A stretch of 63,432 bases of DNA, counting the filler, from an uncultured bacterium (lineage in GTDB: Bacteria; CAYJRR01): NCBI GenBank assembly GCA_964372275.1. It is 4 parts of 4 records of this genome, joined end to end, with 100 filler letters (N's around TTAATTAATTAA, not from the genome) between each part and the next. Parts side by side here need not be neighbours in the genome. Positions count along the whole stretch, not along the records: positions 1 to 15,989 come from CAYJRR010000104.1; 3 more parts are not named here. One strand, written 5' to 3'. Made by a program: the position numbers and the translations under genes. A model generated the notes under the pieces. It saw only the letters and a program-made list of their open reading frames with translations, ran no database searches and was not told where the DNA came from. Below, piece by piece: positions 1-63,432 of the stretch (positions within the stretch are counted from its first letter, which is position 1; every line of letters begins with the position of its first letter).

Positions 1-1028
<1,028 letters not shown>

Positions 1029-1063
1029 GACCGACCCCCGACACTCCGCCAAAGGGCCCTCCC

Positions 1064-2170
<1,107 letters not shown>

Positions 2171-2172
2171 GC

Positions 2173-3678
2173 ATGCCGGAGCCGCTCCCGCCGCACTTGG
2201 CGAAGTTCCGCGAAGAGATCAAGGAGCTGGCGAAGTCCTACGGACTCGACTTCTTCGAGACGATCTTCCAGATCCTCGACTACGACGAAGTGAACATGGT
2301 CGCCGCCTACGGCGGGTTCCCCACCCGCTACCCGCACTGGCGCTTCGGGATGGAGTACGAGTCGCTCTCCAAGGGCTACCAGTACGGCCTGCAGAAGATC
2401 TACGAGATGGTGATCAACACCAACCCCTCGTACGCCTACCTGATGAAGGGGAACACCGACACCGACCAGAAGCTGGTCATGGCCCACGTCTACGGCCACG
2501 TCGACTTCTTCAAGAACAACGTCTACTTCGCCCACACCAACCGCAAGATGATCGACGAGATGGCGAACCACGCCACGCGCATCCGGCGCTACGTCGATCG
2601 ACTGGGGATCGAGCCGGTCGAGAACTTCATCGACGCGTGTCTTTCGATCGAGAACCTGATCGACCGCCACCTGCCGGCGATCAAGCGCCGCAAGGACCGG
2701 AAAGCGGGGATCGCGCCGGTGGAGGAGGAGATCCCCGTCCCGCAGAAGATCCGGGCGAAGTCCTACATGGACCCCTTCATCAACCCGAAGGAGTTCCTGG
2801 AACAGCAGCAGAAGAAGATCGACGCCGAGCGTGGCAAGGCCCGGCGCTTTCCCGAGGAGCCCGAGCGCGACGTGATGCTCTTCCTCCTCGAGAACGCGCC
2901 GCTGGAACCGTGGGAGCAGGACATCCTGGAGATCATCCGCGACGAGGCCTACTACTTCGCGCCGCAGGGCATGACCAAGGTCATGAACGAAGGGTGGGCC
3001 TCGTTCTGGCACTCGACGTTGATGACACGGCACATCCTCACGCCGGGGGAGGTGATCGACTACGCCGACCACCACTCGGGAACGCTCGCCACCTCGCCGG
3101 GGCGGCTCAACCCCTACAAGCTGGGGATCGAGCTGTTCCGCGACATCGAGGACCGCTGGAACAAGGGGAAGTTCGGCAAGGAGTACGAGGAGTGCCGCGA
3201 CCTGGCGGAGATCAAGGCCTGGGATCGGAAGCTGGGGAAAGGCCGGGAGAAGATCTTCGAGGTGCGGCGGCTACACAACGACGTCACCTTCATCGACGAG
3301 TTCCTCACCCCCGAGTTCGCGATCGAGCAGAAGCTGTTCACCTTCGACTACAACAAGAACACCAACAGCTACGAGATCCGCGACCGCGCCTTCCAGAAGG
3401 TGAAGGACCGGCTGCTCTTCATGCTGACCAACCACGGCCAGCCGCCGATCCTGGTCGCCGACGGGAACTTCGAGAACCGGGGCGAGCTGCTGCTGCTGCA
3501 TCGGTACGAGGGGATCGGGCTGGAGCCCGACTACGCCAAGGACACCCTCAAGAACGTCCACGCCATCTGGCGCCGCCCGGTCAACCTCGACACCACCGTG
3601 GACGGGAAGCGGATGCTCCTCACCTACGACGGGAAGGAGCACAAGGAGAAGGAGCTGGCCCAGATGCAGCTCCTGTAG
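2173..3678 (+). CDS. spoVR: SpoVR/YcgB family protein
   Basis: [57 protein letters not shown] at 2173 lies just after the yeaH stop. Confidence 0.93.
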
Positions 3679-3744
3679 ACCGATCCCGACGAGGCGCCGC
3701 CCGTGCGCGCATGCGGCCCGTCCGGACGGACGGCAGACTTGAGC

Positions 3745-4263
3745 ATGGCCCTCAATGAACGGCTGCGCCACCTCTTCCAACGCGAGAACGTCCGGTACCA
3801 GATCCTTCCCCATCCCGAGGCGGTGACCGCCTCGGAGATCGCGGCGGCGACGCACGTCTCCGGAAAATCGTTGGCGAAGGTGGTGATGGTGCGGGACGAG
3901 AACGGCGCGCTGCGGATGGCGGTCGTGCCCGCGGCGATGCGTGTCGATCTCCCGGCGCTGGCCCGGGCGATGGGGGTCGACACCATCGACTTCGCGCGCG
4001 AGGAGGAGTTCGCCCCGCTCTTCCCCGATTGCGAGATCGGGGCGATGCCCCCGTTCGGCAACCTCTACGACATCCCGGTCTTCGCCGACGATTCGTTCGC
4101 CCGCCGCAACGACTTCCATTTCCAGGCGGGCAATCACCACGAATTGGCGACGATCGACTACCGCGACTTCGAGCGCCTCGCCCGGCCGACGCTCGGACCG
4201 TTTGGCTACCTGCCGCTGACTCCGATCGACGTCGAGGCCGAGGCCGCGCACCCCGAGTACTGA
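3745..4263 (+). CDS. YbaK/EbsC/ProX family aminoacyl-tRNA editing domain protein
   Basis: LAKVVMV and FPDCEIGAMPPFG motifs, FQAGNH. Confidence 0.85.
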   Translation: MALNERLRHLFQRENVRYQILPHPEAVTASEIAAATHVSGKSLAKVVMVRDENGALRMAVVPAAMRVDLPALARAMGVDTIDFAREEEFAPLFPDCEIGAMPPFGNLYDIPVFADDSFARRNDFHFQAGNHHELATIDYRDFERLARPTLGPFGYLPLTPIDVEAEAAHPEY

Positions 4264-4339
4264 CGCGCGGAGTGTTCCCGGTCTCTCGCATCGCCGGTCC
4301 TCGGACTTCCGGCGGGCGACGGCGGCGTGCTACACCAAC

Positions 4340-5071
4340 GTGCGCGTGCCCCCCGCCCTTTCGATCGTCTTCCCGGCGTTCAACGAGGCGCGGCGGCTTC
4401 CGGACAGCCTGGAGAGGACGTTCGCCTGGCTGGAGTCGCGCCGGTCCGGGCTGCAGGCGGAGGTGCTGGTGGTCGACGACGGTTCCACCGACGGCACCGC
4501 CGACCGGGTGCGGGCGCGCTTCGGCTCGCGCCCCGAGCTTCGGCTCCTTTCCTACGGCGGGAACCGCGGCAAGGGGTTCGCCGTCCGCCACGGGATCCTC
4601 GCCGCGAGCGGCGAGCGGGTGCTGATGACCGACGCCGACCTCTCCACGCCGATCGAGGAGCTGGAGCGCCTCGAGCAGACGATGGAGGAGGAGGGGCTCG
4701 ACATCGCGATCGGCTCCCGGGCGCTCGGCGAGGTGGTGGTTGCCCAACGCGGCGTGCGGAGCTTCGCAGGCAAGATCTACAACCGGATCATGCGGGCGAT
4801 CCTGCTCCTCCCGTTCCACGACACCCAGTGCGGTTTCAAGCTGCTGCGGCGCGAGCGGTGCCTTCCCGTCGTCCGGTCGGTGCGCATCGACCGCGTCAGC
4901 GTCGACGTCGAGCTCCTGTTCCTGGCCCGGCGCTCCGGGCTTCGCGCGGCGGAGATTCCGGTGCGCTGGTACAACAGCCCGGAGTCGAAAGTGAGTTTCG
5001 TCCGCGACGCGTCGCGGATGTTCTTCGACGTGCTTCGGATCCGGTGGTGGTCGATGACCGGCGGCTACTGA
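4340..5071 (+). CDS. Glycosyltransferase family 2, polyprenol-phosphate glucosyltransferase-like
   Basis: LSIVFPAFNE, VVDDGSTDGT, NRGKGFAVRHG, MTDADLS, DTQCGFK. Confidence 0.9.
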   Translation: MRVPPALSIVFPAFNEARRLPDSLERTFAWLESRRSGLQAEVLVVDDGSTDGTADRVRARFGSRPELRLLSYGGNRGKGFAVRHGILAASGERVLMTDADLSTPIEELERLEQTMEEEGLDIAIGSRALGEVVVAQRGVRSFAGKIYNRIMRAILLLPFHDTQCGFKLLRRERCLPVVRSVRIDRVSVDVELLFLARRSGLRAAEIPVRWYNSPESKVSFVRDASRMFFDVLRIRWWSMTGGY

Positions 5072-6069
5072 ACGACGCCGATCAGCCGCTTCTTGCGGAG
5101 CACGATCAGGATCTTCACCACGTCGAGGTCGTAGAGCGGCGTCCGGTCGAGGACCTCGCCCACCGAGGAGTAACGGACGATCGACCGCAACACGGCCTGC
5201 ACCGCCGGCGGGAGCTGCTTCAACAGGGTGGCGTCGGCGGTGAGCAGGCGAAGCCGCACGCGCCGCGGCGGGACCTCGGATCCGATCTGCTCCAGCTCGT
5301 CGATCTGCCGGAACCCCTCGATCAGCATGTTCTCGAGGCTCATCTGCACCCGCCGCTCGAACCGGTCGACGTCGACCGGCTCGGGTCGGAATTCGAAGTC
5401 GGCGTCGCGCCAGGCGAGCAGGCGGAAGATCGCCTTCTCGTTCTCCACCGGTCCGATCACCGCGTAGACGGCGCGACCCTCGACGCAGTAGATCCGGCCG
5501 ACCAGGTCGTCCCGCTCGAGCTCGAGGATCCCGGTGGAACGGTTGGCCGACATCATCTGCAACAACTCGGGGAGCGCCATCAGCGACAGGTTCCCCTGGA
5601 ACGATCTCTTCTTCGAGGCGGCCGGCGGAGGCGGAACCGCGCGATCGCGGAAGGCGTCGGACAGCGCGTAGATCGCGGAGAGGTCGGCCGCCGGATCGTC
5701 GCTGAAATAGACCTTCATCAGCGTCTGGCCGATCTGGACCTTGTCGCCGCTCTTCAGGTTCTGGCTGGTGACCTTGCGGCCGTTGACGAAGGTGCCGTTC
5801 GTCGAACCGAGGTCCTGGATCGATACCTCCTCCTCGACCCAGGCGATCTTGGCGTGCCTCCGGCTGACCAGGTGCTCGTCGATGAAGATGTCGGTCGACT
5901 GAGACCGCCCGGCGAACAGGATCTGGCCGGGACGCATGCGGAACTTCCGCCCGATGGCGCTTCCGGTGATGACGAAGATGTTCACTTCGCGCCCGACCGG
6001 CTCGCGCTTCGGCTCCGCCACGGGCAGGAGGTCCGACAGGCTGCCGACGAACGTCTTTTCTTCGGCCAT
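5065..6069 (-). CDS. FHA domain + DUF4388 (PatA-N-like) signalling protein
   Basis: FHA motifs GRS, VSRRHA, DLGSTNGTFVNG, then FQGNLSLMALPELLQM..TGILEL..GRIY typical of DUF4388. Confidence 0.85.
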   Translation of the reverse strand: MAEEKTFVGSLSDLLPVAEPKREPVGREVNIFVITGSAIGRKFRMRPGQILFAGRSQSTDIFIDEHLVSRRHAKIAWVEEEVSIQDLGSTNGTFVNGRKVTSQNLKSGDKVQIGQTLMKVYFSDDPAADLSAIYALSDAFRDRAVPPPPAASKKRSFQGNLSLMALPELLQMMSANRSTGILELERDDLVGRIYCVEGRAVYAVIGPVENEKAIFRLLAWRDADFEFRPEPVDVDRFERRVQMSLENMLIEGFRQIDELEQIGSEVPPRRVRLRLLTADATLLKQLPPAVQAVLRSIVRYSSVGEVLDRTPLYDLDVVKILIVLRKKRLIGVVQ

Positions 6070-6185
6070 CGTCCTCGCGCTACGCGCTCACGCGGCGGAA
6101 GGGCTCGCGCAATCGCGCGGCATTCCCGCGTCCTACCTTCGCGGTCAGTCTACCCGCGCGCGAGCCGCCGAAGCAAGGCGCCGGC

Positions 6186-6410
6186 CTACGCCGGATCGAC
6201 GGCCTTCGCGCCACGCGACCGCGTCGCCTTCGTCTTCGCGCGGGGCGCGGAGACGGACAGCTGCGACTCGGCCTCGAGCCAGTGCGTCAGTTCCTGCCCG
6301 AACGGCCGGCCGCGCTCGCACCAGATCTCGTACGCCCGCTTCGCCACCATTTCGTGCGACACCGCGGCGGGCGCCGGCGCTCGTGTCGATCTCCCCGTGT
6401 TCCGCTCCAT
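6186..6410 (-). CDS. DUF2934 small protein
   Basis: HEMVAKRAYEIWCERGRPFGQELTHWLEAE; ATG at 6410 preceded by a GAAGGAAG ribosome-binding site. Confidence 0.8.
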   Translation of the reverse strand: MERNTGRSTRAPAPAAVSHEMVAKRAYEIWCERGRPFGQELTHWLEAESQLSVSAPRAKTKATRSRGAKAVDPA

Positions 6411-6539
6411 CGCTTCCTTCTCCTGTTCGTACCCGAAGATGAAGGGGCTCCATTCAATCCGACTCGACTGCGGGGGCAAATGAATTCTTTGCGTCAAACC
6501 CTTGCGCCCGAGCCGCGCCTCATGGGATGAACCCCATCG

Positions 6540-7277
6540 GTGCGACCGATCGTCCTGGTCATGACCGAAGGACCGCGTCGATTCGCCCGCCGCAAGCTGC
6601 GGGACACGCGCGGCTCGGTCGATGCCGCCACCGCCCTCCTTGCGCACGCGCTGGAGGTCGCCGCGACCGCCGGGGAGGTGGTCGTCTGCGCCCCGGCGGG
6701 CGCCGGCGATGGTCTCGAGACGGCGGCCGTCCGCTGGCTCGCACAGGGTTCCGGATCGCTCGCCGCCCGGCTGTGTCGCGCGCTCCAGGAGTTGCACGCC
6801 GAAGAGGCCGCCGCCGGGCGCGACCGGCCGATCGTGGTGCTCGGCGACGATTGCCCCGGCCTCGACGAGGAGGTTCTCGACGACGCCGTGCGCCACCTGA
6901 CCGCGGGAGAGCCGTCGGTGCTCGGCCGGGCGCGCGACGGTGGCTTCTGGCTTTTGGGACTCTCGCGCTGGAACGGCGATCTCGCGGCATCGCTCGCGGC
7001 GAACGTCGCCTGGTCCGGCCCGCGCGCGTTCGAAACGGCGCAGGCGCTGCTGCGGCGGACGTTCGAGCGGAAGCCGGCGATCGTGGCCGAGCTCGACGAC
7101 CTCGACGCGATCGAAGATGTGGCCGGCGCGGTCCGGGCCGCGACCCGCCCGACGTTGAAGCGGGCCCTGGCGGCGGTGCGGCCCGGGCTCCCCCCCGCCG
7201 AATCCGACGATCCGCTCCCGCCGCCCGCCGTCGGGCTGCCTGCCGGACGCCTGCCGCGGCCGCCGCCGCGTCGCTAG
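6540..7277 (+). CDS. DUF2064 (TIGR04282-like, CofC-like) putative glycosyl/nucleotidyltransferase
   Basis: VVLGDDCPGL, VLGRARDGGFWLLGL, VAWSG, LDDLDAIED correspond to the family motifs GxDxP, GPxxDGGY, WS and DVD. Confidence 0.75.
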   Translation: MRPIVLVMTEGPRRFARRKLRDTRGSVDAATALLAHALEVAATAGEVVVCAPAGAGDGLETAAVRWLAQGSGSLAARLCRALQELHAEEAAAGRDRPIVVLGDDCPGLDEEVLDDAVRHLTAGEPSVLGRARDGGFWLLGLSRWNGDLAASLAANVAWSGPRAFETAQALLRRTFERKPAIVAELDDLDAIEDVAGAVRAATRPTLKRALAAVRPGLPPAESDDPLPPPAVGLPAGRLPRPPPRR

Positions 7278-7356
7278 GCCCCCGCGATCGACGCTTTCCC
7301 TACACGCGGCCCGGCGCACGCATGGCCGCAGAACCGGCCGTTTCGAAGGAGTCCCC

Positions 7357-9831
7357 ATGTCGCTCACGCCGCAGACGATCCTCCACACGCCTTCGCTGAC
7401 CCACTGGCACTCGAGCGACGGGCTCCACTTCGCCATCGACGCCGACGGCCCGAACTGGATCGCGACCGACGGCCGCGGGGCGAAGATTCTGACGGCGATC
7501 GACGGCCGGACGACGCTGGCGCAGCTGGTCGCCGCGTGTCGCGGAGATCTCGATCCGGCGAAGGCGTGGCTGCACGTCCACTCGTTCGTGCAGTCGCTGG
7601 TGCGCGCCGGGATCGCACGCACCACGCCCTTCGCGCGTCCCCCGTACGCCGGTCGCGCCGCCCACCTCGCGGCCGGCCGCCTTCGCGAGTTCTGGATCCA
7701 CACCAACAACTCCTGCAACCTGACCTGCGAGCACTGCCTCGTCTCCTCGGGGCCCGACGGCGATCGGGGACTCGCGACCGAAACACTCTTCAAGGCGATC
7801 GACCAGGCGGCGAAACTCGGCGTGGAGCGCTTCTACTTCACCGGTGGCGAGCCGTTCCTGCGAAAGGACGTCTACGAGCTGATCGCGCGGGTGACCGGGA
7901 CCCACGACCGGGAGCTCGTGATCCTGACCAACGCCACCCTGTTCGAGAGCGAGACGCACAAGAACGCCCTGTCGAAGCTCACGCGCGAGAAGGTCCGCTT
8001 CCAGGTTTCGATCGACGGAACCAACGCCGCCGACAACGACCCGATCCGCGGCAAGGGGAGCTTCGAGAAGGCCTCGCGCGGATTGCAGCGTCTCTCCGCG
8101 CTCGGCTTCGAGACGTCGCTCACCGCCGTCCCGTGCCGGGGGAACCTCCGGGAGCTGCCGAAGCTGCCGTCGCTGGCGAAGGCGCTCGGGGCTTCGAGCG
8201 TGCACCTGATGTGGCCGCACCGCCGCGGCCGCGCCCTGCAGATGCTCGAGGAGCTGCCGTCGGTGGACGAGCTTCTCGCCGTGGCGCGCGAGGTGCGGGC
8301 GGCGGCCGCGGAGGCCGGGGTGCGGCTCGACAACGTCGAGAGCCTGAACGGACGCGTCAACGCCGTCCCCGGCGTGAAGCACGATCTCGGGATGGCCGGT
8401 GTCGAATCGCTCTGCCTCTACTCCGACGGCGTCCTCTATCCCTCGGCGGCGACGGCCGACCACAAGGAGCTGGCGATCGGAATCCTCGACGGCAAGAAGC
8501 TCGAGGAGGTCTGGAAGGCGTCGCCGGTGGCGGCGGCGCTTCGCGAGGCGTCGATCGCCCGGAAGCCGTCGGCCTGGGACGATCCGCTCCGTTTCATCCT
8601 CGGCGGCGGCGACGTGGAGCATGCCTACTTCTGGGGGGGGAGCTTCCTGTCGGCCGATCCCTACGAGAGGCTCTACCGGGAGCTCGCCAAGGACGCGATG
8701 CACGAGATGGCGGCCCGCGGCCGGGATCGGCTCAACCGCCGCGCCGGCTACGACGCGCCGGTGATCTTCCACGCCATGGGGGACGGCGCGCTGGCCTGCG
8801 GCGACGAGGCGCCCGGGGCGGTGCGCACCCTCCACTCCAACTGCGTTCTCGCCTTCGACGTCGACCGGCCACGCGCGCTGGTGCGCGAGTTCTACGGCGC
8901 CGCCGCCGAGAAACCGAAGGCGGAGCTGTGCTGCCCGGTCCGTCCGTCGGAGGACGATCTGCGGCACATCCCCAAGGACGTCGTCGACCGGTTCTACGGG
9001 TGCGGAAGCCCGGTGCAGGACGCCTCGATCGCTTTGGGGGAGACGACGCTCGACCTGGGAAGCGGCGCCGGGATCGACGTCTTCATCTCCGCCAAGTACG
9101 TGGGCAAGGAGGGGAAGGCGATCGGCGTCGACATGACCGACGCCATGCTGGGCGTGGCGCGGGAGAACAAGCCGATCGTCGCCCGGAACCTGGGCTACGA
9201 CGTGGTCGATTTCCACAAAGGGTTCCTGGAGAAGGTGCCGGTCGCCGACCGGACGGTCGACGTCGTCACCAGCAACTGCGTGGTGAACCTCTCCCCCGAC
9301 AAGCGCGCCGTCTTCGGCGAGATCTGGCGGGTCCTGAAGGACCACGGCCGCCTGGTCCTGGCCGACATCGTCGTCGACCGCGCCGTCCCGCCGCACCTGC
9401 GGGTGAATCCGCAACTGTGGGGGGAGTGCCTGACCGGGGCGCTGACCGAGGACGAGCTGATGGCGGAGCTCGAGCGCGCCGGCTTCTACGGACTCGAGAT
9501 CCTGAAGAAGAGTTTCTGGCAGAAGGTCGAGGGATACGTCTTCTCCTCGGTCACGGTGCGCGCCTTCAAGTTCGAGAAGAAGACCGGCTGCGTCTATCTC
9601 GGCCACCGCGCCGTCTACCAGGGGCCCTACAAGAGCGTCTCCGACGAGGAGGGGCACCTCTTCCCGCGCTACGAGGAGGTCGAGGTCTGCACCGACACCG
9701 CGGCGAAGCTGACCCACGCGCCGTACTCGGCGACCTTCACGGTTCTGGGTCCCGACGGACAGGTGGTGGCCGCCGTCGACGCCTCCCGCTTCACCAGCGA
9801 AGTTGGCGCCTGCGGACCGGGGTGTTGCTGA
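7357..9831 (+). CDS. Fusion protein: PqqD-like domain, radical SAM, degenerate SPASM, ArsM/AS3MT-like arsenite methyltransferase
   Basis: AAGGAG RBS; CNLTCEHC, FTGGEP, LTNA, VSIDG (radical SAM); CCP, FYGCG, LDLGSGAGID, SNCVVNLSPDK, WGECLTGA and terminal CC (ArsM). Confidence 0.85.
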   Translation: MSLTPQTILHTPSLTHWHSSDGLHFAIDADGPNWIATDGRGAKILTAIDGRTTLAQLVAACRGDLDPAKAWLHVHSFVQSLVRAGIARTTPFARPPYAGRAAHLAAGRLREFWIHTNNSCNLTCEHCLVSSGPDGDRGLATETLFKAIDQAAKLGVERFYFTGGEPFLRKDVYELIARVTGTHDRELVILTNATLFESETHKNALSKLTREKVRFQVSIDGTNAADNDPIRGKGSFEKASRGLQRLSALGFETSLTAVPCRGNLRELPKLPSLAKALGASSVHLMWPHRRGRALQMLEELPSVDELLAVAREVRAAAAEAGVRLDNVESLNGRVNAVPGVKHDLGMAGVESLCLYSDGVLYPSAATADHKELAIGILDGKKLEEVWKASPVAAALREASIARKPSAWDDPLRFILGGGDVEHAYFWGGSFLSADPYERLYRELAKDAMHEMAARGRDRLNRRAGYDAPVIFHAMGDGALACGDEAPGAVRTLHSNCVLAFDVDRPRALVREFYGAAAEKPKAELCCPVRPSEDDLRHIPKDVVDRFYGCGSPVQDASIALGETTLDLGSGAGIDVFISAKYVGKEGKAIGVDMTDAMLGVARENKPIVARNLGYDVVDFHKGFLEKVPVADRTVDVVTSNCVVNLSPDKRAVFGEIWRVLKDHGRLVLADIVVDRAVPPHLRVNPQLWGECLTGALTEDELMAELERAGFYGLEILKKSFWQKVEGYVFSSVTVRAFKFEKKTGCVYLGHRAVYQGPYKSVSDEEGHLFPRYEEVEVCTDTAAKLTHAPYSATFTVLGPDGQVVAAVDASRFTSEVGACGPGCC

Positions 9832-9839
9832 GGAACGGC

Positions 9840-9900
9840 CGGGAGCGGGTTCGGGTTCGGCAGCAGAAGCGGATGCGGGAACGGGAACGGATACGGGAGG
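9840..9900. repeat. Degenerate hexamer tandem repeat (CGGNNN)~10
   Basis: cgggag cgggtt cgggtt cggcag cagaag cggatg cgggaa cgggaa cggata cgggag, read directly from the sequence. Confidence 0.7.
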
Positions 9901-9904
9901 TCGG

Positions 9905-11074
9905 ATGGCGGTGATCTTCGTCCTTGCCGCGGCGCTCTTGGTCGCCTACGCGAACGGCGCGAACGATAACTTCAAAGGGGTCGCGACGCTTTTCGGCAGC
10001 GGGACGACCGACTACCGTCGGGCGCTTCGCTGGGGGACGGCGACGACCTTTGCCGGCGGTGTCACGGCGCTGGTCGCCTCCGCCGGACTGGTGAAGGCGT
10101 TCAGCGGGGCCGGGCTGGTTCCGAACGCGCTCGTCGGCGCGCCGTCGTTCGTGGCCTCGGTGGCGCTTGGCGCGTCGCTCACCGTCCTGGCGGCGACGCT
10201 CCTCTCCCTCCCGATCTCGACGACGCACGCCCTGACCGGCGCGCTCGTCGGAGCGGGCCTGGTGCTGGGAGGAGAGGTTCACTTCGCGGTGCTGGGCAAG
10301 AAGTTCTTCCTTCCCCTCGCCGTCTCGCCGTTCCTCGCCCTGTCGATTACCGCCCTGCTCTACCCGGCGCTCCGGCGACTGCGTCTCGCGCTGGGAATCG
10401 CCCGCGAGTCGTGCGTCTGCGTCGAGGGGCGATGGGTGCCGCTGTCGACGGTGGGCGGCGCTTCGGCGGCGGCGACGGTTGCCGAGCCGAGCCGAGCCGG
10501 CGGCGCGCACGCCGCGGCGAACGCTTCGCTCGGCCTCCAAGGAGGCGCGGTCCCCCTCCCCGTCCTCACCACCTGTCAGCAGCGCTACTCCGGCGCCGTG
10601 CTCGCCGTCGACGCGCAACAGGCGATCACCGTGGCCCACTACGCCAGCGCCGGCGCCGTCTCCTTCGCCCGGGGATTGAACGACACGCCCAAGATCGCCG
10701 CCCTGCTGCTCGCCGCGCAGGCGGTCGGCCTTCGCCACGGCATGCTCCTCGTCGCGATTGCGATGGCCGCCGGGGCGATCCTCCAGGCTCGCCGCGTCGC
10801 CCAGACCATGAGCCAGAAGATTACCGAGATGAACGCGGGCCAGGGATTCACCGCCAACCTGGTGACGGCCCTGCTCGTGATCGTCGCCTCGCGGTTTGGT
10901 CTTCCGGTCTCCACGACGCACGTCTCGTGCGGGTCGCTCTTCGGCCTCGGCGCGGTGACCGGCACCGGCCGCTGGGGGACCGTCACCGGGATCGTCCTCG
11001 CCTGGCTCGTGACGTTGCCCGCCGCCGCCGCGCTCGCCGCCGCCACCGCGGCGATCGTGCGCGCCGCAGCCTGA
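9905..11074 (+). CDS. PiT (PHO4) family inorganic phosphate/anion transporter
   Basis: NGANDNFKG, LPISTTHALTG, ARGLNDTPK, LPVSTTH duplicated signatures; multiple hydrophobic segments; GGGAGG RBS. Confidence 0.9.
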   Translation: MAVIFVLAAALLVAYANGANDNFKGVATLFGSGTTDYRRALRWGTATTFAGGVTALVASAGLVKAFSGAGLVPNALVGAPSFVASVALGASLTVLAATLLSLPISTTHALTGALVGAGLVLGGEVHFAVLGKKFFLPLAVSPFLALSITALLYPALRRLRLALGIARESCVCVEGRWVPLSTVGGASAAATVAEPSRAGGAHAAANASLGLQGGAVPLPVLTTCQQRYSGAVLAVDAQQAITVAHYASAGAVSFARGLNDTPKIAALLLAAQAVGLRHGMLLVAIAMAAGAILQARRVAQTMSQKITEMNAGQGFTANLVTALLVIVASRFGLPVSTTHVSCGSLFGLGAVTGTGRWGTVTGIVLAWLVTLPAAAALAAATAAIVRAAA

Positions 11075-11167
11075 CCGGCCGATTCGACCTCTTCGCACCG
11101 CGCATCGAGCGACGGCGGCTCCGACCTTCGACGCGGCGTTGCGCGGCGCGTGGTAGATTGCGCGGCG

Positions 11168-13047
11168 GTGACTCGGGTCCGCCGCTCGTTCCTCGCCGGT
11201 CTGCTGCTCGCCGTGCTCGCCGGTTGCGATCGCGACGCGCCGTGGTACGGGACGACGACGCCCAAACACGGACCCGGGGAGCTCTGGCTCAACAACCTCT
11301 CCGAGCCGGAGTGGATCGACCCGGGGAAGTGCTCGGACGCCGCGGGCGGGACGGTGATCAGCAACCTGTTCGAAGGGCTGACCGCGGCCGATCCGCGGAC
11401 GCTCGGACCGACGCCCGGGATGGCCGAGCGCTGGGAGATCTCCCCCGACAAGCGCGTCTACACCTTCCACCTGCGCGCCGGCGCCGCCTGGTCGGACGGC
11501 GTCCCGGTGACGGCGCACGACTTCGTCTACTCGTGGGCGCGGGTGCTCGATCCCGCGACGCTCGCGAAGTACGCCGACCAGCTGTACGAGATCCGGAACG
11601 GCGAGGCGGTGCACCAGAAGGCGCTGCACGTCGTCGGTCTCCCGCCCGACGAGAAGGCGGTGCGCGCCGCCTTCGAGCGCTTCGGCCCGGTCGAGCGCGT
11701 CAAGCTCGAGCCCGAACCGGCCTTCGGCGGCGGCGCCTTCGTCTGGATGGGCGAAGGGGCCAAGCCGGCCGAGGAGATCCTCGCCGCACTTGCCGGCCGC
11801 GGCACGACGGAGTCCGGTGGCGCCGCGACCGCCCCGTCCGGCGTGCGGGTGAAGGTCGCCGGTCCGGAGGTCCTCGGCCTCAAGGCGCTCGACGAGCGGA
11901 CGTTCCAAGTGACGCTGGAGTTCCCGGTCCCCTACTTCCTGCCCAAGATCACGACCCTCTACACCATGAGCCCGGTGCCGCGGCACGTGATCGAGCGGTT
12001 GAAGGCTTCCGGAAAGAACCCCGACCTCTGGACACGGCTGGAGAACATCGTCTCCAACGGACCGTTCGTCCTGAGCGAGTGGAAGTTCCGGCAGCAGATG
12101 TCGTTCGAGCCGAACCCCCACTATTGGGACCGCGCGGCGGTGCGCCTCGAACGGGTGAAGGCGTTGATGATCGAGTCCTACACCACCACGCTCCAGATGT
12201 ACAAGGCGGGGGAGCTCGACTACATCGGCGAGAACGTCAACATCCCCTCCGAGTATTCGGCCTTCATGCGGACCAAGCGCGACTACCGGTTCGCGGGGTA
12301 CACCACCACCTACTGGTACTGGTTCAACACCGGCGCCCCCGGCGTCTCCGACGTGCGGGTGCGGCGGGCGCTGAACATGGCGACCGACAAACAGGCGATC
12401 GTCGACCACGTCACGCGCCAGAACCAGCTCCCGGCGACCTCGTACATCCAGGACGGCCTCAACGGCTATCGCAAGATTGCGGGGCAAGGACACGACCCCG
12501 ACGGGGCGCGGCGGCTGCTCGCGGAGGCGGGCTTTCCCGGCGGCAAGGGGCTGCCACCGATCACCATCGCCTACAACTCGAGCGAGACGCACAAGGCGAT
12601 CGCCGAGGCGATCCAGGAGATGTGGCGCAAGGAGCTGGGGGCCGACGTCAAGATCGAGAACAGCGAGTGGCAGGTCTTCCTCAAGAGGCTGCAGATGGGG
12701 GACTACCAGGTCGGGCGCCTCGGTTGGACCGCCGACTACCCCGATCCGTTCACCTTCCTCTCGGTCTTCCTCTCCACCAGCGGGAACAACCACGCCAAGT
12801 GGAAGAACCCCCGCTTCGATGCCATGGTCGCCGACGCGAACATGAAAGCCGATCCGGCGGAACGGATGGCGGGCTTGGCCGCCGCGGAGCGGCTGCTCCT
12901 CGACGAAATGCCGGCGATGCCGATCTACTTCTACACGCGGGCCTACCTCATCAAGCCCTACGTAAAGGGGCTCTACTCCAACTTCGCCGACCGACACCCC
13001 TGGAAGGCGATCTGGATCGATCCCGACGCGGTCGCCAGAGGTGACCT
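11168..13047 (+). CDS. oppA: Oligopeptide ABC transporter substrate-binding lipoprotein with RRM-like insertion; 3' end in assembly gap
   Basis: Lipobox LAGC; LFEGL, YTFHLR..WSDGVPVTAHDF, VSNGPF, DVRVRRAL, GWTADYPDP. Confidence 0.88.
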
Positions 13048-13057
13048 NNNNNNNNNN
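13048..13057. other. Scaffold gap (10 N) hiding the oppA end and oppB start
   Basis: Run of N in the sequence. Confidence 0.95.
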
Positions 13058-13922
13058 CGTGGTGATCTCCTTCTTCCTCATCCGGCTCGCGCCGGGGAGC
13101 CCGTTCGCCGCCGAACGGAAGATCGCCAACGAGGTGAAGGCCGACCTGGAGCGCAAGTACGGCTTCGACCGGCCGCTGCCGGAGCAGCTGTTCCGCTACG
13201 TGCGGAACGTCGCGCTCGCGGGCGATCTGGGCCTTTCGACCAAGTACCCGCAACGAACGGTGAACGAGATCATCGCCGAGGGGTTCCCGGTGAGCCTGGC
13301 GCTAGGGCTCCTGGCGCTCGTCTGGGCGCTCCTGGTCGGCGTCGGCGCCGGCGTCGTCGGGGCGGTGCGGCAGAACAGTCCGCTCGACTACGGCGCCATG
13401 GGCTTCGCCATGATCGGGATCAGCCTCCCCAGCTTCGTGCTCGGGCCGCTGCTGGTCCTGCTCCTGTCGCTCACGCTCTACTGGTTCCCGCCCGCCGGAT
13501 GGGGGACGTGGCGCCACGTCGTGCTTCCGGCGCTGACGCTCGGAACGGTCTACGCCGCCACCGTCGCGCGGCTCACCCGCGGCGGGCTCCTGGAGGTCAT
13601 CCGCCAGGACTTCGTCCGCACCGCGCACGCCAAGGGGCTCTCCGAGCGGGTCGTCGTCTGGCGACACGTCCTCAAGGGAGGACTGCTTCCGGTGGTGAGC
13701 TACCTCGGTCCGATGACGGCATCGCTCTTCACCGGATCGGTGGTGGTGGAGAAGATCTTCGGCACCCCCGGAATCGGCCCCTACTTCGTCGACGCCGCCG
13801 CCAACCGCGACTACTTCCTGATGATGGGGATGGTCGTCTTCTACAGCGGCTTCCTGCTGGTCGCGAACCTCCTCGTCGACATCGCCTACGGCTTCCTCGA
13901 CCCGAGGATCCGCTATGAGTAG
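13058..13922 (+). CDS. oppB: Oligopeptide ABC permease; 5' end in gap
   Basis: FFLIRLAPGSPF, GDLGLS, DFVRTAHAKGLS, VEKIF, LDPRIRY. Confidence 0.9.
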
Positions 13923-14784
13923 CCCCGCCCTCGTCGAAGGGACGAGTCTGTGGCGCGATGCCTGGCGGCGGTTGCGGCGGAACCGCATGGCGCTGGCCGG
14001 TCTGACCATCGTGCTGCTGCTCGCGCTGGCGTGCGTCGCGGCGCCGCTCCTCAGCCCCTACGGCTTCGAGGAGCAGCAGCTCCGGCTCGGCGCGCAGCCG
14101 CCTTCGTCGGCGCACTGGTTCGGAACCGACTACCTCGGCCGCGATCTGTTGACCCGAGTCCTCTACGGCGGACAGATCAGCCTGGCCGTCGGCCTGATCG
14201 CGGCGGTGGTCAGCCTTCTCATCGGCGTCGCCTACGGCGCCTTCGCCGGCTACGCCGGGGGCCGGATCGACGGGGCGATGATGCGCTTCGTCGACGTCCT
14301 CTACAGCCTGCCGTACATGTTCCTGGTGATCCTGCTGGTGACGCTCTTCGGACAGAACATCCTGCTCCTCTTCCTCGCGCTGGGCGCGGTCCAGTGGCTG
14401 TCGACGGCGCGGATCGTCCGCGGGCAGGTGCTGTCGCTCAAGGAGAAGGAGTTCGTCCTCGCGGCCCGTTCCGTCGGGACCCCGGGTTGGAAGATCGTCG
14501 TCCGCCACCTGATCCCGAACACGCTGGGTCCGATCGTCGTCTACTTCACCCTCACCGTGCCGCAGGTGATCCTGCAGGAGGCGTTCCTCTCCTACCTGGG
14601 GCTCGGCGTCCAGGCGCCGCGTCCGTCGCTGGGGGCGCTGATCAACCAGGGGGCCGCGCACATGGACGTCTACCCGTGGGAGCTGGTCTTCCCGGGCGCC
14701 GTGATGGCGGTCCTCCTCTTCTCGCTGAACTTCGTCGGCGACGGGATCCGCGACGCGCTCGATCCGCAGATGAAGAGGAGCTGA
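13915..14784 (+). CDS. oppC: Oligopeptide ABC permease
   Basis: SLWRDAWRRL, HWFGTDYLGRDL, EFVLAARSVG, GDGIRDALDP. Confidence 0.92.
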   Translation: MSSPALVEGTSLWRDAWRRLRRNRMALAGLTIVLLLALACVAAPLLSPYGFEEQQLRLGAQPPSSAHWFGTDYLGRDLLTRVLYGGQISLAVGLIAAVVSLLIGVAYGAFAGYAGGRIDGAMMRFVDVLYSLPYMFLVILLVTLFGQNILLLFLALGAVQWLSTARIVRGQVLSLKEKEFVLAARSVGTPGWKIVVRHLIPNTLGPIVVYFTLTVPQVILQEAFLSYLGLGVQAPRPSLGALINQGAAHMDVYPWELVFPGAVMAVLLFSLNFVGDGIRDALDPQMKRS

Positions 14785-14792
14785 CGCTTCCG

Positions 14793-15758
14793 ATGCCACT
14801 GCTCGAAGTCGACGGACTGCGGACCGAGTTCTCCTCCGACGAGCGCGTCGTCCGCGCCGTCGACGGCGTCTCGTTCTCGCTCGACGAGGGGGAGACGCTC
14901 GGGATCGTCGGCGAGTCGGGTAGCGGAAAGAGCGTCACCAGCCTCTCGATCCTGCGCCTGCTGGGCGCCACCGGCCGGATTTCCGGCGGATCGATCCGCT
15001 TCGCCGGACAGGAGCTCACTCGCCTCCCCGAGCGCGAGATGCGGCGCCTACGCGGAAACCGCATCTCGATGATCTTCCAGGATCCGATGAGCTCGCTGAA
15101 CCCGTTCCTTTCGATCGGGCGGCAGATCACCGAGGTGCTCGAGCTCCACCGGGGGATGACCCGTTCGGCGGCGCGCGTGGCGGCGGCCGAAGGACTGGCG
15201 CGCGTCGGGATCCCCGACCCGGCCGGCCGCCTCGACCACTATCCGCACCAGCTCTCCGGGGGAATGCGCCAGCGGGTGATGATCGCCATGGCGCTGGCGT
15301 GCGAGCCGAAGCTGCTGATCGCCGACGAGCCGACCACGGCGCTCGACGTCACCGTCCAGGCGCAGATCCTGGAGCTGATCCGCGGGCTGCAGAAGAACCT
15401 CGGCACGGCGGTCGTGTTGATCACGCACGACCTGGGGGTCGTCGCCGGGACGGCCGACCGCGTCGCGGTGATGTACGCCGGCCGCATCGTGGAGACGGCG
15501 CCCGCCGACCGGATCTTCGCCCAGGCGGCGCATCCCTACACAGGCAGCCTCCTGGCCAGCCGCCCACGCGTCGACGGCGACCGCGAGCGCACGCTGCCGG
15601 CGATCCCGGGACTTCCGCCCGACCTGTCTCGCCTTCCGTCCGGATGCGCCTTCCATCCCCGTTGCCACCGCGCGGTCGATGCCTGCCGCGACGAAGTGCC
15701 GGCCTTCGTGCAGATCTCCGAACACCACCGCGCCGCCTGCCGGGAGATACGGTCGTGA
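14793..15758 (+). CDS. oppD: Oligopeptide ABC ATP-binding protein
   Basis: [33 protein letters not shown]. Confidence 0.92.
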
Positions 15759-15989
15759 CCGTCCTGCTCGAGGCGAAGGGGCTGAAGGTCCACTTCCCCG
15801 TCTCCGGCGGGTCGTGGACCTCGCGGCGCGTCCGGACCATCCGCGCCGTCGACGGCGTCGACCTGTCGATCGGCGCCGGCGAGACGGTGGGGCTCGTCGG
15901 CGAAAGCGGGTGCGGCAAGTCGACCGCCGGCCGCGCCCTGCTGCAGCTCCTGAAGCCCACCGCCGGCTCGGTCCTCTTCGACGGCGTGG
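15755..15989 (+). CDS. oppF: Oligopeptide ABC ATP-binding protein; 3' truncated
   Basis: [27 protein letters not shown] overlap with oppD. Confidence 0.85.
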
Positions 15990-16089
15990 NNNNNNNNNNN
16001 NNNNNNNNNNNNNNNNNNNNNNNNNNNNNNNNNTTAATTAATTAANNNNNNNNNNNNNNNNNNNNNNNNNNNNNNNNNNNNNNNNNNNN
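15990..16089. other. Artificial contig linker
   Basis: N run, TTAATTAATTAA (stops in all six frames), N run; 100 nt. Confidence 0.97.
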
Positions 16090-19000
16090 ACTGCGTCCCC
16101 ACGAAGTCCGCCGGAGGCGTGTAGGTGAGAGTGGGCGCCGTCCCCGAAAGCGAACCGCCGACCGTCCCGGAGAGGTCGAAGACGTAGGCCGCACCGGCCT
16201 GATCCGCCAAGTTCTCGTCCGGATCACCTCCGTCGATTCCCGTTGCCGACGAGTCCTCGGAAAAGGCGCCCGCTATCACGGTAGTGCCGGATACGGAGAC
16301 CGCGTTCATGCGGTCGGAGGCGTCGGGATTCGTCGCTTTCAGATAGGCCAACGGGGTCCAAACCCCTCCGACGCGGCGATAGACGTACGCCGCCCCGCTC
16401 ATCGACGCGGAGTCGTCCGACGGATTCCCGCCGACGCCACTGGCGCCCGAATCCTCCCCCAACGCGCCAACGACCAGCGTGTCGCCGTTCACCGCAACCG
16501 TCTCACCGAAACGGTCCTGCACGGTGAGGCCCGATGGTTTCAGATAGGCCCTCTGCGTCCAGGCAGAGCCCACGCGTTCGAAGACGTGTGCCGCGCCCGC
16601 GTCATCCACGGTCGAATCGTCGTAGCTGTTCCCGACGACGATGACGCTCCCGGAGATCGCCACGGAGTAGGCGAAGAAATCTCCCGGGTTGGAATTGAGG
16701 ATCGTCTGGAGACTCCACGTCGTGCCGGTCCGCTTGAAGACTCGGCACCACCCGCGACCGGCGACGATGGTGTCCCCCGAGATCCCGACGACTGCGCCGA
16801 GATCGCCGTACGTCACCGGCGCGGAATCCTTGAGGTAGGCCTGTTGGGTCCAGACGCTCCCGTTCCGAACGAAGACGTAGAGCGCTCCGGCGTTGTCCTT
16901 GGAGTTGTCCGCCTGGTTTCCGGGAATCCCCGAAGCCTCACCGCCGGCGCCGACCACGACCGTGTCACCTGAGATGGCGACACTCGTGCCGAACTCGTCC
17001 CACGCCTCCGCGTTCGACGCCTTGAGATAAGCCTGCTGCCGCCAGGCCCCACCGCTGCGCACGAAGACCCACGCCGCACCCGCGCGAGTCGCCGACATGT
17101 CGGTCGGGTCTCCGTTGATCCCGGTCGAGGCCGAGTCCTCCTCGTAGCCTCCGACGACGATCGTGTCCCCGTCGATCGCGACGCTCACGCCGAACACGGC
17201 GTGGGGCTGGACATGGTTCGGCTTGAGGTACGCCTGCTGCCGCCATACGCCGCCCCGCCGCACGAACACGTAGGCGGCGCCGGCGCTCATCGCGGACCGG
17301 TCCGACTGGTCTCCATCGACACCCGGGCTGCCCGACCACTCGTAGAGAGCTCCGACCACCAGCGTATCGCCCGAGACGGCGACGGCGTTTCCGAAACCGT
17401 CGGGACTGCTCGTGTTCGATGCCTTGAGTGTGGTGATCGAGCCCGTCGGTGATGCCTCGAATTCGAAGGTGACCGCTCCGCCGTCGGGATCGCTCCCGAC
17501 GAGCACGATCGGCACCGGCGACTCTTCGGCCGTCGTGATGCGCTGCGGAACCGCCTTCGGCGCGTCGTTCACCGGCTGGACGGTGATCGAAACGGTAGAG
17601 GGTGCCGAGACCCCTCCCGTACCGTCCGATACGCGGAAGGAAAACGTGTCGACTCCGGCGAAGTCCCGAACCGGCACATAGGTGAGGTTGGGTGCCGTCC
17701 CGATCAGCGCGCCCTTCGCAGGGAGGACGCCGACGTACGCGGCGCCGCTGTCCGCCGCCGAATCGTCGGCCCCGTTTCCGTCGATGCCGCTCGCGTTCGA
17801 ATCCTCCTGGTGGGCGCCGACCGCCCACGTATTCCCGTCGATGGCGACCGCCTCCCCGAACCGATCGGGCACTCCGGGGTTCGGGGCCTGGAGGATCTCC
17901 TGCTCGGACCAGACCGATCCGTTTCGCACGAAGCGGTAGACAGCGCCGTACTCCAGCGCCGTCGGGATCTCGTTGCTTGCGTCGGTCTGGTCCCGGGCAG
18001 GAGATCCCACGAATAGGACGTCGCCCGAGACGCTGACGCTGTGACCGAACCCGTCGAAGTTGGTGCCGTCCGAGGCGGCGAGGCTCTGCTGGAGAGTCCA
18101 GACCCCTTCCGAATCCCGAACGTAGACGTACGCGGCGCCACGGTCGGGCCCCCCGGGATTCTCGGCGTGGGACCCGACGACGACCGTGTCGCGCGAGATC
18201 GAGACGCTCGCACCGAACTGGCTGTCGTCCCGGTCCGACGCGACCGGAGACTTGAGATAGGCCTGCGGACTCCATGTCGATCCGCTCCTCGTGAAAACAT
18301 ACGCCGCGCCGCTATCGGGATGTCCTTCGTCGCTGGTGTTGTAGTTGCCCGCTTCGTGAGGACTCACCGCCGGGTGAAGGACGACGCCGATCGCTGCCGC
18401 GTCCTCGCGCCATGCGCCGACGACGATCGTGTCGCCGTCGATGGCGACGCTGTTACCGAATTCGTCGCCGTACGCCGTCGGGTCGGATCCGGAGCCGTCG
18501 CGATTGAACGCCTTGAGGTAGGCCTGCTGCGTCCACGTCGTGCCGTTCCTCACGAAAACGTACGCGGCACCGCTATTGAATAGAACGTTCCCAGGCTCGC
18601 TGGCCTGGTTGCCGTTCACCAGGCGGGAGCCGGAGTCCTCCTGCAGCGCCCCGACGACGACCGTGTCCCCCGAGATGGCGACGCTCGCACCGAAGAAGTC
18701 GTTGGCGTCCGGGTTGGACGCCTTCAAGTAGGCCTGCTGACTCCAGGTCGTGCCGCTTCGCACGAAGACGTAGGCGGCGCCCGCCTGCTGCTTCGATTCG
18801 TCCGCCTGGTTGCCGCCGATGCCGGCCGACGCCGAATCCTCCTCGGCCGCGCCGACGACGATGGTATCCCCCGAGATGGCGACGCGCTTGCCGAAGCCGT
18901 CCCAATCGTCGCCGTTGGAGGCCTTCAAGTAGGCCTGCTGCGCCCAGACGCCGCCGCTTCTCACGAATACGTAGGCGGCGCCGCTGTTCTGCCGGCTGTT

Positions 19001-22000
19001 GTCCGCCGGATCGCCGTTGACGCCAACCGCTCCCGAATCCTCGCCCGGCGCGCCGACGACCATCGTGTCGCCCGAGACCGCGACGCTGCGGCCAAGCTCG
19101 TCGCCGGGATCGGTGTTCGGGGCCTTCGCGTAGGCCTTTCCACCGACCGGTGACAACAGTTCGAACGTCACCGGCGAGCCCTCGGGATCGTTGCCGGTCA
19201 GCACGATCGAGATCGGCGTCTCTTCCGTGGCCGTCACCGCCTGCGCGTCGGCCACGGGGTCGTCGTCTACCGGCGTGATGGTCAACGACACCGTCACCGT
19301 CGCGGACTCCGCCGCGGACGGATCGATCGCTTTGTAGGTGAACGAGTCGGTTCCGCTGAACTCCGCCGCCGGCGTGTAGACGAATGCGCCGTCGGCCTGC
19401 AGGACCAGCGACCCGTTCGCCGTTCCGGAGACCAGATTTGCCGTCAGCGAATCGCCGTCGACGTCGGAATCGTTTCCCAGCACCCCGGGCGCCGCCACGG
19501 AGAGCGGGACGTCCTCGGCCGTGGTGTAGCCGTCGTCGGTCGCCACCGGCGTGTCGTTCACCGGCGTCACCGTGATGCTGAAGCTTTGCGCGGCGCTGAC
19601 GTCGATGCCGCCGCCGGTCGTTCCCCCGTCGTCCTGCAATCGCACGGTGACGGTCGTGAGTCCGTTGGCATTCGCCGCCGGTGTGAAGGTCAACGTCCCG
19701 TCGGCGGCCAGAGCGGGCCCCGACGAGAAAAGCGCGCCGTTCGTCACGTCGAGCAGGAAGGTGAGCGCCTGGGACGATTCGTTCGCCGGACCGCGGGAGA
19801 TTGCGGTCGCCCAGCCGGACAGTGTCGCCGCCCCCGAGTCTTCCGCCACCTCGGGGTTCCCTCCCTTCACGAACGACGGAGCGTCGTTGACGGCGACGAC
19901 CGTGAGGGAGAAGGTCTGGGGCGCACTCAGATCGATACCGCCGTTCGCCGTGCCGCCGCTGTCCTGGACGCGGACGGTGACGACCGCCGTCCCGGCCGCG
20001 TTCGTCGCCGGCGTGAACGTGAGATTCCCGGTGGCGATGGCGATGGCCGGCTGGACGGAGAAGAGCGCGTTGTTGTCGTTGGTGACGGTGTACGCGACGA
20101 CCGTCTGCGATGCCTCGTCGGCGGGTCCTTCCCACGACGCGGGACTGTTCGGATTGTTGGTGTTGCTCGGACTCGCCCAGGCGACGACGGTCTGCGCCGA
20201 CGTGTCCTCCAGCACGGTCTGATCGGCCCCTTTGGCGAAGGTCGGCGCATCGTTCACCGCCGTCACCACGACGGTGAACGTCTGCGCGGCGCTGGTGTCG
20301 ACACCTCCATCCGAGGTCCCGCCGTCGTCATGAATGCGTACGGTCACCGTGGACGTGCCGTTGCCGTTCGGCGCCGGAGTGAACGTCAGTGTCCCGTCTG
20401 CCGCGACGGCCGGGCCGGCGGAAAAGAGGGTGGGATTGCTCGCACTCACCAGGAAGTCGACCGCTTGGCTCGACTCGAAGGATCCGGCGCTGATCGCGTT
20501 CGCCCAGCCGGCGTAGCTCGCCGGCCCGCTGTCCTCGAGGACGGTCTTGTTGCCGCCTTTCGTGAAGCTGGGGACGTCGTTCACCGGCGTCACGGTGACG
20601 GTGAAGGTCTGGGGGTCGCTGGTGTCGACGCCGCCGTTCGCCGTCCCGCCGCTGTCCCGGACCTGCGCCGTGACCGTCGCCGTTCCGAACCGGTTCGCCG
20701 CCGGCGTGAAGGTCAGGTTTCCGGTGCTGGTACCGACGGACGGATTGCTCGAGAAGAGCGCGGTAAAGCTGTTGCCCAGCACATAGGCGCTCACCGTCTG
20801 TGAGGCTTCGTTCGTCGGTCCTTCCCAGTCGACCGGGCTGTTCGGGGCGTTGGTGTTGCTGGGAGAGGCCCAGCTCGTCGCCGTCCGTAGGCCGCTGTCC
20901 TCCAGGACCGTCTGGTCCGCGCCCTTCGTAAACGTCGGCTTGTCGTTGACCGCGGTGATCGTGACGGGGAAGGTCTGGGGGTCGGAAAGGTCGACGCCGC
21001 CGTTGCCCGTCCCACCGTCGTCGCGCACTTGCACCGTCACGGTCGCGACGCCGTTCTGGTCCGGCGCCGGTCGGAAGGTCAGCGTGCCCGCCGCGGAGAC
21101 CGCCGGCTGCGCCGAGAACAGGCCGCTGTTGTTGTTGGTCACGACGTAGCCCGACACCGTCTGGGTCGACTCGTCCGCCGGACCCTGCCACCCCGCCGGC
21201 GTGGTTGCCCAGCCGACGACCGTCACGTCCCCTGCGTCCTCGAACGCGGCCTGGTTCGCCCCCTTCGTGAACGTCGGCTTGTCGTTGACGGCCGTGATGG
21301 TGATCGAGATCGTGGCCGCTGCCGACTCGAGCCCTTCGTCGTCCGTCACGGTGAAGTTGAAGCTTGCCGGGCCGTTTGCGTTCGACGGAGGCGTGTAGGT
21401 GACGTTCGGCGGGGTTCCGGACACCTCGCCGACGGTCGGAAGGCTCGGCGTGGCATAGACGGCTCCGCTCGACGAGGATCCTTCACTCGCCTGGCTGCCG
21501 CCGATGCCGGTTGCACTCGAGTCCTCCTCGGGCGACCCGCTGACGATCGAGTTGTAGCCCCACAACGCGACACTGGTCCCGAAGCGGTCGAACGCCGTGT
21601 TGTTGGAAGCCTTGACGTACGCCTCCTGGGACCACGTCGTTCCGACCCGGGCGAAGACGTAGGCGGCGCCGCTCGACGTGGCGTCGTTGTTGGAACCGCT
21701 GCCGCCGACCCCCGTCGCATTCGAGTCCTCGTAGGGAGCGCCCACCGCGAGCCGGTTGCCCGAGATCCAGACGCTCGCCCCGAACCAATCGTTGTTCTCC
21801 GCGTTCGACGCGGTGAGGTAGGCCTGCTCGCTCCACGTCGATCCGTTCCGCGCGAAGACGTAGGCCGCTCCGCCGCTGGCCGACGCCGTTCCGTACGCCT
21901 GCTCGGAACCGACGGCGAGGTCGTCCCCGGAGAGGGAGAGTGCGCCTCCGAACCGGCCCTGCAGGGAGGGGTTGGACGCTTTCACGTAGGCCTGCTGCGA

Positions 22001-24706
22001 CCACGTGCTTCCGCTTCGGGTGAAGACGTAGACCGCACCCGACTGGCCCAACAGGTTGTTCGTCTGGTTCCCGTCGATCCCCGACGCGTTCGACGACTCG
22101 TAGGGGGCGGCCACCGCGACGGTATCGCCGGAGGCCGCGACCTCGATCCCGAAGTAGTCGCCCGCTTCGGTATTCGACGCCTTCAGGTACGCCTGCTGGC
22201 TCCATTCGGTCCCGCTCCGCACGAAGACGTAGGCGGCACCGGCGCCGTTGGCGGAGTCGTTTGCCGCATCGCCGTTCACTCCCGTCGCGTTCGAGTCTTC
22301 GGCGAAGGCGCCGACGACGACGGTGTCGCCCGAAACCGAAACCGCCTCGCCGAACTGATCGAACGACGCCGGATTGGAGGCCTTCAGGTAGGCCTGCTGG
22401 CTCCACGTGGTTCCGCTGCGGACGAAGACGTAGACGGCACCGGCGCCGGAGACCGATTCGTCGTTCTGGAGACCGTTCACGCCGGTGCTGCCGGAATCCT
22501 CGTACGGGGCACCGACGGCGATCGTGTCTCCCGAGATCGAGACCGTCCGTCCGAATTCGTCGTTGCTCCCCGTGTTCGAGGCCTTGAGATAGGCCTGCTG
22601 AGACCACACGCCGCCGCTGCGGACGAACACGTACACCGCTCCGGCGTTGCTCGCCGACTCGTTCGAGGTGCCGTCGACCCCCGTCGCGCTCGAATCCTCG
22701 AACGGAGCCCCCACCACCAACGTGTCGCCCGAAACGGCGACGCTCCACCCGAAACAGTCTCCGCTCCCGGTATTGGATGCCTTCGCGTAGATCGGCGGCG
22801 CGGGGGCGTTGAACGTCAATGCGCCCGCCTCCGGATCGGTCCCCGTCAGCGTGATCCCGACGGCGGCGTCTTCGAGCGTCGTCACCGACTGCGCGTTCGC
22901 CGTCGGCGCCGCGTTCGCCGCGACGGTGAGCGAGACCGTCGCTGCCGCAGAGTAGAGTCCTCCGGAGTCCTTCACCCGGAACTGGAAGCTGTCCGCTCCG
23001 AGGTAGCCGGTATCCGGCGTGTACGTCAGGTTCGGCACGGCACCGCTGATCGTGCCCCGCGTCGGCGCCTCTCGAAGGGCGTAGGCCGCGCCGCTGTTTC
23101 CGAACGAAACGTTGTCGCCCTGGCTGCCATTCAGACCCGTCGCGTCGGAATCCTCGTACTCCGCGCCCACGACGAACGTGTCGCCCGACGCGGCGACAGC
23201 CCTTCCGAAACGGTCGCCGGCGCCGGTATTGCTGGCCTTCACGTAGCCGAGCAGACTCCAGGAGCTGCCCGACCGGACGAACCGATACGCCGCGCCGCTA
23301 TCGCCCGCGCTCTCGTCCGCTTCGTCCCCGTTCAGGCCGGTGGCTATCGAATCCTCCTCGTAGGCGCCGACAATCAGGCGATCGCCGGAGATCGCGACGG
23401 CCCAGCCGAACCGATCCTCGGCCGTCGTGTTCGACGGCTTCAGGTATGCCTGCTGGCTCCAGGTGCTGCCGGAGCGCGTGAAGACGTAGGCGGCGCCGCT
23501 GGCCGACGCCGTGTCGTCGGCTTCGTTGCCATTTACGCCCGTGGCGCTCGAGTCCTCCCCATAGGCTCCGACCACAACCGTATCGCCTGAAACGGCGACG
23601 GTCCCGAATAGATCGTTCGCACCGGTATTCGAAGCCTTTAGGAACGCCTGCTGGCTCCAAACAGTGCCGCTTCGGGTGAAGACGTAGGCGGCGCCGCTCG
23701 CGAAAGCGGCTTCGTTCGAGGCGCCGTCGACCCCGGTTGTGCTCGACGATTCCCTGAGCGCGCCGACCACGATCGTGTCGGCCGAGATCGCGACGCTCTC
23801 GCCGAACCGATCCCCCGACCCGGTGTTCGACGCCTTGAGGTAGGCCTGTTGGCTCCAGGTGCTACCGCTCCGCGTGAAGACATAGGCGGCGCCGGCGTCG
23901 GCCGCCCCCTCGTCAGCCTGGTTCCCTCCGACTCCGGTTGCGCTGGAGTCCTCGGTGTAGGCGCCGACCACGGCCGTGTCGCCGGAGATCGCGACGCTGA
24001 TCCCAAACAGATCGTCCGCCGCGGTGTTGGAAGCCTTGAGGTAGGCCTGTTGGCTCCAGGTCGTTCCGCTCCGGACGAAGACGTAGGCGGCGCCGCTCAT
24101 CGATGCGGAGTTGTCGGCCTGGTTCCCGTTCACGCCGGTGGCGTTCGAATCCTCGCCATAGGCGCCGACGACGATCGTGTCTCCGGAAACGGCGACGCTG
24201 TGGCCGAAGTAGTCGACCGCTCCGGTGTTCGACGCCTTGAGGTAGGCCTGCTGCGTCCACGTATCGCCGCTCCGTACGAATACGTAGACGGCGCCCGCCG
24301 CCGCGGCGCTGTTGTCGGCCTGATTCCCATCGACGCCGGTGGCGTTCGACGCCTCGCTCTTGGCGCCCACGACCATCGTATCGCCGTCGATCGCTACGCT
24401 GACGCCGAACAGGTCGCTGGCCGCGGTGTTCGATGCCTTGACGTAGTCGACCACCGTTGGATTCACCCGCTCGTAGGTGAGCAGATCGCCGTCGGGATCG
24501 CTGCCCGAGAGGACGATCGAACGCGGGCTGTCGACTTTGACCGCGACCGATTGCGCATTCGCAGTCGGGGCGGAGTTCACCGCTTGGCGGAACGTGCCGA
24601 TCGACGGAGGCGCCTCCCGAACGCGATCGCATCCGATCGCGCCGGCGATCGCCCCGGCGAGCACGAGCGAAAGTCGCGAAAAACGCGCGTAGCGGCGCGA
24701 CCGCAC
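16090..24706 (-). CDS. Giant predicted lipoprotein adhesin: four FG-GAP propellers plus cadherin-like/tandem-95 Ig repeats; 3' truncated
   Basis: GGAGGAG RBS before GTG 24706; AIGC lipobox; many YLKASN..D.FG.SVAISGDT.VVGA..ED..GAAYVF repeats and NDAP..ED..LTYTP..G.DSF repeats. Confidence 0.88.
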
Positions 24707-24972
24707 GAGCAAATCTCCTCCCGATGGCTCGCAACGACCGACGCACGGCGTCGACCGGAGATGCCTGCGGTTCCCACTCCCGCGGCACAACAAGATCGTA
24801 ACCCTTCGAAATCAATGCGGATATGTGCGCTTCAGACGCGATCCGCCGACAGACCTGTCACACCGGAACTGCGAAAAGTGCCTGGAATTCGCTGCGATCC
24901 GAATGCGCCACGATGGCGCGCAGATCACGGGCGCAGCACCACCGATTCCGTGGCTTGGCCGGATCGAAGCGG

Positions 24973-27900
24973 TCAGCGTGGAGCGGCGGAGCGACGCAGG
25001 CGACGGAACGTCAGCAGCGCTGCAAGTACGGCGATTGGCCATGCCGACGTCGACCACGCTCCGCGAACCGGTACTGTCGCGACGCGACAACCGAAGCCGC
25101 CCTCCGAGGCACGGCCGAGTCCCGGAGCGTCCCCTGCAGCGGAGGTGTCGACCGCGAACGCTTCCGGGTCCGACCACGGGCCGGCGACGCCACGCGCGTC
25201 GACGACGCGCGCCGACCAGGTGTAGTCGCCGTCGGCGAGCTGGTGATCGCGGAGGTCGAAGGTGGTGCGCCCCTCCCCTTCCTCGATCGCCGGGCTTTCC
25301 GCCATCACCGGCCGGTCGTCGACGACGGCGCGAACGACGAACTCGTAGCGGCGCCCGTCCATGCGCTCGCGGCCGCCGCGCCAGCGCTTGTCGGCGGCGG
25401 CGCGCGCGTTCTCGACCACCAGGATCGGCGCCGCGGTGTCGACCGTGGTGCCGCCGATCGGTTCGATCGGGATCGGCGCTTCGCCGAGGAGGCCGGGGAA
25501 GAGCGCGGTTCTCCGCGACGGGTCGAGACCGGCCACCGTCCACGGATCACGGCCGGAGCTGCCGGTCATCGGCGCCGTCACGTTGATCGTCACCGTGGCC
25601 GCCGCCGAGTCGACGGTGCCGTCGTTCACCTTGAAGGTGAAGCTGTCCATCCCCACGTAGCTCAGGTTGGGGGCGTACTCGACCGTCGGGATCAGCGCGG
25701 TGTTCAGCGTCCCGTTCGCCGGCGGCATGACGATCATGAAGGTCAGCGAATCGCCGTCGACGTCCGAACCGGTGAGGGTGATCGTCTTGGGCGTGTCCTG
25801 CGTGGTCGAGGTCGTCTGGGCGTCGGCCACAGGCTGATCGTTCACCGGGGTCAGGGTGATGGTGAAGCTCTGCGGGGATCCCGTGTCGACCCCGCCGTTG
25901 GCCGTGCCGCCGTCATCCTGGATCCGTGCCGTCACCGTGACCGTGCCGTTGGCGTTCGCCGCCGGGGTGTAGGTGAGCGTGCCGTCGGCGGCGACCGCCG
26001 GCTGCACGGAGAACTTCGCGTTGTCACCGTTGGTCACGACAAAGCCGGTGATCGACTGACCCGACTCGTCCGCCGGTCCCGTCGAGAAGGAGCCCGCCCA
26101 GCCGGCGACGGTCTGCGCCCCGGCGTCCTCGGCCACCGTCTGATTCGCCCCGGCGACGAAGCTCGGCGCGTCGTTCACCGGCATCACGTTCACCGTCACC
26201 GTCGCCTCCGCGCTCGTGAGCGACCCGTCGTTCGCGGTGAAGGTGAGCGTGTCGGTGCCGTTCTGGTCGGCGTTCGAGGTGTAGGTGCGGCTCGCGCCGC
26301 TTCCGGTGAGGACCCCGAGCGCCGGGTTGTTGACCACGGCGTAGGTCAGCGGATCGCCGTCGACGTCGGTGCCGGCGAGGGTGATCGCCTTGGCCTGGTC
26401 CTCGTAGGCGGTGACCGTCTGCGGCGTCGCCACCGGCGCGTCGTTGACCGGGTTGATCGTGATCGAGACCGTCGCCACCGCGGAGTCGTCCATCCCGTCG
26501 TTCACCTTGAAGGTGAAGCTGTCGGCGCCGTTCAGGTTCGCGTAGGGCGTGAACGTCAGGTTCGGCATCGTGCCCGACAGCGCCCCTTTGGTCGGCGACG
26601 AGACGAGGGTGAAGGTGACCGCGCTCCCCTCCACCGGGTCGGAACCGCCGAGAGTGATCGCCGCGGCGGTGTCTTCGTCGGTCGTGACCGTCTGGCTGTC
26701 CGCGACCGGCGGGTCGTTCACCGCCGTCACGTTCACCGTGACCGTGGCGGGAGCGGAGGTGAGCGATCCGTCGAAGGCGGTGAAAGTGAAGGTGTCGGTC
26801 CCGTTCCAGTTGGCGTTCGGGGTGTAGGTGCGGCTCGCGCCGGTTCCCGAGAGCGAGCCGTTCGCGGGGGCGGTGTCGACGGCGTAGGTCAGTGGATCCC
26901 CGTCGATGTCGGTTCCCGCGAGCGTGATCACCAACGCGAAGTCTTCGGTCGTGGTGACGGTCTGCGGCGTCGCCACCGGGGCGTCGTTGACGCCGGTGAT
27001 CGTGATCGACACCGTCCCCTCGTCGTAGGCGAGCAGGTTGTCGCGGACGCGGAAGACGAAGCTGTCGGCTCCGACGGCGTCGGCGTTCGGCGTATAGGTC
27101 AGGTTCGGCGCTGTCCCGGTCAGGACGCCCTGGGTCGGACCGGTGACGATGGAGAAGGTGACCGGCGAGCCTTCCACCGGATCGGAACCGGTGAGCGTGA
27201 TCGCGATCGGCGTCTCCTCCGCCGTGCTCACCGACTGGTCGCCCGCGACCGGCGGGTCGTTGACGGCGTTCACCGTGATCGACACCGTCGCCACGGCCGA
27301 ATCGAGCGACCCGTCGTTCGCCTTGTAGGTGAAGCTGTCCGGCCCGTTGTAGTTCGCCGCCGGGGTGTAGGTCATCAGCGGCGGCGTGCCGGTCAGCGTT
27401 CCGTTTGCAGGCGGAGCGACCACGGCGAAGGTGAGCGCGCTCCCCTCGACGTCGGTTCCGGTCAGGGCGATGACCTTCGCCGTGTCCTCGTCCGTGGAAC
27501 TGGTCTTGGAGTAGGCCGTCGGGGCGTCGTTCACCGCGGTGATCGTGATCGAGATCGTCGCGGTGGTGGCGATCGCCCCGTCGCTCACCCGGAAGTTGAA
27601 GGCGTCGTTCCCGTTGGCGTTGGGGCTCGGCGTGTAGGTGAGGTTCGGCGCCGTACCCGAAAGCGTTCCCTTGGACGGGTTCGAGGCGATCGAGTAGGTC
27701 ACCGCGCCGCCGTCGGCGGCGTCGTTCCCGGTGAGCGTGATGGCAAGCGCCGTGTCCTCCGGCGTGGTGACCGACTGCGCGTTCGCCACCGGCGCGTCGT
27801 TCACACCCGAGATCGACAGGCTGACGGTGGAGACGTTCGAGTCGACCGTCCCGTCGTTCACCTTGAAGGTGAAGCTGTCGGCTCCGTTGAAGTTCGCGTT

Positions 27901-30900
27901 GGGGGTGTAGGTCAGGTTGGGCGCCGCGCCGCTCAGCGTGCCGTTGGCCGCGGTGCCGACGACGACGTAGGTCAGCGCGTCGCCGTCGACGTCGATCGCC
28001 GGAAGGGTGAACGCCTTCGGCGTGTCCTCCACGACCGAGACCGACAGGTTGCTCGTGGTCGGCGCCTCCTGGACGGCGGCGATGGTGATCGAGATCGTCG
28101 CCGTGTTGGAGTAGGCGAGTCCATCGCGGACGCGGAAGGAGAAGCTGTCGGTACCGAAGAAGTCGTCGTTCGGCCGGTAGCTCACGTTCGGCATCGTCCC
28201 GAGGAGGGTGCCCTTGGTCGGCGCGGCGACCAGGTGGAACGTCACCGGACTCAGGTCGGGATCGGAGCCGGTCAGGACGATCGGAAGCAGCGTGTCCTCG
28301 GTTCCGTTGAGCGTCTGGCCGTCGGCGACCGGCGCGTCGTTCACCTGTACGATCGTGATCGAGACCGTCTTGGTGTCGGAGTCGATCGAACCGTCGTTGA
28401 CCTTGTAGGTGAAGCTGTCCGATCCGTAGGCATCGCCGTTGGGCGTGAAGGTGAAGGTCGGCCAGGCGCCGCCAATCGTCCCCTTGGTGGGGGCCGCCAC
28501 CAGACCGAAGGTCAATGGATCGCCGTCGACGTCGGAGGCGACCAGGGTGAAGGTCTTCGGCGTGTCCTCGTTGGTCGAGACGGACGCCGCGTTCGCGACG
28601 GGCACGTCGTTGACCGGATCGACGGTGATCGAGATCGTCGCGATCGCCGAATAGGCGCCGAAGCCGCTGTTGTCGCGGCTGCGGAAGGTGAAGCTGTCGG
28701 CGCCGTTGAAGTTGGCCTTCGGCGTGTAGGTGACCGACGCGCCGACCCGGCTGATCGTGCCGTTCGCCGGACCGGCGACGGTGTAGAAGTAGACGGGCGT
28801 CCCCTCGACCGGGTCGCCTCCGGTGAGCGTGATCGCCAGCGGGCTGTCCTCGTTCGTCGAGAGGGTCTGGTCGTCGGCGACTGGCGGATCGTTCACCGCG
28901 GAGATGTAGACGGCGACAGTGACCACGCCCGAGTCGGACGTCCCGTCGTTCACCTTGAAGGTGAAGCTGTCGGACCCGTTCTGGTTCGGATCGGGAACGT
29001 AGGTCCGGTTGGCGCCGGCGCCGCCCACCGTGCCCTTCGTCGGCGGATCGACGATGACGTAGGTCAGCGGGTCGCCGTCCGGGTCGGAGCCCTGCAAGGT
29101 GATCGCCTTGGAGGCGTCCTCGGCGGTGGTGAGCGAGCCACCGGTCGCCGTCGGCGGATCGGGCAACGGATTGACCGTGACGGTCACCGTCGCGACGTCC
29201 GAGTAGCCGCCGTTCGCGTCCCGCGCCTTGTAGGTGAAGGTGTCGGTTCCGAAGAAGTTCGCATTAGGCTTGTAGGAGATCGCCGGGCGGCTTCCGACCA
29301 GCGTCCCGTTGGCGGGGTTGGCGACGATGTGGAAGCTGATCGCCCCCTCCGTGTCCGATCCCGTGAGGAGGGTCGGGACGGTGACGTCCTCGTCGGTGGT
29401 GAAGGAGAGGTCGTCGGCCGTCGGCAGGTCGTTCACCGAGGTCACGCCGATCGAGACGGTCGCCGCCACCGACCACGCTCCGCCGCCATCGCCCACACGG
29501 AAGGTGAACGAGTCGGACCCGAAGTAGTCGGGGTTCGGTGTGTAGGTCAGGTTGGGCGCGGCCCCGGCCAACGCCCCCTTGGTCGGCATGCTGACGACCT
29601 GGAAGACCGGAGCGGCGCCCGAGATGTCGGAACCGACCAGCGTGATCGCCTTGGCGGTGTCTTCGGCCGTCGTCACCGACTGCGGACTGGCCACCAGAAC
29701 GGTGTCGTCGACGGGGTTGACGGTGATCGTCACCGTCGCCGGATCGGAATAGAGCGAGCCGTCCCGCACCCTGAAAGTGAACGAATCGGTTCCGTTGAAG
29801 TTCAATCCGGGAGTGTAGGTCCGGGTCGCCCCCGTCCCCGTCAGCGTACCCTTGGACGGAGGCGTGACGTTGTAGTAGGTGAGCGCCGTCCCTTCCACGT
29901 CGGTGCCCGACAGGGTGATCGTGAGGGCGGTGTCCTCGTCGGTCGACACCCCCTGAGCCGTCGCGGTCGGCGCGTCGTTCACCGCGGTGATGTTGATCGT
30001 CACCGTCTTCGGATCGGAGGTCAGCGTGCCGTCGTTCGCGGTGAAGACCAGCGAGTCCGGACCGGTGGCGTTGGCGTTCGGCGTGTAGGTGATCGCCGGC
30101 AGCGTTCCGCTCCAGGAGCCCTTCGTCGGGCCGGTCGTCACCGTGTAGAAGATCGGATCGGACTCGGCGTCGGTCGCCGAAAGGGTGATCGCCTTCGCCG
30201 TGTCCTCGGCGGTGGTCACCGTCTGCGCGGCCGCGATCGGCGCGTCGTTGAGCGCGTTGATGGTGACCGTCGCGGAGACGGTGTTCGAGTAGCGCGAGCC
30301 GTCCCGGATCCGGTAGGTGAAGGTGTCGACGCCGCTGACGTTCAGCTTCGGCTTGTAGGTCAGGGCGGTGCCGGAGCCGGAGATGGTGCCGAGCGTCGGG
30401 CGGACCGGGAAGTAGACGGCCACGGCCCCGCCTTCGACGTCGGTGTAGGAGACGACGAACGGCACGGGGACGTCCTCGTCGGTGGTGAACGAGACGGGGT
30501 TCGCCGTCGGCGCGTCGTTCACCGCGCGGATGGCGATCGAGATCGTCGCCACGTTCGAATCGAGCGCCCCGTCGTTCGCCTTGAAGGTGAAGCTGTCGAG
30601 CCCGTTGGCGTTCGCGTTCGGCGTGTAGAGGAACGACGGACCGGTACCGGTGAGGGCCCCCTTGGTCGGCGCCGCGACGACCGCGTAGGTCAGCGGATCC
30701 TTGTCGAAGTCGGTGGCGGTGACGGTGATCGTCCGCGCCACGTCCTCGGTCACGATCCACGACTTGCTGTAGGCGACCGGCGGGTCGTCGTTGACGGCGG
30801 TGACGTTGACCGTGACCACCGCCGTCCCCGAGTACGACGTGCCGTCGTAGACACGGAACCGGAACGAGGTCGTTCCGTACCAGTTCACCGGCGGCGTGTA

Positions 30901-31908
30901 GGTCAGGTTCGGAGCGACGCCGGTCAGCGTCCCCTTCCCCGGATGGGTGTAGAGCGAGAAGGTCACCGGACTGCCGTCGACCGGGTCGGAGCCGGTCAAG
31001 GTGATCGCCACCGCCGTGTCTTCGGGCGTCGTCACCGCCTGGCCGTTCGCCACCGGCAGGTCGTTGACGCCGGTCACCGTCACCGACACCGTCGCGGCGG
31101 CGCTGAAGTCGGTGCCGTCGTGCACGCGATATTGGAAGCTGTCGCTGCCGTTGAAGTTGGCGTTCGGGGTGTAGGTCGCGGTCTTGCCGGACAACGTGAC
31201 GGAGCCCGAAGACGGAGCGGCGGAGACGCTCCAGGTCATGGTGTCGCCGTCGACGTCGGTCCCGGAGAGAGTGATCGCCTTCGCCACGTCTTCGTTGGTC
31301 GAAGCGGTGAGGTCGGCGACGGTCGGCAGGTCGTTGACCGGGGTGACGGTGATCGAGACGGTGGCGACGGTCGAGAACTTGTTGCCGTCGCTCGTCTTGA
31401 AGCTGAAGGCGTCGGCGCCGGCGTAGTTCGCCTGCGGCGTGTAGGTGAGGTTCGGCGCCGAACCGGTGAGGGTCCCCTTGGTCGGGCCGTTCACCAGGAC
31501 GAAGCTGACGGGGCTCCCCTCGGCCGGGTCGGAGCCGGTGAGGACGATCCCGAGCGACGAGTCCTCGACCACGGTCAGCGTCTGCGGATCGGCGACCGGC
31601 GGGTCGTTGACGTCGGTGACGGTGATCGAAATCGTCTTCACCGCGGAGTCGAGCAGCCCGTCGTTGACCTTGAAGGTGAAGCTGTCGCTCCCCGAGAACT
31701 GTGGATTCGGCGTGTAGACCTGGATGGGGAGCGTGCCGCTGAGGGTCCCGTTCGCCGGTCCGGTCACGATCGCAAACGTCAGCGGGTCGCCGTCGACGTC
31801 CGAGCCGGTGAGCGTGATCGATTTGGTCGCGTCCTCGGCGAGCGTCACCGACTGCGCGTTCGCCACCGGCGCGTCGTTCACCGGGTTGACGGTGATGGTG
31901 ATCTTGCC
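24973..31908 (-). CDS. Giant tandem-95/Ig-like repeat surface protein with MYXO-CTERM-like tail; 5' truncated
   Basis: 23 repeats of ~90 aa (VNDxP..TxED..D.DGD.LTY..TYTP..G.DSFTF); ends GGFGC..hydrophobic stretch..RRLRR. Confidence 0.88.
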   Translation of the reverse strand, partial: GKITITVNPVNDAPVANAQSVTLAEDATKSITLTGSDVDGDPLTFAIVTGPANGTLSGTLPIQVYTPNPQFSGSDSFTFKVNDGLLDSAVKTISITVTDVNDPPVADPQTLTVVEDSSLGIVLTGSDPAEGSPVSFVLVNGPTKGTLTGSAPNLTYTPQANYAGADAFSFKTSDGNKFSTVATVSITVTPVNDLPTVADLTASTNEDVAKAITLSGTDVDGDTMTWSVSAAPSSGSVTLSGKTATYTPNANFNGSDSFQYRVHDGTDFSAAATVSVTVTGVNDLPVANGQAVTTPEDTAVAITLTGSDPVDGSPVTFSLYTHPGKGTLTGVAPNLTYTPPVNWYGTTSFRFRVYDGTSYSGTAVVTVNVTAVNDDPPVAYSKSWIVTEDVARTITVTATDFDKDPLTYAVVAAPTKGALTGTGPSFLYTPNANANGLDSFTFKANDGALDSNVATISIAIRAVNDAPTANPVSFTTDEDVPVPFVVSYTDVEGGAVAVYFPVRPTLGTISGSGTALTYKPKLNVSGVDTFTYRIRDGSRYSNTVSATVTINALNDAPIAAAQTVTTAEDTAKAITLSATDAESDPIFYTVTTGPTKGSWSGTLPAITYTPNANATGPDSLVFTANDGTLTSDPKTVTINITAVNDAPTATAQGVSTDEDTALTITLSGTDVEGTALTYYNVTPPSKGTLTGTGATRTYTPGLNFNGTDSFTFRVRDGSLYSDPATVTITVNPVDDTVLVASPQSVTTAEDTAKAITLVGSDISGAAPVFQVVSMPTKGALAGAAPNLTYTPNPDYFGSDSFTFRVGDGGGAWSVAATVSIGVTSVNDLPTADDLSFTTDEDVTVPTLLTGSDTEGAISFHIVANPANGTLVGSRPAISYKPNANFFGTDTFTYKARDANGGYSDVATVTVTVNPLPDPPTATGGSLTTAEDASKAITLQGSDPDGDPLTYVIVDPPTKGTVGGAGANRTYVPDPNQNGSDSFTFKVNDGTSDSGVVTVAVYISAVNDPPVADDQTLSTNEDSPLAITLTGGDPVEGTPVYFYTVAGPANGTISRVGASVTYTPKANFNGADSFTFRSRDNSGFGAYSAIATISITVDPVNDVPVANAASVSTNEDTPKTFTLVASDVDGDPLTFGLVAAPTKGTIGGAWPTFTFTPNGDAYGSDSFTYKVNDGSIDSDTKTVSITIVQVNDAPVADGQTLNGTEDTLLPIVLTGSDPDLSPVTFHLVAAPTKGTLLGTMPNVSYRPNDDFFGTDSFSFRVRDGLAYSNTATISITIAAVQEAPTTSNLSVSVVEDTPKAFTLPAIDVDGDALTYVVVGTAANGTLSGAAPNLTYTPNANFNGADSFTFKVNDGTVDSNVSTVSLSISGVNDAPVANAQSVTTPEDTALAITLTGNDAADGGAVTYSIASNPSKGTLSGTAPNLTYTPSPNANGNDAFNFRVSDGAIATTATISITITAVNDAPTAYSKTSSTDEDTAKVIALTGTDVEGSALTFAVVAPPANGTLTGTPPLMTYTPAANYNGPDSFTYKANDGSLDSAVATVSITVNAVNDPPVAGDQSVSTAEETPIAITLTGSDPVEGSPVTFSIVTGPTQGVLTGTAPNLTYTPNADAVGADSFVFRVRDNLLAYDEGTVSITITGVNDAPVATPQTVTTTEDFALVITLAGTDIDGDPLTYAVDTAPANGSLSGTGASRTYTPNANWNGTDTFTFTAFDGSLTSAPATVTVNVTAVNDPPVADSQTVTTDEDTAAAITLGGSDPVEGSAVTFTLVSSPTKGALSGTMPNLTFTPYANLNGADSFTFKVNDGMDDSAVATVSITINPVNDAPVATPQTVTAYEDQAKAITLAGTDVDGDPLTYAVVNNPALGVLTGSGASRTYTSNADQNGTDTLTFTANDGSLTSAEATVTVNVMPVNDAPSFVAGANQTVAEDAGAQTVAGWAGSFSTGPADESGQSITGFVVTNGDNAKFSVQPAVAADGTLTYTPAANANGTVTVTARIQDDGGTANGGVDTGSPQSFTITLTPVNDQPVADAQTTSTTQDTPKTITLTGSDVDGDSLTFMIVMPPANGTLNTALIPTVEYAPNLSYVGMDSFTFKVNDGTVDSAAATVTINVTAPMTGSSGRDPWTVAGLDPSRRTALFPGLLGEAPIPIEPIGGTTVDTAAPILVVENARAAADKRWRGGRERMDGRRYEFVVRAVVDDRPVMAESPAIEEGEGRTTFDLRDHQLADGDYTWSARVVDARGVAGPWSDPEAFAVDTSAAGDAPGLGRASEGGFGCRVATVPVRGAWSTSAWPIAVLAALLTFRRLRRSAAPR

Positions 31909-32008
31909 NNNNNNNNNNNNNNNNNNNNNNNNNNNNNNNNNNNNNNNNNNNNTTAATTAATTAANNNNNNNNNNNNNNNNNNNNNNNNNNNNNNNNNNNN
32001 NNNNNNNN
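31909..32008. other. Artificial contig linker
   Basis: Same N/TTAATTAATTAA/N structure. Confidence 0.97.
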
Positions 32009-32647
32009 CCCGACGCCGCCGTAGATGAAGAGCGGGTTGTATCGGCGCGCCGGGCTCTCGGCGACGGCGCGCGAGGCGGCGTGTGCGAGCTGGTTCGAGG
32101 AGCCGACGACGAAGTTGTCGAAGGTGTAGCGGTTGTTGAGCGGCTTGTCCTCGAATCGCAGCGTGCCGTCGGCGATCAGCGGCGAGGGTACGCCCGGGCT
32201 GCGCGCCCTCGCCTCGGCGGGAATCGACGCGCTGCGAGGCATGGGATTCGTCCGCGCGTCGTAGCGGCCCGACGCCTGGGCCGGCACCGCGTCGGCGAAC
32301 TCACCTTCCGTCGCGGTAGCGCGCGCGCCCGGGGCTTCGGCGGTCGGCAGCTCGTCGGCGTCGCCGTCCGGGCTCACCTCGAAGGCGATCGACACCCGGC
32401 GCTCCGCGAGCGTCCCGATTTCGTCCGAGAGGAGTCGGAGGAAGTTCTCGCGCACCCACTCCACCGCGTAGCGGTTCGGCGCGAGGAGTCGGATCGTGTC
32501 GTCCTCGATCGCCTTCAGGCGCAGCGGACGAATCCAGGTGTCGAAGTTCTGTCGTGAGACCTTTTCGCGGACGCCCTCGAGGGCCCTCGTCCAGAGATTG
32601 GTGAGCGCTACGTCAAGCCCCTTGCCGTCCGGTCCGCCGTTGCCCAC
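32009..32647 (-). CDS. dnaA: Chromosomal replication initiator DnaA, N-terminal part; 3' truncated, start uncertain
   Basis: FDTWIRPL (domain I), [30 protein letters not shown]; divergent from rpmH. Confidence 0.93.
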
Positions 32648-32672
32648 GGCGCCGCTTCGCTGCGAAGAATGG

Positions 32673-32745
32673 TTGTCCACCGCTGTCCACACCCCGAACC
32701 GAAAGAAACCGAAAGAAAACAAACACTTGTCAAGTACGGCCCACA
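32673..32745. promoter_or_regulatory. DnaA-box-like sites and A-rich tract upstream of dnaA
   Basis: TTGTCCACC (32673) and CTGTCCACA (32683), each one mismatch from TTGTCCACA, followed by gaaagaaaccgaaagaaaacaaac. Confidence 0.55.
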
Positions 32746-33015
32746 GTCTCCCAACGCACGGGCGCCCCGCTCGATCGCGCCTCCTTGGCGAACGCTCCAC
32801 ATGGCTTTAACGCGAGGACTCCCTTCTCCCTTCGTGCTCGTCGTTCGATCGACGAATCGGCGCGAGCGCGAAGCCCGTAAGAAGTGCGGCGGAGCCTACA
32901 GCGATCCGTTCGAGCGATTCAAGACTCGAAAAAGCGCGCGCGCGATCGAATCGGCGCTTGACGACCGCGAGAGCCTCGTGCTTCGTATGCACCCTTTCAT
33001 TCGAGGGTTCTTTCG

Positions 33016-33171
33016 ATGGCGTCCAAGCGCACCTTCCAACCGCACAACCTCCGCCGGAAGCGCACCCACGGCTTCCTATCGCGGATGAAGACCAAGAACG
33101 GTCGCGCGGTGATCAACCGGCGTCGCGCCAAGGGCCGCAAGCGGCTCGCGCCGGTCGCCTACAAGAAGTAG
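33016..33171 (+). CDS. rpmH: 50S ribosomal protein L34 (51 aa, below ORF-track cutoff)
   Basis: Manual translation [51 protein letters not shown]. Confidence 0.97.
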
Positions 33172-33183
33172 GCGGCATTCGCG

Positions 33184-33570
33184 GTGACCGATTGCCGCGA
33201 GGCCTTTCCGAAAGGGAGGCGTCTCCGCCGTCCGCCCGATTTCGATCGCGTCCTCGACGGACCGGGAGCGGCGCGCGCCTCGGGACGCCACTTCCTGGTG
33301 GTCGCGCGGCGAGGGGAAGAGCCCCGGGGGCGCCTTGGGATCGTGGCCAGCCGTCGTGTAGGATCGTCCGTTCATCGCAATCGCGTGAAGCGTCGCGTGC
33401 GCGAGTGGTTCCGGAGGGGCCCGGCGGTGGGACCGTACGACGTGGCGGTGATCGTGAAAGTGGGGGCCGAGGCGCTCGACGCGCGCCGCACGGCCGAGGA
33501 GCTTTCCGAGCTCGTCGCGCGGGCGACGGCGCGCGCGGCGCGCGAGACGGCGGGGAGGGAGCGCGGGTGA
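33184..33570 (+). CDS. rnpA: Ribonuclease P protein component
   Basis: RLGIVASRRVGSSVHRNRVKRRVRE (RNR motif); synteny. Confidence 0.93.
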   Translation: MTDCREAFPKGRRLRRPPDFDRVLDGPGAARASGRHFLVVARRGEEPRGRLGIVASRRVGSSVHRNRVKRRVREWFRRGPAVGPYDVAVIVKVGAEALDARRTAEELSELVARATARAARETAGRERG

Positions 33571-33794
33571 CGGCTCTCCCCAACCGGCCGGTCGTCTGGG
33601 CGCTCGGTCTCTACAAGCGTCTGCTCTCGCCCTGGCTGCCGCCGGCCTGCCGGTTCGAACCGACCTGTTCGGCCTACGCCACCGACTGTTTTCGCCAGCT
33701 CCCCTTCCTCCGCGCCGTGGGACACAGTCTGCGGCGTCTTTCGCGTTGCCACCCCTTCCATCCCGGGGGATACGATCCCGCCCCCGGCGCCTGA
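33567..33794 (+). CDS. yidD: Membrane protein insertion efficiency factor
   Basis: SPWLPPACRFEPTCSAY..RCHPFHPGGYDP; GTGA overlap with rnpA. Confidence 0.92.
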   Translation: MTALPNRPVVWALGLYKRLLSPWLPPACRFEPTCSAYATDCFRQLPFLRAVGHSLRRLSRCHPFHPGGYDPAPGA

Positions 33795-33799
33795 CACCC

Positions 33800-35560
33800 A
33801 TGGACTCCCAGACACCCGACCGAAGACCGCTGATCGCCATCCTGCTGTGCGCCCTGCTGTGGGCGGTCTGGATGCAGATCTCCACCTCCCGGCAGCTTCG
33901 CTATCGCCAGGCGCAGGAGGAGGCGCGCAAGCAGGCCGTCGCGGAGGCGGCGATCGCGGCGCGCGTCGCCGGGACGGCGGGGCAGGCCGTCGCCGCGGGA
34001 CCCTCGGGCGCGGGAACCGGGCCGGGCGCGACCGCCTCGCCGGGCGGTTCCGGAGCGCCGCCCACACCGCCGACGCCGGCCGCCGCGCCCGAGACGACGT
34101 CGGAGCTCTCCAACCGCGTGCTGTCGCTCGTCGTCTCGAGCCGCGGCGCGCGCCCGATCGCGGCCGACCTGCGGGAGTACCGCGAGGCGGTAGGGCGCGC
34201 AAAGGAGGCGGAGCAGGTGCACCTGGTCCACCCGTCGATCGACGGGACCGACCGTTTCGTCCCCCTGGCGCCGTGGTTCGGCGACGCGACGGCGTCGAAG
34301 ATTCGGGCCGACAGTCCGTTCGAGACGGTCGCCGCCGACACCGGACGCGCGACCTTCCGGTTCGTGGGCGCCGACGGGCTGGAGCTGGTTCGCACCTACG
34401 AGTCGACCGGAAGCGACTACCTGGTGACGGTCACCGAGGCGTGGAGCAACCGCGGCACGCAGCCGATCACCGGACGATTCGGCGTCGTATGGGCGGCCAA
34501 CCTGAAGGGGAAGGAGGCCGGTCCGGCGGGCGAGCTCACCACCGCGGCGGGGGTTGCCGAACGCGGAATCTCCAAGAATCCGAAGAAACCGGGCGAGCCG
34601 CTGGTCTACAGCGGGCTCGTCGACTGGGTGGCGGTCGAGGATCGCTACTTCGTCGCCGCGGCGGTGCCGGTCGAGCCGCGCTACGACCAGACCGATGCGG
34701 TGCGATTCTTCCGGCCGTCGCCGGAGGCGGTCGCCGCGCTGGCGCTCGGGGCGGAGACGACCCTGGCGCCCGGGGAGACGCGGACGCAGACGCTGAAGCT
34801 CTACTTGGGTCCGAAGGACTACACGGTGCTGCGCGCCGCGGGGCATCACCTGGATCGCACGATCGCCTGGGGCGGGGTGGTGGCGCCGATCACCAAGGGG
34901 CTGTGGCACGCGCTGCGCTGGCTGCACGGTTGGGTGAAGAACTGGGGGGTGGCGATCATCGTCCTGACCTTCATCATCCGGGGCCTGATGGCGCCGCTGG
35001 CGGCGAAGCAGATGAAGATGGCGAACGAGTTCTCGGCGAAGTCGGCCAAGCTCAAGCCCCAGCTCGACCGCCTGCGCGAAAAGTACAAGGACGATGCGAT
35101 GGCGATGAACCGGGAGACGATGCTGCTCTACAAGCAGCACGGGCTCTCGCCGTTCTCGCCGCTGGCGGGATGCTTGCCGATCCTGGTACAGATGCCGATC
35201 TGGTGGGCGCTCTATCGCGTGCTCTACACCTCGATCGACCTCCGTCAGGCGCCGTTCGCGCTCTGGATCCAGGACCTGTCGACCCCCGACCCGTACAAGG
35301 TCCTTCCGGTGCTGCTCGGGGCGGTGACGTTCGTGCAGATGAAGCTGACGCCGAACACGGGGGCCGATCCGGCGCAGCAGAAGATGATGCTCTACATGAT
35401 GCCCGTGATGTTCACCGTGATGATGTTGAACCTGCCGTCGGGGCTGGTGCTCTACATCTTCACCAGCACGTTGATGGGGATCGCGCAGCAGTGGTACCTG
35501 AAGCGGGAGATGCCGCCGACCGAAGGGCCGCGCCCGGTGCCCGCGCGTGGGGAGACCTGA
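33800..35560 (+). CDS. yidC: Membrane protein insertase YidC
   Basis: NWGVAIIVLT, GCLPILVQMPI, WIQDLS.PDP, LPSGLVLY. Confidence 0.95.
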   Translation: MDSQTPDRRPLIAILLCALLWAVWMQISTSRQLRYRQAQEEARKQAVAEAAIAARVAGTAGQAVAAGPSGAGTGPGATASPGGSGAPPTPPTPAAAPETTSELSNRVLSLVVSSRGARPIAADLREYREAVGRAKEAEQVHLVHPSIDGTDRFVPLAPWFGDATASKIRADSPFETVAADTGRATFRFVGADGLELVRTYESTGSDYLVTVTEAWSNRGTQPITGRFGVVWAANLKGKEAGPAGELTTAAGVAERGISKNPKKPGEPLVYSGLVDWVAVEDRYFVAAAVPVEPRYDQTDAVRFFRPSPEAVAALALGAETTLAPGETRTQTLKLYLGPKDYTVLRAAGHHLDRTIAWGGVVAPITKGLWHALRWLHGWVKNWGVAIIVLTFIIRGLMAPLAAKQMKMANEFSAKSAKLKPQLDRLREKYKDDAMAMNRETMLLYKQHGLSPFSPLAGCLPILVQMPIWWALYRVLYTSIDLRQAPFALWIQDLSTPDPYKVLPVLLGAVTFVQMKLTPNTGADPAQQKMMLYMMPVMFTVMMLNLPSGLVLYIFTSTLMGIAQQWYLKREMPPTEGPRPVPARGET

Positions 35561-35565
35561 AGACG

Positions 35566-35901
35566 ATGTCGAAGACCCTCCGAGGAAATCTCTTTTCGCT
35601 TCTCGCCGTGACCGCGATCGCCGCCGGTCTGGGTACGTTCCTGGGACGCACCCACGCGCAGGTCCCGCCCGCCGCGCCCCCTCCCGTTCCGTCGGCGCCC
35701 GCTCCGGCCGCCTCCGCCGCCGCACCGGTCACGACCGCGCGCCTCACGGCCGCCGCCGTCCCCGGGACGCTTACCGTCACCCGCCTCACCGACACCAGCT
35801 TCGTGGTGGTCAAGGACCAAGGGGACGCGCAGCTGGTCACGCTCTTCTCGACGGAGGGGGGGCTGGTCCAGAAGAAGCACTCCGGACGTTTCTTCTACTG
35901 A
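35566..35901 (+). CDS. Small exported hypothetical protein
   Basis: Signal-like N terminus ending HAQ, Pro/Ala linker, short beta-rich C terminus; ATG 5 nt after the yidC stop. Confidence 0.65.
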   Translation: MSKTLRGNLFSLLAVTAIAAGLGTFLGRTHAQVPPAAPPPVPSAPAPAASAAAPVTTARLTAAAVPGTLTVTRLTDTSFVVVKDQGDAQLVTLFSTEGGLVQKKHSGRFFY

Positions 35902-35902
35902 C

Positions 35903-36010
35903 GGCTCGGCTCGATTCGGTTCGGATTCGGTTGCCGAGACCGATACCGATCGGAACCGATTCGGTAACGGGACCCGACTCCGATCCGATCGGATCCGACC
36001 CGACCCGGCT
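35903..36010. repeat. Degenerate TCGG/CCGA 5-6 nt repeat tract
   Basis: tcggctcgattcggttcggattcggt...ccgagaccgataccga...ccgactccgatccgatcggatccgacccgacccgg. Confidence 0.7.
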
Positions 36011-36015
36011 CTCTC

Positions 36016-37383
36016 ATGACCGCCACGGACACCATCGCCGCGATCGCCACCCCGCCCGGCGCCGGGGCGCTCTCGATCGTCCGCCTCTCCGGGCCGCGGG
36101 CACGGGAGATTTCAACGAGGCTATTCGTTCTCCACGACGACTGGCCGCCGAGAGCGGTTCGGCGCGTCACGCTGCGGACGATCGGCGGCGAGGCGATCGA
36201 CGACGGGCTGGCCTGGTGGGCCCCCGCGCCGACGACCTTCACCGGGGAGGAGGTGGTCGAGTTCACCGGCCACGGCGGCGCGCGCGTTACCGCGCGGTCG
36301 CTCGCCGCCTTCCTGGAGGCCGGGTGCCGTCCCGCCGAGCCCGGCGAGTTCACGCGGCGCGCCTTCCTCCACGGGCGGCTCGACCTGGCCGAGGCGGAGG
36401 CGGTCGCCGACCTGATCGCCGCGTCGACCGACGAGGCGCTGCGGATCGCGCGCGCGCAGCTCGCCGGCGGACTGTCGGAACGGATCGCCGCGCTACGCGA
36501 CGAGACGCTCGACACGCTGGCGCACGTCGAGGCGGCCGTCGACTTCCCCGACGAGGCGCTCCATCCCGACGGCAACGAGACGATTGCGGCGCGATTCGCG
36601 AGGACGGCCGACGCGTGCGGACGCCTGGCCGAGACCTTCGCGCGCGGCCGGCTCTACCGGGAGGGGGCGACGGTGGTGCTCGCCGGCCGGCCCAACGTCG
36701 GCAAGTCGAGCCTCCTGAACGCGCTCGCCGGCCGGGAGCGGGCGATCGTCACCGACGAGCCGGGAACGACGCGCGACGTCGTCGAGGAGCCGCTGGAGAT
36801 GGGGGGGATCCCGGTGCTCTTGTCGGACACCGCGGGGATCCGCGCCGTCGCCGAGGACGGCGACGTGGGCCTCGCCGAGGCGGAGGGGATCCGCCGATCG
36901 CGCGCCGCCGCCGCGGGCGCCGACCTGGTGCTGTTCGTCTTCGACGCCGGCGCGGGGTTCGGTCGCGAGGACGCGCGAGCCGCGGAGCAGGTGGCCGGGC
37001 GTCCCACCGTGGTCGTGGCCAACAAGTGCGATCTCCCGCCGGCCCCGGCCGGCTCGCCACTGGCCGAAGGGGCGCTGCCCGTTTCCGCGCGCACCGGCGC
37101 CGGCCTCGACCGCCTGCGCGAGGCGATCCGCGCGCGTCTGGCCGGAACGGGCGCGACAGAGTCGGACGGCGTGGTGATCACCCGCGCCCGTCACCGAGAC
37201 GCGCTCGCGCGCGCGAACGGCTTCCTGTCGACCGCCGCCGACGCCGCGCGCCGCGGCCTCTCCCCCGATTTGATCGCCAGCGATGCGCGCCGCGGCCTCG
37301 ACGCCCTCGGCGAGATCACCGGACGCGTGACGACCGACGACCTCCTCGGCCGCGTCTTCGAACGCTTCTGCGTCGGCAAGTAG
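36016..37383 (+). CDS. mnmE: tRNA modification GTPase MnmE
   Basis: DTIAAIATP, GEFTRRAF, GRPNVGKSS, GTTRD, DTAG, NKCD, FCVGK. Confidence 0.96.
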   Translation: MTATDTIAAIATPPGAGALSIVRLSGPRAREISTRLFVLHDDWPPRAVRRVTLRTIGGEAIDDGLAWWAPAPTTFTGEEVVEFTGHGGARVTARSLAAFLEAGCRPAEPGEFTRRAFLHGRLDLAEAEAVADLIAASTDEALRIARAQLAGGLSERIAALRDETLDTLAHVEAAVDFPDEALHPDGNETIAARFARTADACGRLAETFARGRLYREGATVVLAGRPNVGKSSLLNALAGRERAIVTDEPGTTRDVVEEPLEMGGIPVLLSDTAGIRAVAEDGDVGLAEAEGIRRSRAAAAGADLVLFVFDAGAGFGREDARAAEQVAGRPTVVVANKCDLPPAPAGSPLAEGALPVSARTGAGLDRLREAIRARLAGTGATESDGVVITRARHRDALARANGFLSTAADAARRGLSPDLIASDARRGLDALGEITGRVTTDDLLGRVFERFCVGK

Positions 37384-37464
37384 TCCGCCCTTCGGGCCCC
37401 CTCGGGGATCGTTGCGCGCCTTCGCGCTCCCCGGGGGAGTCTCCGCCGGCCCGCCTGCCGACCC

Positions 37465-38520
37465 CTAGAAGCTCGAGCTTCCGCCGATCACCACGTCGAC
37501 GCCGCCGCGGACCTCTTCGACGGTGACGTTCGGCATCTTGCCGTCGCCGGTGACGTCGTTGAGGGTGATCATCACGCGCGAGATCGGGACGCTCCCGTCC
37601 GGATTGGAGATGAAGCGGCCGCCGAGCTCCTTGACCATCGAGGTTGCGCCGGGGATCGGCGATGGGCTTCCGCCCGGCATGTCGGTTTCCTCGAGATCGA
37701 GCCAGATGCGGTTCGGATTGCGCAGCTTCAACATCCGGTATCGCGGCTTGCCGACCGTCTCGACGTGGATCACCGAGCGATCTCCGTTCTGCCGCTGCGA
37801 GACGCGCACGATCGACGGGCTCTTGGTGGAGCTGGGGAAGACGATCTCGCCGGCGGCCGCCAGCGGCGCGGCCATCGCCACCGGGGCCGGCGGCGGCGGA
37901 GGAGGCTCCGCGGCGAAGGTGGAGTCGCTGCCGATCGAGTCGAGCGACGGCGCCGGCGCCGCCGGCTCGTCGAAGGTCGGTTCGGGCGGCGGCGGAGGCG
38001 GCGGCGCCGAGGCGGCGATCGCCTTCTTCGCCTTGGTCGGAGGCGGGGTGAAGGTCTCCTCGACGAAGCTGCTCGGGTTGTCGTCGAACGACGGTGGCGG
38101 GGGCGGCGCGGAGGAGACCGCGCCCGACGCGCTTGCGCGGCGAGCCGGCGGTTCGGCGGCGACGGGAGCGGCGCTCCCCCCTCCGCCAAATACGCGCCCG
38201 CTGTCGGCCGGCGGTTCCGAGACGGGAAGAGGAGCGGAGACCGGCGGCGGCGCCAGAGCGACCTCGGTTCCGGGGGCGGCTGCGACCGCCGCGGCGCCGT
38301 CGACCGCGGCCGGAATCTCGCCGAGCGGGGCCACCGCGGGGACGACCCCCATCGCGTCGGTCGGCGGGGCTCCGACCGCGCCGCTGGCGTCGGCGGTCAC
38401 GGCCGCCGGGTCCTCGATGATCACGTCGGCGGTTGCCGGCCCGCGCTGGCGCAGCCATCCAACCGCGACACCGCCGACCAGACAGACGAACAGGATCCCG
38501 ATGTAGACGAACTTTTTCAT
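37465..38520 (-). CDS. Membrane-anchored protein with long Pro/Ala linker and C-terminal AMIN domain
   Basis: N-terminal TM segment; YRMLKLRNPNRIWLDL is AMIN-like. Confidence 0.7.
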   Translation of the reverse strand: MKKFVYIGILFVCLVGGVAVGWLRQRGPATADVIIEDPAAVTADASGAVGAPPTDAMGVVPAVAPLGEIPAAVDGAAAVAAAPGTEVALAPPPVSAPLPVSEPPADSGRVFGGGGSAAPVAAEPPARRASASGAVSSAPPPPPSFDDNPSSFVEETFTPPPTKAKKAIAASAPPPPPPPEPTFDEPAAPAPSLDSIGSDSTFAAEPPPPPPAPVAMAAPLAAAGEIVFPSSTKSPSIVRVSQRQNGDRSVIHVETVGKPRYRMLKLRNPNRIWLDLEETDMPGGSPSPIPGATSMVKELGGRFISNPDGSVPISRVMITLNDVTGDGKMPNVTVEEVRGGVDVVIGGSSSF

Positions 38521-38663
38521 GGACGACCGGCCCTCCGAGCCTACGACTTGAAGACGACCGACACCGCCGACCCGACGCGGGTTTCCGAAAACCCGCCAAC
38601 GCCCTTAAGCCTAGATAGGATAAAGGAACTTCGCCTCCGCCACCAAGAAATGCGAAAACATTT

Positions 38664-40460
38664 TCAAATACGAGGCTTGGGAGGCGAAGGGATCCGGATT
38701 GCGAAGCAGGCCCCCTCCCCCGGGCGGCTCTCCACACCGATTTCGGCCCCGTGTTCGGCGACGATCCGGTGGACGATCGCCAGGCCCAGGCCGGTTCCGT
38801 GGGCCTTGGTCGTGAAGTAGGGGGTGAACAGCCGTTCGCGCGCGTCGTCGGGGATCCCGGGCCCGTCATCGTCGACGGTCAGCTCGACGCCGTCGTTCGT
38901 GCGGCCCGTTCGGACGACGATCGATCCGCGCTCGCCGACCGCGTCGGCCGCGTTCGCCACCAGGTTCAGCACGGCGCGGGACATCTGCTCGCGGTCGACG
39001 TCGATCGGAGGCAGTCCGTCGGCCAGCTCGGTTCGGAGCGCGACCCCGGCCGGCAGACCGGAGAAGAGTCGAAGCGCCGAGCGGACGACGTCGTTCAGAT
39101 CGGCCGGCTCGAGCCGTGGCTCCGGCATCCGCGCGAACTCGGAGAACTCCCGTACCAGCCGCTTGAGGGAGTCGACCTCTTCCAGGATCGCCTGCGCCGA
39201 CTCCTCGAAGATCTCGTCGAAGGCGGCGTGTTTTTCGCGGTGCGCGCGGCGCGTCGTCTCCACCGCGAGCTGGATCGGGGTGAGGGGGTTCTTGATCTCG
39301 TGCGCGATGCGTTGGGCGATCTCGCGCCACGCGGCGATCCGTTCGCTGCGCACCAGCCGGCCGCGCGACTCGCGCAGGTCGGTCGCCATGGCGTTGAAGG
39401 CGTCGACCAGGGCCGTCAGCTCGTCCTTCCGATCGCGCTCGACGACGACGCGGTGATCGAGGTCCCCGGCGGCGAGGGCCCGCGCGCCGTCGGCCAGCGC
39501 GGCGATCGGCGTGGCGAGCCGCCGCGCCAGCACCGAGGCGGCGACGAGCGATCCGCCGAGGAGCGCCACGGCGATCAGCACGAACGAGAGGAAGAGTGAG
39601 CGTCGGGCGGCGCGGGCCTCGTCGGTGCGACCCAGTCGCAGGACGACCTGCCGAGCCGATCCGGGGATGTCGCCGTCGTCGAACGACGGAAGGAGGGGCA
39701 GCGTCCGTTCGAGGACGATCTCGCGCGCCGCCGTGCGGTCGGCGCCGGCGGAGGCGGTCGTCGTCGCTCCGGAAGCGCCGTCCGAGGGGGGGCCGACCGC
39801 GGGTCCGTGCGACAGCGCGATCTCCACGAACGCCGGATTGCCCGCCATCGCCCGCAGCGTTTCGGGGCGGTCGAGGAACTGCCCGACGACCAGCGCCAGT
39901 CCCGGCTCGGGGACGCGGTCGACGCGCCGTGTATGGACCCATGCCAGCCGCGCGATCGGCCGGCCGTCGGGCCCCAGCGCCGATCCGTCGCTCGCCGGCG
40001 ATTCGATCCGCGCCGGTCCGGTCCGGCCGGTGCGTCCCGGCGCGGCCCCACGGTCGACGCGCGAGAGGGAGCTCGCCGGCCAGTGCGCCGACGCGAGAAC
40101 CCGGCCGTCGGTCCGAACCAGATCGAGGACCTCCAGGCCACGCCGGGCCGCCTCGTCGGAGACGAAGTCGAGGAGCGCCCGAAGCGCCTGCGGCGATCCC
40201 GTCCCTGCCACGAGGTCCAGCGGTTCCCCCTCCGACTCCAGACGCAGCAGCCGCTCCTCGATGTCGGCGGCGGCCGCCTCCAGCGCGCGTGAGGCGCGAT
40301 CGCGGCTCTCCTCCCACGCCGAGGCGGCGAGCGTCGCCTGGACGCGGCGCGCCTCCCGCCCGGAGGTCGAGAGCGCCGCCAGCGCGGCGACGAACAGCCC
40401 GCCGGCCGAGACGAGCGCCACCGACGAGAGGCTCCACGCCAAGCGTGCCCGCAGCGTCAC
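38664..40460 (-). CDS. HAMP sensor histidine kinase (NtrY-like)
   Basis: Two TM segments, HAMP, AWREIAQRIAHEIKNPLTP, NLVANA, DDGPG, GTGLGL; GTG overlaps the upstream stop. Confidence 0.9.
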   Translation of the reverse strand: MTLRARLAWSLSSVALVSAGGLFVAALAALSTSGREARRVQATLAASAWEESRDRASRALEAAAADIEERLLRLESEGEPLDLVAGTGSPQALRALLDFVSDEAARRGLEVLDLVRTDGRVLASAHWPASSLSRVDRGAAPGRTGRTGPARIESPASDGSALGPDGRPIARLAWVHTRRVDRVPEPGLALVVGQFLDRPETLRAMAGNPAFVEIALSHGPAVGPPSDGASGATTTASAGADRTAAREIVLERTLPLLPSFDDGDIPGSARQVVLRLGRTDEARAARRSLFLSFVLIAVALLGGSLVAASVLARRLATPIAALADGARALAAGDLDHRVVVERDRKDELTALVDAFNAMATDLRESRGRLVRSERIAAWREIAQRIAHEIKNPLTPIQLAVETTRRAHREKHAAFDEIFEESAQAILEEVDSLKRLVREFSEFARMPEPRLEPADLNDVVRSALRLFSGLPAGVALRTELADGLPPIDVDREQMSRAVLNLVANAADAVGERGSIVVRTGRTNDGVELTVDDDGPGIPDDARERLFTPYFTTKAHGTGLGLAIVHRIVAEHGAEIGVESRPGEGACFAIRIPSPPKPRI

Positions 40461-41929
40461 GTGGGCCCCGGAAGGCCGACCTCGGCCCAGTCGACCGTTC
40501 CGAGCGCGCCGACCGACAGCCCCTCGACGGCGGGCGCCACCTTCAACAGGCGCCGTGGGTGGACCAGCGGAACGATCCGACCCGCCGCGCGGACGCGGTC
40601 GTCGGCGGCGCGCGCGGCCGACGTGCGGGCGGCCGGGTCGGCAATCGCCGCGAGCGCGCGGAGCTCGTTCTCGGCGGCGTCGACGCCGATCGCCGGATGG
40701 CGCGTCATCGACTCCAACGCGAAACCGGGATCGGAATCGGTGGGCACCCATTCCATCAGGAGCAGGTCCCAGCGGTCGTTGTCGGCGAACGACGTGATCG
40801 CCTCGGGACGTCTCCACCCGACGGTGGCCGCGACGCCGGCACCGCGCAGGTCCCAGACCAACCGGTCGGCGATCTTGCGCAGGTCGGCCGAACCGTCGAG
40901 CGCGATCAGCGTCAGCGGCGTCGCGGGGCCTCCTCTCGGGGGGCGCGGGTTCGGCTCGCCCGCCGTCGGTACGCCCCCGGCCGGCGCGCCCAGGGCAGGC
41001 GCGCCCGCGGTCGCCGGCGAGACGAGCGGTCCGAGGGATCCCGGCGGCAGGAGCGTCGACGCGGGCCGGGCACGCCCGCCGAGGAACACCTCGGAGAGCA
41101 GTTTCCGATCCGGCGCCGCGGCGATCCGCGCGCGGAGGTCGGGCGGGAGGCGCGGCGAGAGCATCAGCAGCACCGTTGCGCCGACGTCGGCGGCGATCGA
41201 TGCCGCGGAGGCGTCGCCCGCCGCGATCACCTGCGCCTGTCCTTTGCGAAAGTGGGCGGCGGCGTCGCGGTCGTCGGCGACGATCAGGCGGTCGAGATAC
41301 GGCCGTCCGGCCGGACAGCGGGGGTTCGCGACCAGCACGCCCGCGACGCCCGCCGCGGGTCCGGCCTCGGGAGCGAACGCCCCCGCGCCGACCGGAAGGC
41401 CGTCGGCGAGGCGGACGATCGCGGAACCGACGTCGGCCAGACGGAGCGGCAGGTCGGGCGCCGGCACGGCCGCGTCGATCTCGACGCGGTTCGAACCGGT
41501 GGCACGCGCGGCGGCCAGCGACGCGGGCAGGCGTCCGCCGACCTGGACGGCGCGGCGGAGCGATTCGACGACCGCCTCCGCGGTGATCGGGGTGCCGTCG
41601 GCGAAGGCGATCCCCGGCCGCAGCGCGATCGACCAGCGACGCGCGTCCGACGATGCGGTTGCCGACTCGGCGAGCATCGGCAGCGCGCGGCCGAGCCGGT
41701 CGCGCCGAAAGAGCGTGGCGTGGATCGCCGCCGCCACCTCGCGCGCGATCCGCGTTCGCGCGCGGTGCGGGTCGTGGGAGTCCTGCGCGGCCGCGGCGTC
41801 GACGATCGCCGCGGTGAGCGTCCCGCCGAAGGCTCGAAACCGCGCGCCGCGCGCCGATCGCAGACGCGGGAGGCGGGCCGTGCCGAGACAGGCCAGGCCG
41901 GCGGCGCGCGCGAAGGTCCGGCGGTTCAC
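40457..41929 (-). CDS. Family 5 solute-binding-protein-like protein with twin-arginine signal
   Basis: NRRTF Tat-like motif; LRPGIAFADGTPITAEAV, VGAGAF, GRPYLDRL. Confidence 0.65.
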   Translation of the reverse strand: MNRRTFARAAGLACLGTARLPRLRSARGARFRAFGGTLTAAIVDAAAAQDSHDPHRARTRIAREVAAAIHATLFRRDRLGRALPMLAESATASSDARRWSIALRPGIAFADGTPITAEAVVESLRRAVQVGGRLPASLAAARATGSNRVEIDAAVPAPDLPLRLADVGSAIVRLADGLPVGAGAFAPEAGPAAGVAGVLVANPRCPAGRPYLDRLIVADDRDAAAHFRKGQAQVIAAGDASAASIAADVGATVLLMLSPRLPPDLRARIAAAPDRKLLSEVFLGGRARPASTLLPPGSLGPLVSPATAGAPALGAPAGGVPTAGEPNPRPPRGGPATPLTLIALDGSADLRKIADRLVWDLRGAGVAATVGWRRPEAITSFADNDRWDLLLMEWVPTDSDPGFALESMTRHPAIGVDAAENELRALAAIADPAARTSAARAADDRVRAAGRIVPLVHPRRLLKVAPAVEGLSVGALGTVDWAEVGLPGPT

Positions 41930-43296
41930 GGGCGCCTCCGCAGGTACCACAGCGCGGTGTGCCCGCCTCCGGGAGGGCGAACCAGCACCAGCGCGGCGGT
42001 CGCGTCGGGACCGGGCGCGGCGGCAATGGCGGCCACCTCGCCGTCGACGGTCGCGCTCCAGAGCGGTCGATCGGCGGGCGACCCGGCGGTGAGCGTCACG
42101 GTGTCGGCGACCGGTTCGGATCCGCGCCCGGCGCACAGCACGTCGGTTCGCCCGTCCGCGTCCCAGTCGGCGAGCGCGTAGGCGGAGCCGCAACCGACGA
42201 CCCGCGCCACCTCCTTGAGATCGCCCCGCAGGAGCGCGATCGCGCCGCGACCGTCGAGCAGTCCGAACGCCGCCGACGCGCCGTCGAGCCGCGCGGCCGC
42301 CGCCTGTTCCGCCTCGCGGAGGTCGAGCCACGCGGTCCGCGCGGTCCTCGCGCCGCCGGCGGACGGGAGCCATGGCCGCTCCACGAAGTGGTTCGTCCCC
42401 GGCTCCAGCTCGGCCGAGAACCGCTGTTCTCCGGCGGAGGACCAGCGGCTGGCCAGCACGATCCCGTCGCGGTCGGCGCGACGCTCGAGACCGCCGCCAC
42501 GCCAGGCGTAGACGCGCGTGCGCGCCTCGCCGCCTCGGCGGACATGGACCTCCCCCGCCCCCCCTGCCGAGGCGACGACGCGGGCAAAGGTCCGTGGCGC
42601 GCGGGTGGCGATCGGCGCGCGCCCGACGGCCGGGCCCTCGTCGAATCGGACCGCGGCGCGCCGCACGGGTCCGTCGGGGCTCGTCGAATAGACGAGGAGC
42701 TCGTCGTGCGTCGCCACCGCCAGCTCGGCACGGCCGTCGCCGTCGACATCCCCCGCGTCGGCGTCGAGGGCCTCTCCCGGGAGGGTGCCGACCCTCCGCC
42801 AGGTGTAGCCGAGGCGATCGGGCGGCGGCGTCTCCGCCGGGACCAGCCACGGAATCCAGGCATCGTTCTCCGCGGCGGTGGCGAAGGCCCACGCTTCGGT
42901 CCGGCCATCGCGGGCGAGCGGACCCCCGACGGCGAGCGCGCCGCCGTGGCGGGCGAATCGGAGCGAGATCGTGACCCCCCCGCCGTCCATCCGTTCCGGG
43001 CTCGGCGACGGGTCGGCCCGGAGCCCGAATCCCCCTTCGGCGAACAGCGCTTCGACCAGCACCCGCGCGATCTCCGACTCGGCCGGCGAGGCCTCGAGCC
43101 CGGTGTCGGCGCGCAGCTCGACGCGCGCCGTCCGCGCGCCGATGCGTTTCATCTCCCGCGCGATCGAGGACGCCAGCTCGGTGGCGAGCGCGGCGGGGGG
43201 GGACGGCGGCGGAGGCGTGGCGGCGAGGGGCGCGGCAGCGGCCAACGCCGCGGACAGCAGCATCAACGGCGCGGCGGCGATGCGTAACGGGAGCAT
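41926..43296 (-). CDS. Exported FG-GAP/VCBS repeat protein
   Basis: Signal peptide; GDVDGDGRAELAV and ADWDADGRTDV motifs. Confidence 0.6.
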   Translation of the reverse strand: MLPLRIAAAPLMLLSAALAAAAPLAATPPPPSPPAALATELASSIAREMKRIGARTARVELRADTGLEASPAESEIARVLVEALFAEGGFGLRADPSPSPERMDGGGVTISLRFARHGGALAVGGPLARDGRTEAWAFATAAENDAWIPWLVPAETPPPDRLGYTWRRVGTLPGEALDADAGDVDGDGRAELAVATHDELLVYSTSPDGPVRRAAVRFDEGPAVGRAPIATRAPRTFARVVASAGGAGEVHVRRGGEARTRVYAWRGGGLERRADRDGIVLASRWSSAGEQRFSAELEPGTNHFVERPWLPSAGGARTARTAWLDLREAEQAAAARLDGASAAFGLLDGRGAIALLRGDLKEVARVVGCGSAYALADWDADGRTDVLCAGRGSEPVADTVTLTAGSPADRPLWSATVDGEVAAIAAAPGPDATAALVLVRPPGGGHTALWYLRRRP

Positions 43297-43319
43297 CGAC
43301 GGAACGTCACGATAGCACG

Positions 43320-43715
43320 TCAGAAGGGGAGCTTCTCGGCGAGGAGGCCGACCACCGGAAGGGGTTTCGCCTCCCCGCGCAGCGCACCGACGGCACCGAC
43401 GACGGTCATCGCCAGCGCAAAGGCGCTCGTCAGACCTTGGAGCAGGGTGCCGACGCAGGTCGTCTGCGCGCCGAGCACGGCGGTGACGAGCGCGTCGACG
43501 GCGAAGCCGGCGATGGCGAGCCCCACGGCGGCGACGTAGAGCGCCGCCCCCTGCCGGGCGTGGAACTGCGCGAACGGGTTGTCGCGCGCGCCGAACATCG
43601 GTACCAGGAACCCCGGCAGGCAGCAGACGCAGACGTAGCCGATCGCCGCCAGATTCTTTGCGGTCGCGATGTCGCGGGGTTCGTAGCTCGGCGGACCGTG
43701 TGCCACGTCGGCCAT
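43320..43715 (-). CDS. DUF4870-like small membrane protein
   Basis: NPFAQFHARQG motif, hydrophobic helices, GEAKPLPVVG. Confidence 0.65.
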   Translation of the reverse strand: MADVAHGPPSYEPRDIATAKNLAAIGYVCVCCLPGFLVPMFGARDNPFAQFHARQGAALYVAAVGLAIAGFAVDALVTAVLGAQTTCVGTLLQGLTSAFALAMTVVGAVGALRGEAKPLPVVGLLAEKLPF

Positions 43716-43776
43716 GACGGCCGGATCCTACCCTTTCGATCGGTTCGGCGCCGCGACGAGGAGACGTCGTCCGGCG

Positions 43777-43806
43777 TTGACAGCGATCCGGCTCGCCCAA
43801 GAGAAT
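43777..43806 (+). promoter_or_regulatory. Putative sigma70 promoter
   Basis: TTGACA-N18-GAGAAT just upstream of ATG 43818. Confidence 0.45.
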
Positions 43807-43817
43807 GCGCGTTCTTC

Positions 43818-45215
43818 ATGAAACGGCTTCCGATCGCCGCGGCTGCGCTCACCCTCCTCGCCGCCGCTCCACCGGCGGGCGCGACCGAGTTCGCGCTCGG
43901 CGGCTACTACCGGATGCGGCTGGAGATGTTCAAGAGCCTCGGCGCCGGGGTCGGGCTCGAAGGGGTCACCGCCGACCGCACGACCGGCTTCTGGCAGCAT
44001 CGCGTCCGGCTCGACCCCAAGATCAAGCTCAACGACAACGTCGCCTTCTTCGCGCAGATCGACCTGCTCGACAACGTGATCGCCGGCGACGTTCCGGAGA
44101 TCGCGACCTCCTTCGAAACGGCGCTCCCCGAGTTCTTCAGCCAGGGGGTTCTGCCGCAACACGACGTCGACCCCAGCGGCGACGTGGTCGGCGATTCGCG
44201 CCGCGCGATCGCCGTCAAGCGCGCGTGGGCGGAGGTGTTGACCGGCGTCGGCCAGCTCAAGTTCGGCCGGATGGGAAGCCACTGGGGGTTGGGGATCCTC
44301 GCCAACGACGGGAACGGCTGGGACGACGACTACGGCGACACCGTCGACCGGATCCAGTTCGTCACCAAGCTCGGGCCGATCTACGTCGTCCCGATGATCG
44401 ACAAGATCGCCGAGGGGGACTTCTTCTCCGCGGAGAACGACCAGCGCGCCTACGACCCGGTCGACAACCCCGCCTCGCTCCACCGCGGGTCCGACGACGT
44501 CGACGAGGCGGTGCTGGTGACCGTCTACCGCGGCGAGTTGACCAGCGCCGGCGTCTACGGCGCGCTGCGCGTGCAGCCGGCGACCGACGCGCGGGTCTGG
44601 ATCGGCGATGCCTGGGGGAAGACGCGGATCGGCCCGGTGGCCGTCGAAGGGGAGGCGGTCTACCTCACCGGCGAGATCAAGAACTTCATCCCGCCGAACT
44701 CGCCGCCGAGCATCACCGCCCGGCAGTGGGGGATCGCGATCGAAACCGAGCTACCGCTGCGCCGCTGGACGCCCGGCCTCGACTTCGGCGCGGCGTCGGG
44801 GGACGACGCCGACGGGCCGACCGACGGTTCGATCGACAACTTCACCTTCGACCGGAACTACCGGGTCGCCTTCCTCCTCTTCCGCTTCGTCCACGTCCTG
44901 AACGCCCCCAAGGCGCTGACCAACGCCGTCTACTACCGGCCAACGCTGCGATGGAAGCCGGCGGAGAACCTCGAGGTCGACGCGGCGCTGGTCTACGCCA
45001 AGACGCTGCGTACGCCGCCGGAGGCGATCGGAACCAAGACCGGCGCCTACGGCACGGAGCTCGACCTGCAGGCGACCTGGAAGCTGTACGAGAGCTTCGA
45101 GCTCGGTCTGCGCTACGCCCTGCTCGCCCCCGGAGAGGCGCTCAAGCCCGCCGGTTCGGGCGAGCTCGACGACTTCGTGCACGGCGTCGAAGGCCGTTTC
45201 CTGCTGCGCTTCTGA
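43818..45215 (+). CDS. Outer-membrane beta-barrel protein, TIGR04551-like
   Basis: Signal peptide, GYYRMR, VKRAWAEV..GRMGSHWGLGILANDG..DYGDTVDR, terminal Phe. Confidence 0.7.
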   Translation: MKRLPIAAAALTLLAAAPPAGATEFALGGYYRMRLEMFKSLGAGVGLEGVTADRTTGFWQHRVRLDPKIKLNDNVAFFAQIDLLDNVIAGDVPEIATSFETALPEFFSQGVLPQHDVDPSGDVVGDSRRAIAVKRAWAEVLTGVGQLKFGRMGSHWGLGILANDGNGWDDDYGDTVDRIQFVTKLGPIYVVPMIDKIAEGDFFSAENDQRAYDPVDNPASLHRGSDDVDEAVLVTVYRGELTSAGVYGALRVQPATDARVWIGDAWGKTRIGPVAVEGEAVYLTGEIKNFIPPNSPPSITARQWGIAIETELPLRRWTPGLDFGAASGDDADGPTDGSIDNFTFDRNYRVAFLLFRFVHVLNAPKALTNAVYYRPTLRWKPAENLEVDAALVYAKTLRTPPEAIGTKTGAYGTELDLQATWKLYESFELGLRYALLAPGEALKPAGSGELDDFVHGVEGRFLLRF

Positions 45216-46396
45216 TGGCTCGGAGGGCTCGCGCGCCCGCGGCGATTGCCGCGCTTGCGCTGGCGGCGGCGTGCGGGATCCGCGGAGCGCCGCCGAGCCC
45301 GAAGGCTCCGGCGGCCGTCGCGGCGCTCAAGGTCGAGGCGCGCGACGGCGCGGTGCGAATCGCCTGGAAAGGGGATCCGTCCGCCGCGCGCGAGCGGCTG
45401 CCCGCGTTCGACGTCTTGCGCCGGGCCGACGACCCGGAGGCGCGCGGCCACTTCGTCCCGGTCGGCGCCGTTCCGGCGGCGGGCGCCGGCCGCTACGAGC
45501 TGTACGACCGGACGGTCGATCCCGGCCGCCGGTATTCCTACCGGGTCCAGTTGCGCGTTCCGGTGGAGGCGCCCCCCGAAGCGATTCGCTACCGCGGTCC
45601 CGAGCGGACGATTTCGTGGGAGCTGCCCCCTGCCGCGCCGACCGGCGTCTCCGCCACGCCGCTCCACATGGCGGCACGGGTCCACTGGGAGCCGGTCGAG
45701 CGCGCGGCGGGCTACCGCGTCTACGAAGTCGGTGACGACGGACGGCCGCTCCCGGAACCGATGCACCGCGGCCTGCTCGATCGTTCGCCGTGGACCGCCG
45801 TTGGTCTCCCGGACGGTCGACCGTTCTCGTTCGTCGTCCGGTCGGTCCGGCTCGTCGACGCGGTCTCCACCTCCGTCGACGGCGACGCCGGCTCGGCCGG
45901 GCCCGCGCCCGAGGAGGCGCCGTTCGGGCCGAGCGCGGCGGAGGTGTCCGACGCGGCGCTCGAAGGGGTCGCGATCCCGGCGGCCGCCGTCGCCCGGCGC
46001 GCGGGCGGGTCGTTCTTGGGAACCACCGCCCTTCCGGGTATCGAGTCGGTCTCCTCGGAGGTCGTCTCGGTCGTCCCTGGCGTCACCGAGCCGGCCCCGC
46101 CGCCGACCCGGGTCAGCCTGGCGTCGACCGCCGAGGGGATCGCCCTCTCCTGGCGGACCTCGACAGGCGAGCAGGTGGTGGGCTACCACGTCGAGCGCCG
46201 CGCGCTCGACGTGGACGGGATGGTGTCGCCCGGAGCCGAATGGCGGCGCCTGACCGAGCGGCCGGTCGCCGCCAGCGGCTGGGTCGATCGCGAGGTGAAG
46301 AAGGGGAAGCGCTACGAATACCGCGTGCGGGCGGTCGACGCGTCGGGGACCGAAGGGGCGTCGTCGCCGCCGAAGTCGCTCGCTTGGGAAGGATAG
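45215..46396 (+). CDS. Lipoprotein with fibronectin type III domains
   Basis: LAAAC-GIRGAPP lipobox; three FN3-like units (W..GYRVY/GYHVER..Y.YRVRAVD). Confidence 0.75.
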   Translation: MARRARAPAAIAALALAAACGIRGAPPSPKAPAAVAALKVEARDGAVRIAWKGDPSAARERLPAFDVLRRADDPEARGHFVPVGAVPAAGAGRYELYDRTVDPGRRYSYRVQLRVPVEAPPEAIRYRGPERTISWELPPAAPTGVSATPLHMAARVHWEPVERAAGYRVYEVGDDGRPLPEPMHRGLLDRSPWTAVGLPDGRPFSFVVRSVRLVDAVSTSVDGDAGSAGPAPEEAPFGPSAAEVSDAALEGVAIPAAAVARRAGGSFLGTTALPGIESVSSEVVSVVPGVTEPAPPPTRVSLASTAEGIALSWRTSTGEQVVGYHVERRALDVDGMVSPGAEWRRLTERPVAASGWVDREVKKGKRYEYRVRAVDASGTEGASSPPKSLAWEG

Positions 46397-46400
46397 GACG

Positions 46401-47654
46401 ATGCACGAGTTCCAGTACCGCGAGGGAAGACTCCACGCCGAATCGGTGAGCGTCGAAGCGCTCGCCTCCCGGTTCGGCACGCCGCTCTACGTCTACAGCG
46501 CCGCGACGCTCACCCGCCACGTGCAGGCGATCGACCGCGCCTTCGCCGGTCACCCGCACACCGTCTGCTTCTCGGCGAAGGCCAACTCCAACATCGCGGT
46601 GCTCCGGCTGCTCGCGTCGCAGGGGGCGGGGATGGACATCGTCTCCGGCGGCGAGCTGGCGCGCGCGCGCACGGCGGGGGTGCGGCCGGAGCGCATCGTC
46701 TTCTCCGGCGTCGGCAAGCAGGACCACGAGATCGAGGCGGCGCTCGACGCCGGGATCCTCTTCTTCAACGTGGAGGTCGAGGAGGAGCTCTCGCGCATCG
46801 ACCGGCTCGCCAAGGCGAAGGGGACGAAGGCCGGGATCGCGCTCCGCGTGAATCCCGACGTCGACGCCAAGACCCACGACTACATCTCCACCGGGAAGAA
46901 GGTGAACAAGTTCGGGATCTCGATCGCTCGGGCGGCCGAGGTCTACGCCAAGGCTCGCCGCATGGAGGGTCTCGAGATCCGCGGCGTCGACTGCCACATC
47001 GGCAGCCAACTCACCTCGACCGAGCCGTTCGTGGAGGCGTTGAAGCGCGTGCGGCAGCTGGTGCTCGACCTGCGGAAGGACGGGATCGCGATCCCCTACG
47101 TCGACATCGGCGGCGGCCTCGGCGTCGTCTACAAGGACGAAACCCCGCCCTCCCCCGAGGAGTACGCCAAGGCGATCCTGGGGGCGATCGGCGATCTCGG
47201 CGTCCACCTGGTGCTGGAGCCGGGCAGGGTGATCGTCGCCAACGCCGGGATCCTCGTCTCCCGCGTCCTCTACCGGAAGGAGAACGAGGGGAAGCGTTTC
47301 GTCGTCGTCGACGCCGCGATGAACGACCTCGTCCGGCCGATGATGTACGGAGCGTGGATGGGGATCCAGCCGGTCGTCGAGACGAAAGGGACGGTCGTCG
47401 CCGACGTCGTCGGACCGATCTGCGAGACGGGGGACTTCCTGGCGAAGGACCGCGAGGTGGCCGACGTGAAGGCCGGGGAGCTGCTCGCCGTGATGTCGGC
47501 GGGGGCCTATGGCTTCACCATGTCCTCGAACTACAACACCCGCCCGCGGGCGGCGGAGGTGCTGGTGCGGGGCGGCGACGCGCACCTGATCCGCGAGCGC
47601 GAGACGGTCGAGGAGCTGTTCGCCAAGGAACGGATCCCGGAGTTCCTGCGATGA
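46401..47654 (+). CDS. lysA: Diaminopimelate decarboxylase
   Basis: FGTPLYVY, KANSN, HIGSQ, GGGLG, EPGR, GPICETGD, GAYG..SNYN. Confidence 0.96.
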   Translation: MHEFQYREGRLHAESVSVEALASRFGTPLYVYSAATLTRHVQAIDRAFAGHPHTVCFSAKANSNIAVLRLLASQGAGMDIVSGGELARARTAGVRPERIVFSGVGKQDHEIEAALDAGILFFNVEVEEELSRIDRLAKAKGTKAGIALRVNPDVDAKTHDYISTGKKVNKFGISIARAAEVYAKARRMEGLEIRGVDCHIGSQLTSTEPFVEALKRVRQLVLDLRKDGIAIPYVDIGGGLGVVYKDETPPSPEEYAKAILGAIGDLGVHLVLEPGRVIVANAGILVSRVLYRKENEGKRFVVVDAAMNDLVRPMMYGAWMGIQPVVETKGTVVADVVGPICETGDFLAKDREVADVKAGELLAVMSAGAYGFTMSSNYNTRPRAAEVLVRGGDAHLIRERETVEELFAKERIPEFLR

Positions 47655-47761
47655 CCGCGGAAGGCGGGGCGCGGCGGACGGTGAAGGTCCCGTTCACGAA
47701 GATGCACGGACTGGGGAACGACTTCCTCTTCGTCGACGTGCGGGAGCGGCCGCTCGCCGAT
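47651..47761 (+). CDS. dapF: Diaminopimelate epimerase N terminus; truncated
   Basis: PFTKMHGLGNDF; ATGA overlap with lysA. Confidence 0.88.
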
Positions 47762-47861
47762 NNNNNNNNNNNNNNNNNNNNNNNNNNNNNNNNNNNNNNN
47801 NNNNNTTAATTAATTAANNNNNNNNNNNNNNNNNNNNNNNNNNNNNNNNNNNNNNNNNNNN
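47762..47861. other. Artificial contig linker
   Basis: Same N/TTAATTAATTAA/N structure. Confidence 0.97.
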
Positions 47862-48504
47862 ACTCCTTGAGCGTCTCCCGGTCGACCTCGGCGATCGTGA
47901 TCTCCAGCATCACCTGCTGGACGCCGGCCACCTGGATCATGTTCACCACGTTGGCCGAGCGCCCGCGCTCGCCGCCCGCCGCGCCTGGCGGACCTTCGGC
48001 GTCGTCCCCGCGCGCCGCGCGCCGGCGGGGGGACGGACCTCTCCCTTCGTCGGCGGAGACCCCGGCGATGCTTTCGGCGATCGCCTGCGCCTGCTCCGAC
48101 TGGCGCGCGTCGTCGACCTCTCCCGACAGCACCGCCAGCTCCCCCGCCGCCGAGACGCGGATCGTGTTCTTGGGGAGCAGCTCGTCGATGCGCCGCTTGA
48201 TCAGCTCGATGTCGGGGGAGACGGAGACCGAATAGAAGCGGGTCTCGCCGTTGGTGAACCAGAGGATGAGGTTTGTCGATCCGATGCGGTTGCCGTTGAC
48301 CAACAGCTGCCGCGGCGACACCACCACCACGTTGGCGATCTCGGGGTTGGTGACGCTGGTGCGCTTGAGCTCCGCCGGCACGTCGAGGAGCACCGACTTG
48401 TCGCGGATCACCTCCAGCACCCGGGTCGCGTCCGGCCGAGGCTGGACCTCTCCCGCGGGCGGGGCGGCGAGGGTCGTCAGCAGCGCGAAGAGGGGGGCGA
48501 TCAC
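47862..48504 (-). CDS. cpaC: Tad pilus secretin RcpA/CpaC N-terminal part; 3' truncated
   Basis: VTNPEIANV..LVNG..GSTNLILW, BON-like segment, QQVMLEITIAEVDR. Confidence 0.85.
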
Positions 48505-49376
48505 CGAACGGTCGCGGTCGAGCTCTCCGTCGCCGCCGGCACCGGTTTCGTGAATTCGACCCGGGTCCGACGGTCGTTCTCGATCACGTCGACATTATCG
48601 ACCAACTTCGTCGGCTTTTTCACCTCGATCGGTGCCGCGGCGGCCGGAGCCCGCTCGAGCAGCTTCTGGGTATCGGTCCCCGGGGTCTCGACCGAGCCGA
48701 CATCGCCGTAGGCGCGCATCGTCAGGATCAGCTTCCCCTCCACCGTCGCCAGGCCGATCCGCTCGGCGTCCCCGGGCCGGACGAACAACGTCACGACGGA
48801 AGCGGGGGCGATCTTCATCCCCTCGGCAGTGAGGCTTTGGTCGACCGCCGCCACCTCCGCGTCCTGGAGGATCAGCTTCGACGACGGCGGCTCGCCGCGC
48901 TGCGACTTGAGCACCGCCACCACGTCGACCTTCGCCCCGGGGACGAGGAACCCGGCCACTCCGGAGACCTCGTCCACCTTCAACGTCATCGCCCGATAGC
49001 CTTCGGGGATGACCCCCTGGAGGCTGCCCGTCCCTCCGCGGGGCGCGAGCTTCGGCTCGAGCAGGGTCTCCCCCGCGAAGAGCCGCACCCGAGACATGCG
49101 CCCGACCGCCGTCTCTGTCTCCAGGACGGCGGTCGGGGGCACCGCTTCAGCGGGCAGCCTCAGCACCTGAATGTCGTCGGGCCCGATCCGGGTCAACGCC
49201 GGCAGATCCCGGGTCACGACGACGATCTCTTTCTTGGGTTTCGCGTCTTGGGCCTTGGCGACCACCTCCGACGCGACGCGTTCGCGGATCCAGACCCGCG
49301 CCCCCTTGGCGGCGGCGAGGCCTACCCCCAGGGCGACGAACAGCATCATCCATCCGCGATAGTTCGTCCGGTTCAT
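48501..49376 (-). CDS. cpaB: Flp pilus assembly protein CpaB/RcpC
   Basis: SAF domain; IPEGYRAMTLKVDEVSGVAGFLVPGAKVDV. Confidence 0.92.
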   Translation of the reverse strand: MNRTNYRGWMMLFVALGVGLAAAKGARVWIRERVASEVVAKAQDAKPKKEIVVVTRDLPALTRIGPDDIQVLRLPAEAVPPTAVLETETAVGRMSRVRLFAGETLLEPKLAPRGGTGSLQGVIPEGYRAMTLKVDEVSGVAGFLVPGAKVDVVAVLKSQRGEPPSSKLILQDAEVAAVDQSLTAEGMKIAPASVVTLFVRPGDAERIGLATVEGKLILTMRAYGDVGSVETPGTDTQKLLERAPAAAAPIEVKKPTKLVDNVDVIENDRRTRVEFTKPVPAATESSTATVR

Positions 49377-49378
49377 CG

Positions 49379-49813
49379 CTACTCTTTCATCATCTTCGCG
49401 CGACCGCGAATGGTAAACGAATAGGCGATCGCCGTCAGTTCGAACGGAACCGACGCGTCGACCTGGATCGTGTTTCCGGAAAGGACGGTCGACGGTTCGG
49501 CGCTCACCGTCACGGTGGCCGTCGTGGCGAGGTCGGTCCCGACCAGGAAGTCGCGCACCCGGGCGTCGACGTCGGCGGAGGTCACGGGACGCGCGGCGAT
49601 CGCGAGACGCCCACCCTCCCGACACGCGGCGACCAGGTTCTGCTGGATCATGTAGGCCCGCCCGAAGTCGAAGATCCCGAGGAGGAACATGACCAGGAGC
49701 GGCAGGATGAGGGCGGCCTCGACCGCCGACCCGCCGTGGTCGTCACGGTAGAGCGACCCCGGCGAGCCGAAGCCCCTGGACGAGCATCGTCCCGATCGCG
49801 ATCGGCACGGCAT
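49379..49813 (-). CDS. tadE: TadE-like pseudopilin; start uncertain
   Basis: GSAVEAALILPLL..GIFDFGR..REGGR. Confidence 0.82.
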   Translation of the reverse strand: MPCRSRSGRCSSRGFGSPGSLYRDDHGGSAVEAALILPLLVMFLLGIFDFGRAYMIQQNLVAACREGGRLAIAARPVTSADVDARVRDFLVGTDLATTATVTVSAEPSTVLSGNTIQVDASVPFELTAIAYSFTIRGRAKMMKE

Positions 49814-50283
49814 AGGGGAGTTTGGAAAACGTCGGGTCATCGGGTTTCTCGGGCGCCCCCACGGTATGGTTCCGCCGGGTCACCAACGTCAACCACCAGC
49901 CTTCGAGCATGGGACGCAGGGTGGCGAACGCGCGGCCGCGCAACGCCAGGGCCACCAACCCCATCACGCCTCCGATCAGGGCGATCGCCACGAACGTCCG
50001 CAGCAGCTCGCCGGGACCGAGCACGGCGCCGATCCCGGCGAGGAGCTTCACGTCGCCGGCCCCCATCCCCCGGAGCAGATAGACCGGAAGGAGAAGGCCG
50101 GCGCCGGCCAACAGACCCAGGAACGAAGCCCCCAGCCCCGTCACGCCTCCGGAAAGGAGGCCGAGGAGGAGACCCGCCGCCATCATCCCGAAGGTGAGGC
50201 GGTTCGGGATGCGGCGGCGGCGGATATCGCCGGCCGCGGCGACGACCAGGCTGCCCCCCAGCAGCGCCGCGACGACGATCTCC
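49743..50283 (-). CDS. cpaA: Prepilin peptidase CpaA/TadV (A24); homology extends upstream of the first ATG at 50186, start uncertain
   Basis: GDIRRRRIPNRLT, GMGAGDVKL, LPYAVPIA. Confidence 0.82.
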
Positions 50284-50319
50284 CGGGTTCCCGGATGTGC
50301 CGAAACGAGAGCGACCCTT

Positions 50320-50505
50320 CTAGAAGACGGCGCTGGCGATCTCGTCGCCGATGTCCTTCAGCTTGAGATCGAGCTTGGTGCCGATGTAGGTCGCGCCGGT
50401 GATGACCGCGGCCGCGATGAAGCCGACGCCGACGGCGTACTCGACCATCGACGCACCCTCGTCCTCGCGCAGAATCTTCGCCGCGATCTGGATGAGCTTC
50501 TTCAT
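50320..50505 (-). CDS. flp: Flp/Fap type IVb pilin
   Basis: 61 aa; EDEG^ASMVEYA Flp motif followed by a hydrophobic helix; GAGAGG RBS. Confidence 0.92.
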   Translation of the reverse strand: MKKLIQIAAKILREDEGASMVEYAVGVGFIAAAVITGATYIGTKLDLKLKDIGDEIASAVF

Positions 50506-50582
50506 GGTGATGCCTCTCTTCCCGTATGTGAGATTGTTTGAGTCAGCCCGCTGAACAGCATCCGCAACGTATCACGGGAAAT

Positions 50583-50754
50583 TCACAACCCGTTCCAACC
50601 TAGGTCGTATTTTTATTTTTGCCAGAGTGACTGGATTTGCTGGTGTTTTCTTCGGTGGGGGTGATACACCTGCCCGTTTGCGCATCGGTTGCGCGTCATA
50701 GAAATGACACGGTTGCCCCATGACTGGGACCTTTTTGTGTCAGTCCATTGACGC
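50583..50754 (-). promoter_or_regulatory. Putative sigma54-type promoter with upstream activator palindromes for the flp operon
   Basis: Minus-strand TGGAACG-N4-GTGA (50597-50583); A/T tract ~50608-50620; GCGTCA-N6-TGACAC (50693) and GTGTCA-N6-TGACGC (50737). Confidence 0.5.
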
Positions 50755-50770
50755 CCTCCGGGACCGTTCC

Positions 50771-52645
50771 CTAGGGCTGAAAAACGGCGTCGCCGAAGCT
50801 CAAGGGGGGTTGGAGCAGGCCGAAGACGGCGTCGAAGCCGAGCGTCTCGGTGGCGAACGGCAGGAAGGTCGACCCCCCGCCCGTCAGGTCGATCACCGTG
50901 GCGCCGGTCTGAAAGACGAACTCCCCCTCGCCGTCGTCGTACCAGAGGCGGAACGACGACTGGAGCATGCGATGGTCGTTGTACAGGAGGTCGGCCGACG
51001 TCGGCGCGGTGAACGTCTCCTGCATCGGGATTCCGAGGACCGGCGAGGTCGTGTTGGCGTTGGTGATCGCCAGGGTGTGCCCGAAGCTCATCCCGTCCGC
51101 CGCCAGGAAGACGATCAAGTTGAGCAGATTCTCGAGAGAGAAGTCGTTCACCACCGCATCGAGCAGGTCGAACAGCTCCGAGAACGGCTCGTCGAGCGAG
51201 GTGACGAAGACCTTGTTCGGGTCTGTGTTGGAGACGACCAGGTCGAACGGGATCGGCGCCACCGCCTGCCCGCCGTTCAGATCGGACAGCTTGATCGGAC
51301 CGGCGATCACCGACCCGCCGCTCAGGGACACCGCGGTCAGGTTGGCCGCCGTCGGATCGGTGAAGTCGGGCGGGAAGGCCCCTTCTCCGCCGCCGCCGAG
51401 CACGAACAGCGTCGCCCCGTTGCGGGAGATCACCGCGTCCTGCGTCTTGGGACCGACGTCGACGCGCACCGGGTCGTTGCCGTTGGTGATCTGGAGCTGC
51501 GGGTTGTGGTTGAAGATGCGGGCCTGCGGATTGAGCGCGTTGAGCACCGCCGTCTTGGTGCCGTTCGGCGAGATGGCGATATCGCAGGCGGCGATGTCGT
51601 TGGTCGGGTCGCCGGCGAACAGCGCCGATGTGTAGCCGACCAGCACCGGATCGAGCGGGAAGCGCACGTCGAAGACGTGGATCCCGAACGCGTCCCCGGC
51701 GACCAACAGCCTGGCGTCGTGCGAGACCTCGATGTCGAAGAGGGGCCCCAGACCCACGGTGAAGGAGTCATGGATCACCGGCTGCCCGTCGGCCGTGAGG
51801 TCGACGATGGTGATCGTCCCGGTGGAGAGGAAGGCGAACCGCCCGTCGTCGACGTAGGCGGTGCTGCCGTCGGGGGAGAGCTTCACCACCGAGGCGTCGC
51901 CGATGTCGAGCCGCACGCCGGTGTCGGTGATCGACTCGTCGGGGTTCACGTCGAGCACGAACACCTGGTCGTAGCGGGCCGAGGTGACGAGCGCGAAGCG
52001 GCGCACGTCGAGATCGACGTTGAACGGCGCGTACCCCCCGGGGAAGGTGATCGACAGCGGCCGGACCCCGGCGCGCGCCGTCGGCGGGACGCGGAAGCGG
52101 AGGTTCTGCGCGTCGAGGATCTCCACCGCCGTCGCCGGGACGCCGTCGACGGTGATCGTCGGGATCAGCTGGGTGGTGAAGTTCTCCCCTTCGACCAGGA
52201 TCCACTCGCCGATCACCCCGCGCTTGTCGGCCCCCGACTCGACGCCCGTGACCTGCGGCGGGATGTCCTTCACCAGCAACTGCACCTGGGCCTCGACGAA
52301 GTCGTCGGCGTTGGCGTATCCGCGGACCTTGATGGTGTAGGTGGTGTCCTGCGCGTTCTGCACGTCGTAGGCGTGGGTGGTGACCGGCCCGTTCTGCGTC
52401 ACCACCGGCGAGCCGTCGCCGAAGACGAAACGATAGGACTCGATGTTCCCCTCGGAGGCCGAGGCGTCGATCGTCACCGTCTCCCAGCGCATCGCCGGGT
52501 TGGGACTGACCGATACGAGCACCCGGATGTCGAGCGACCCGTCGTCGTCGTCCGCCCCGGCGCCGGCCTTGGACGACCCGCAGCCCGCCGCGGCGAGGGA
52601 AAGGAGTACCGAAATGAGGACGAGCAGGCGATGTTCAGTCTTCAT
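50771..52645 (-). CDS. Lipoprotein with PKD, IPT/TIG and beta-propeller domains
   Basis: AAGC lipobox; IDASAS..Y.FVFGDGS (PKD), G.WILVEGENF (IPT), SPDG/SPNG repeats. Confidence 0.75.
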   Translation of the reverse strand: MKTEHRLLVLISVLLSLAAAGCGSSKAGAGADDDDGSLDIRVLVSVSPNPAMRWETVTIDASASEGNIESYRFVFGDGSPVVTQNGPVTTHAYDVQNAQDTTYTIKVRGYANADDFVEAQVQLLVKDIPPQVTGVESGADKRGVIGEWILVEGENFTTQLIPTITVDGVPATAVEILDAQNLRFRVPPTARAGVRPLSITFPGGYAPFNVDLDVRRFALVTSARYDQVFVLDVNPDESITDTGVRLDIGDASVVKLSPDGSTAYVDDGRFAFLSTGTITIVDLTADGQPVIHDSFTVGLGPLFDIEVSHDARLLVAGDAFGIHVFDVRFPLDPVLVGYTSALFAGDPTNDIAACDIAISPNGTKTAVLNALNPQARIFNHNPQLQITNGNDPVRVDVGPKTQDAVISRNGATLFVLGGGGEGAFPPDFTDPTAANLTAVSLSGGSVIAGPIKLSDLNGGQAVAPIPFDLVVSNTDPNKVFVTSLDEPFSELFDLLDAVVNDFSLENLLNLIVFLAADGMSFGHTLAITNANTTSPVLGIPMQETFTAPTSADLLYNDHRMLQSSFRLWYDDGEGEFVFQTGATVIDLTGGGSTFLPFATETLGFDAVFGLLQPPLSFGDAVFQP

Positions 52646-52656
52646 AAAGGGCACGC

Positions 52657-52685
52657 ATCAAAGGCTCGCGCCGGCCCGCTGTCAA
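52657..52685 (-). promoter_or_regulatory. Putative sigma70 promoter
   Basis: Minus-strand TTGACA-N17-TTTGAT upstream of ATG 52645. Confidence 0.4.
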
Positions 52686-52749
52686 GGCTCCGCCGAGCCG
52701 TTGCGCCCGCACTCGCAGACGCTTGAACGACCATGGGAACATTCTCCAT

Positions 52750-53433
52750 TCATTGGGCGGCGGGGGAGTACCCGACGTAGGGCCATCCGTTTGGCGCGTT
52801 CGAATGCGGGTCGTTCCCCATGTAGACGCTGTCGGCGAAACCGTCCTCGTCGTGGTCGAAGCGGGTCATTGCGATCCCGTTCTCACCGACCTTCTGGTGG
52901 TAGCCGGTCGTGAAGATCTCCTTCGCGGGTCTGCGTCCGGTCACTTCGATCCGCCAGATCTTCTGGCCGCTCCAGAAGTACGTCGTGCGCGGTCCATCGG
53001 CGGTCGGCGGGGCGCCGACCGTGACGCTCGCGATGCGCGTCGGATTCCAGAGATCCATGGCGACGAAGGTGTCCGCGAGTCCGTCGCCGTTCGTGTCGTG
53101 GTTCTTCACGACGCGCGTCTTCCACCAGAACCAGCCGTCCGGGATGCGCGTCTCGCTCAGCTCCCGCCCGGTGACCAGCCGGCCGACGTCCGCGCCGAGC
53201 ATCGGATGGCGGGGCATCACGCCCACATCCACGCCGGCGGGAAGCCGGAGATCCGGCGGCGTGCTCGCGACGAAGTCCGCGGACGAGAGGAAGCTCGGCA
53301 CCCACGTTCGTGCCGACGACTCGCGCGCGGCGGCCTCGCGCACGCCGTTCAGCGCGTCCGGAAGTCGCGGGTCCTCCGAGCAGACCGTCGTGACCACCGC
53401 CGCCAGCAACGTCGAACATGCGAACATTCCCAT
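52750..53433 (-). CDS. Hypothetical exported protein with two DxDxDG loops
   Basis: AAGGAGG RBS; DTNGDGLAD and DHDEDGFAD. Confidence 0.6.
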   Translation of the reverse strand: MGMFACSTLLAAVVTTVCSEDPRLPDALNGVREAAARESSARTWVPSFLSSADFVASTPPDLRLPAGVDVGVMPRHPMLGADVGRLVTGRELSETRIPDGWFWWKTRVVKNHDTNGDGLADTFVAMDLWNPTRIASVTVGAPPTADGPRTTYFWSGQKIWRIEVTGRRPAKEIFTTGYHQKVGENGIAMTRFDHDEDGFADSVYMGNDPHSNAPNGWPYVGYSPAAQ

Positions 53434-53625
53434 TCCCGCCTCCTTGCCGTTCCCTCGTCTTCGGGGCGGCGAAGGCGTGCAGGCGATGTGCCGATTGACT
53501 TTCGAATGTTTCCGAACGTTTGGCAGAGCGCCGTCGAGCGCCTGCCGGGGCGTTGGCCGCGCACCTGCGTAGGCGTCGTCGCCGTGGCGGGCAGGCGCGC
53601 CGAGCGCGCGCCTCCCAACCGACAC

Positions 53626-56556
53626 CTAGGGAGTCAGGGTCGAGCCCAGGCTGTAGGCGTTGGTCGCGCCCTGGAAGCCGTAGACCTTGAGGCGGTAGGT
53701 GGTGCCGGCGGTGACGTTGACGGTGATCTGTTCGTTGTCGTCGATCGATGTCGAGGCGGCGATGTAGGCGACGGTCGAGGCCTGGTAGAGGCGCATGTCG
53801 AGGTCGCCGTTGGCGTGGGTGAAGGTCGCGGTGATCGTCAGCGACCCGTTCGACGACGGGGTGAAGGCGAACCAGTCGGCGTCGCCGGTGCAGACGCGCA
53901 GCCCGTTGACCGTCCCGCCGACGGCGAGCGGCGCGCTGCCTGCGAAGGTGTCGTTCTCTTCGTAGCCGTCCTCGTCACACAGCGCCGTCACCGTGATCTT
54001 GGTGGCGGTGGTGGCGATGTTGTTCAGCTCGCTCCCCTCCTCGACGGCGTTCGCGGGGTCGGCGGTGAGGCCGACGTAGTACTGCCCGCCGGCCTGGTCG
54101 ACCGGGATCGTCACCTTCTTCGAGACCGAGCGGTTCTCCCCCGCGCCGAGCGCCGTCTCGGAGACGGTCGCGAGCAGCAGGTCGCCCGAGTCGATCGTGG
54201 TGTCGGTCGAGAGGCGCAGCGTCCAGTCGAACGCCGGCGTCGCCTGGGTGCTGTTGTTCTTGATCTTCGCCGTCACCTGCACGTCCTCGCCGGCGTCGAC
54301 CGAGGTCGGGCTGGCGGCGACGGTGCTCGGCGCGTAGTCGGGCATGCCGCCGGTCGAGCCGCTGACGGTCATGGTGTAGGTGTTGGTCGAACTGGAGTAG
54401 CCGTAGACCTTCACGTAGTAGGTGCCGCCGGTGGTGGAGGTGTACTTCACCTCCTCGACGCTGGTGGTGGAGTAGGAGCCGCACTGGTTGGGGCTGCTGC
54501 ACGGGCTGGGGGTCGATCCGGACGACGTCTGCAGCACCATGTCCAGGTCGCCGGTCGAGCTGTGGACGAACTCGATCTTCACCGTGATCGTGCCGCCCGG
54601 GCCGGTGGTGATGGCGTAGACGTCGCCGTAGGAGGAGCCCCCCTGGCAGATCGCCAGGTCCTGGAACGTCCCGTTGTCGATCGGCGTTGCGTCGGCGATC
54701 GTCTCGTTCGGTTCGAAGGCGTCGTCGAGGCAGCCGGTGCCGATGCCGATCTTGAGCGCGAAGTCGTTGTTCGATTCGTGGTCCTCGAGCTGCACGTTGG
54801 CGCTGTCGGAGTGCGCGATCAGGTAGTAGTAGCCGCTGGCGGTCGAAGCGGGGATCGTCACCGTGCGCGTGACGGTGACGCTCGCGCCCGCCGCGAGCGA
54901 GGCGACGTTGAAGGTGTCGAGCATCGTGTCGCCGGTGCCGTAGGTCGGGTCGGTCGACAGGTAGAGCTGCACGTCGAACGAGGTGGCCGCGGTGGCGCCG
55001 AAGTTGTAGATCGTGACCCCCGTCTGCGTCGGGACGTTCTGCGGGATCGGGCCCGAACCGGAGCCGATCTGGATCGCGGTCGGCATCAGGTCGATCCCGG
55101 GGCCGCCGTTGTCCTCGAGGGTGTTGGTGACCGTGTACCCGTTCCCGGAACCGGACCCGCCCATCGTGACCCGCAGCAGGTAGTTGCCGGCGGTCAGCGC
55201 GATGCCGCTCGAGACCTGCTCCACGTTGTTGGTGGTGGCCGAGGTCTGGATCGGGGTGGAGACCCCCTCGCGGAAGATGGCGTACTCGAGGTTGCCGTTC
55301 AGGTGGACGAAGTCGATCTTCGAGGTGAGCCGATCGCCGGCGCCGAGGACGAACTTCCACCAGTCGGTGGTCGCGCCGCAGAGCGTGAGCGATCCGATGC
55401 TGCCGGTGCCGAGGACCATCGCCTGGGTCTCGATCTCGTTCGGCTCGTTCGCGTCCTCGGTGCAGCCGGAGCCGCCCGTCGTCGTGAACAGGCCGGAGGC
55501 GGCGGCGAGGTTGTTGGTCTCGTCGGTCTCGGCGACGGCGCTGCCGGTGTCGACCAGCACCCCCAGGTACCAGGGGCGGTTGACGACCGTCGCCGGGACG
55601 GTCGGCTGGAAGGTCATCGGCTCGTTGGTCAGCCCGTCCAGACCGGCGATCGAGGCGGTGTGGAGGACGAAGTCGTCGGCGGTGATCGTCGGGTCGGCGG
55701 AGAGCATCACCTTCACGGTGAAGGGGCCGGCATCGGCGGTGCCGAGGTTGGTGAGGGTCGTCTGCACGCTGGCGGTGGCGCCGGCGGTGAGCGTCGCCGG
55801 CGCGGTCGGCGCCGAGGCGACGAGGTCGATCGGGAGCGAGCTGCTCGTCACCGACAGCTGCTGCACCGAGCGGCCGACGTTGTTGTTCTCGTCGGTCTCG
55901 TCGATCGCCTCCGCGGCGTCGAGGACGACGAAGACCCAGTAGTCGGCCAGCGCGAAGCTCGAGGGGATGGTGATCGTCGCCGTCTTGTCGAGCGACTCCG
56001 ATCCGCCGATGCCCGAGGTGTTGATCGAGCCGTTCGGCGTCGCGCCGGGTTCGAGCTCCTCCTCGGTGGTGAGGAAGATGCGGGAGATGAAGTTGTGGTC
56101 GTAGGCGGTGTCGCCGCGATTGCGCATCGTCACCTTGACGGTTACCGGCGAGGACGGGTTGACCGACAGGGGGGTCACTTCGATCGCCTCCACGGCGAGG
56201 TCGGTTCCGGGGCCGGTTTCGGAGACGTCGATCTCCTTCTCCGCGTACCCCGTCCGCCCGTCCTGCGTCAGGGTGAGCTTGACGGTGTAGGTACCGATCT
56301 CGGGATAGGTGTGGGCCGGCATCGACTCGTCGGAGGTCGTCTGATCGCCCAAGTCCCACTCGTAGGTCGCGTCCTCGGAAGCGGGCTCGCCGTCGACGTT
56401 CGCTTTGAGCGTCACGAGGAGCGGAAAGGCGCCGGCCTCGGGGGTCGCGAGGATCTCGACGTTGAGCGCCGACTTGACGCCGCCCGCGCCGCTGCAGCCG
56501 GCAAGGCCCGAGACGAGACCGAGAAGGGCGAGTCGCACTCCGAACGAACGGGCCAT
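53626..56556 (-). CDS. Lipoprotein with PKD, four CARDB and three PPC domains
   Basis: AGGAG RBS; LAGC lipobox; WDLGD; DL..E.DE.NN units; C.ED..E.N..D.Y..GDLDM.L units. Confidence 0.82.
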   Translation of the reverse strand: MARSFGVRLALLGLVSGLAGCSGAGGVKSALNVEILATPEAGAFPLLVTLKANVDGEPASEDATYEWDLGDQTTSDESMPAHTYPEIGTYTVKLTLTQDGRTGYAEKEIDVSETGPGTDLAVEAIEVTPLSVNPSSPVTVKVTMRNRGDTAYDHNFISRIFLTTEEELEPGATPNGSINTSGIGGSESLDKTATITIPSSFALADYWVFVVLDAAEAIDETDENNNVGRSVQQLSVTSSSLPIDLVASAPTAPATLTAGATASVQTTLTNLGTADAGPFTVKVMLSADPTITADDFVLHTASIAGLDGLTNEPMTFQPTVPATVVNRPWYLGVLVDTGSAVAETDETNNLAAASGLFTTTGGSGCTEDANEPNEIETQAMVLGTGSIGSLTLCGATTDWWKFVLGAGDRLTSKIDFVHLNGNLEYAIFREGVSTPIQTSATTNNVEQVSSGIALTAGNYLLRVTMGGSGSGNGYTVTNTLEDNGGPGIDLMPTAIQIGSGSGPIPQNVPTQTGVTIYNFGATAATSFDVQLYLSTDPTYGTGDTMLDTFNVASLAAGASVTVTRTVTIPASTASGYYYLIAHSDSANVQLEDHESNNDFALKIGIGTGCLDDAFEPNETIADATPIDNGTFQDLAICQGGSSYGDVYAITTGPGGTITVKIEFVHSSTGDLDMVLQTSSGSTPSPCSSPNQCGSYSTTSVEEVKYTSTTGGTYYVKVYGYSSSTNTYTMTVSGSTGGMPDYAPSTVAASPTSVDAGEDVQVTAKIKNNSTQATPAFDWTLRLSTDTTIDSGDLLLATVSETALGAGENRSVSKKVTIPVDQAGGQYYVGLTADPANAVEEGSELNNIATTATKITVTALCDEDGYEENDTFAGSAPLAVGGTVNGLRVCTGDADWFAFTPSSNGSLTITATFTHANGDLDMRLYQASTVAYIAASTSIDDNEQITVNVTAGTTYRLKVYGFQGATNAYSLGSTLTP

Positions 56557-56821
56557 CATTGAGCTCCTATTGCTGTAATCCGGTAAAAGTGAGTAGGCGT
56601 TCAGCGTAATTTCCACACGTGGTGGTGGGCTTCGCGCACCCGAGAAAGCGGGCGACGTTCGTTCTGGCGCGTTCCAACACCCGTGTCATTCCGGTCCCTT
56701 GGTCGTCCGGCTCGCCGATCCGCGAAATCGCGGATCTCCGCGGCGGGGCTGGCGGGATGCACGCCCCGCGCCACGGAGTTCGATGGCGCAAAACGGCACG
56801 ATTCGACTAAGGTCGGCGCCG

Positions 56822-58660
56822 ATGCGGCGACGCATGGTGGCAGCTTGGCTGATCGCGGTGGCCGGGTGCCGCGCACCCGGATCCGGCTCGTCGCCGGACG
56901 GGCCGGTGATCGAGTCGATCGCGCCGCGGGCGGGGCCGCGCAGCGGCGGAACGGTCGTCCGCGTCGAGGGGCGCGGTTTCGGCGACGCGCCCTTCGCCAC
57001 CCTGGGTTCCGCGATCGTCGAGCGCGTCACGACGGTGAGCGACACCGTGCTCGAGTTCGAAGCGCCCCCCGATCGCGTCGGGCCCGCGAGCCTCACCGTG
57101 GTGACGCGCCACGGACGCGCGACGGTCGTCGACGCCTACTTCTACCAGCCGCTGCCGGCGACCGCCTACGCGGGTCGCTTCTTCGCCGACGCCGCCGACG
57201 CCGGGTCGGCCAACCTCGTCGTCGTCACCTCGTCGGAAACGATCGCCGGGATCGATCTCGACCTTCCGCTCGCCGGCGCCGGAAGCATCGCGGGGCGACT
57301 GTCCGGCGTCGACGACGCGCCGCTCGTCGGCCATTCGGTCGTGGCCACGTCGACCGACGGCGGGGTCTCGGTGGCGTTCCTTTCGACGCTCGACGGGAGC
57401 TATCGGATCGACGGGCTGCCGCCGGGCCGCTACGTCGTCAAGAGCGCCGAGGCCGCCGACTCCCCGTTGTTCGATCGCGCCTGGAACGGCGTCGATTCGG
57501 AGGCGTCTGCGACCGCGGTCGACGTCGCCGCCGGGGCGACGACCGAAGGGATCGACCTGGTGCTGGCGACGGGGGGGGAGATCGTCGGGGAGATCGACGC
57601 GGACGGGGCGCCGATGGAGGGGGTGACGGTGATCGCCATCCCGTTCGCCGCGCCGAACGCCCTGCAGTTTTCGACGGACTTTTCCGACGAGCAGGGGCGC
57701 TATCGCCTGCCCGGCCTGGCGCCCGGGGAGTACCGCGTCCTGGCGTTCACCTTCGGAACGGGACGGGTGAGCGAGAACTACCCCGACGCGGTCGACGCCG
57801 AGCTCGCCCTTCCGGTCGCCGTGGAGGCGGGCGGGATCGCGGTGGCCGATCTCGACCTCGACCCGGCGGCGATCGTCACCGGACGGGCGACCGAACCATC
57901 GGCGGGCGGGCCGGCGATCCCCTTCGCCATCGTTCGCGCCCACGAAGTCGATGTCGACCTTGGATACGCCACCTCGACCGCGACCGACGGGACCTACCGA
58001 CTCGAGGTTCCGGAGGGCCGCTACCGTGTCGAAGTGGCGGAGATGGGCCTCTCGTACGATGCCGTCGCCGGAACGGCAGGGGCGACGATCCTCGATCTCG
58101 ATCCGGGCGAGGAGGCGCAGGGGATCGACTTCGACGGACGGATCGGGGTCGAGCCGTGCGAAAACCCGACCGGCACGCGAAGTCTCTCCGGAACGGTGAC
58201 CGGTCCCGGCGGATCGTTGGTGTTTCGGGCCGCCGTGGTGCTCGAGTCGGAGTCGGAGGTCTTTCGCTACGAGGCGACCACCGGGATCGACGGCGTCTGG
58301 TCCGCCCCGTGTGTCGAGCCGGACGAATACACGCTGTTCGTCTACCCGGTCGGAAGCAACCTCGCGTGGGCAAAGCGAAACGACGTGGTGATCCCCCCGT
58401 CGGGGGGGCTCCCCGTCCTCGACGTCGCGGTCGACCGGGGGGCCGTCCTCAAAGGGAGCGTCCGTGACGCCGCGACCCACACGCCGCTCGCCGGCGTGCC
58501 GGTGCGGGCGGAAAACGTCGACACCGGCGAGGGCCGGACGACCGTCACCGGAAGCGACGGCGCCTGGTCGATCGACCGGACCTCCTGGGGGGGGCTCGCC
58601 CCCGGAAGCTGGCGGATCGAGGCGAAGCCGCACGTGCGCTCCGAGCACCAAGCGCTCTGA
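56822..58660 (+). CDS. Lipoprotein with IPT/TIG and carboxypeptidase-regulatory-like repeats
   Basis: VAGC lipobox; P..GP.SGGTVV.VEG.GF; repeated G.I.G..DG.Y.I.GL.PG.Y. Confidence 0.78.
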   Translation: MRRRMVAAWLIAVAGCRAPGSGSSPDGPVIESIAPRAGPRSGGTVVRVEGRGFGDAPFATLGSAIVERVTTVSDTVLEFEAPPDRVGPASLTVVTRHGRATVVDAYFYQPLPATAYAGRFFADAADAGSANLVVVTSSETIAGIDLDLPLAGAGSIAGRLSGVDDAPLVGHSVVATSTDGGVSVAFLSTLDGSYRIDGLPPGRYVVKSAEAADSPLFDRAWNGVDSEASATAVDVAAGATTEGIDLVLATGGEIVGEIDADGAPMEGVTVIAIPFAAPNALQFSTDFSDEQGRYRLPGLAPGEYRVLAFTFGTGRVSENYPDAVDAELALPVAVEAGGIAVADLDLDPAAIVTGRATEPSAGGPAIPFAIVRAHEVDVDLGYATSTATDGTYRLEVPEGRYRVEVAEMGLSYDAVAGTAGATILDLDPGEEAQGIDFDGRIGVEPCENPTGTRSLSGTVTGPGGSLVFRAAVVLESESEVFRYEATTGIDGVWSAPCVEPDEYTLFVYPVGSNLAWAKRNDVVIPPSGGLPVLDVAVDRGAVLKGSVRDAATHTPLAGVPVRAENVDTGEGRTTVTGSDGAWSIDRTSWGGLAPGSWRIEAKPHVRSEHQAL

Positions 58661-58710
58661 GCCGACCGATCGGTCCGCGCCGCGGGTCCCGAACGATTTC
58701 GTTAAAACGC

Positions 58711-58739
58711 TTGACCGCGCGAGGGTGCTTGTCCATACT
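58711..58739 (+). promoter_or_regulatory. Putative sigma70 promoter
   Basis: TTGACC-N17-CATACT, about 60 nt upstream of ATG 58802. Confidence 0.55.
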
Positions 58740-58801
58740 GCAGCGCCTTTTACGTGCATTTTTCGTAGTTTCCGTGGCACTCCTCAGGCAAGGGGTTCGG
58801 G

Positions 58802-61726
58802 ATGTCGGAGCGATTTCACTCGATTCAGGTCCGGGCGGAGGACGCGGCCGACGTGGCGCTGGCGATCGCCCGGCGATTCCGCGCGCTCGGATGGAAGGTG
58901 GTCCGCGATCCGAAGGGTCGGGGGACCCCCACCCAAGGCGGTGATCCCGACGGATTGCGGCGGTTCCTCATCTCCTCTTCCGACCGCGGCTGGGTGACGA
59001 TCCTCCCGTCCGGCGTGACCGAGTCGGGGCCGGACTCGCTGGTGGCGTTCCTGGCGCGCGAGCTCGACGCCCTGGCGTTGTGGGTCGAGCGCCGGCGTGA
59101 CGGCGCGGCCGACGAGATCCTCTCCTACGAGGTCTACTGGAAGAACAAGCGGATCGATCGGCAGGATCTCCCGCAGGCCACGTCCGGACGGGCGCCGTCG
59201 AGCTACCCGACGCTGATCGACGCCGATCTGGGGAGCTTGAGCCTGTTCATGACCGGGGGCCTCAAGCACCCGAAGCTGACCGTCGCGGAGCTGCCCCGCT
59301 TCTATCCCAAGTACGCCGGGGAGAAGGCCTACCTCGGGCGGTTCAAGAAGCTGGTGACGGCGGCCGACTACCCGCTCCTGTGGGGCGACTACGGCATGGT
59401 GTTCGACGTCGCGGCCCCGGAGGCGGAGCGACTGGAGACGTGGGGACACCTGGGCTTCCAACGCGAGGACGGCCGCAGCGCGGCGGCGCGCCTGACGCAC
59501 GGCGATCCGGCGGCGCGGCGGAGCGCGGTCGAGGCGCTGGCCTCGTGCGCGCTGGAGGAGGCGCGACCCGGACTGCAGGCGGCGCTGGCCGACGACGACG
59601 CCGAGGTGCGGCTCGCGGCGGCGACGGTGCTCGTCACACGGCCCGACCGCGCGCTGGCGCAGGACCTGGGCGACCGCATGGCGGACGAGGACACGCGGGT
59701 GCGCATCGCCGCGGCCAAGGCGCTGCGCGATCTGGCGGCCCCCGAGACGGCCGAGGCGCTGGTCGAGGTCGCGGCCGATCCCGACGTCGAGCTGCGCCGG
59801 GCGGCGGTGGCGGCGCTGTCGAACATCCCCCTGCCGGCGGCGCGCGCGGCGCTGCTGACGGCCGCGCGGAAGGACAAGGATCCCGAGGTCCGCCGGTGGG
59901 CGGCCGAGGGGCTCGCTCGCGCGCCGTTCGCGGAGGTGACCACGGAGCTGATCAAGCTCCTGCGCGACGCGGTTCCGGGGGTGCGGGCGGCGGCCGTTCG
60001 CGCCGCGGTGGCGGCGCCGGAGCGTCCGGCGAAGCTGCCGGCGAAGCTGGTGGACGAGCTTCGTCGCATCGCGACCGGCGACAAGGACGAACCGACCCGC
60101 GCCGAAGCGGTGCGGGCGATTCGCGCGCTCCTTCCCGACGACAAGGAGGCGCGCGAGTTGGCGACGCGGCTGCTCGCCGCCACCGCCCGCAGCGGCGACC
60201 TCAAGGAGCTGGCGATCCGGCTTCCGAGGGAGGCGGTTTTCACCGACCGGGACAAGCGGATCGTCGCGGCGCTGATCAAGCGTCTGGAGGCGGAGCCGAG
60301 TGCGGACGTGATCGCGGCGCTCGGAAACCAGGCCGGGATCCCGGGCGAGAACCCGCGTCTACTCGAGTCGCTGAAGTCGGTGATGCCGCGCCTGTGGTCG
60401 AAGGAGGAGCCGACGGCGGCCGGCGCCAAACCGGTCGACCTGCCGGCGGCCGCCGCCGCGCGCGGGGCGCTGCTCTATGCCTTCTCCCGCATCGGCGATC
60501 CCTCGATCTTCGGACTGTTTCTGAAGGTCCTGGAGTTGGAGCGAGGGCGCAAGGTCTCGGACGATCCGGCGGCCGCGCTCGCCGACGAAGCGTCGCGTCT
60601 GTCGACCTGCTTCGCCGCGATCGAGGCGCTCCTGGAGCAGGTGTCGACGCTCAAGCCGGACCTGATGAACAAGCTTCGCGAGCGTCTGGTCGCGTGGCTC
60701 GGGCCGGGAGCGACCGAAGTCGACGCGGCGCAGGCGACGATGCGGCGCGTGGCCCTCTACGCCTTCGCCGCCCCCGGACCGATGCCGGCGACGGCCAAGG
60801 CGGAGCCGGGGGAGGCCAACCCGGAGGCGCGTGCGCGCGGAACGACCGTCGCGAAGCCCCTCCCGGTGGCGGCGCCGCCGGTGCTGCCGAACAAGGAGAT
60901 CCTCCCCTTCGTGCGGACGCTGTTCCACGACGTGCGCTGGCCGGAGGCGGCCCAGGTCCTCGCCCGACAGCTCGGGACGAAGGCCGTTCCGCCGCTGCTG
61001 TCGGCGTTGAAAAAGAGCATCGACAAGGAGGTCCGCCTCGCCAAGAAGGGGGGCTACTCCAAGCGCGACGCCGAGCGCGTGCTGGCGCACCGCCGCGGGA
61101 TCGTTCTCGCGCTCCGCGAACTGAGGGACAACACCTCGGTCCCGGTGCTGGCGCGTCTGCTGGCGCTGGAGAGCCTGCGCGCGGGCAAGATCGAGCGAAA
61201 GCTCGAATCGAGCCTCCTGTCGGTCACGATCAACACCTTGCAGACGATCACGGGGTTCAAGTTCGGCGCCGAGCCGCAGCGCTGGCAGGAGGTGGCGTCC
61301 GGCAAGGTGCCGGCCGCGTCCGCGCCGGGCGCGAAGGCGACGACGCCGAAGCCGACTCCGGCCGCGCACGCGCGCTCGGGATCGGGCGCGGTGAAGGCGG
61401 GGGCTGCGAAGGCGGCGAATGGAGCGGCGACGAAGGGGTCGTCGAGCGCCGTCGCGGCGAAGGCGGGGGCCAAGGCGATCCCGGGCGCGTCGTCGTCCGC
61501 GAAGGGCTCGGCCGCCAAGCCGGCCGTTCGCGCCAAGGCGCCGCTCCGCCCGATCTCCAAGTCCAAGATCGCCGCGCGCCCGCCGATGGTGGCGAAGAAG
61601 CGCCCGGTCTCCGCAAAGGGGAAGCCGGTGAAGGCGAAGCTCACCCGGAAGCCGGCAAAGTCGACCGGCGCCCGCCGCCTGAACCACCCCAAGCGCATGG
61701 CCGCCCGCGCGGCGCGGCGGCGGTAG
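58802..61726 (+). CDS. HEAT-repeat protein with unknown N-terminal domain and Lys/Ala/Pro-rich tail
   Basis: Repeated L.D.D..VR.AA..AL units; last ~135 aa are low-complexity and basic. Confidence 0.8.
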   Translation: MSERFHSIQVRAEDAADVALAIARRFRALGWKVVRDPKGRGTPTQGGDPDGLRRFLISSSDRGWVTILPSGVTESGPDSLVAFLARELDALALWVERRRDGAADEILSYEVYWKNKRIDRQDLPQATSGRAPSSYPTLIDADLGSLSLFMTGGLKHPKLTVAELPRFYPKYAGEKAYLGRFKKLVTAADYPLLWGDYGMVFDVAAPEAERLETWGHLGFQREDGRSAAARLTHGDPAARRSAVEALASCALEEARPGLQAALADDDAEVRLAAATVLVTRPDRALAQDLGDRMADEDTRVRIAAAKALRDLAAPETAEALVEVAADPDVELRRAAVAALSNIPLPAARAALLTAARKDKDPEVRRWAAEGLARAPFAEVTTELIKLLRDAVPGVRAAAVRAAVAAPERPAKLPAKLVDELRRIATGDKDEPTRAEAVRAIRALLPDDKEARELATRLLAATARSGDLKELAIRLPREAVFTDRDKRIVAALIKRLEAEPSADVIAALGNQAGIPGENPRLLESLKSVMPRLWSKEEPTAAGAKPVDLPAAAAARGALLYAFSRIGDPSIFGLFLKVLELERGRKVSDDPAAALADEASRLSTCFAAIEALLEQVSTLKPDLMNKLRERLVAWLGPGATEVDAAQATMRRVALYAFAAPGPMPATAKAEPGEANPEARARGTTVAKPLPVAAPPVLPNKEILPFVRTLFHDVRWPEAAQVLARQLGTKAVPPLLSALKKSIDKEVRLAKKGGYSKRDAERVLAHRRGIVLALRELRDNTSVPVLARLLALESLRAGKIERKLESSLLSVTINTLQTITGFKFGAEPQRWQEVASGKVPAASAPGAKATTPKPTPAAHARSGSGAVKAGAAKAANGAATKGSSSAVAAKAGAKAIPGASSSAKGSAAKPAVRAKAPLRPISKSKIAARPPMVAKKRPVSAKGKPVKAKLTRKPAKSTGARRLNHPKRMAARAARRR

Positions 61727-61877
61727 GCGTCACTGCGAGCGATGGGCTGCCCGGGCGCTGACGGCCCTGGCTCGGCCGGGCTGTCCGACGGAGCCTACGC
61801 CTCGGTGCTCGCTGCACCCGAAATCACAGCAAGAATCGGGTCGCGGCTCCCGCCCGGCCCGGGTACTACTTGGCGGC

Positions 61878-62687
61878 ATGACGATCACCGCGATGAACCG
61901 CCGTTACGAGTACCTCCTGGGTGACTCCCCGCGCGAGACTGAGCGCCTGCGCGCCCAGGCCGAGCTGTGGAACCCGGTGTCCTTCGACCTGTTCGATCGT
62001 CTCGGCATCAAGCGCGGTTGGAAGGTGCTGGAGGTCGGCCCCGGCCAGGGTTCGCTGCACCTGGAGCTGCGGCGGCGCATCGGCGGTCCGGTCGATGCCG
62101 TCGAGCGCTCGCCCGTCTTCGTCCAGCGGCTGCGCGTGGCGTGCGAGCGCGACGGGCTTGGCGCTCCCCACATCTGGGCGTCTGATCTCATCGACGCCGC
62201 GCTCCCGAAGGCTCGCTACGACCTGATCTTCGCCCGCTGGGTTTTTCTGTTTCTGCCGCGGCCGGCGGCCCATCTCGCCAAGCTCGTTCGGGCGCTGAAG
62301 CCCGGCGGGTTGATCGCCCTCCAGGATTACCACCGTGAGACGCTGGACATGGTCCCGCGCCCGCCCGAGTGGAAGGCGTTCCTCGAGGCCGACCGTGCCT
62401 TCTTCGCCTCCCAGGAGGGCGACGCCAGCATCGGCAGCATGCTCCCGAATCTGTTCCGCCAGGCGGGGCTGGCGCTCGTGGAGACGAACGCCACGCTGAA
62501 GGTCGGTCACCCCGGCTCGCCGACCTGGAGCTGGCTGACCGACTACTTTCTGGGCGTGATGGACCGGCTTGGCGAATTCGCGACCCTCGAGCGCCGGTGG
62601 CGCGCGGCGGCGCGGGACCCGAGCTCGCTGCTGGTCGCGCCTACGGTCCTCGACGTCGTCGGGCGGAAGCCGCGGAGGACGCGCTGA
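61878..62687 (+). CDS. Class I SAM-dependent methyltransferase (alternative start 61893)
   Basis: ETERLRAQA, VLEVGPGQG, YDLIFARWV, LKPGG. Confidence 0.88.
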   Translation: MTITAMNRRYEYLLGDSPRETERLRAQAELWNPVSFDLFDRLGIKRGWKVLEVGPGQGSLHLELRRRIGGPVDAVERSPVFVQRLRVACERDGLGAPHIWASDLIDAALPKARYDLIFARWVFLFLPRPAAHLAKLVRALKPGGLIALQDYHRETLDMVPRPPEWKAFLEADRAFFASQEGDASIGSMLPNLFRQAGLALVETNATLKVGHPGSPTWSWLTDYFLGVMDRLGEFATLERRWRAAARDPSSLLVAPTVLDVVGRKPRRTR

Positions 62688-63432
62688 TGCCGTCCGACTA
62701 TGCGCGGGTCGAGCGCGCCATCCGCTACCTCGACGAGCACGTGACCGACCAGCCGGCCCTGACCGACGTCGCCGACCATGTGGGCCTCAGCCCGTTCTAC
62801 TTCCAGCGGCTGTTCAAGCGTTGGGCGGGCGTGACACCGAAGTCCTTCCTTCAGCACGCGACGCTCGTCCGCGCCAAGCAGCTCCTCCGCGGGCGCGAGA
62901 GCGTGCTTCAGAGCAGCCTGGATCTCGGCCTGTCGAGCCCGAGCCGTCTGCATGACTTGTTCGTCACCGTCGAGGCGATGACGCCGGGCGAATTCAGGTC
63001 CGGCGCCATCCTACTTCGCTGGGCGGTCCACGCGACCCCGTTCGGCGACGCCGTCTTTGTCGCCACGGAGCGCGGACTGTGCGGTCTCGCGTTCACGGGC
63101 GCGAAGGGGTTCCTCGAAGCATCCTGGCCGGGCGCGGCGCTTCGGCATGATCCGGCTTTCACGCGCCCGTACGCCCAGGAGCTCGCGGCGCGCGTGCGCG
63201 GCTCGCCGGAGAGACCGTTGTCCCTGTTGCTCAGGGGCACGCCGTTCCAGCTCCAGGTGTGGGCGGCGCTCCTCCGCGTTCCCGAGGGCGAGCTCGTCAC
63301 GTACGGCCAGCTCGCGGCCGCGCTCGGCTCCCTGGGAGCCTCACGCGCCGTCGGGTCGGCCGTCGGCTCGAACCTGATCGCCTATCTCGTCCCGTGCCAC
63401 CGCGTGATCCGGTCGACCGGGGCGCTCGGCGG
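62687..63432 (+). CDS. ada: AraC-HTH plus methylated-DNA-protein-cysteine methyltransferase (Ada-like, no N-terminal Zn domain); 3' truncated, absent from ORF track
   Basis: Manual translation MPSDYARVERAI..GLSPFYFQRLFKRWAGVTPK..SRLHDLF..GTPFQLQVW..RAVGSAVGSN..VPCHRV. Confidence 0.9.
   Translation, partial: MPSDYARVERAIRYLDEHVTDQPALTDVADHVGLSPFYFQRLFKRWAGVTPKSFLQHATLVRAKQLLRGRESVLQSSLDLGLSSPSRLHDLFVTVEAMTPGEFRSGAILLRWAVHATPFGDAVFVATERGLCGLAFTGAKGFLEASWPGAALRHDPAFTRPYAQELAARVRGSPERPLSLLLRGTPFQLQVWAALLRVPEGELVTYGQLAAALGSLGASRAVGSAVGSNLIAYLVPCHRVIRSTGALG

Follow-up and report, generated by a model that had tools for sequence, protein, structure and literature searches.

Three neighbouring genes of an uncultured bacterium raise the question of whether a single polypeptide could both methylate arsenic and join it to carbon by radical chemistry. 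To our knowledge, ArsS and ArsL are the only radical SAM enzymes known to make As-C bonds. ArsS adenosylates DMAs(III) to give DDMAA (PMC13598754), and ArsL holds As(III) by a C-terminal tri-Cys motif (bioRxiv 10.1101/2024.02.01.577332). Within the window, by which we mean the whole stretch of 63,432 nucleotides that was analysed, it was noted that positions 6540-11074 hold three co-oriented genes, all called on the + strand in the order DUF2064, fusion, PiT/PHO4, with a glycosyltransferase gene further upstream:

4340-5071, + strand: family-2 glycosyltransferase (Glycos_transf_2, 87.8 bits), 1.4 kb upstream of the operon
6540-7277, + strand: DUF2064 protein, 245 aa (ORF call and Pfam PF09837)
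7357-9831, + strand: radical SAM-ArsM fusion protein, 824 aa (ORF call, Pfam, NCBIfam, structure searches and AlphaFold model)
9803-11074, + strand: PiT/PHO4-family anion transporter, 423 aa counted from TTG (PF01384)

The close spacing that the original prediction had described was borne out, with gaps of 79 nt and then 73 nt or less, the start of the PiT gene lying anywhere from TTG 9803 to ATG 9905. Because the DUF2064/fusion/PiT arrangement recurs in dozens of distant genomes, it appears to be more than chance. A scan of 5900-11400 returned 0 promoter-like sites, and the same interval held 3 terminator-like sites against 2.2 expected. It was also noted that the inverted repeats upstream of the operon are imperfect GC-rich palindromes without clear meaning. 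The glycosyltransferase at 4340-5071 scored only 38.8 bits against TIGR04283 (cut-off 182), is 32.5% identical (57 bits) to the glycosyltransferase part of a GT2-DUF2064 fusion protein at locus L036, and is separated from the operon by an opposite-strand FHA gene; its membership in the unit is doubtful. An NCBIfam scan found no TIGR04283-type glycosyltransferase inside the operon. The contig had been described as free of arsR, arsC, acr3 and arsB, and none of these families was found among the 32 ORFs scanned against Pfam, a statement that holds for the scanned part of the window and leaves aside stretches such as 38.5-43.4 kb, 45.2-46.4 kb and the N-masked runs.

The central protein runs from an RRE-like domain through a radical SAM core and a SPASM-derived domain to a full three-domain ArsM, and its parts were located as follows:

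7357-7650, + strand: RRE/PqqD-like winged-helix domain, residues 1-98 (weak PqqD match, CteB match, Foldseek)
7687-8256, + strand: radical SAM core, residues 111-300 (CxxxCxxC at 7714-7737 and a TGGEP SAM-binding motif)
8257-8886, + strand: SPASM-derived domain, residues 301-510 (auxiliary-cluster cysteines lost; GGGDxEH at the former SPASM motif)
8887-9780, + strand: ArsM/AS3MT-type methyltransferase, residues 511-808 (SAM-binding, As(III)-binding and C-terminal domains; C525/C526, C549, C641, C691)
9796-9828, + strand: flexible Cys-rich C-terminal tail, residues 814-824, ending CGPGCC (pLDDT < 50)

That a radical SAM domain is joined to a complete ArsM in one chain was confirmed by Pfam, by structure-profile matches and by the invariant cysteines, which across 56 full-length relatives comprise C120, C124, C127, C496, C525, C526, C549, C641, C691 and C824. 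The full-length AlphaFold model (mean pLDDT 89.1, pTM 0.88) is confident as a single body with a disordered Cys tail. The whole fusion is covered by no curated family model. A literature search outside subscription journals and supplements turned up no paper that deals with a radical SAM-ArsM fusion, connects DUF2064 to arsenic or treats 'selenodomain-associated' transferases. The fusion is presented here as a large family without a name.

The N-terminal half combines a conserved radical SAM site with a reworked remnant of another enzyme class. PF04055 (Radical_SAM) matched residues 117-257 with 73.6 bits, and the predicted CxxxCxxC was found as C120-x3-C124-x2-C127 at exactly nt 7714-7737. 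Since this motif and the GGE of T162-G163-G164-E165 are invariant, as expected for the radical SAM superfamily, the half looks catalytically intact. At its N-terminus, PqqD matched residues 26-86 below the Pfam cut-off (E 0.0023), some relatives pass that model (e.g. P0136), and the sequence match to CteB begins at residue 23. A model of the N-terminal half (pLDDT 91.8) was aligned by Foldseek with CteB across about 470 columns (TM 0.70-0.73), and further matches were SkfB (E 7.7e-18), SuiB, ChlB, TigE, PqqE and anSME. Residues 1-510 accordingly resemble the RiPP maturases CteB, SkfB, SuiB, PqqE and anSME in fold and domain order, with PqqE and CteB matching by sequence as well, but differ from them in the missing SPASM CX2CX5CX3C, Pfam SPASM match and precursor peptide gene, and in being joined to ArsM.

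The radical SAM part had been called SPASM-class, and this stands for the fold only, in that Foldseek recovered an RRE, a partial TIM barrel and a C-terminal extension; the CX2CX5CX3C cysteines are gone and Pfam SPASM (PF13186) gave no match on the fusion. In a BLASTP alignment with a SPASM-bearing TusA paralogue (36% identity, E 4e-85), the paralogue's CX2CX5CX3C falls opposite cysteine-free fusion sequence, and the cysteines still conserved in this domain are C353, C481 and C496. Among the 150 best representatives, the loss of the SPASM motif and the gain of GGG[DE]x[DE]H track the ArsM cysteine motifs. An invariant polar cluster lies at the former cluster site (D409/P410, G416-G417, D419, E421 and H422, with H283, W286, H288 and R292). 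As originally proposed, the domain is not of ArsS type: TIGR04167 (cut-off 300 bits) scored 68.6 bits and matched only model positions 5-150 of 303, while true ArsS genes score 315-459 bits. By these profile scores the radical SAM half is not an ArsS orthologue, and we propose that it was recruited from RRE-rSAM-SPASM enzymes rather than from ArsS; it would therefore be a non-orthologous replacement, and its product may differ from that of ArsS.

The C-terminal half is, as far as its sequence goes, a complete ArsM. Methyltransf_31 matched residues 561-709 (98.8 bits, Pfam), and the SAM-binding DxGxGxG of the Rossmann fold is invariant as D566-L567-G568-x-G570-x-G572. In a profile search of solved structures, residues 503-808 aligned with whole ArsM chains (5evj, E 6.9e-56; 4fr0, E 4.9e-55). 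All of the cysteines that had been reported were present, namely C525/C526 (LCCP), C549 (YGCG), C641 (SNCV), C691 (GEC) and the terminal ACGPGCC, with YGCG, SNC and GEC aligning on the matching motifs of chains 5evj and 4kw7. The As(III)-binding cysteines of ArsM/AS3MT (C525, C526, C549, C641 and C691) were invariant in 56 sequences, and in the tail of these relatives C824 was invariant and C823 kept in at least 90%. The fusion thus shares three ArsM domains and the conserved cysteines with stand-alone ArsM/AS3MT enzymes (CmArsM 4fr0, CrArsM 5evj), but here they form the C-terminal third of a larger enzyme, which lies under the NF008823 cut-off (225.9 bits vs 263; model positions 40-235 of 272). 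This model was passed by the stand-alone ArsMs of neighbouring loci (282-365 bits).

The two flanking genes were assigned with differing precision. The DUF2064 protein passed PF09837 (68 bits vs a cut-off of 25.8, E 8.8e-19) and matched NTP_transf_3 (E 7.7e-4), CofC (E 0.0026) and PDB 3cgx, annotated as a 'putative nucleotide-diphospho-sugar transferase' (E 0.01). Its earlier assignment as TIGR04282-type therefore stands at the level of Pfam DUF2064, but the window copy reached only 76.9 bits against the TIGR04282 cut-off of 134. We regard it as a divergent protein related to the TIGR04282 family ('arsenosugar biosynthesis glycosyltransferase'), with a predicted MobA/CofC-like nucleotidyltransferase-type fold. 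The PiT protein matched PF01384 (PHO4) over its full length (200.1 bits, model positions 1-350 of 350), and no NCBIfam equivalog was passed (CysP 71.5 vs 400, PitA 57 vs 800).

Among species-representative genomes, relatives of the fusion were encoded on at least 582 stretches; the 80 top-scoring ones all come from MAGs and span at least seven phyla. A neighbourhood set of 81 loci was built on these 80 best-scoring relatives, and as many of them are related Thermoanaerobaculia, the counts are not independent events. DUF2064 adjoined the fusion upstream, co-oriented within 3 kb, in 46/81 loci; PiT was nearby in 43 and co-oriented within 3 kb in 41. A lack of such co-occurrence had been set beforehand as a refutation of the organoarsenical reading, which these counts leave intact. 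Other accessory families near the fusion were VTT/DedA (26 loci), MerA-like FAD oxidoreductase (21) and TIGR04283-like GT2 (17). GT2-DUF2064 fusion proteins adjoined the radical SAM-ArsM enzyme in seven loci, and MTA phosphorylase (TIGR01694 passed) was found at L002 and its relatives. Sixteen of the 81 loci had no DUF2064, GT2 or PiT nearby, and 11 had none of the five accessory families, including five or six loci of Terriglobia/Versatilivorator type whose 10-kb flanks were complete. Canonical arsR/arsM/acr3/arsA genes passing NCBIfam cut-offs lay within 10 kb in 6/81 loci, which do not count as independent support since all come from one class. At L016 the fusion was observed beside a MerR/MerT island with integrases, and some loci had thioredoxin, thioredoxin reductase and disulfide-reductase-like neighbours.

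The domain arrangement of the relatives was also found to vary. In a Pfam scan of 40 picked relatives, 26 were of the Methyltransf_31 type, nine additionally carried DUF5714, one a GT2 domain, and three had the reverse MTase-rSAM-SPASM order; such repeated fusion in several orders and combinations argues for coupled action. TusA sulfur-carrier domains occur in the nearest non-ArsM paralogues, and DUF5714 is similar to MbdU, a metal-binding double selenoprotein (143.5 bits, below the cut-off).

We then compared these loci with the known arsenic systems. At 20 genuine ArsS loci, the neighbours were DUF2064 (5), GT2 (4), VTT (3), oxidoreductase (3), MTAP (3), ArsM (3) and PiT (1). Both systems couple a radical SAM enzyme to an ArsM methyltransferase, and their loci have in common DUF2064/TIGR04282, TIGR04283 GT2, VTT/DedA, MerA-like FAD oxidoreductase and MTA phosphorylase. 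The suspected link to arsenosugars proved stronger than could be seen from the window alone: in the 81-locus set neighbouring glycosyltransferases passed TIGR04283 in 13 loci and a neighbour passed TIGR04282 in nine, accessory genes that genuine ArsS loci also have. The window's own DUF2064 lies under the TIGR04282 cut-off. An association with TIGR04282/TIGR04283 and ArsM thus characterises fusion loci as it does ArsS loci, which is a likeness of context, not membership. The differences are that the fusion's radical SAM part is homologous to ArsS in the common core only, that one chain joins an RRE-like domain and a SPASM remnant devoid of clusters to ArsM, and that PiT is frequent at fusion loci and rare at ArsS loci (43/81 vs 1/20). 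No gene over the ArsS cut-off was found in five fusion-bearing genomes of several phyla or in six fusion-bearing Myxococcota (one genome common to both sets). At these numbers the absence is not significant, with 50 of 301 Myxococcota carrying ArsS and about one co-occurrence expected in six fusion genomes at a 17% background. In the same 301 genomes, ArsS was present in 25/37 TIGR04283-positive genomes and in 25/264 others; two of the 37 had the fusion, and 10 had neither fusion nor ArsS.

The arsinothricin pair ArsL and ArsM likewise combines radical SAM As-C bond formation with ArsM methylation, as we propose for the fusion, and a Cys-rich C-terminal motif that may hold As(III) is found in both (RCCLKC in ArsL, CGPGCC in the fusion). 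ArsL differs in being a separate, noncanonical enzyme that transfers a 3-amino-3-carboxypropyl group. No ArsL model was among the 25 listed of 79 NCBIfam matches, the ArsM half of the fusion scored 187.9 bits against the arsinothricin ArsM model (cut-off 500), and there is no arsQ-type permease.

With moderate confidence, we favour the explanation that the fusion is a non-orthologous, fused replacement of ArsS and ArsM in an arsenosugar-type pathway, and we propose that DUF2064, fusion and PiT form a conserved module with a bifunctional arsenic enzyme as its core. Because the relatives of the fusion keep the helper genes of known arsenosugar genes, the operon probably gives uncultured bacteria a route to carbon-bound arsenic compounds that has not been described before. 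Beyond the ArsM-like active site, every step is inferred. Since that active site is completely conserved, the ArsM part would take As(III) on its cysteines and methylate it with SAM. The trivalent methylated arsenical would then be handed to the N-terminal radical SAM domain, possibly by the flexible Cys-rich tail, which would be comparable to the RCCLKC tail with which ArsL binds arsenic. There, with the single [4Fe-4S]/SAM site kept and the SPASM auxiliary clusters lost, a radical derived from SAM, in the simplest case the 5'-deoxyadenosyl radical used by ArsS, would add to arsenic to form the As-C bond, and the context suggests a product of the 5'-deoxy-5'-(di)methylarsinoyl-adenosine type. 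DUF2064, with the TIGR04283 glycosyltransferase and MTA phosphorylase that lie near many relatives, might process this adenosyl or ribosyl arsenical; one speculative route would be phosphorolysis to a ribose-1-phosphate analogue, nucleotide activation and transfer. PiT would move an oxyanion, which may be arsenate inward, phosphate inward under arsenate stress, or an anionic product. It speaks against this explanation that neither ArsS nor ArsL is specifically similar to the radical SAM half and that the structural relatives of this half act on peptides.

A broader reading, which we put forward tentatively, would make the fusion the founding member of a large uncharacterised radical SAM-ArsM superfamily whose As-C chemistry is independent of ArsS and ArsL in both mechanism and evolution. 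Here the former SPASM site would have become a polar pocket that possibly binds a metalloid or oxyanion, and the Cys tail would shuttle arsenic between the active sites. The forms encountered comprise the plain fusion, fusions with DUF5714 or a glycosyltransferase, and the reversed order, with or without SPASM clusters.

It appears unlikely that the locus is an arsenic module whose radical chemistry is unlike that of ArsS, abstracting hydrogen from another carbon substrate or coupling it to methylated arsenic, or transferring another SAM fragment, to give an undescribed organoarsenical class. The origin in the RRE-rSAM-SPASM lineage, unrelated to ArsS, the new polar cluster at the former cluster site and the window's lack of a TIGR04283 partner beside its divergent DUF2064 and PiT would fit such chemistry, but the accessory genes are common to ArsS loci and no conserved extra gene in the operon would supply a substrate.

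We consider it quite unlikely that the protein is a plain detoxifying arsenite methyltransferase, with a redox, electron-supply, regulatory or vestigial radical SAM half and a PiT that helps phosphate supply under arsenate stress. ArsM needs a thiol reductant, and the thioredoxin, thioredoxin reductase and disulfide-reductase-like neighbours fit this need, as arsR-arsM-acr3(-arsA) adjoining the fusion in six loci and the L016 MerR/MerT island fit detoxification. However, the radical SAM motifs do not vary from phylum to phylum, as those of a vestige would, simple methylation would not call for glycosyltransferase-type partners, and a stand-alone ArsM beside the fusion in 6/81 loci argues that the fusion does more than methylate.

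There is a slim chance that the substrate is instead another soft metalloid or chalcogen (e.g. Sb(III), Se, Te or persulfide sulfur). The described link of DedA/VTT proteins to the uptake of selenite is in keeping with this idea, as are the TusA domains of the closest non-ArsM paralogues and the likeness of DUF5714 to MbdU. The four-cysteine ArsM site is nevertheless the As(III) signature, six loci have arsR, acr3 and arsA in the neighbourhood, and the fusion has the same accessory genes as ArsS loci. Finally, a RiPP-type maturase with a fused methyltransferase, whose RRE-like domain would bind a precursor peptide to be cross-linked and methylated without arsenic as substrate, is highly improbable, for although the best structural matches are the RRE-bearing maturases SkfB, CteB, SuiB, ChlB and TigE and PqqD matches weakly, the SPASM auxiliary-cluster cysteines are lost, the methyltransferase is specifically an ArsM with As(III) cysteines, a precursor gene would not fit into the operon gaps, and clustering of 2374 ORFs (25-89 aa) found up to 2.5 kb away from the fusion at the 81 loci gave no conserved small ORF of precursor type, the recurrent ones being antisense to PiT or, in five Terriglobia-type loci, overlapping the end of a convergent gene.

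If the favoured explanation of a fused ArsS-ArsM replacement is true, the enzyme would be a third As-C radical SAM enzyme, independent of the other two and very widespread, fused to its methyltransferase partner, and arsenic enzymology would be wider than presently described. The fusion permits a direct test of substrate passage from an SN2 methylation site to a radical site. The common accessory set (DUF2064, TIGR04283 GT2, DedA/VTT, MerA-like oxidoreductase and MTA phosphorylase) points to the later arsenosugar steps. Fusion genes sit in phyla dominating soils, aquifers and sediments; in a survey that tallies 'arsM' they would pass for plain methylation, and the organoarsenicals made by those communities may be misjudged. 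Were the superfamily reading true, uncatalogued organoarsenicals would be made by uncultured soil and groundwater Thermoanaerobaculia, Gemmatimonadota, Elusimicrobiota, Omnitrophota, Nitrospirota and Myxococcota, and PiT would be a dedicated arsenate intake route, indicating purposeful arsenic acquisition rather than detoxification.

Gene calling resolved positions 6540-11074 of the window into three ORFs, all on the + strand, and what the original prediction had noticed there was confirmed:

6540-7277, + strand, DUF2064 protein of 245 aa (Pfam PF09837, 68 bits, E 8.8e-19)
7357-9831, + strand, fusion protein of 824 residues (Pfam Radical_SAM and Methyltransf_31)
9803-11074, + strand, full-length PHO4/PiT transporter (Pfam, 200.1 bits)

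The genes are closely spaced and co-oriented, as had been proposed, with gaps of 79 nt before the fusion and at most 73 nt between it and the PiT gene, whose true start could be as far downstream as the ATG at 9905. The first protein had been described as a DUF2064 transferase; the Pfam family held, but it fell under the cut-off (76.9 vs 134) of TIGR04282, named 'arsenosugar biosynthesis glycosyltransferase' in NCBIfam. Weak additional matches were to the MobA-like NTP_transf_3 (Pfam) and, as a second NCBIfam match, to CofC, and the only solved structure related to it in sequence was 3cgx (E 0.01), annotated as a 'putative nucleotide-diphospho-sugar transferase'. The transporter passed no specific NCBIfam equivalog. 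The Pfam scan of 32 window ORFs found no arsR, arsC, acr3, or arsB, in agreement with the absence claimed earlier.

The operon is surrounded by housekeeping and origin-proximal genes, namely an opp-type ABC transporter, dnaA, rnpA, yidC, mnmE, and the prkA/DUF444/spoVR triad that opens the window at 3-3678 (+). Between an FHA gene and the operon lies a 73-aa ORF (6189-6410, -; MERNTGRS...RAYEIWCERGRPFGQELTHWLEAESQL...) whose motif presumably resembles the small DUF2934 family and which was not matched in any of the 80 related loci. It was noted that two giant repeat proteins of 2919 aa (16034-24793, -) and 2302 aa (24973-31881, -), built of FG-GAP, Big_9, and cadherin-like domains, are flanked by N-masked runs. 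Tad/Flp pilus genes at 47806-50186 (-) encode a pilus N-terminal/BON secretin-type protein, RcpC/CpaB, and a prepilin peptidase. Genes are broken by N runs (13048-13057, 15990-16089, 31909-32008, and 47762-47861; 274 bases in total), one of them inside the SBP_bac_5 gene that follows PiT, others adjoining a truncated dnaA.

Within the fusion, Pfam assigned residues 117-257 to Radical_SAM and 561-709 to Methyltransf_31, and matched residues 26-86 to PqqD below its threshold. The CxxxCxxC motif predicted at nt 7714-7737 maps exactly to C120-x3-C124-x2-C127. When all solved structures were searched with a profile built from 12 relatives, residues 503-808 aligned to ArsM chains over their full length (5evj, E 6.9e-56; 4fr0/4kw7, ~5e-55), which shows that the fusion has all three ArsM domains. 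The YGCG, SNC, and GEC cysteines coincide with the corresponding ArsM positions, which bears out the complete ArsM/AS3MT-type methyltransferase that had been proposed; the ArsM active site of the fusion is complete. The curated ArsM models were nevertheless failed (NF008823, 225.9 vs 263; AsSugarArsM, 158.5 vs 400; arsinothricin ArsM, 187.9 vs 500). Among 56 full-length relatives, C120, C124, C127, C496, C525, C526, C549, C641, C691, and C824 were invariant, as were the GGE and DxGxGxG motifs. The full-length structural model formed a confident single body (pLDDT 89.1, pTM 0.88), in which only the tail is disordered, eleven C-terminal residues that end in CGPGCC.

The radical SAM half was correctly described as unlike ArsS, the radical SAM enzyme of arsenosugar synthesis: it scored 68.6 vs 300 against TIGR04167 through the generic core only (model positions 5-150), and ArsS identity was rejected, true ArsS genes reaching 315-459 bits. 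An AlphaFold model of residues 1-512 (pLDDT 91.8, pTM 0.92; 56 aligned sequences) resembled in Foldseek the RiPP maturases that combine an N-terminal peptide-recognition domain with a SPASM or twitch extension, namely SkfB (E 7.7e-18), CteB (TM 0.70-0.73 over ~470 columns), SuiB, ChlB, TigE, anSME, and PqqE. The earlier label of SPASM class therefore stood for the fold but not for the clusters, since Pfam SPASM had no match in the window fusion and the cluster cysteines are absent. In the closest paralogue found, a PqqD-rSAM-SPASM-TusA protein of a Myxococcota genome (36% identity, E 4e-85), the CX2CX5CX3C motif and two preceding cluster cysteines align to cysteine-free fusion sequence. At the former cluster site the fusion family keeps D409-P410 ... 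G416-G417-x-D419-x-E421-H422, and only C353, C481, and C496 remain as conserved cysteines of this region. Because the fold likeness persists while Pfam SPASM is missing and the cluster cysteines are replaced, the domain is SPASM-derived and has most probably lost both auxiliary clusters. The paralogue gene (L130:7730-9817, +), the closest without ArsM, has beside it another TusA-domain gene and one that resembles transglutaminase; this hints that a sulfur carrier was what the lineage first handled.

The structural matches to SkfB, CteB, and SuiB would suit a RiPP-type peptide maturase. This reading is weak, because the SPASM domain no longer has its cluster cysteines, the 81 loci showed no conserved small ORF close to the fusion, and the methyltransferase is specifically ArsM.

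We sought relatives with a word-indexed protein search that scored 8000 candidates, and 1467 clusters reached E <= 0.001. Of the top 120, almost all measured 810-860 aa and shared at least 54% identity; those with a name were called only 'methyltransferase domain-containing protein' or had some generic radical SAM/methyltransferase label. At least 582 stretches of species-representative genomes encode a relative, and the best 80 of these loci were all MAGs, labeled as Myxococcales or 'Deltaproteobacteria', Thermoanaerobaculia, Holophagales, and other Acidobacteriota, Gemmatimonadota, Elusimicrobiota, Omnitrophota, Nitrospirota, and Nitrospinota. The nearest named relatives of the window fusion were Myxococcota-type MAGs (63-69% identity). 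No curated NCBIfam family covers the fusion, source names being generic, and no description of a radical SAM-ArsM fusion was found in openly accessible full texts.

A profile of the N-half matched 1105 representatives of 50%-identity clusters (E <= 1e-30). Among 40 chosen by length for a Pfam scan, and thus not a random sample, 26 carried a Methyltransf_31-type domain, nine an added C-terminal DUF5714, one an added family-2 glycosyltransferase domain (P0154, an rSAM-MTase-GT2 triple fusion of 948 aa), three the reverse order MTase-rSAM-SPASM (P0171, P0172, and P0185; 681-711 aa), and two TusA, the remainder being stand-alone. Radical SAM and ArsM have been fused repeatedly and independently of order. 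In the 150 best representatives, GGG[DE]x[DE]H accompanied the ArsM cysteine motifs and canonical SPASM occurred mostly in stand-alone proteins, the SNC pattern of this test also matching the HSNC motif of the N-half. At locus L003, DUF5714 is encoded on its own immediately downstream of the fusion, and this protein resembles 'metal-binding double selenoprotein MbdU' with 143.5 bits, which is under the cut-off.

For gene neighborhoods, the flanking ORFs of the best 80 loci and the window were clustered and cluster representatives annotated with Pfam and NCBIfam; DUF2064 and GT2 were counted with separate models, since fusion proteins link the two families.

Families near the fusion (loci of 81; those within 3 kb and co-oriented)
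DUF2064: 46; 46
PiT: 43; 41
VTT/DedA membrane protein: 26; 17
MerA-like FAD oxidoreductase (two checked, both passing PRK06370.1-3 at 810-829 bits): 21; 9
TIGR04283-like GT2 (13 strong): 17; 15

The expected co-occurrence with DUF2064 and PiT was thus recovered, although these counts are not independent events, because the loci are top-scoring and many are related. At least one of DUF2064, GT2, and PiT was present in 65/81 loci; 11 had none of the five families, some with short flanks and the Terriglobia/Versatilivorator group with full ones. The adjacent glycosyltransferase passed the TIGR04283 cut-off in 13 loci, among them the window's four closest Myxococcota loci, and the DUF2064 partner that of TIGR04282 in nine; both formed one protein adjoining the fusion in seven. 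An MTA phosphorylase (TIGR01694 passed) was near the fusion in L001, L002, and L061. Six Thermoanaerobaculia/Holophagales loci had arsR, stand-alone arsM, and acr3 within 10 kb, with arsA in two, passing curated cut-offs where checked. One Elusimicrobia locus (L016, 5026-6628 and 17349-18931) lies inside a MerR/MerT island with integrases: its operon of PiT, fusion, GT2, DUF547, VTT, and oxidoreductase lies between genes for MerR, MerT-HMA, and CopZ-like proteins and a pair of integrases of phage type, which suggests a mobile metal-resistance island. The VTT/DedA protein is ~530 aa in Myxococcota relatives (L002:6789-8378 and L004:6734-8341, +), that of L002 having an N-terminal CCG-type cysteine-rich part, which resembles the 'dicluster-binding protein near Sec' model with a score (105 bits) under the cut-off.

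We then compared the fusion with ArsS in 301 Myxococcota genomes, where ArsS exceeded its cut-off in 50 and a close relative of the N-half occurred in seven: one canonical fusion, one TusA paralogue, and five rSAM-ArsM-DUF5714 proteins without the RRE domain (L125-L129, e.g. L125:1776-4847, -; 1013-1096 aa). This second Myxococcota architecture has DUF2064 directly downstream in 4/5 cases. None of the six fusion genomes carried ArsS, which is not significant at the 17% background; ArsS was likewise found in 0/5 fusion-bearing genomes of several phyla, the best TIGR04167 match each time being the fusion gene. TIGR04283 occurred in 37 of the 301 genomes (25 with ArsS, two with the fusion, 10 with neither), and ArsS in 25/37 TIGR04283-positive vs 25/264 remaining genomes. 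Models built from fusion loci, searched within ±8 kb of 20 ArsS genes, found DUF2064 (5), TIGR04283-type GT2 (4), VTT (3), oxidoreductase (3), MTA phosphorylase (3), ArsM (3), and PiT (1). Because these models match there, fusion and ArsS keep the same gene company, sharing DUF2064, GT2, VTT, oxidoreductase, and MTA phosphorylase, whereas PiT is much commoner with the fusion (43/81 vs 1/20). This accessory set is common to arsenosugar-type ArsS loci and, in places, to ars resistance operons.

It is unlikely that the fusion serves only to detoxify by methylation while its radical SAM domain stays idle, because the radical SAM motifs are invariant across phyla and separate ArsM genes adjoin some fusions. 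The single-cluster radical SAM domain is apparently functional, and we infer that the fusion replaces ArsS plus ArsM. It would methylate As(III), and to the trivalent methylated product it would then add a radical derived from SAM. PMC13598754 reports that ArsS adenosylates DMAs(III) to 5'-deoxy-5'-dimethylarsinoyl-adenosine, and bioRxiv 10.1101/2024.02.01.577332 describes As(III) held on the C-terminal RCCLKC motif of ArsL; by analogy, the disordered CGPGCC tail could hold As(III). MTA phosphorylase, DUF2064 as a nucleotidyltransferase, and GT2 might act later in the route, a hypothesis that fits their folds and gene company.

The organoarsenical interpretation is therefore partly supported, with all testable parts upheld and two corrections, to the TIGR04282 cut-off and the SPASM clusters. 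The product may differ from that of ArsS, because the radical SAM lineage differs and the window type is without a TIGR04283 partner. We infer that the fusion represents the known radical SAM plus ArsM organoarsenical logic, rebuilt in one chain from a different radical SAM lineage.

Follow-up and report, generated by a model that had tools for sequence, protein, structure and literature searches.

An RRM-like domain inserted in a surface loop of OppA lipoproteins from an uncultured bacterium and its relatives in three bacterial phyla

OppA and its operon

The RNA recognition motif (RRM) is one of the most frequent folds that bind RNA and is regarded as an intracellular domain. OppA, for its part, is a standard example of a periplasmic receptor. 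In the OppA of Salmonella, the residues R413, W416, D419, H371 and W397 presumably hold the peptide termini and backbone. No published account of an RRM in OppA, in SBP_bac_5 proteins or in exported bacterial proteins was found in the results overview of a full-text search. The window analysed here, a stretch of 63,432 nucleotides (filler letters included) from the genome of an uncultured bacterium (assembly GCA_964372275.1), encodes an OppA lipoprotein that carries such a domain in one of its loops.

The oppA gene (11150..13047, plus strand) encodes the substrate-binding lipoprotein of an Opp-type ABC importer, as judged from its translation and an SBP_bac_5 match (E 3.5e-93). Its open reading frame (11150..>13047) yields a protein of 630 amino acids (P0001), and its stop codon is not visible because the frame enters a run of N's (13048-13057) at the 3' end. 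A signal peptide (11150..11227, plus strand) ends in a lipobox L-A-G-C (residues 23-26), whose Cys26, followed by an Asp, is predicted to carry the lipid and is invariant in 121/121 sequences of an alignment made of the query and its 120 best listed homologs. The Pfam SBP_bac_5 match covers residues 87-547 (313.1 bits for a cut-off of 32.4), and the closest solved relative is the Salmonella OppA 1b05 (phmmer, E 2.3e-101). On the NCBIfam OppA equivalog model NF011684, P0001 scores 355.2 bits, below the cut-off of 947; by its sequence it is thus an OppA-family protein and not an equivalog of enterobacterial OppA.

The residues R523, W526, D529, H481 and W507 of P0001 align to R413, W416, D419, H371 and W397 of 1b05, the first three lying in the segment R523-D529 (RLGWTAD; 12716..12736, plus strand). 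R523, W526, D529 and W507 are invariant in 121/121 homologs and H481 is nearly so. Since the residues aligned to the Salmonella ligand contacts are all conserved, a peptide capture similar to that of classical OppA is expected. Directly downstream of oppA, on the same strand, are encoded the permease OppB (13059..13922; BPD_transp_1, E 3.8e-37), the start of which is hidden by the run of N's, the permease OppC (13915..14784; OppC_N and BPD_transp_1) and the ATPase OppD (14793..15758; ABC_tran and oligo_HPY). P0001 should therefore be a working peptide binder and the lipid-anchored subunit of an OppABCD-type oligopeptide importer. Export by the twin-arginine route was considered for the motif RRSFLA in the signal peptide of the window's protein and rejected as a family feature, because only 14/121 homologs have even a loose RR motif (12/93 with the insert described below and 2/28 without it).

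Position, fold and kinship of the insert

An earlier note on this DNA, made from the sequence alone, had described an extra segment of about 80 amino acids where OppA normally has a short loop, and this segment is real. It lies between the OppA segments YEIRNGEA (residues 146-153) and LGLKALDERT (from residue 242), starts with LHVVGL at residue 159 (nucleotide 11624) and ends with VRVKVA (residues 232-237, ending at nucleotide 11860), so that positions 11624-11860 of the window correspond to L159-A237 of the lipoprotein. With the junction residues, as delimited by alignment with insert-less homologs, the whole inserted segment spans Q156-G243 (11615..11878, plus strand). The phmmer alignment with 1b05 falls into two blocks (query residues 46-145 aligned with chain residues 16-113, and 241-608 with 133-498), between which about 95 query residues stand against about 19 in Salmonella OppA, and the NCBIfam OppA model picks up again at residue 239 (profile position 157). 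The equivalent of A153-G243 counts 91 amino acids in the window, 68-158 in 92 other sequences and 13-21 in the remaining 28.

The junctions, for which the earlier note had raised the possibility of a chimeric assembly, are continuous in public data. Among the Logan contigs compared, X1, from a public run that may be the source sample, covers 11300-11805, X3, from a second study, covers 11476-11730, and X4 covers 11737-11920, all without differing letters, so that both junctions are bridged; none of them spans the whole 901 bases, and 11831-11915 is covered by X4 only. The GC content at third codon positions is 0.921 in the insert and 0.929 in the whole gene.

In the AlphaFold model of the full-length protein (mean pLDDT 93.7), the insert has a beta-alpha-beta-beta-alpha-beta topology, which is also that of the model of the insert alone (pLDDT 77.7, moderate confidence). 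According to DSSP, it comprises, all on the plus strand, (i) an RNP2-like strand beta1 (LHVV, residues 159-162; 11624..11635) with a His at RNP2 position 2, (ii) a helix alpha1 (residues 168-176; 11651..11677), (iii) a strand beta2 (VERVKL, residues 181-186; 11690..11707), (iv) an RNP1-like strand beta3 (AFVWM, residues 196-200; 11735..11749) with the aromatic pair F197/W199, (v) a helix alpha2 (residues 207-215; 11768..11794) and (vi) a strand beta4 (VRVK, residues 233-236; 11846..11857). The last two elements are joined by a Gly/Thr/Ala-rich loop (11795..11845), modelled with low confidence (pLDDT 62-75 in the blocks 211-230), which in the alignment replaces a turn 'LNGxxLxG' of the family. 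When the insert was compared with the PDB by Foldseek, all the matches listed were RRM domains or complexes that contain one, and the top match was the RRM of Puf1 (6nx5_B; E 8.1e-4, TM 0.64/0.73). The independent VIA search listed 50 entries, all of them RRM or UHM domains or RNPs, with Z between 8.5 and 7.1; the tool itself places a Z near 8 among those of common arrangements.

Sequence profiles point in the same direction. A profile of 92 inserts matched PABP (2.6e-17, four stretches), HuD (2.3e-9) and HuR (4e-9) in the PDB, and hhalign of the inserts with five canonical RRM proteins encoded in carrier genomes gave a probability of 97.2% (E 2.8e-11, 71 columns). The insert family shares with RRMs the pattern 'L.V.GL ... 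FV ... LNG..L.G..L.V'. Among the 92 inserts, RRM_1 was matched by 33 at E<=1 and by 5 at E<=3e-4, and RRM_occluded by 20 at E<=1. In one homolog (P0030), the RRM_1 match reaches 26.0 bits, above the cut-off of 20.7, and covers profile positions 1-69 of 70; the precomputed Pfam annotation of this protein also lists RRM_1 alongside SBP_bac_5. The window's own insert stays under this cut-off (12.0-12.3 bits, E 0.16-0.2), with an alignment of 23 residues in the alpha1 stretch only. Its membership in the insert family is clear: an HMM of 77 inserts, from which the window's clade was left out, aligned with residues 156-243 from end to end (41.5 bits).

The insert profile, run against 1.84 billion representatives, gave 4630 matches at E<=1e-3; the best 150 of these are nearly all multi-stretch proteins, whose scores are summed over stretches, with one OppA among them (P0082), which supports RRM kinship. 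In five carrier genomes, the frames matched by the profile were either of OppA size (7) or small RRM frames (6). A word-index search with the profile and longer lengths returned 6 matches, all OppAs already in the set (crowding possible), and the best Protein Atlas score for residues 156-243 was 0.76, for SBP_bac_5 fragments, below the lead threshold. Because sequence profile and fold agree, the insert is very probably an RRM-superfamily domain within OppA, as the earlier note had put forward when it described an RRM-like graft in an exported lipoprotein.

Distribution of the insert and residues of its sheet surface

The insert is a widespread and old feature of an OppA subfamily. Indeed, 93/121 aligned homologs carry 68-158 amino acids at the same site, and 28/121 do not; the named carriers belong to Polyangia/Myxococcota, Pirellulales/Planctomycetota and Bdellovibrionota MAGs, and one Bdellovibrionota MAG encodes three tandem insert-bearing copies. 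In a tree computed without the insert columns (quick search, simple model), 6 changes in the state of the insert are required, of which well-supported branches force at least 4, and an insert-less clade of 23 rows is nested among the carriers; since this tree is unrooted, gains and losses are indistinguishable in it. Identity to the window ranges from 17 to 51% for the inserts and from 40 to 67% for the whole proteins. Indels among the inserts occur only in loops, and the fold pattern and the hydrophobic core are maintained. A metagenome scan for close DNA relatives returned a nearest match of only 64% amino-acid identity, at which distance dN/dS is not meaningful. In the 66 upstream frames of 10/12 insert-bearing loci, the only gene families to recur were additional opp genes (in L001 and L003); no conserved neighbour hints at a partner.

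In canonical RRMs, the RNP1 motif has the consensus [KR]-G-[FY]-[GA]-[FY]-V-x-[FY] and the RNP2 motif the consensus [ILV]-[FY]-[ILV]-x-N-L. The corresponding segments of the window's insert are GGGAFVWM and LHVVGL, in which only the RNP1-5 aromatic (F) and hydrophobic positions are retained. The replacement of some RNA-stacking aromatics, already noticed in this single sequence, proves to be a family-wide trait when columns are counted over the 92 inserts. RNP1-1 is a K or R in 11/92, RNP1-3 is aromatic in 9/92 and Gly in 51/92, RNP2-5 is Asn in 5/92 and Gly in 74/92, and RNP2-2 is F, Y or W in 24/92 and His in 22/92; each of these four positions is canonical in all five small RRM proteins from carrier genomes. 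Other features of the surface are frequent in the family, namely the beta3 aromatics (F, Y or W at RNP1-5 in 73/92 and at RNP1-7 in 64/92), a K or R at RNP2-4 (30/92) or at the second beta4 position (alignment column 175; 34/92), and an Arg that opens alpha2 in nearly all inserts (85/92) and is an Ala in the window. The median net charge of the inserts is -1 (56 negative, 21 positive and 15 zero). Taken together, these sequence features speak rather against RNA binding of the canonical kind by the insert. The sheet surface of the window's copy (H160, F197, W199, R233 and K235) would be compatible with a nucleic-acid or a glycan platform. With the shortened or degenerate alpha2-beta4 loops of its clade, this copy is among the more eroded members of the family.

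Proposed role of the insert, alternatives and known systems

We infer the following for the origin, dispensability, orientation and ligand of the insert. An ancestor of the OppA subfamily would have received an RRM domain, inserted in a loop at the surface of what we take to be the OppA accessory domain, the source probably being a gene for a small bacterial RRM protein of the type still found in carrier genomes. Outside the cytoplasm, the domain would have retained the RRM fold and the aromatic pair on beta3, shed most of the canonical RNA-contact residues, evolved faster than its host and been deleted repeatedly. It could thus be a domain exapted as an accessory module, without which transport would still proceed, a reading drawn from the loss of most RNA-contact residues, the fast divergence, the repeated changes of state, the unrelated insert that three Pirellulales OppAs have at the same site and the persistence of fold and aromatics. 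This module would most likely bind, or provide a docking site for, a protein, a peptide or another envelope component rather than serve in canonical RNA binding, and the window's copy would have eroded, with a degenerate alpha2-beta4 loop and without the family's conserved Arg. We give this explanation as a whole, an RRM-derived accessory module on a working OppA, a probability of roughly 0.55; the narrower proposal that the module binds something other than RNA, with a putative ligand, is a tentative one that falls a little short of even odds.

The alternative that comes next in probability, possible though rather unlikely, is that a loop prone to insertions tolerates the insert, which would be functionally neutral or have only a structural part and would be decaying in the window's lineage. 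The repeated changes of state, with the 23-row insert-less clade among carriers, the faster divergence of the insert than of its host protein, the degenerate alpha2-beta4 loops in the window's clade and the absence in the window of an Arg kept by 85/92 inserts would all be accounted for in this way, as would an unrelated insert that occupies the same loop in other OppAs. However, the fold pattern and the core persist in named carriers of three phyla and in 93/121 homologs with indels confined to loops, the conservation of the beta3 aromatics and of the alpha2 Arg exceeds the needs of the fold, and one genome keeps three insert-bearing copies in tandem.

A working periplasmic RRM with a nucleic-acid or nucleotide ligand, which would capture RNA, ssDNA or nucleotide-bearing peptides and give the importer a second specificity, as the earlier note had suggested, is unlikely. 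The insert is a true RRM homolog, its beta3 aromatics are kept in 73/92 and 64/92 cases, K or R is common at two positions of the sheet (30/92 and 34/92), and its named carriers come from Polyangia, Bdellovibrionota and Pirellulales, in which predation or the scavenging of macromolecules is known. Against these points stand the loss of three canonical contacts in most members (basic RNP1-1, aromatic RNP1-3 and Asn RNP2-5 in 11, 9 and 5 of the 92), a net charge that is positive in only 21/92, the gain or loss of the insert at least 4 times, and the upstream frames of 10/12 insert-bearing loci, in which no conserved adjoining nuclease or nucleoside-uptake gene was found. It is quite improbable that this is the first recognised extracytoplasmic RRM family still binding nucleic-acid-like or nucleotide-bearing ligands through an aromatic and basic sheet; if it were, the ligands could be RNA or ssDNA fragments from prey or detritus, or peptidyl-nucleosides, and nucleic-acid capture or sensing would be coupled to a peptide importer.

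SPOR domains bind peptidoglycan in the periplasm through the sheet of an RNP-like fold, and a role of this type, in which OppA would be tethered to glycan strands or cell-wall material, for example for the harvest of murein peptides, is very improbable. The insert is of the same beta-alpha-beta-beta-alpha-beta fold class, would occupy a periplasmic site and offers an aromatic platform on its sheet, and MppA, which binds murein peptides, is related to OppA (4toz/3o9p, E about 1e-80); nevertheless, sequence similarity points to RRM_1 and to canonical RRM proteins, and SPOR is neither among the best 25 of 42 families nor among the matches listed by Foldseek and VIA. Finally, a chance resemblance or an assembly chimera, for which one could invoke the E of 0.16-0.2 on RRM_1 and the lack of a single public contig spanning the insert, is contradicted by the 93/121 homologs from many independent assemblies with an insert at the same site, by the bridged junctions, by a GC3 equal to that of the gene and by concordant profile and fold evidence, and the insert is neither of the two.

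The maintenance of an RRM-derived domain on exported OppA lipoproteins, with named carriers in three bacterial phyla, indicates that the RRM fold has been taken into use in the cell envelope, and it raises the question of what an RRM binds where cellular RNA is absent. The locus is also a case of natural domain insertion in a loop of a substrate-binding protein, at a site that takes a second, unrelated domain as well, and it therefore bears on how substrate-binding proteins gain accessory functions and on sites for engineered domains. This second insert, which adds about 100 amino acids at the same site in the same host family, is found in OppAs of Pirellulales MAGs (L034, L062 and L063); it has no Pfam family and no match to the insert HMM, and its sequence looks rich in beta-strands.

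Compared with the classical OppA of Salmonella and E. coli (1b05), the window's protein shares the SBP_bac_5 fold, the equivalents of the ligand contacts and an oppBCD operon, and it differs by an RRM-fold domain of about 76-88 amino acids where 1b05 has about 19 residues and by its predicted lipid anchoring through the lipobox Cys, classical OppA being soluble. With canonical RRMs (PABP, HuD, HuR and the small glycine-rich bacterial RRM proteins), the insert shares the fold, profile homology and the RNP1-5 aromatic, but it is extracytoplasmic and lies in a loop of another domain, and its family is mostly without the basic RNP1-1, the aromatic RNP1-3 and the Asn at RNP2-5, has gained the alpha2-start Arg and an RNP1-7 aromatic and is slightly acidic in net charge. 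UHM and 'occluded' RRMs, which bind proteins, likewise combine the RRM fold with degenerate RNP motifs, and the UHM structures of SPF45, PUF60 and Tat-SF1 are among the VIA matches listed; the UHM signature consists of an Arg-x-Phe loop and an acidic alpha1, and UHM proteins are nuclear and eukaryotic, whereas the insert is borne by a bacterial exported OppA. With SPOR, the insert has in common a small RNP-type fold in the bacterial cell envelope, but its sequence likeness is to genuine RRMs.

The oppA gene and its insertion site

The OppA protein of the window (P0001, at least 630 residues) is encoded on the plus strand from a GTG at 11150, and its frame enters an N-run (13048-13057) that hides the oppA stop codon and the oppB start; oppB, oppC and oppD are located downstream. 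SBP_bac_5 covers residues 87-547 (Pfam, E 3.5e-93). A word-index search that scored 8000 candidates found 3862 homologs at E<=1e-30, and P0001 was aligned with the 120 listed. R523, W526, D529, H481 and W507 align to R413, W416, D419, H371 and W397 of Salmonella OppA (1b05), whose ligand-holding roles we take to be those of the OppA structure papers; R523, W526, D529 and W507 are invariant, and H481 nearly so, across the 121 sequences. A signal peptide (11150-11227, +) ends in the lipobox L-A-G-C, the cysteine of which is invariant (121/121), and includes RRSFLA, similar to a twin-arginine export motif. Even a loose RR motif is present in no more than 14 of the 121 homologs, so ordinary lipoprotein export is likely for these OppAs; given this route and the invariant cysteine, the RRM-fold domain is predicted to be extracytoplasmic.

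Directly upstream of oppA, a PHO4/PiT-family phosphate transporter is encoded (9902-11074, +). The window also encodes an 824-aa fusion (7357-9831, +) that joins a weak PqqD-like N-terminus to a radical SAM domain, a class I methyltransferase domain and a terminal Cys-rich tail (CGPGCC), and a giant ORF (16093-24793, -; about 2900 aa) with 24 FG-GAP repeat stretches and bacterial Ig and cadherin-like domains, which is probably a surface adhesin-like protein. Seven N-runs amount to 274 bases (13048-13057, 15990-16033, 16046-16089, 31909-31952, 31965-32008, 47762-47805 and 47818-47861).

An earlier note had placed an RRM-like segment in OppA where a short loop is usual, and its strings lie as it placed them: YEIRNGEA spans residues 146-153, LHVVGL starts at residue 159 (nt 11624), VRVKVA ends at residue 237 (nt 11860) and LGLKALDERT starts at residue 242. 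The top solved structure for P0001, 1b05 (phmmer, E 2.3e-101), aligns as two blocks, residues 46-145 of P0001 with chain positions 16-113 and residues 241-608 with positions 133-498; between them, about 95 residues of P0001 stand opposite about 19. The equivalent of A153 to G243, 91 residues long in the window, measures 68-158 residues in 92 homologs and 13-21 in 28. The segment is indeed extra to the usual loop, being present at exactly one site in 93 of the 121 sequences, presumably within accessory domain II, and the search for other SBP_bac_5 proteins carrying it, which the same note had proposed, returned 92 of the 120 listed homologs. Across both junctions, contigs of public sequencing runs match with zero differing letters (X1, 11300-11805; X3, from a second study, 11476-11730; X4, 11737-11920), none of them singly spanning the whole stretch and X1 being possibly the source sample. 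The insert and the gene match in GC3 (0.921 and 0.929). Since independent assemblies share the insert at the identical site, a chimera is excluded, and chance resemblance or chimeric assembly is left with next to no probability.

At the same site, three Pirellulales OppAs (L034:3965-5908; L062:3881-5824; L063:3764-5752) have another insert, about 100 aa long and apparently rich in beta-strands, with no Pfam family and no match to the RRM-insert HMM. Because this unrelated insert shares the site, the OppA loop looks like an insertion hot spot.

Fold and sequence kinship of the insert

The full-length AlphaFold2 model, computed with the 121-row alignment (mean pLDDT 93.7, pTM 0.91), predicts beta1 (residues 159-162), alpha1 (168-176), beta2 (181-186), beta3 (196-200), alpha2 (207-215) and beta4 (233-236), with a low-confidence Gly/Thr/Ala-rich loop at about 211-230. 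The insert modelled alone with A3, an alignment of 92 inserts leaving out the 158-aa insert of the homolog P0032, has identical topology (pLDDT 77.7). Every match listed by Foldseek against the PDB is an RRM domain or RRM-bearing complex, the best being the RRM of S. pombe Puf1 (6nx5_B, E 8.1e-4, TM 0.64/0.73). Independently of Foldseek, the best 50 listed of 48,161 chains in a VIA search consist entirely of RRM/UHM domains or RNPs (Z 8.5-7.1), a Z near 8 being one that can reflect a common arrangement and the fold alone being insufficient for RRM assignment.

At the sequence level, the window's own insert gives a hint only on RRM_1 (E 0.16-0.2; 12 bits, the cut-off being 20.7; 23 aligned residues). 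RRM_1 is matched by 33 of the 92 inserts at E<=1 and by 5 at E<=3e-4, and RRM_occluded by 20; the homolog P0030 reaches 26.0 bits on RRM_1, above the Pfam cut-off, over profile positions 1-69 of 70, and its precomputed annotation is PF00076 plus PF00496. The top PDB sequences for the A3 profile are PABP (2.6e-17, four stretches), HuD (2.3e-9) and HuR (4e-9), together with a TUT1 RRM, Nop4, SHARP, nucleolin and Sex-lethal. Among 1.84 billion representatives, 4630 proteins match the insert profile at E<=1e-3, multi-stretch proteins leading the list. In five genomes with insert-bearing OppAs, the profile has no matches beyond seven OppA-sized frames (628-788 aa) and six small ones (95-177 aa). 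Of the small ones, five are canonical glycine-rich RRM proteins (RNP2 [LI][FY]VG[GN]L; RNP1 [RK]GF[GA]FV), with which A3 aligns in hhalign at 97.2% probability (E 2.8e-11, 71 columns). As a control for circularity, the insert HMM was rebuilt with the 15-row clade of the window left out; made from the other 77 inserts, it still aligns window residues 156-243 end to end (41.5 bits).

The RRM-like domain read from the sequence is thus upheld by predicted topology, by fold matches listed for RRMs only and by family-profile and hhalign kinship, the window's copy alone giving 12 bits. We conclude, from sequence and model, that the insert belongs to the RRM superfamily as a divergent member, and we put the probability that a functional OppA carries an RRM-derived insert at about 0.9.

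Distribution and history

Taxon names on homologs and loci are those of MAGs from three phyla: Myxococcota (Polyangia, Polyangiales, 'Myxococcales'), Planctomycetota (Pirellulaceae, Pirellulales, Planctomycetales) and Bdellovibrionota. Run over 80 genome loci, the insert HMM picks out 14 ORFs at 12 of them. Among these ORFs are three tandem OppA paralogs of one Bdellovibrionota MAG (L021), each with an RRM-like insert (3950-5941, 5829-7835, 7923-9806). In Verrucomicrobiota loci (L024, L027, L030, L031, L039, L050, L054, L056, L064, L074), tblastn matches to OppA extend over about 2.7 kb and the loop is short wherever the motif scan found an ORF, so these matches are probably tandem genes.

In an unrooted tree of the 121 proteins (insert columns removed, quick search, LG+G4), the window sits in a well-supported 15-row clade with the insert in every row, and a 23-row clade without the insert lies nested within carriers. 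The insert state requires 6 changes, at least 4 of these being forced by well-supported branches; shuffling gave a mean of 25.5, and none of 500 shuffles came as low. The economical reading, not a proven one, is a single old gain followed by several losses. Identity to the window is 17-51% for inserts vs 40-67% for whole proteins, the insert diverging faster than its host; its indels are located in loops. In P0032 (753 aa), a long stretch rich in Ala, Arg, Gly and Ser expands the 158-aa insert between alpha2 and beta4.

Surface and possible role of the insert

Several surface traits are retained or newly gained across the 92 inserts: RNP1-5 is aromatic in 73 and RNP1-7, the next outward-facing position, in 64; a family-specific Arg starts alpha2 in 85, and two other sheet positions are K/R in 30 and 34. 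The window's copy (LHVVGL, GGGAFVWM, Ala where the family has Arg, a degenerate alpha2-beta4 loop) is an eroded family member. In our preferred reading, a working peptide receptor carries an exapted RRM-derived accessory module, whose conserved aromatic sheet surface would most likely contact a protein, a peptide or another envelope component. This non-RNA binding role is proposed tentatively, at somewhat less than even odds; a neutral or structural decoration of OppA is unlikely. Across 66 upstream frames from 10 of the 12 insert-bearing loci, no conserved neighbour gene apart from the opp genes was found. In two Polyangiales loci (L001:141-5920; L003:91-5899), the insert-bearing OppA comes after an SBP_bac_5 gene lacking the insert and two permease genes, both receptor types being encoded in one cluster.

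Most RNA-contact residues are lost. RNP1-1 is K/R in 11 of the 92 inserts; RNP1-3 has an aromatic in 9, with Gly in 51; RNP2-5 has Asn in 5, with Gly in 74; and at RNP2-2, 24 have F/Y/W and 22 have His, so that the partial replacement of RNA-stacking aromatics noticed in the window extends to the family. Net charge has a median of -1 (56 negative, 21 positive, 15 zero). Canonical RNA contact by the module would not be favoured, a genuine binder of nucleic acids or nucleotide ligands is improbable, and a SPOR-like binder of cell-wall glycan is more doubtful still.

Searches of full-text literature outside subscription journals, with Myxococcus and Planctomycetes in their scope, yielded no report of an RRM in OppA, SBP_bac_5, solute-binding, periplasmic, lipoprotein or secreted proteins; the combination of RRM and OppA appears undescribed, as does an extracytoplasmic domain of RRM fold. 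OppA and the RRM are each well-known kinds, and the canonical small RRM proteins keep their residues at each RNA-contact position compared (5/5), whereas the OppA inserts are mostly without them.
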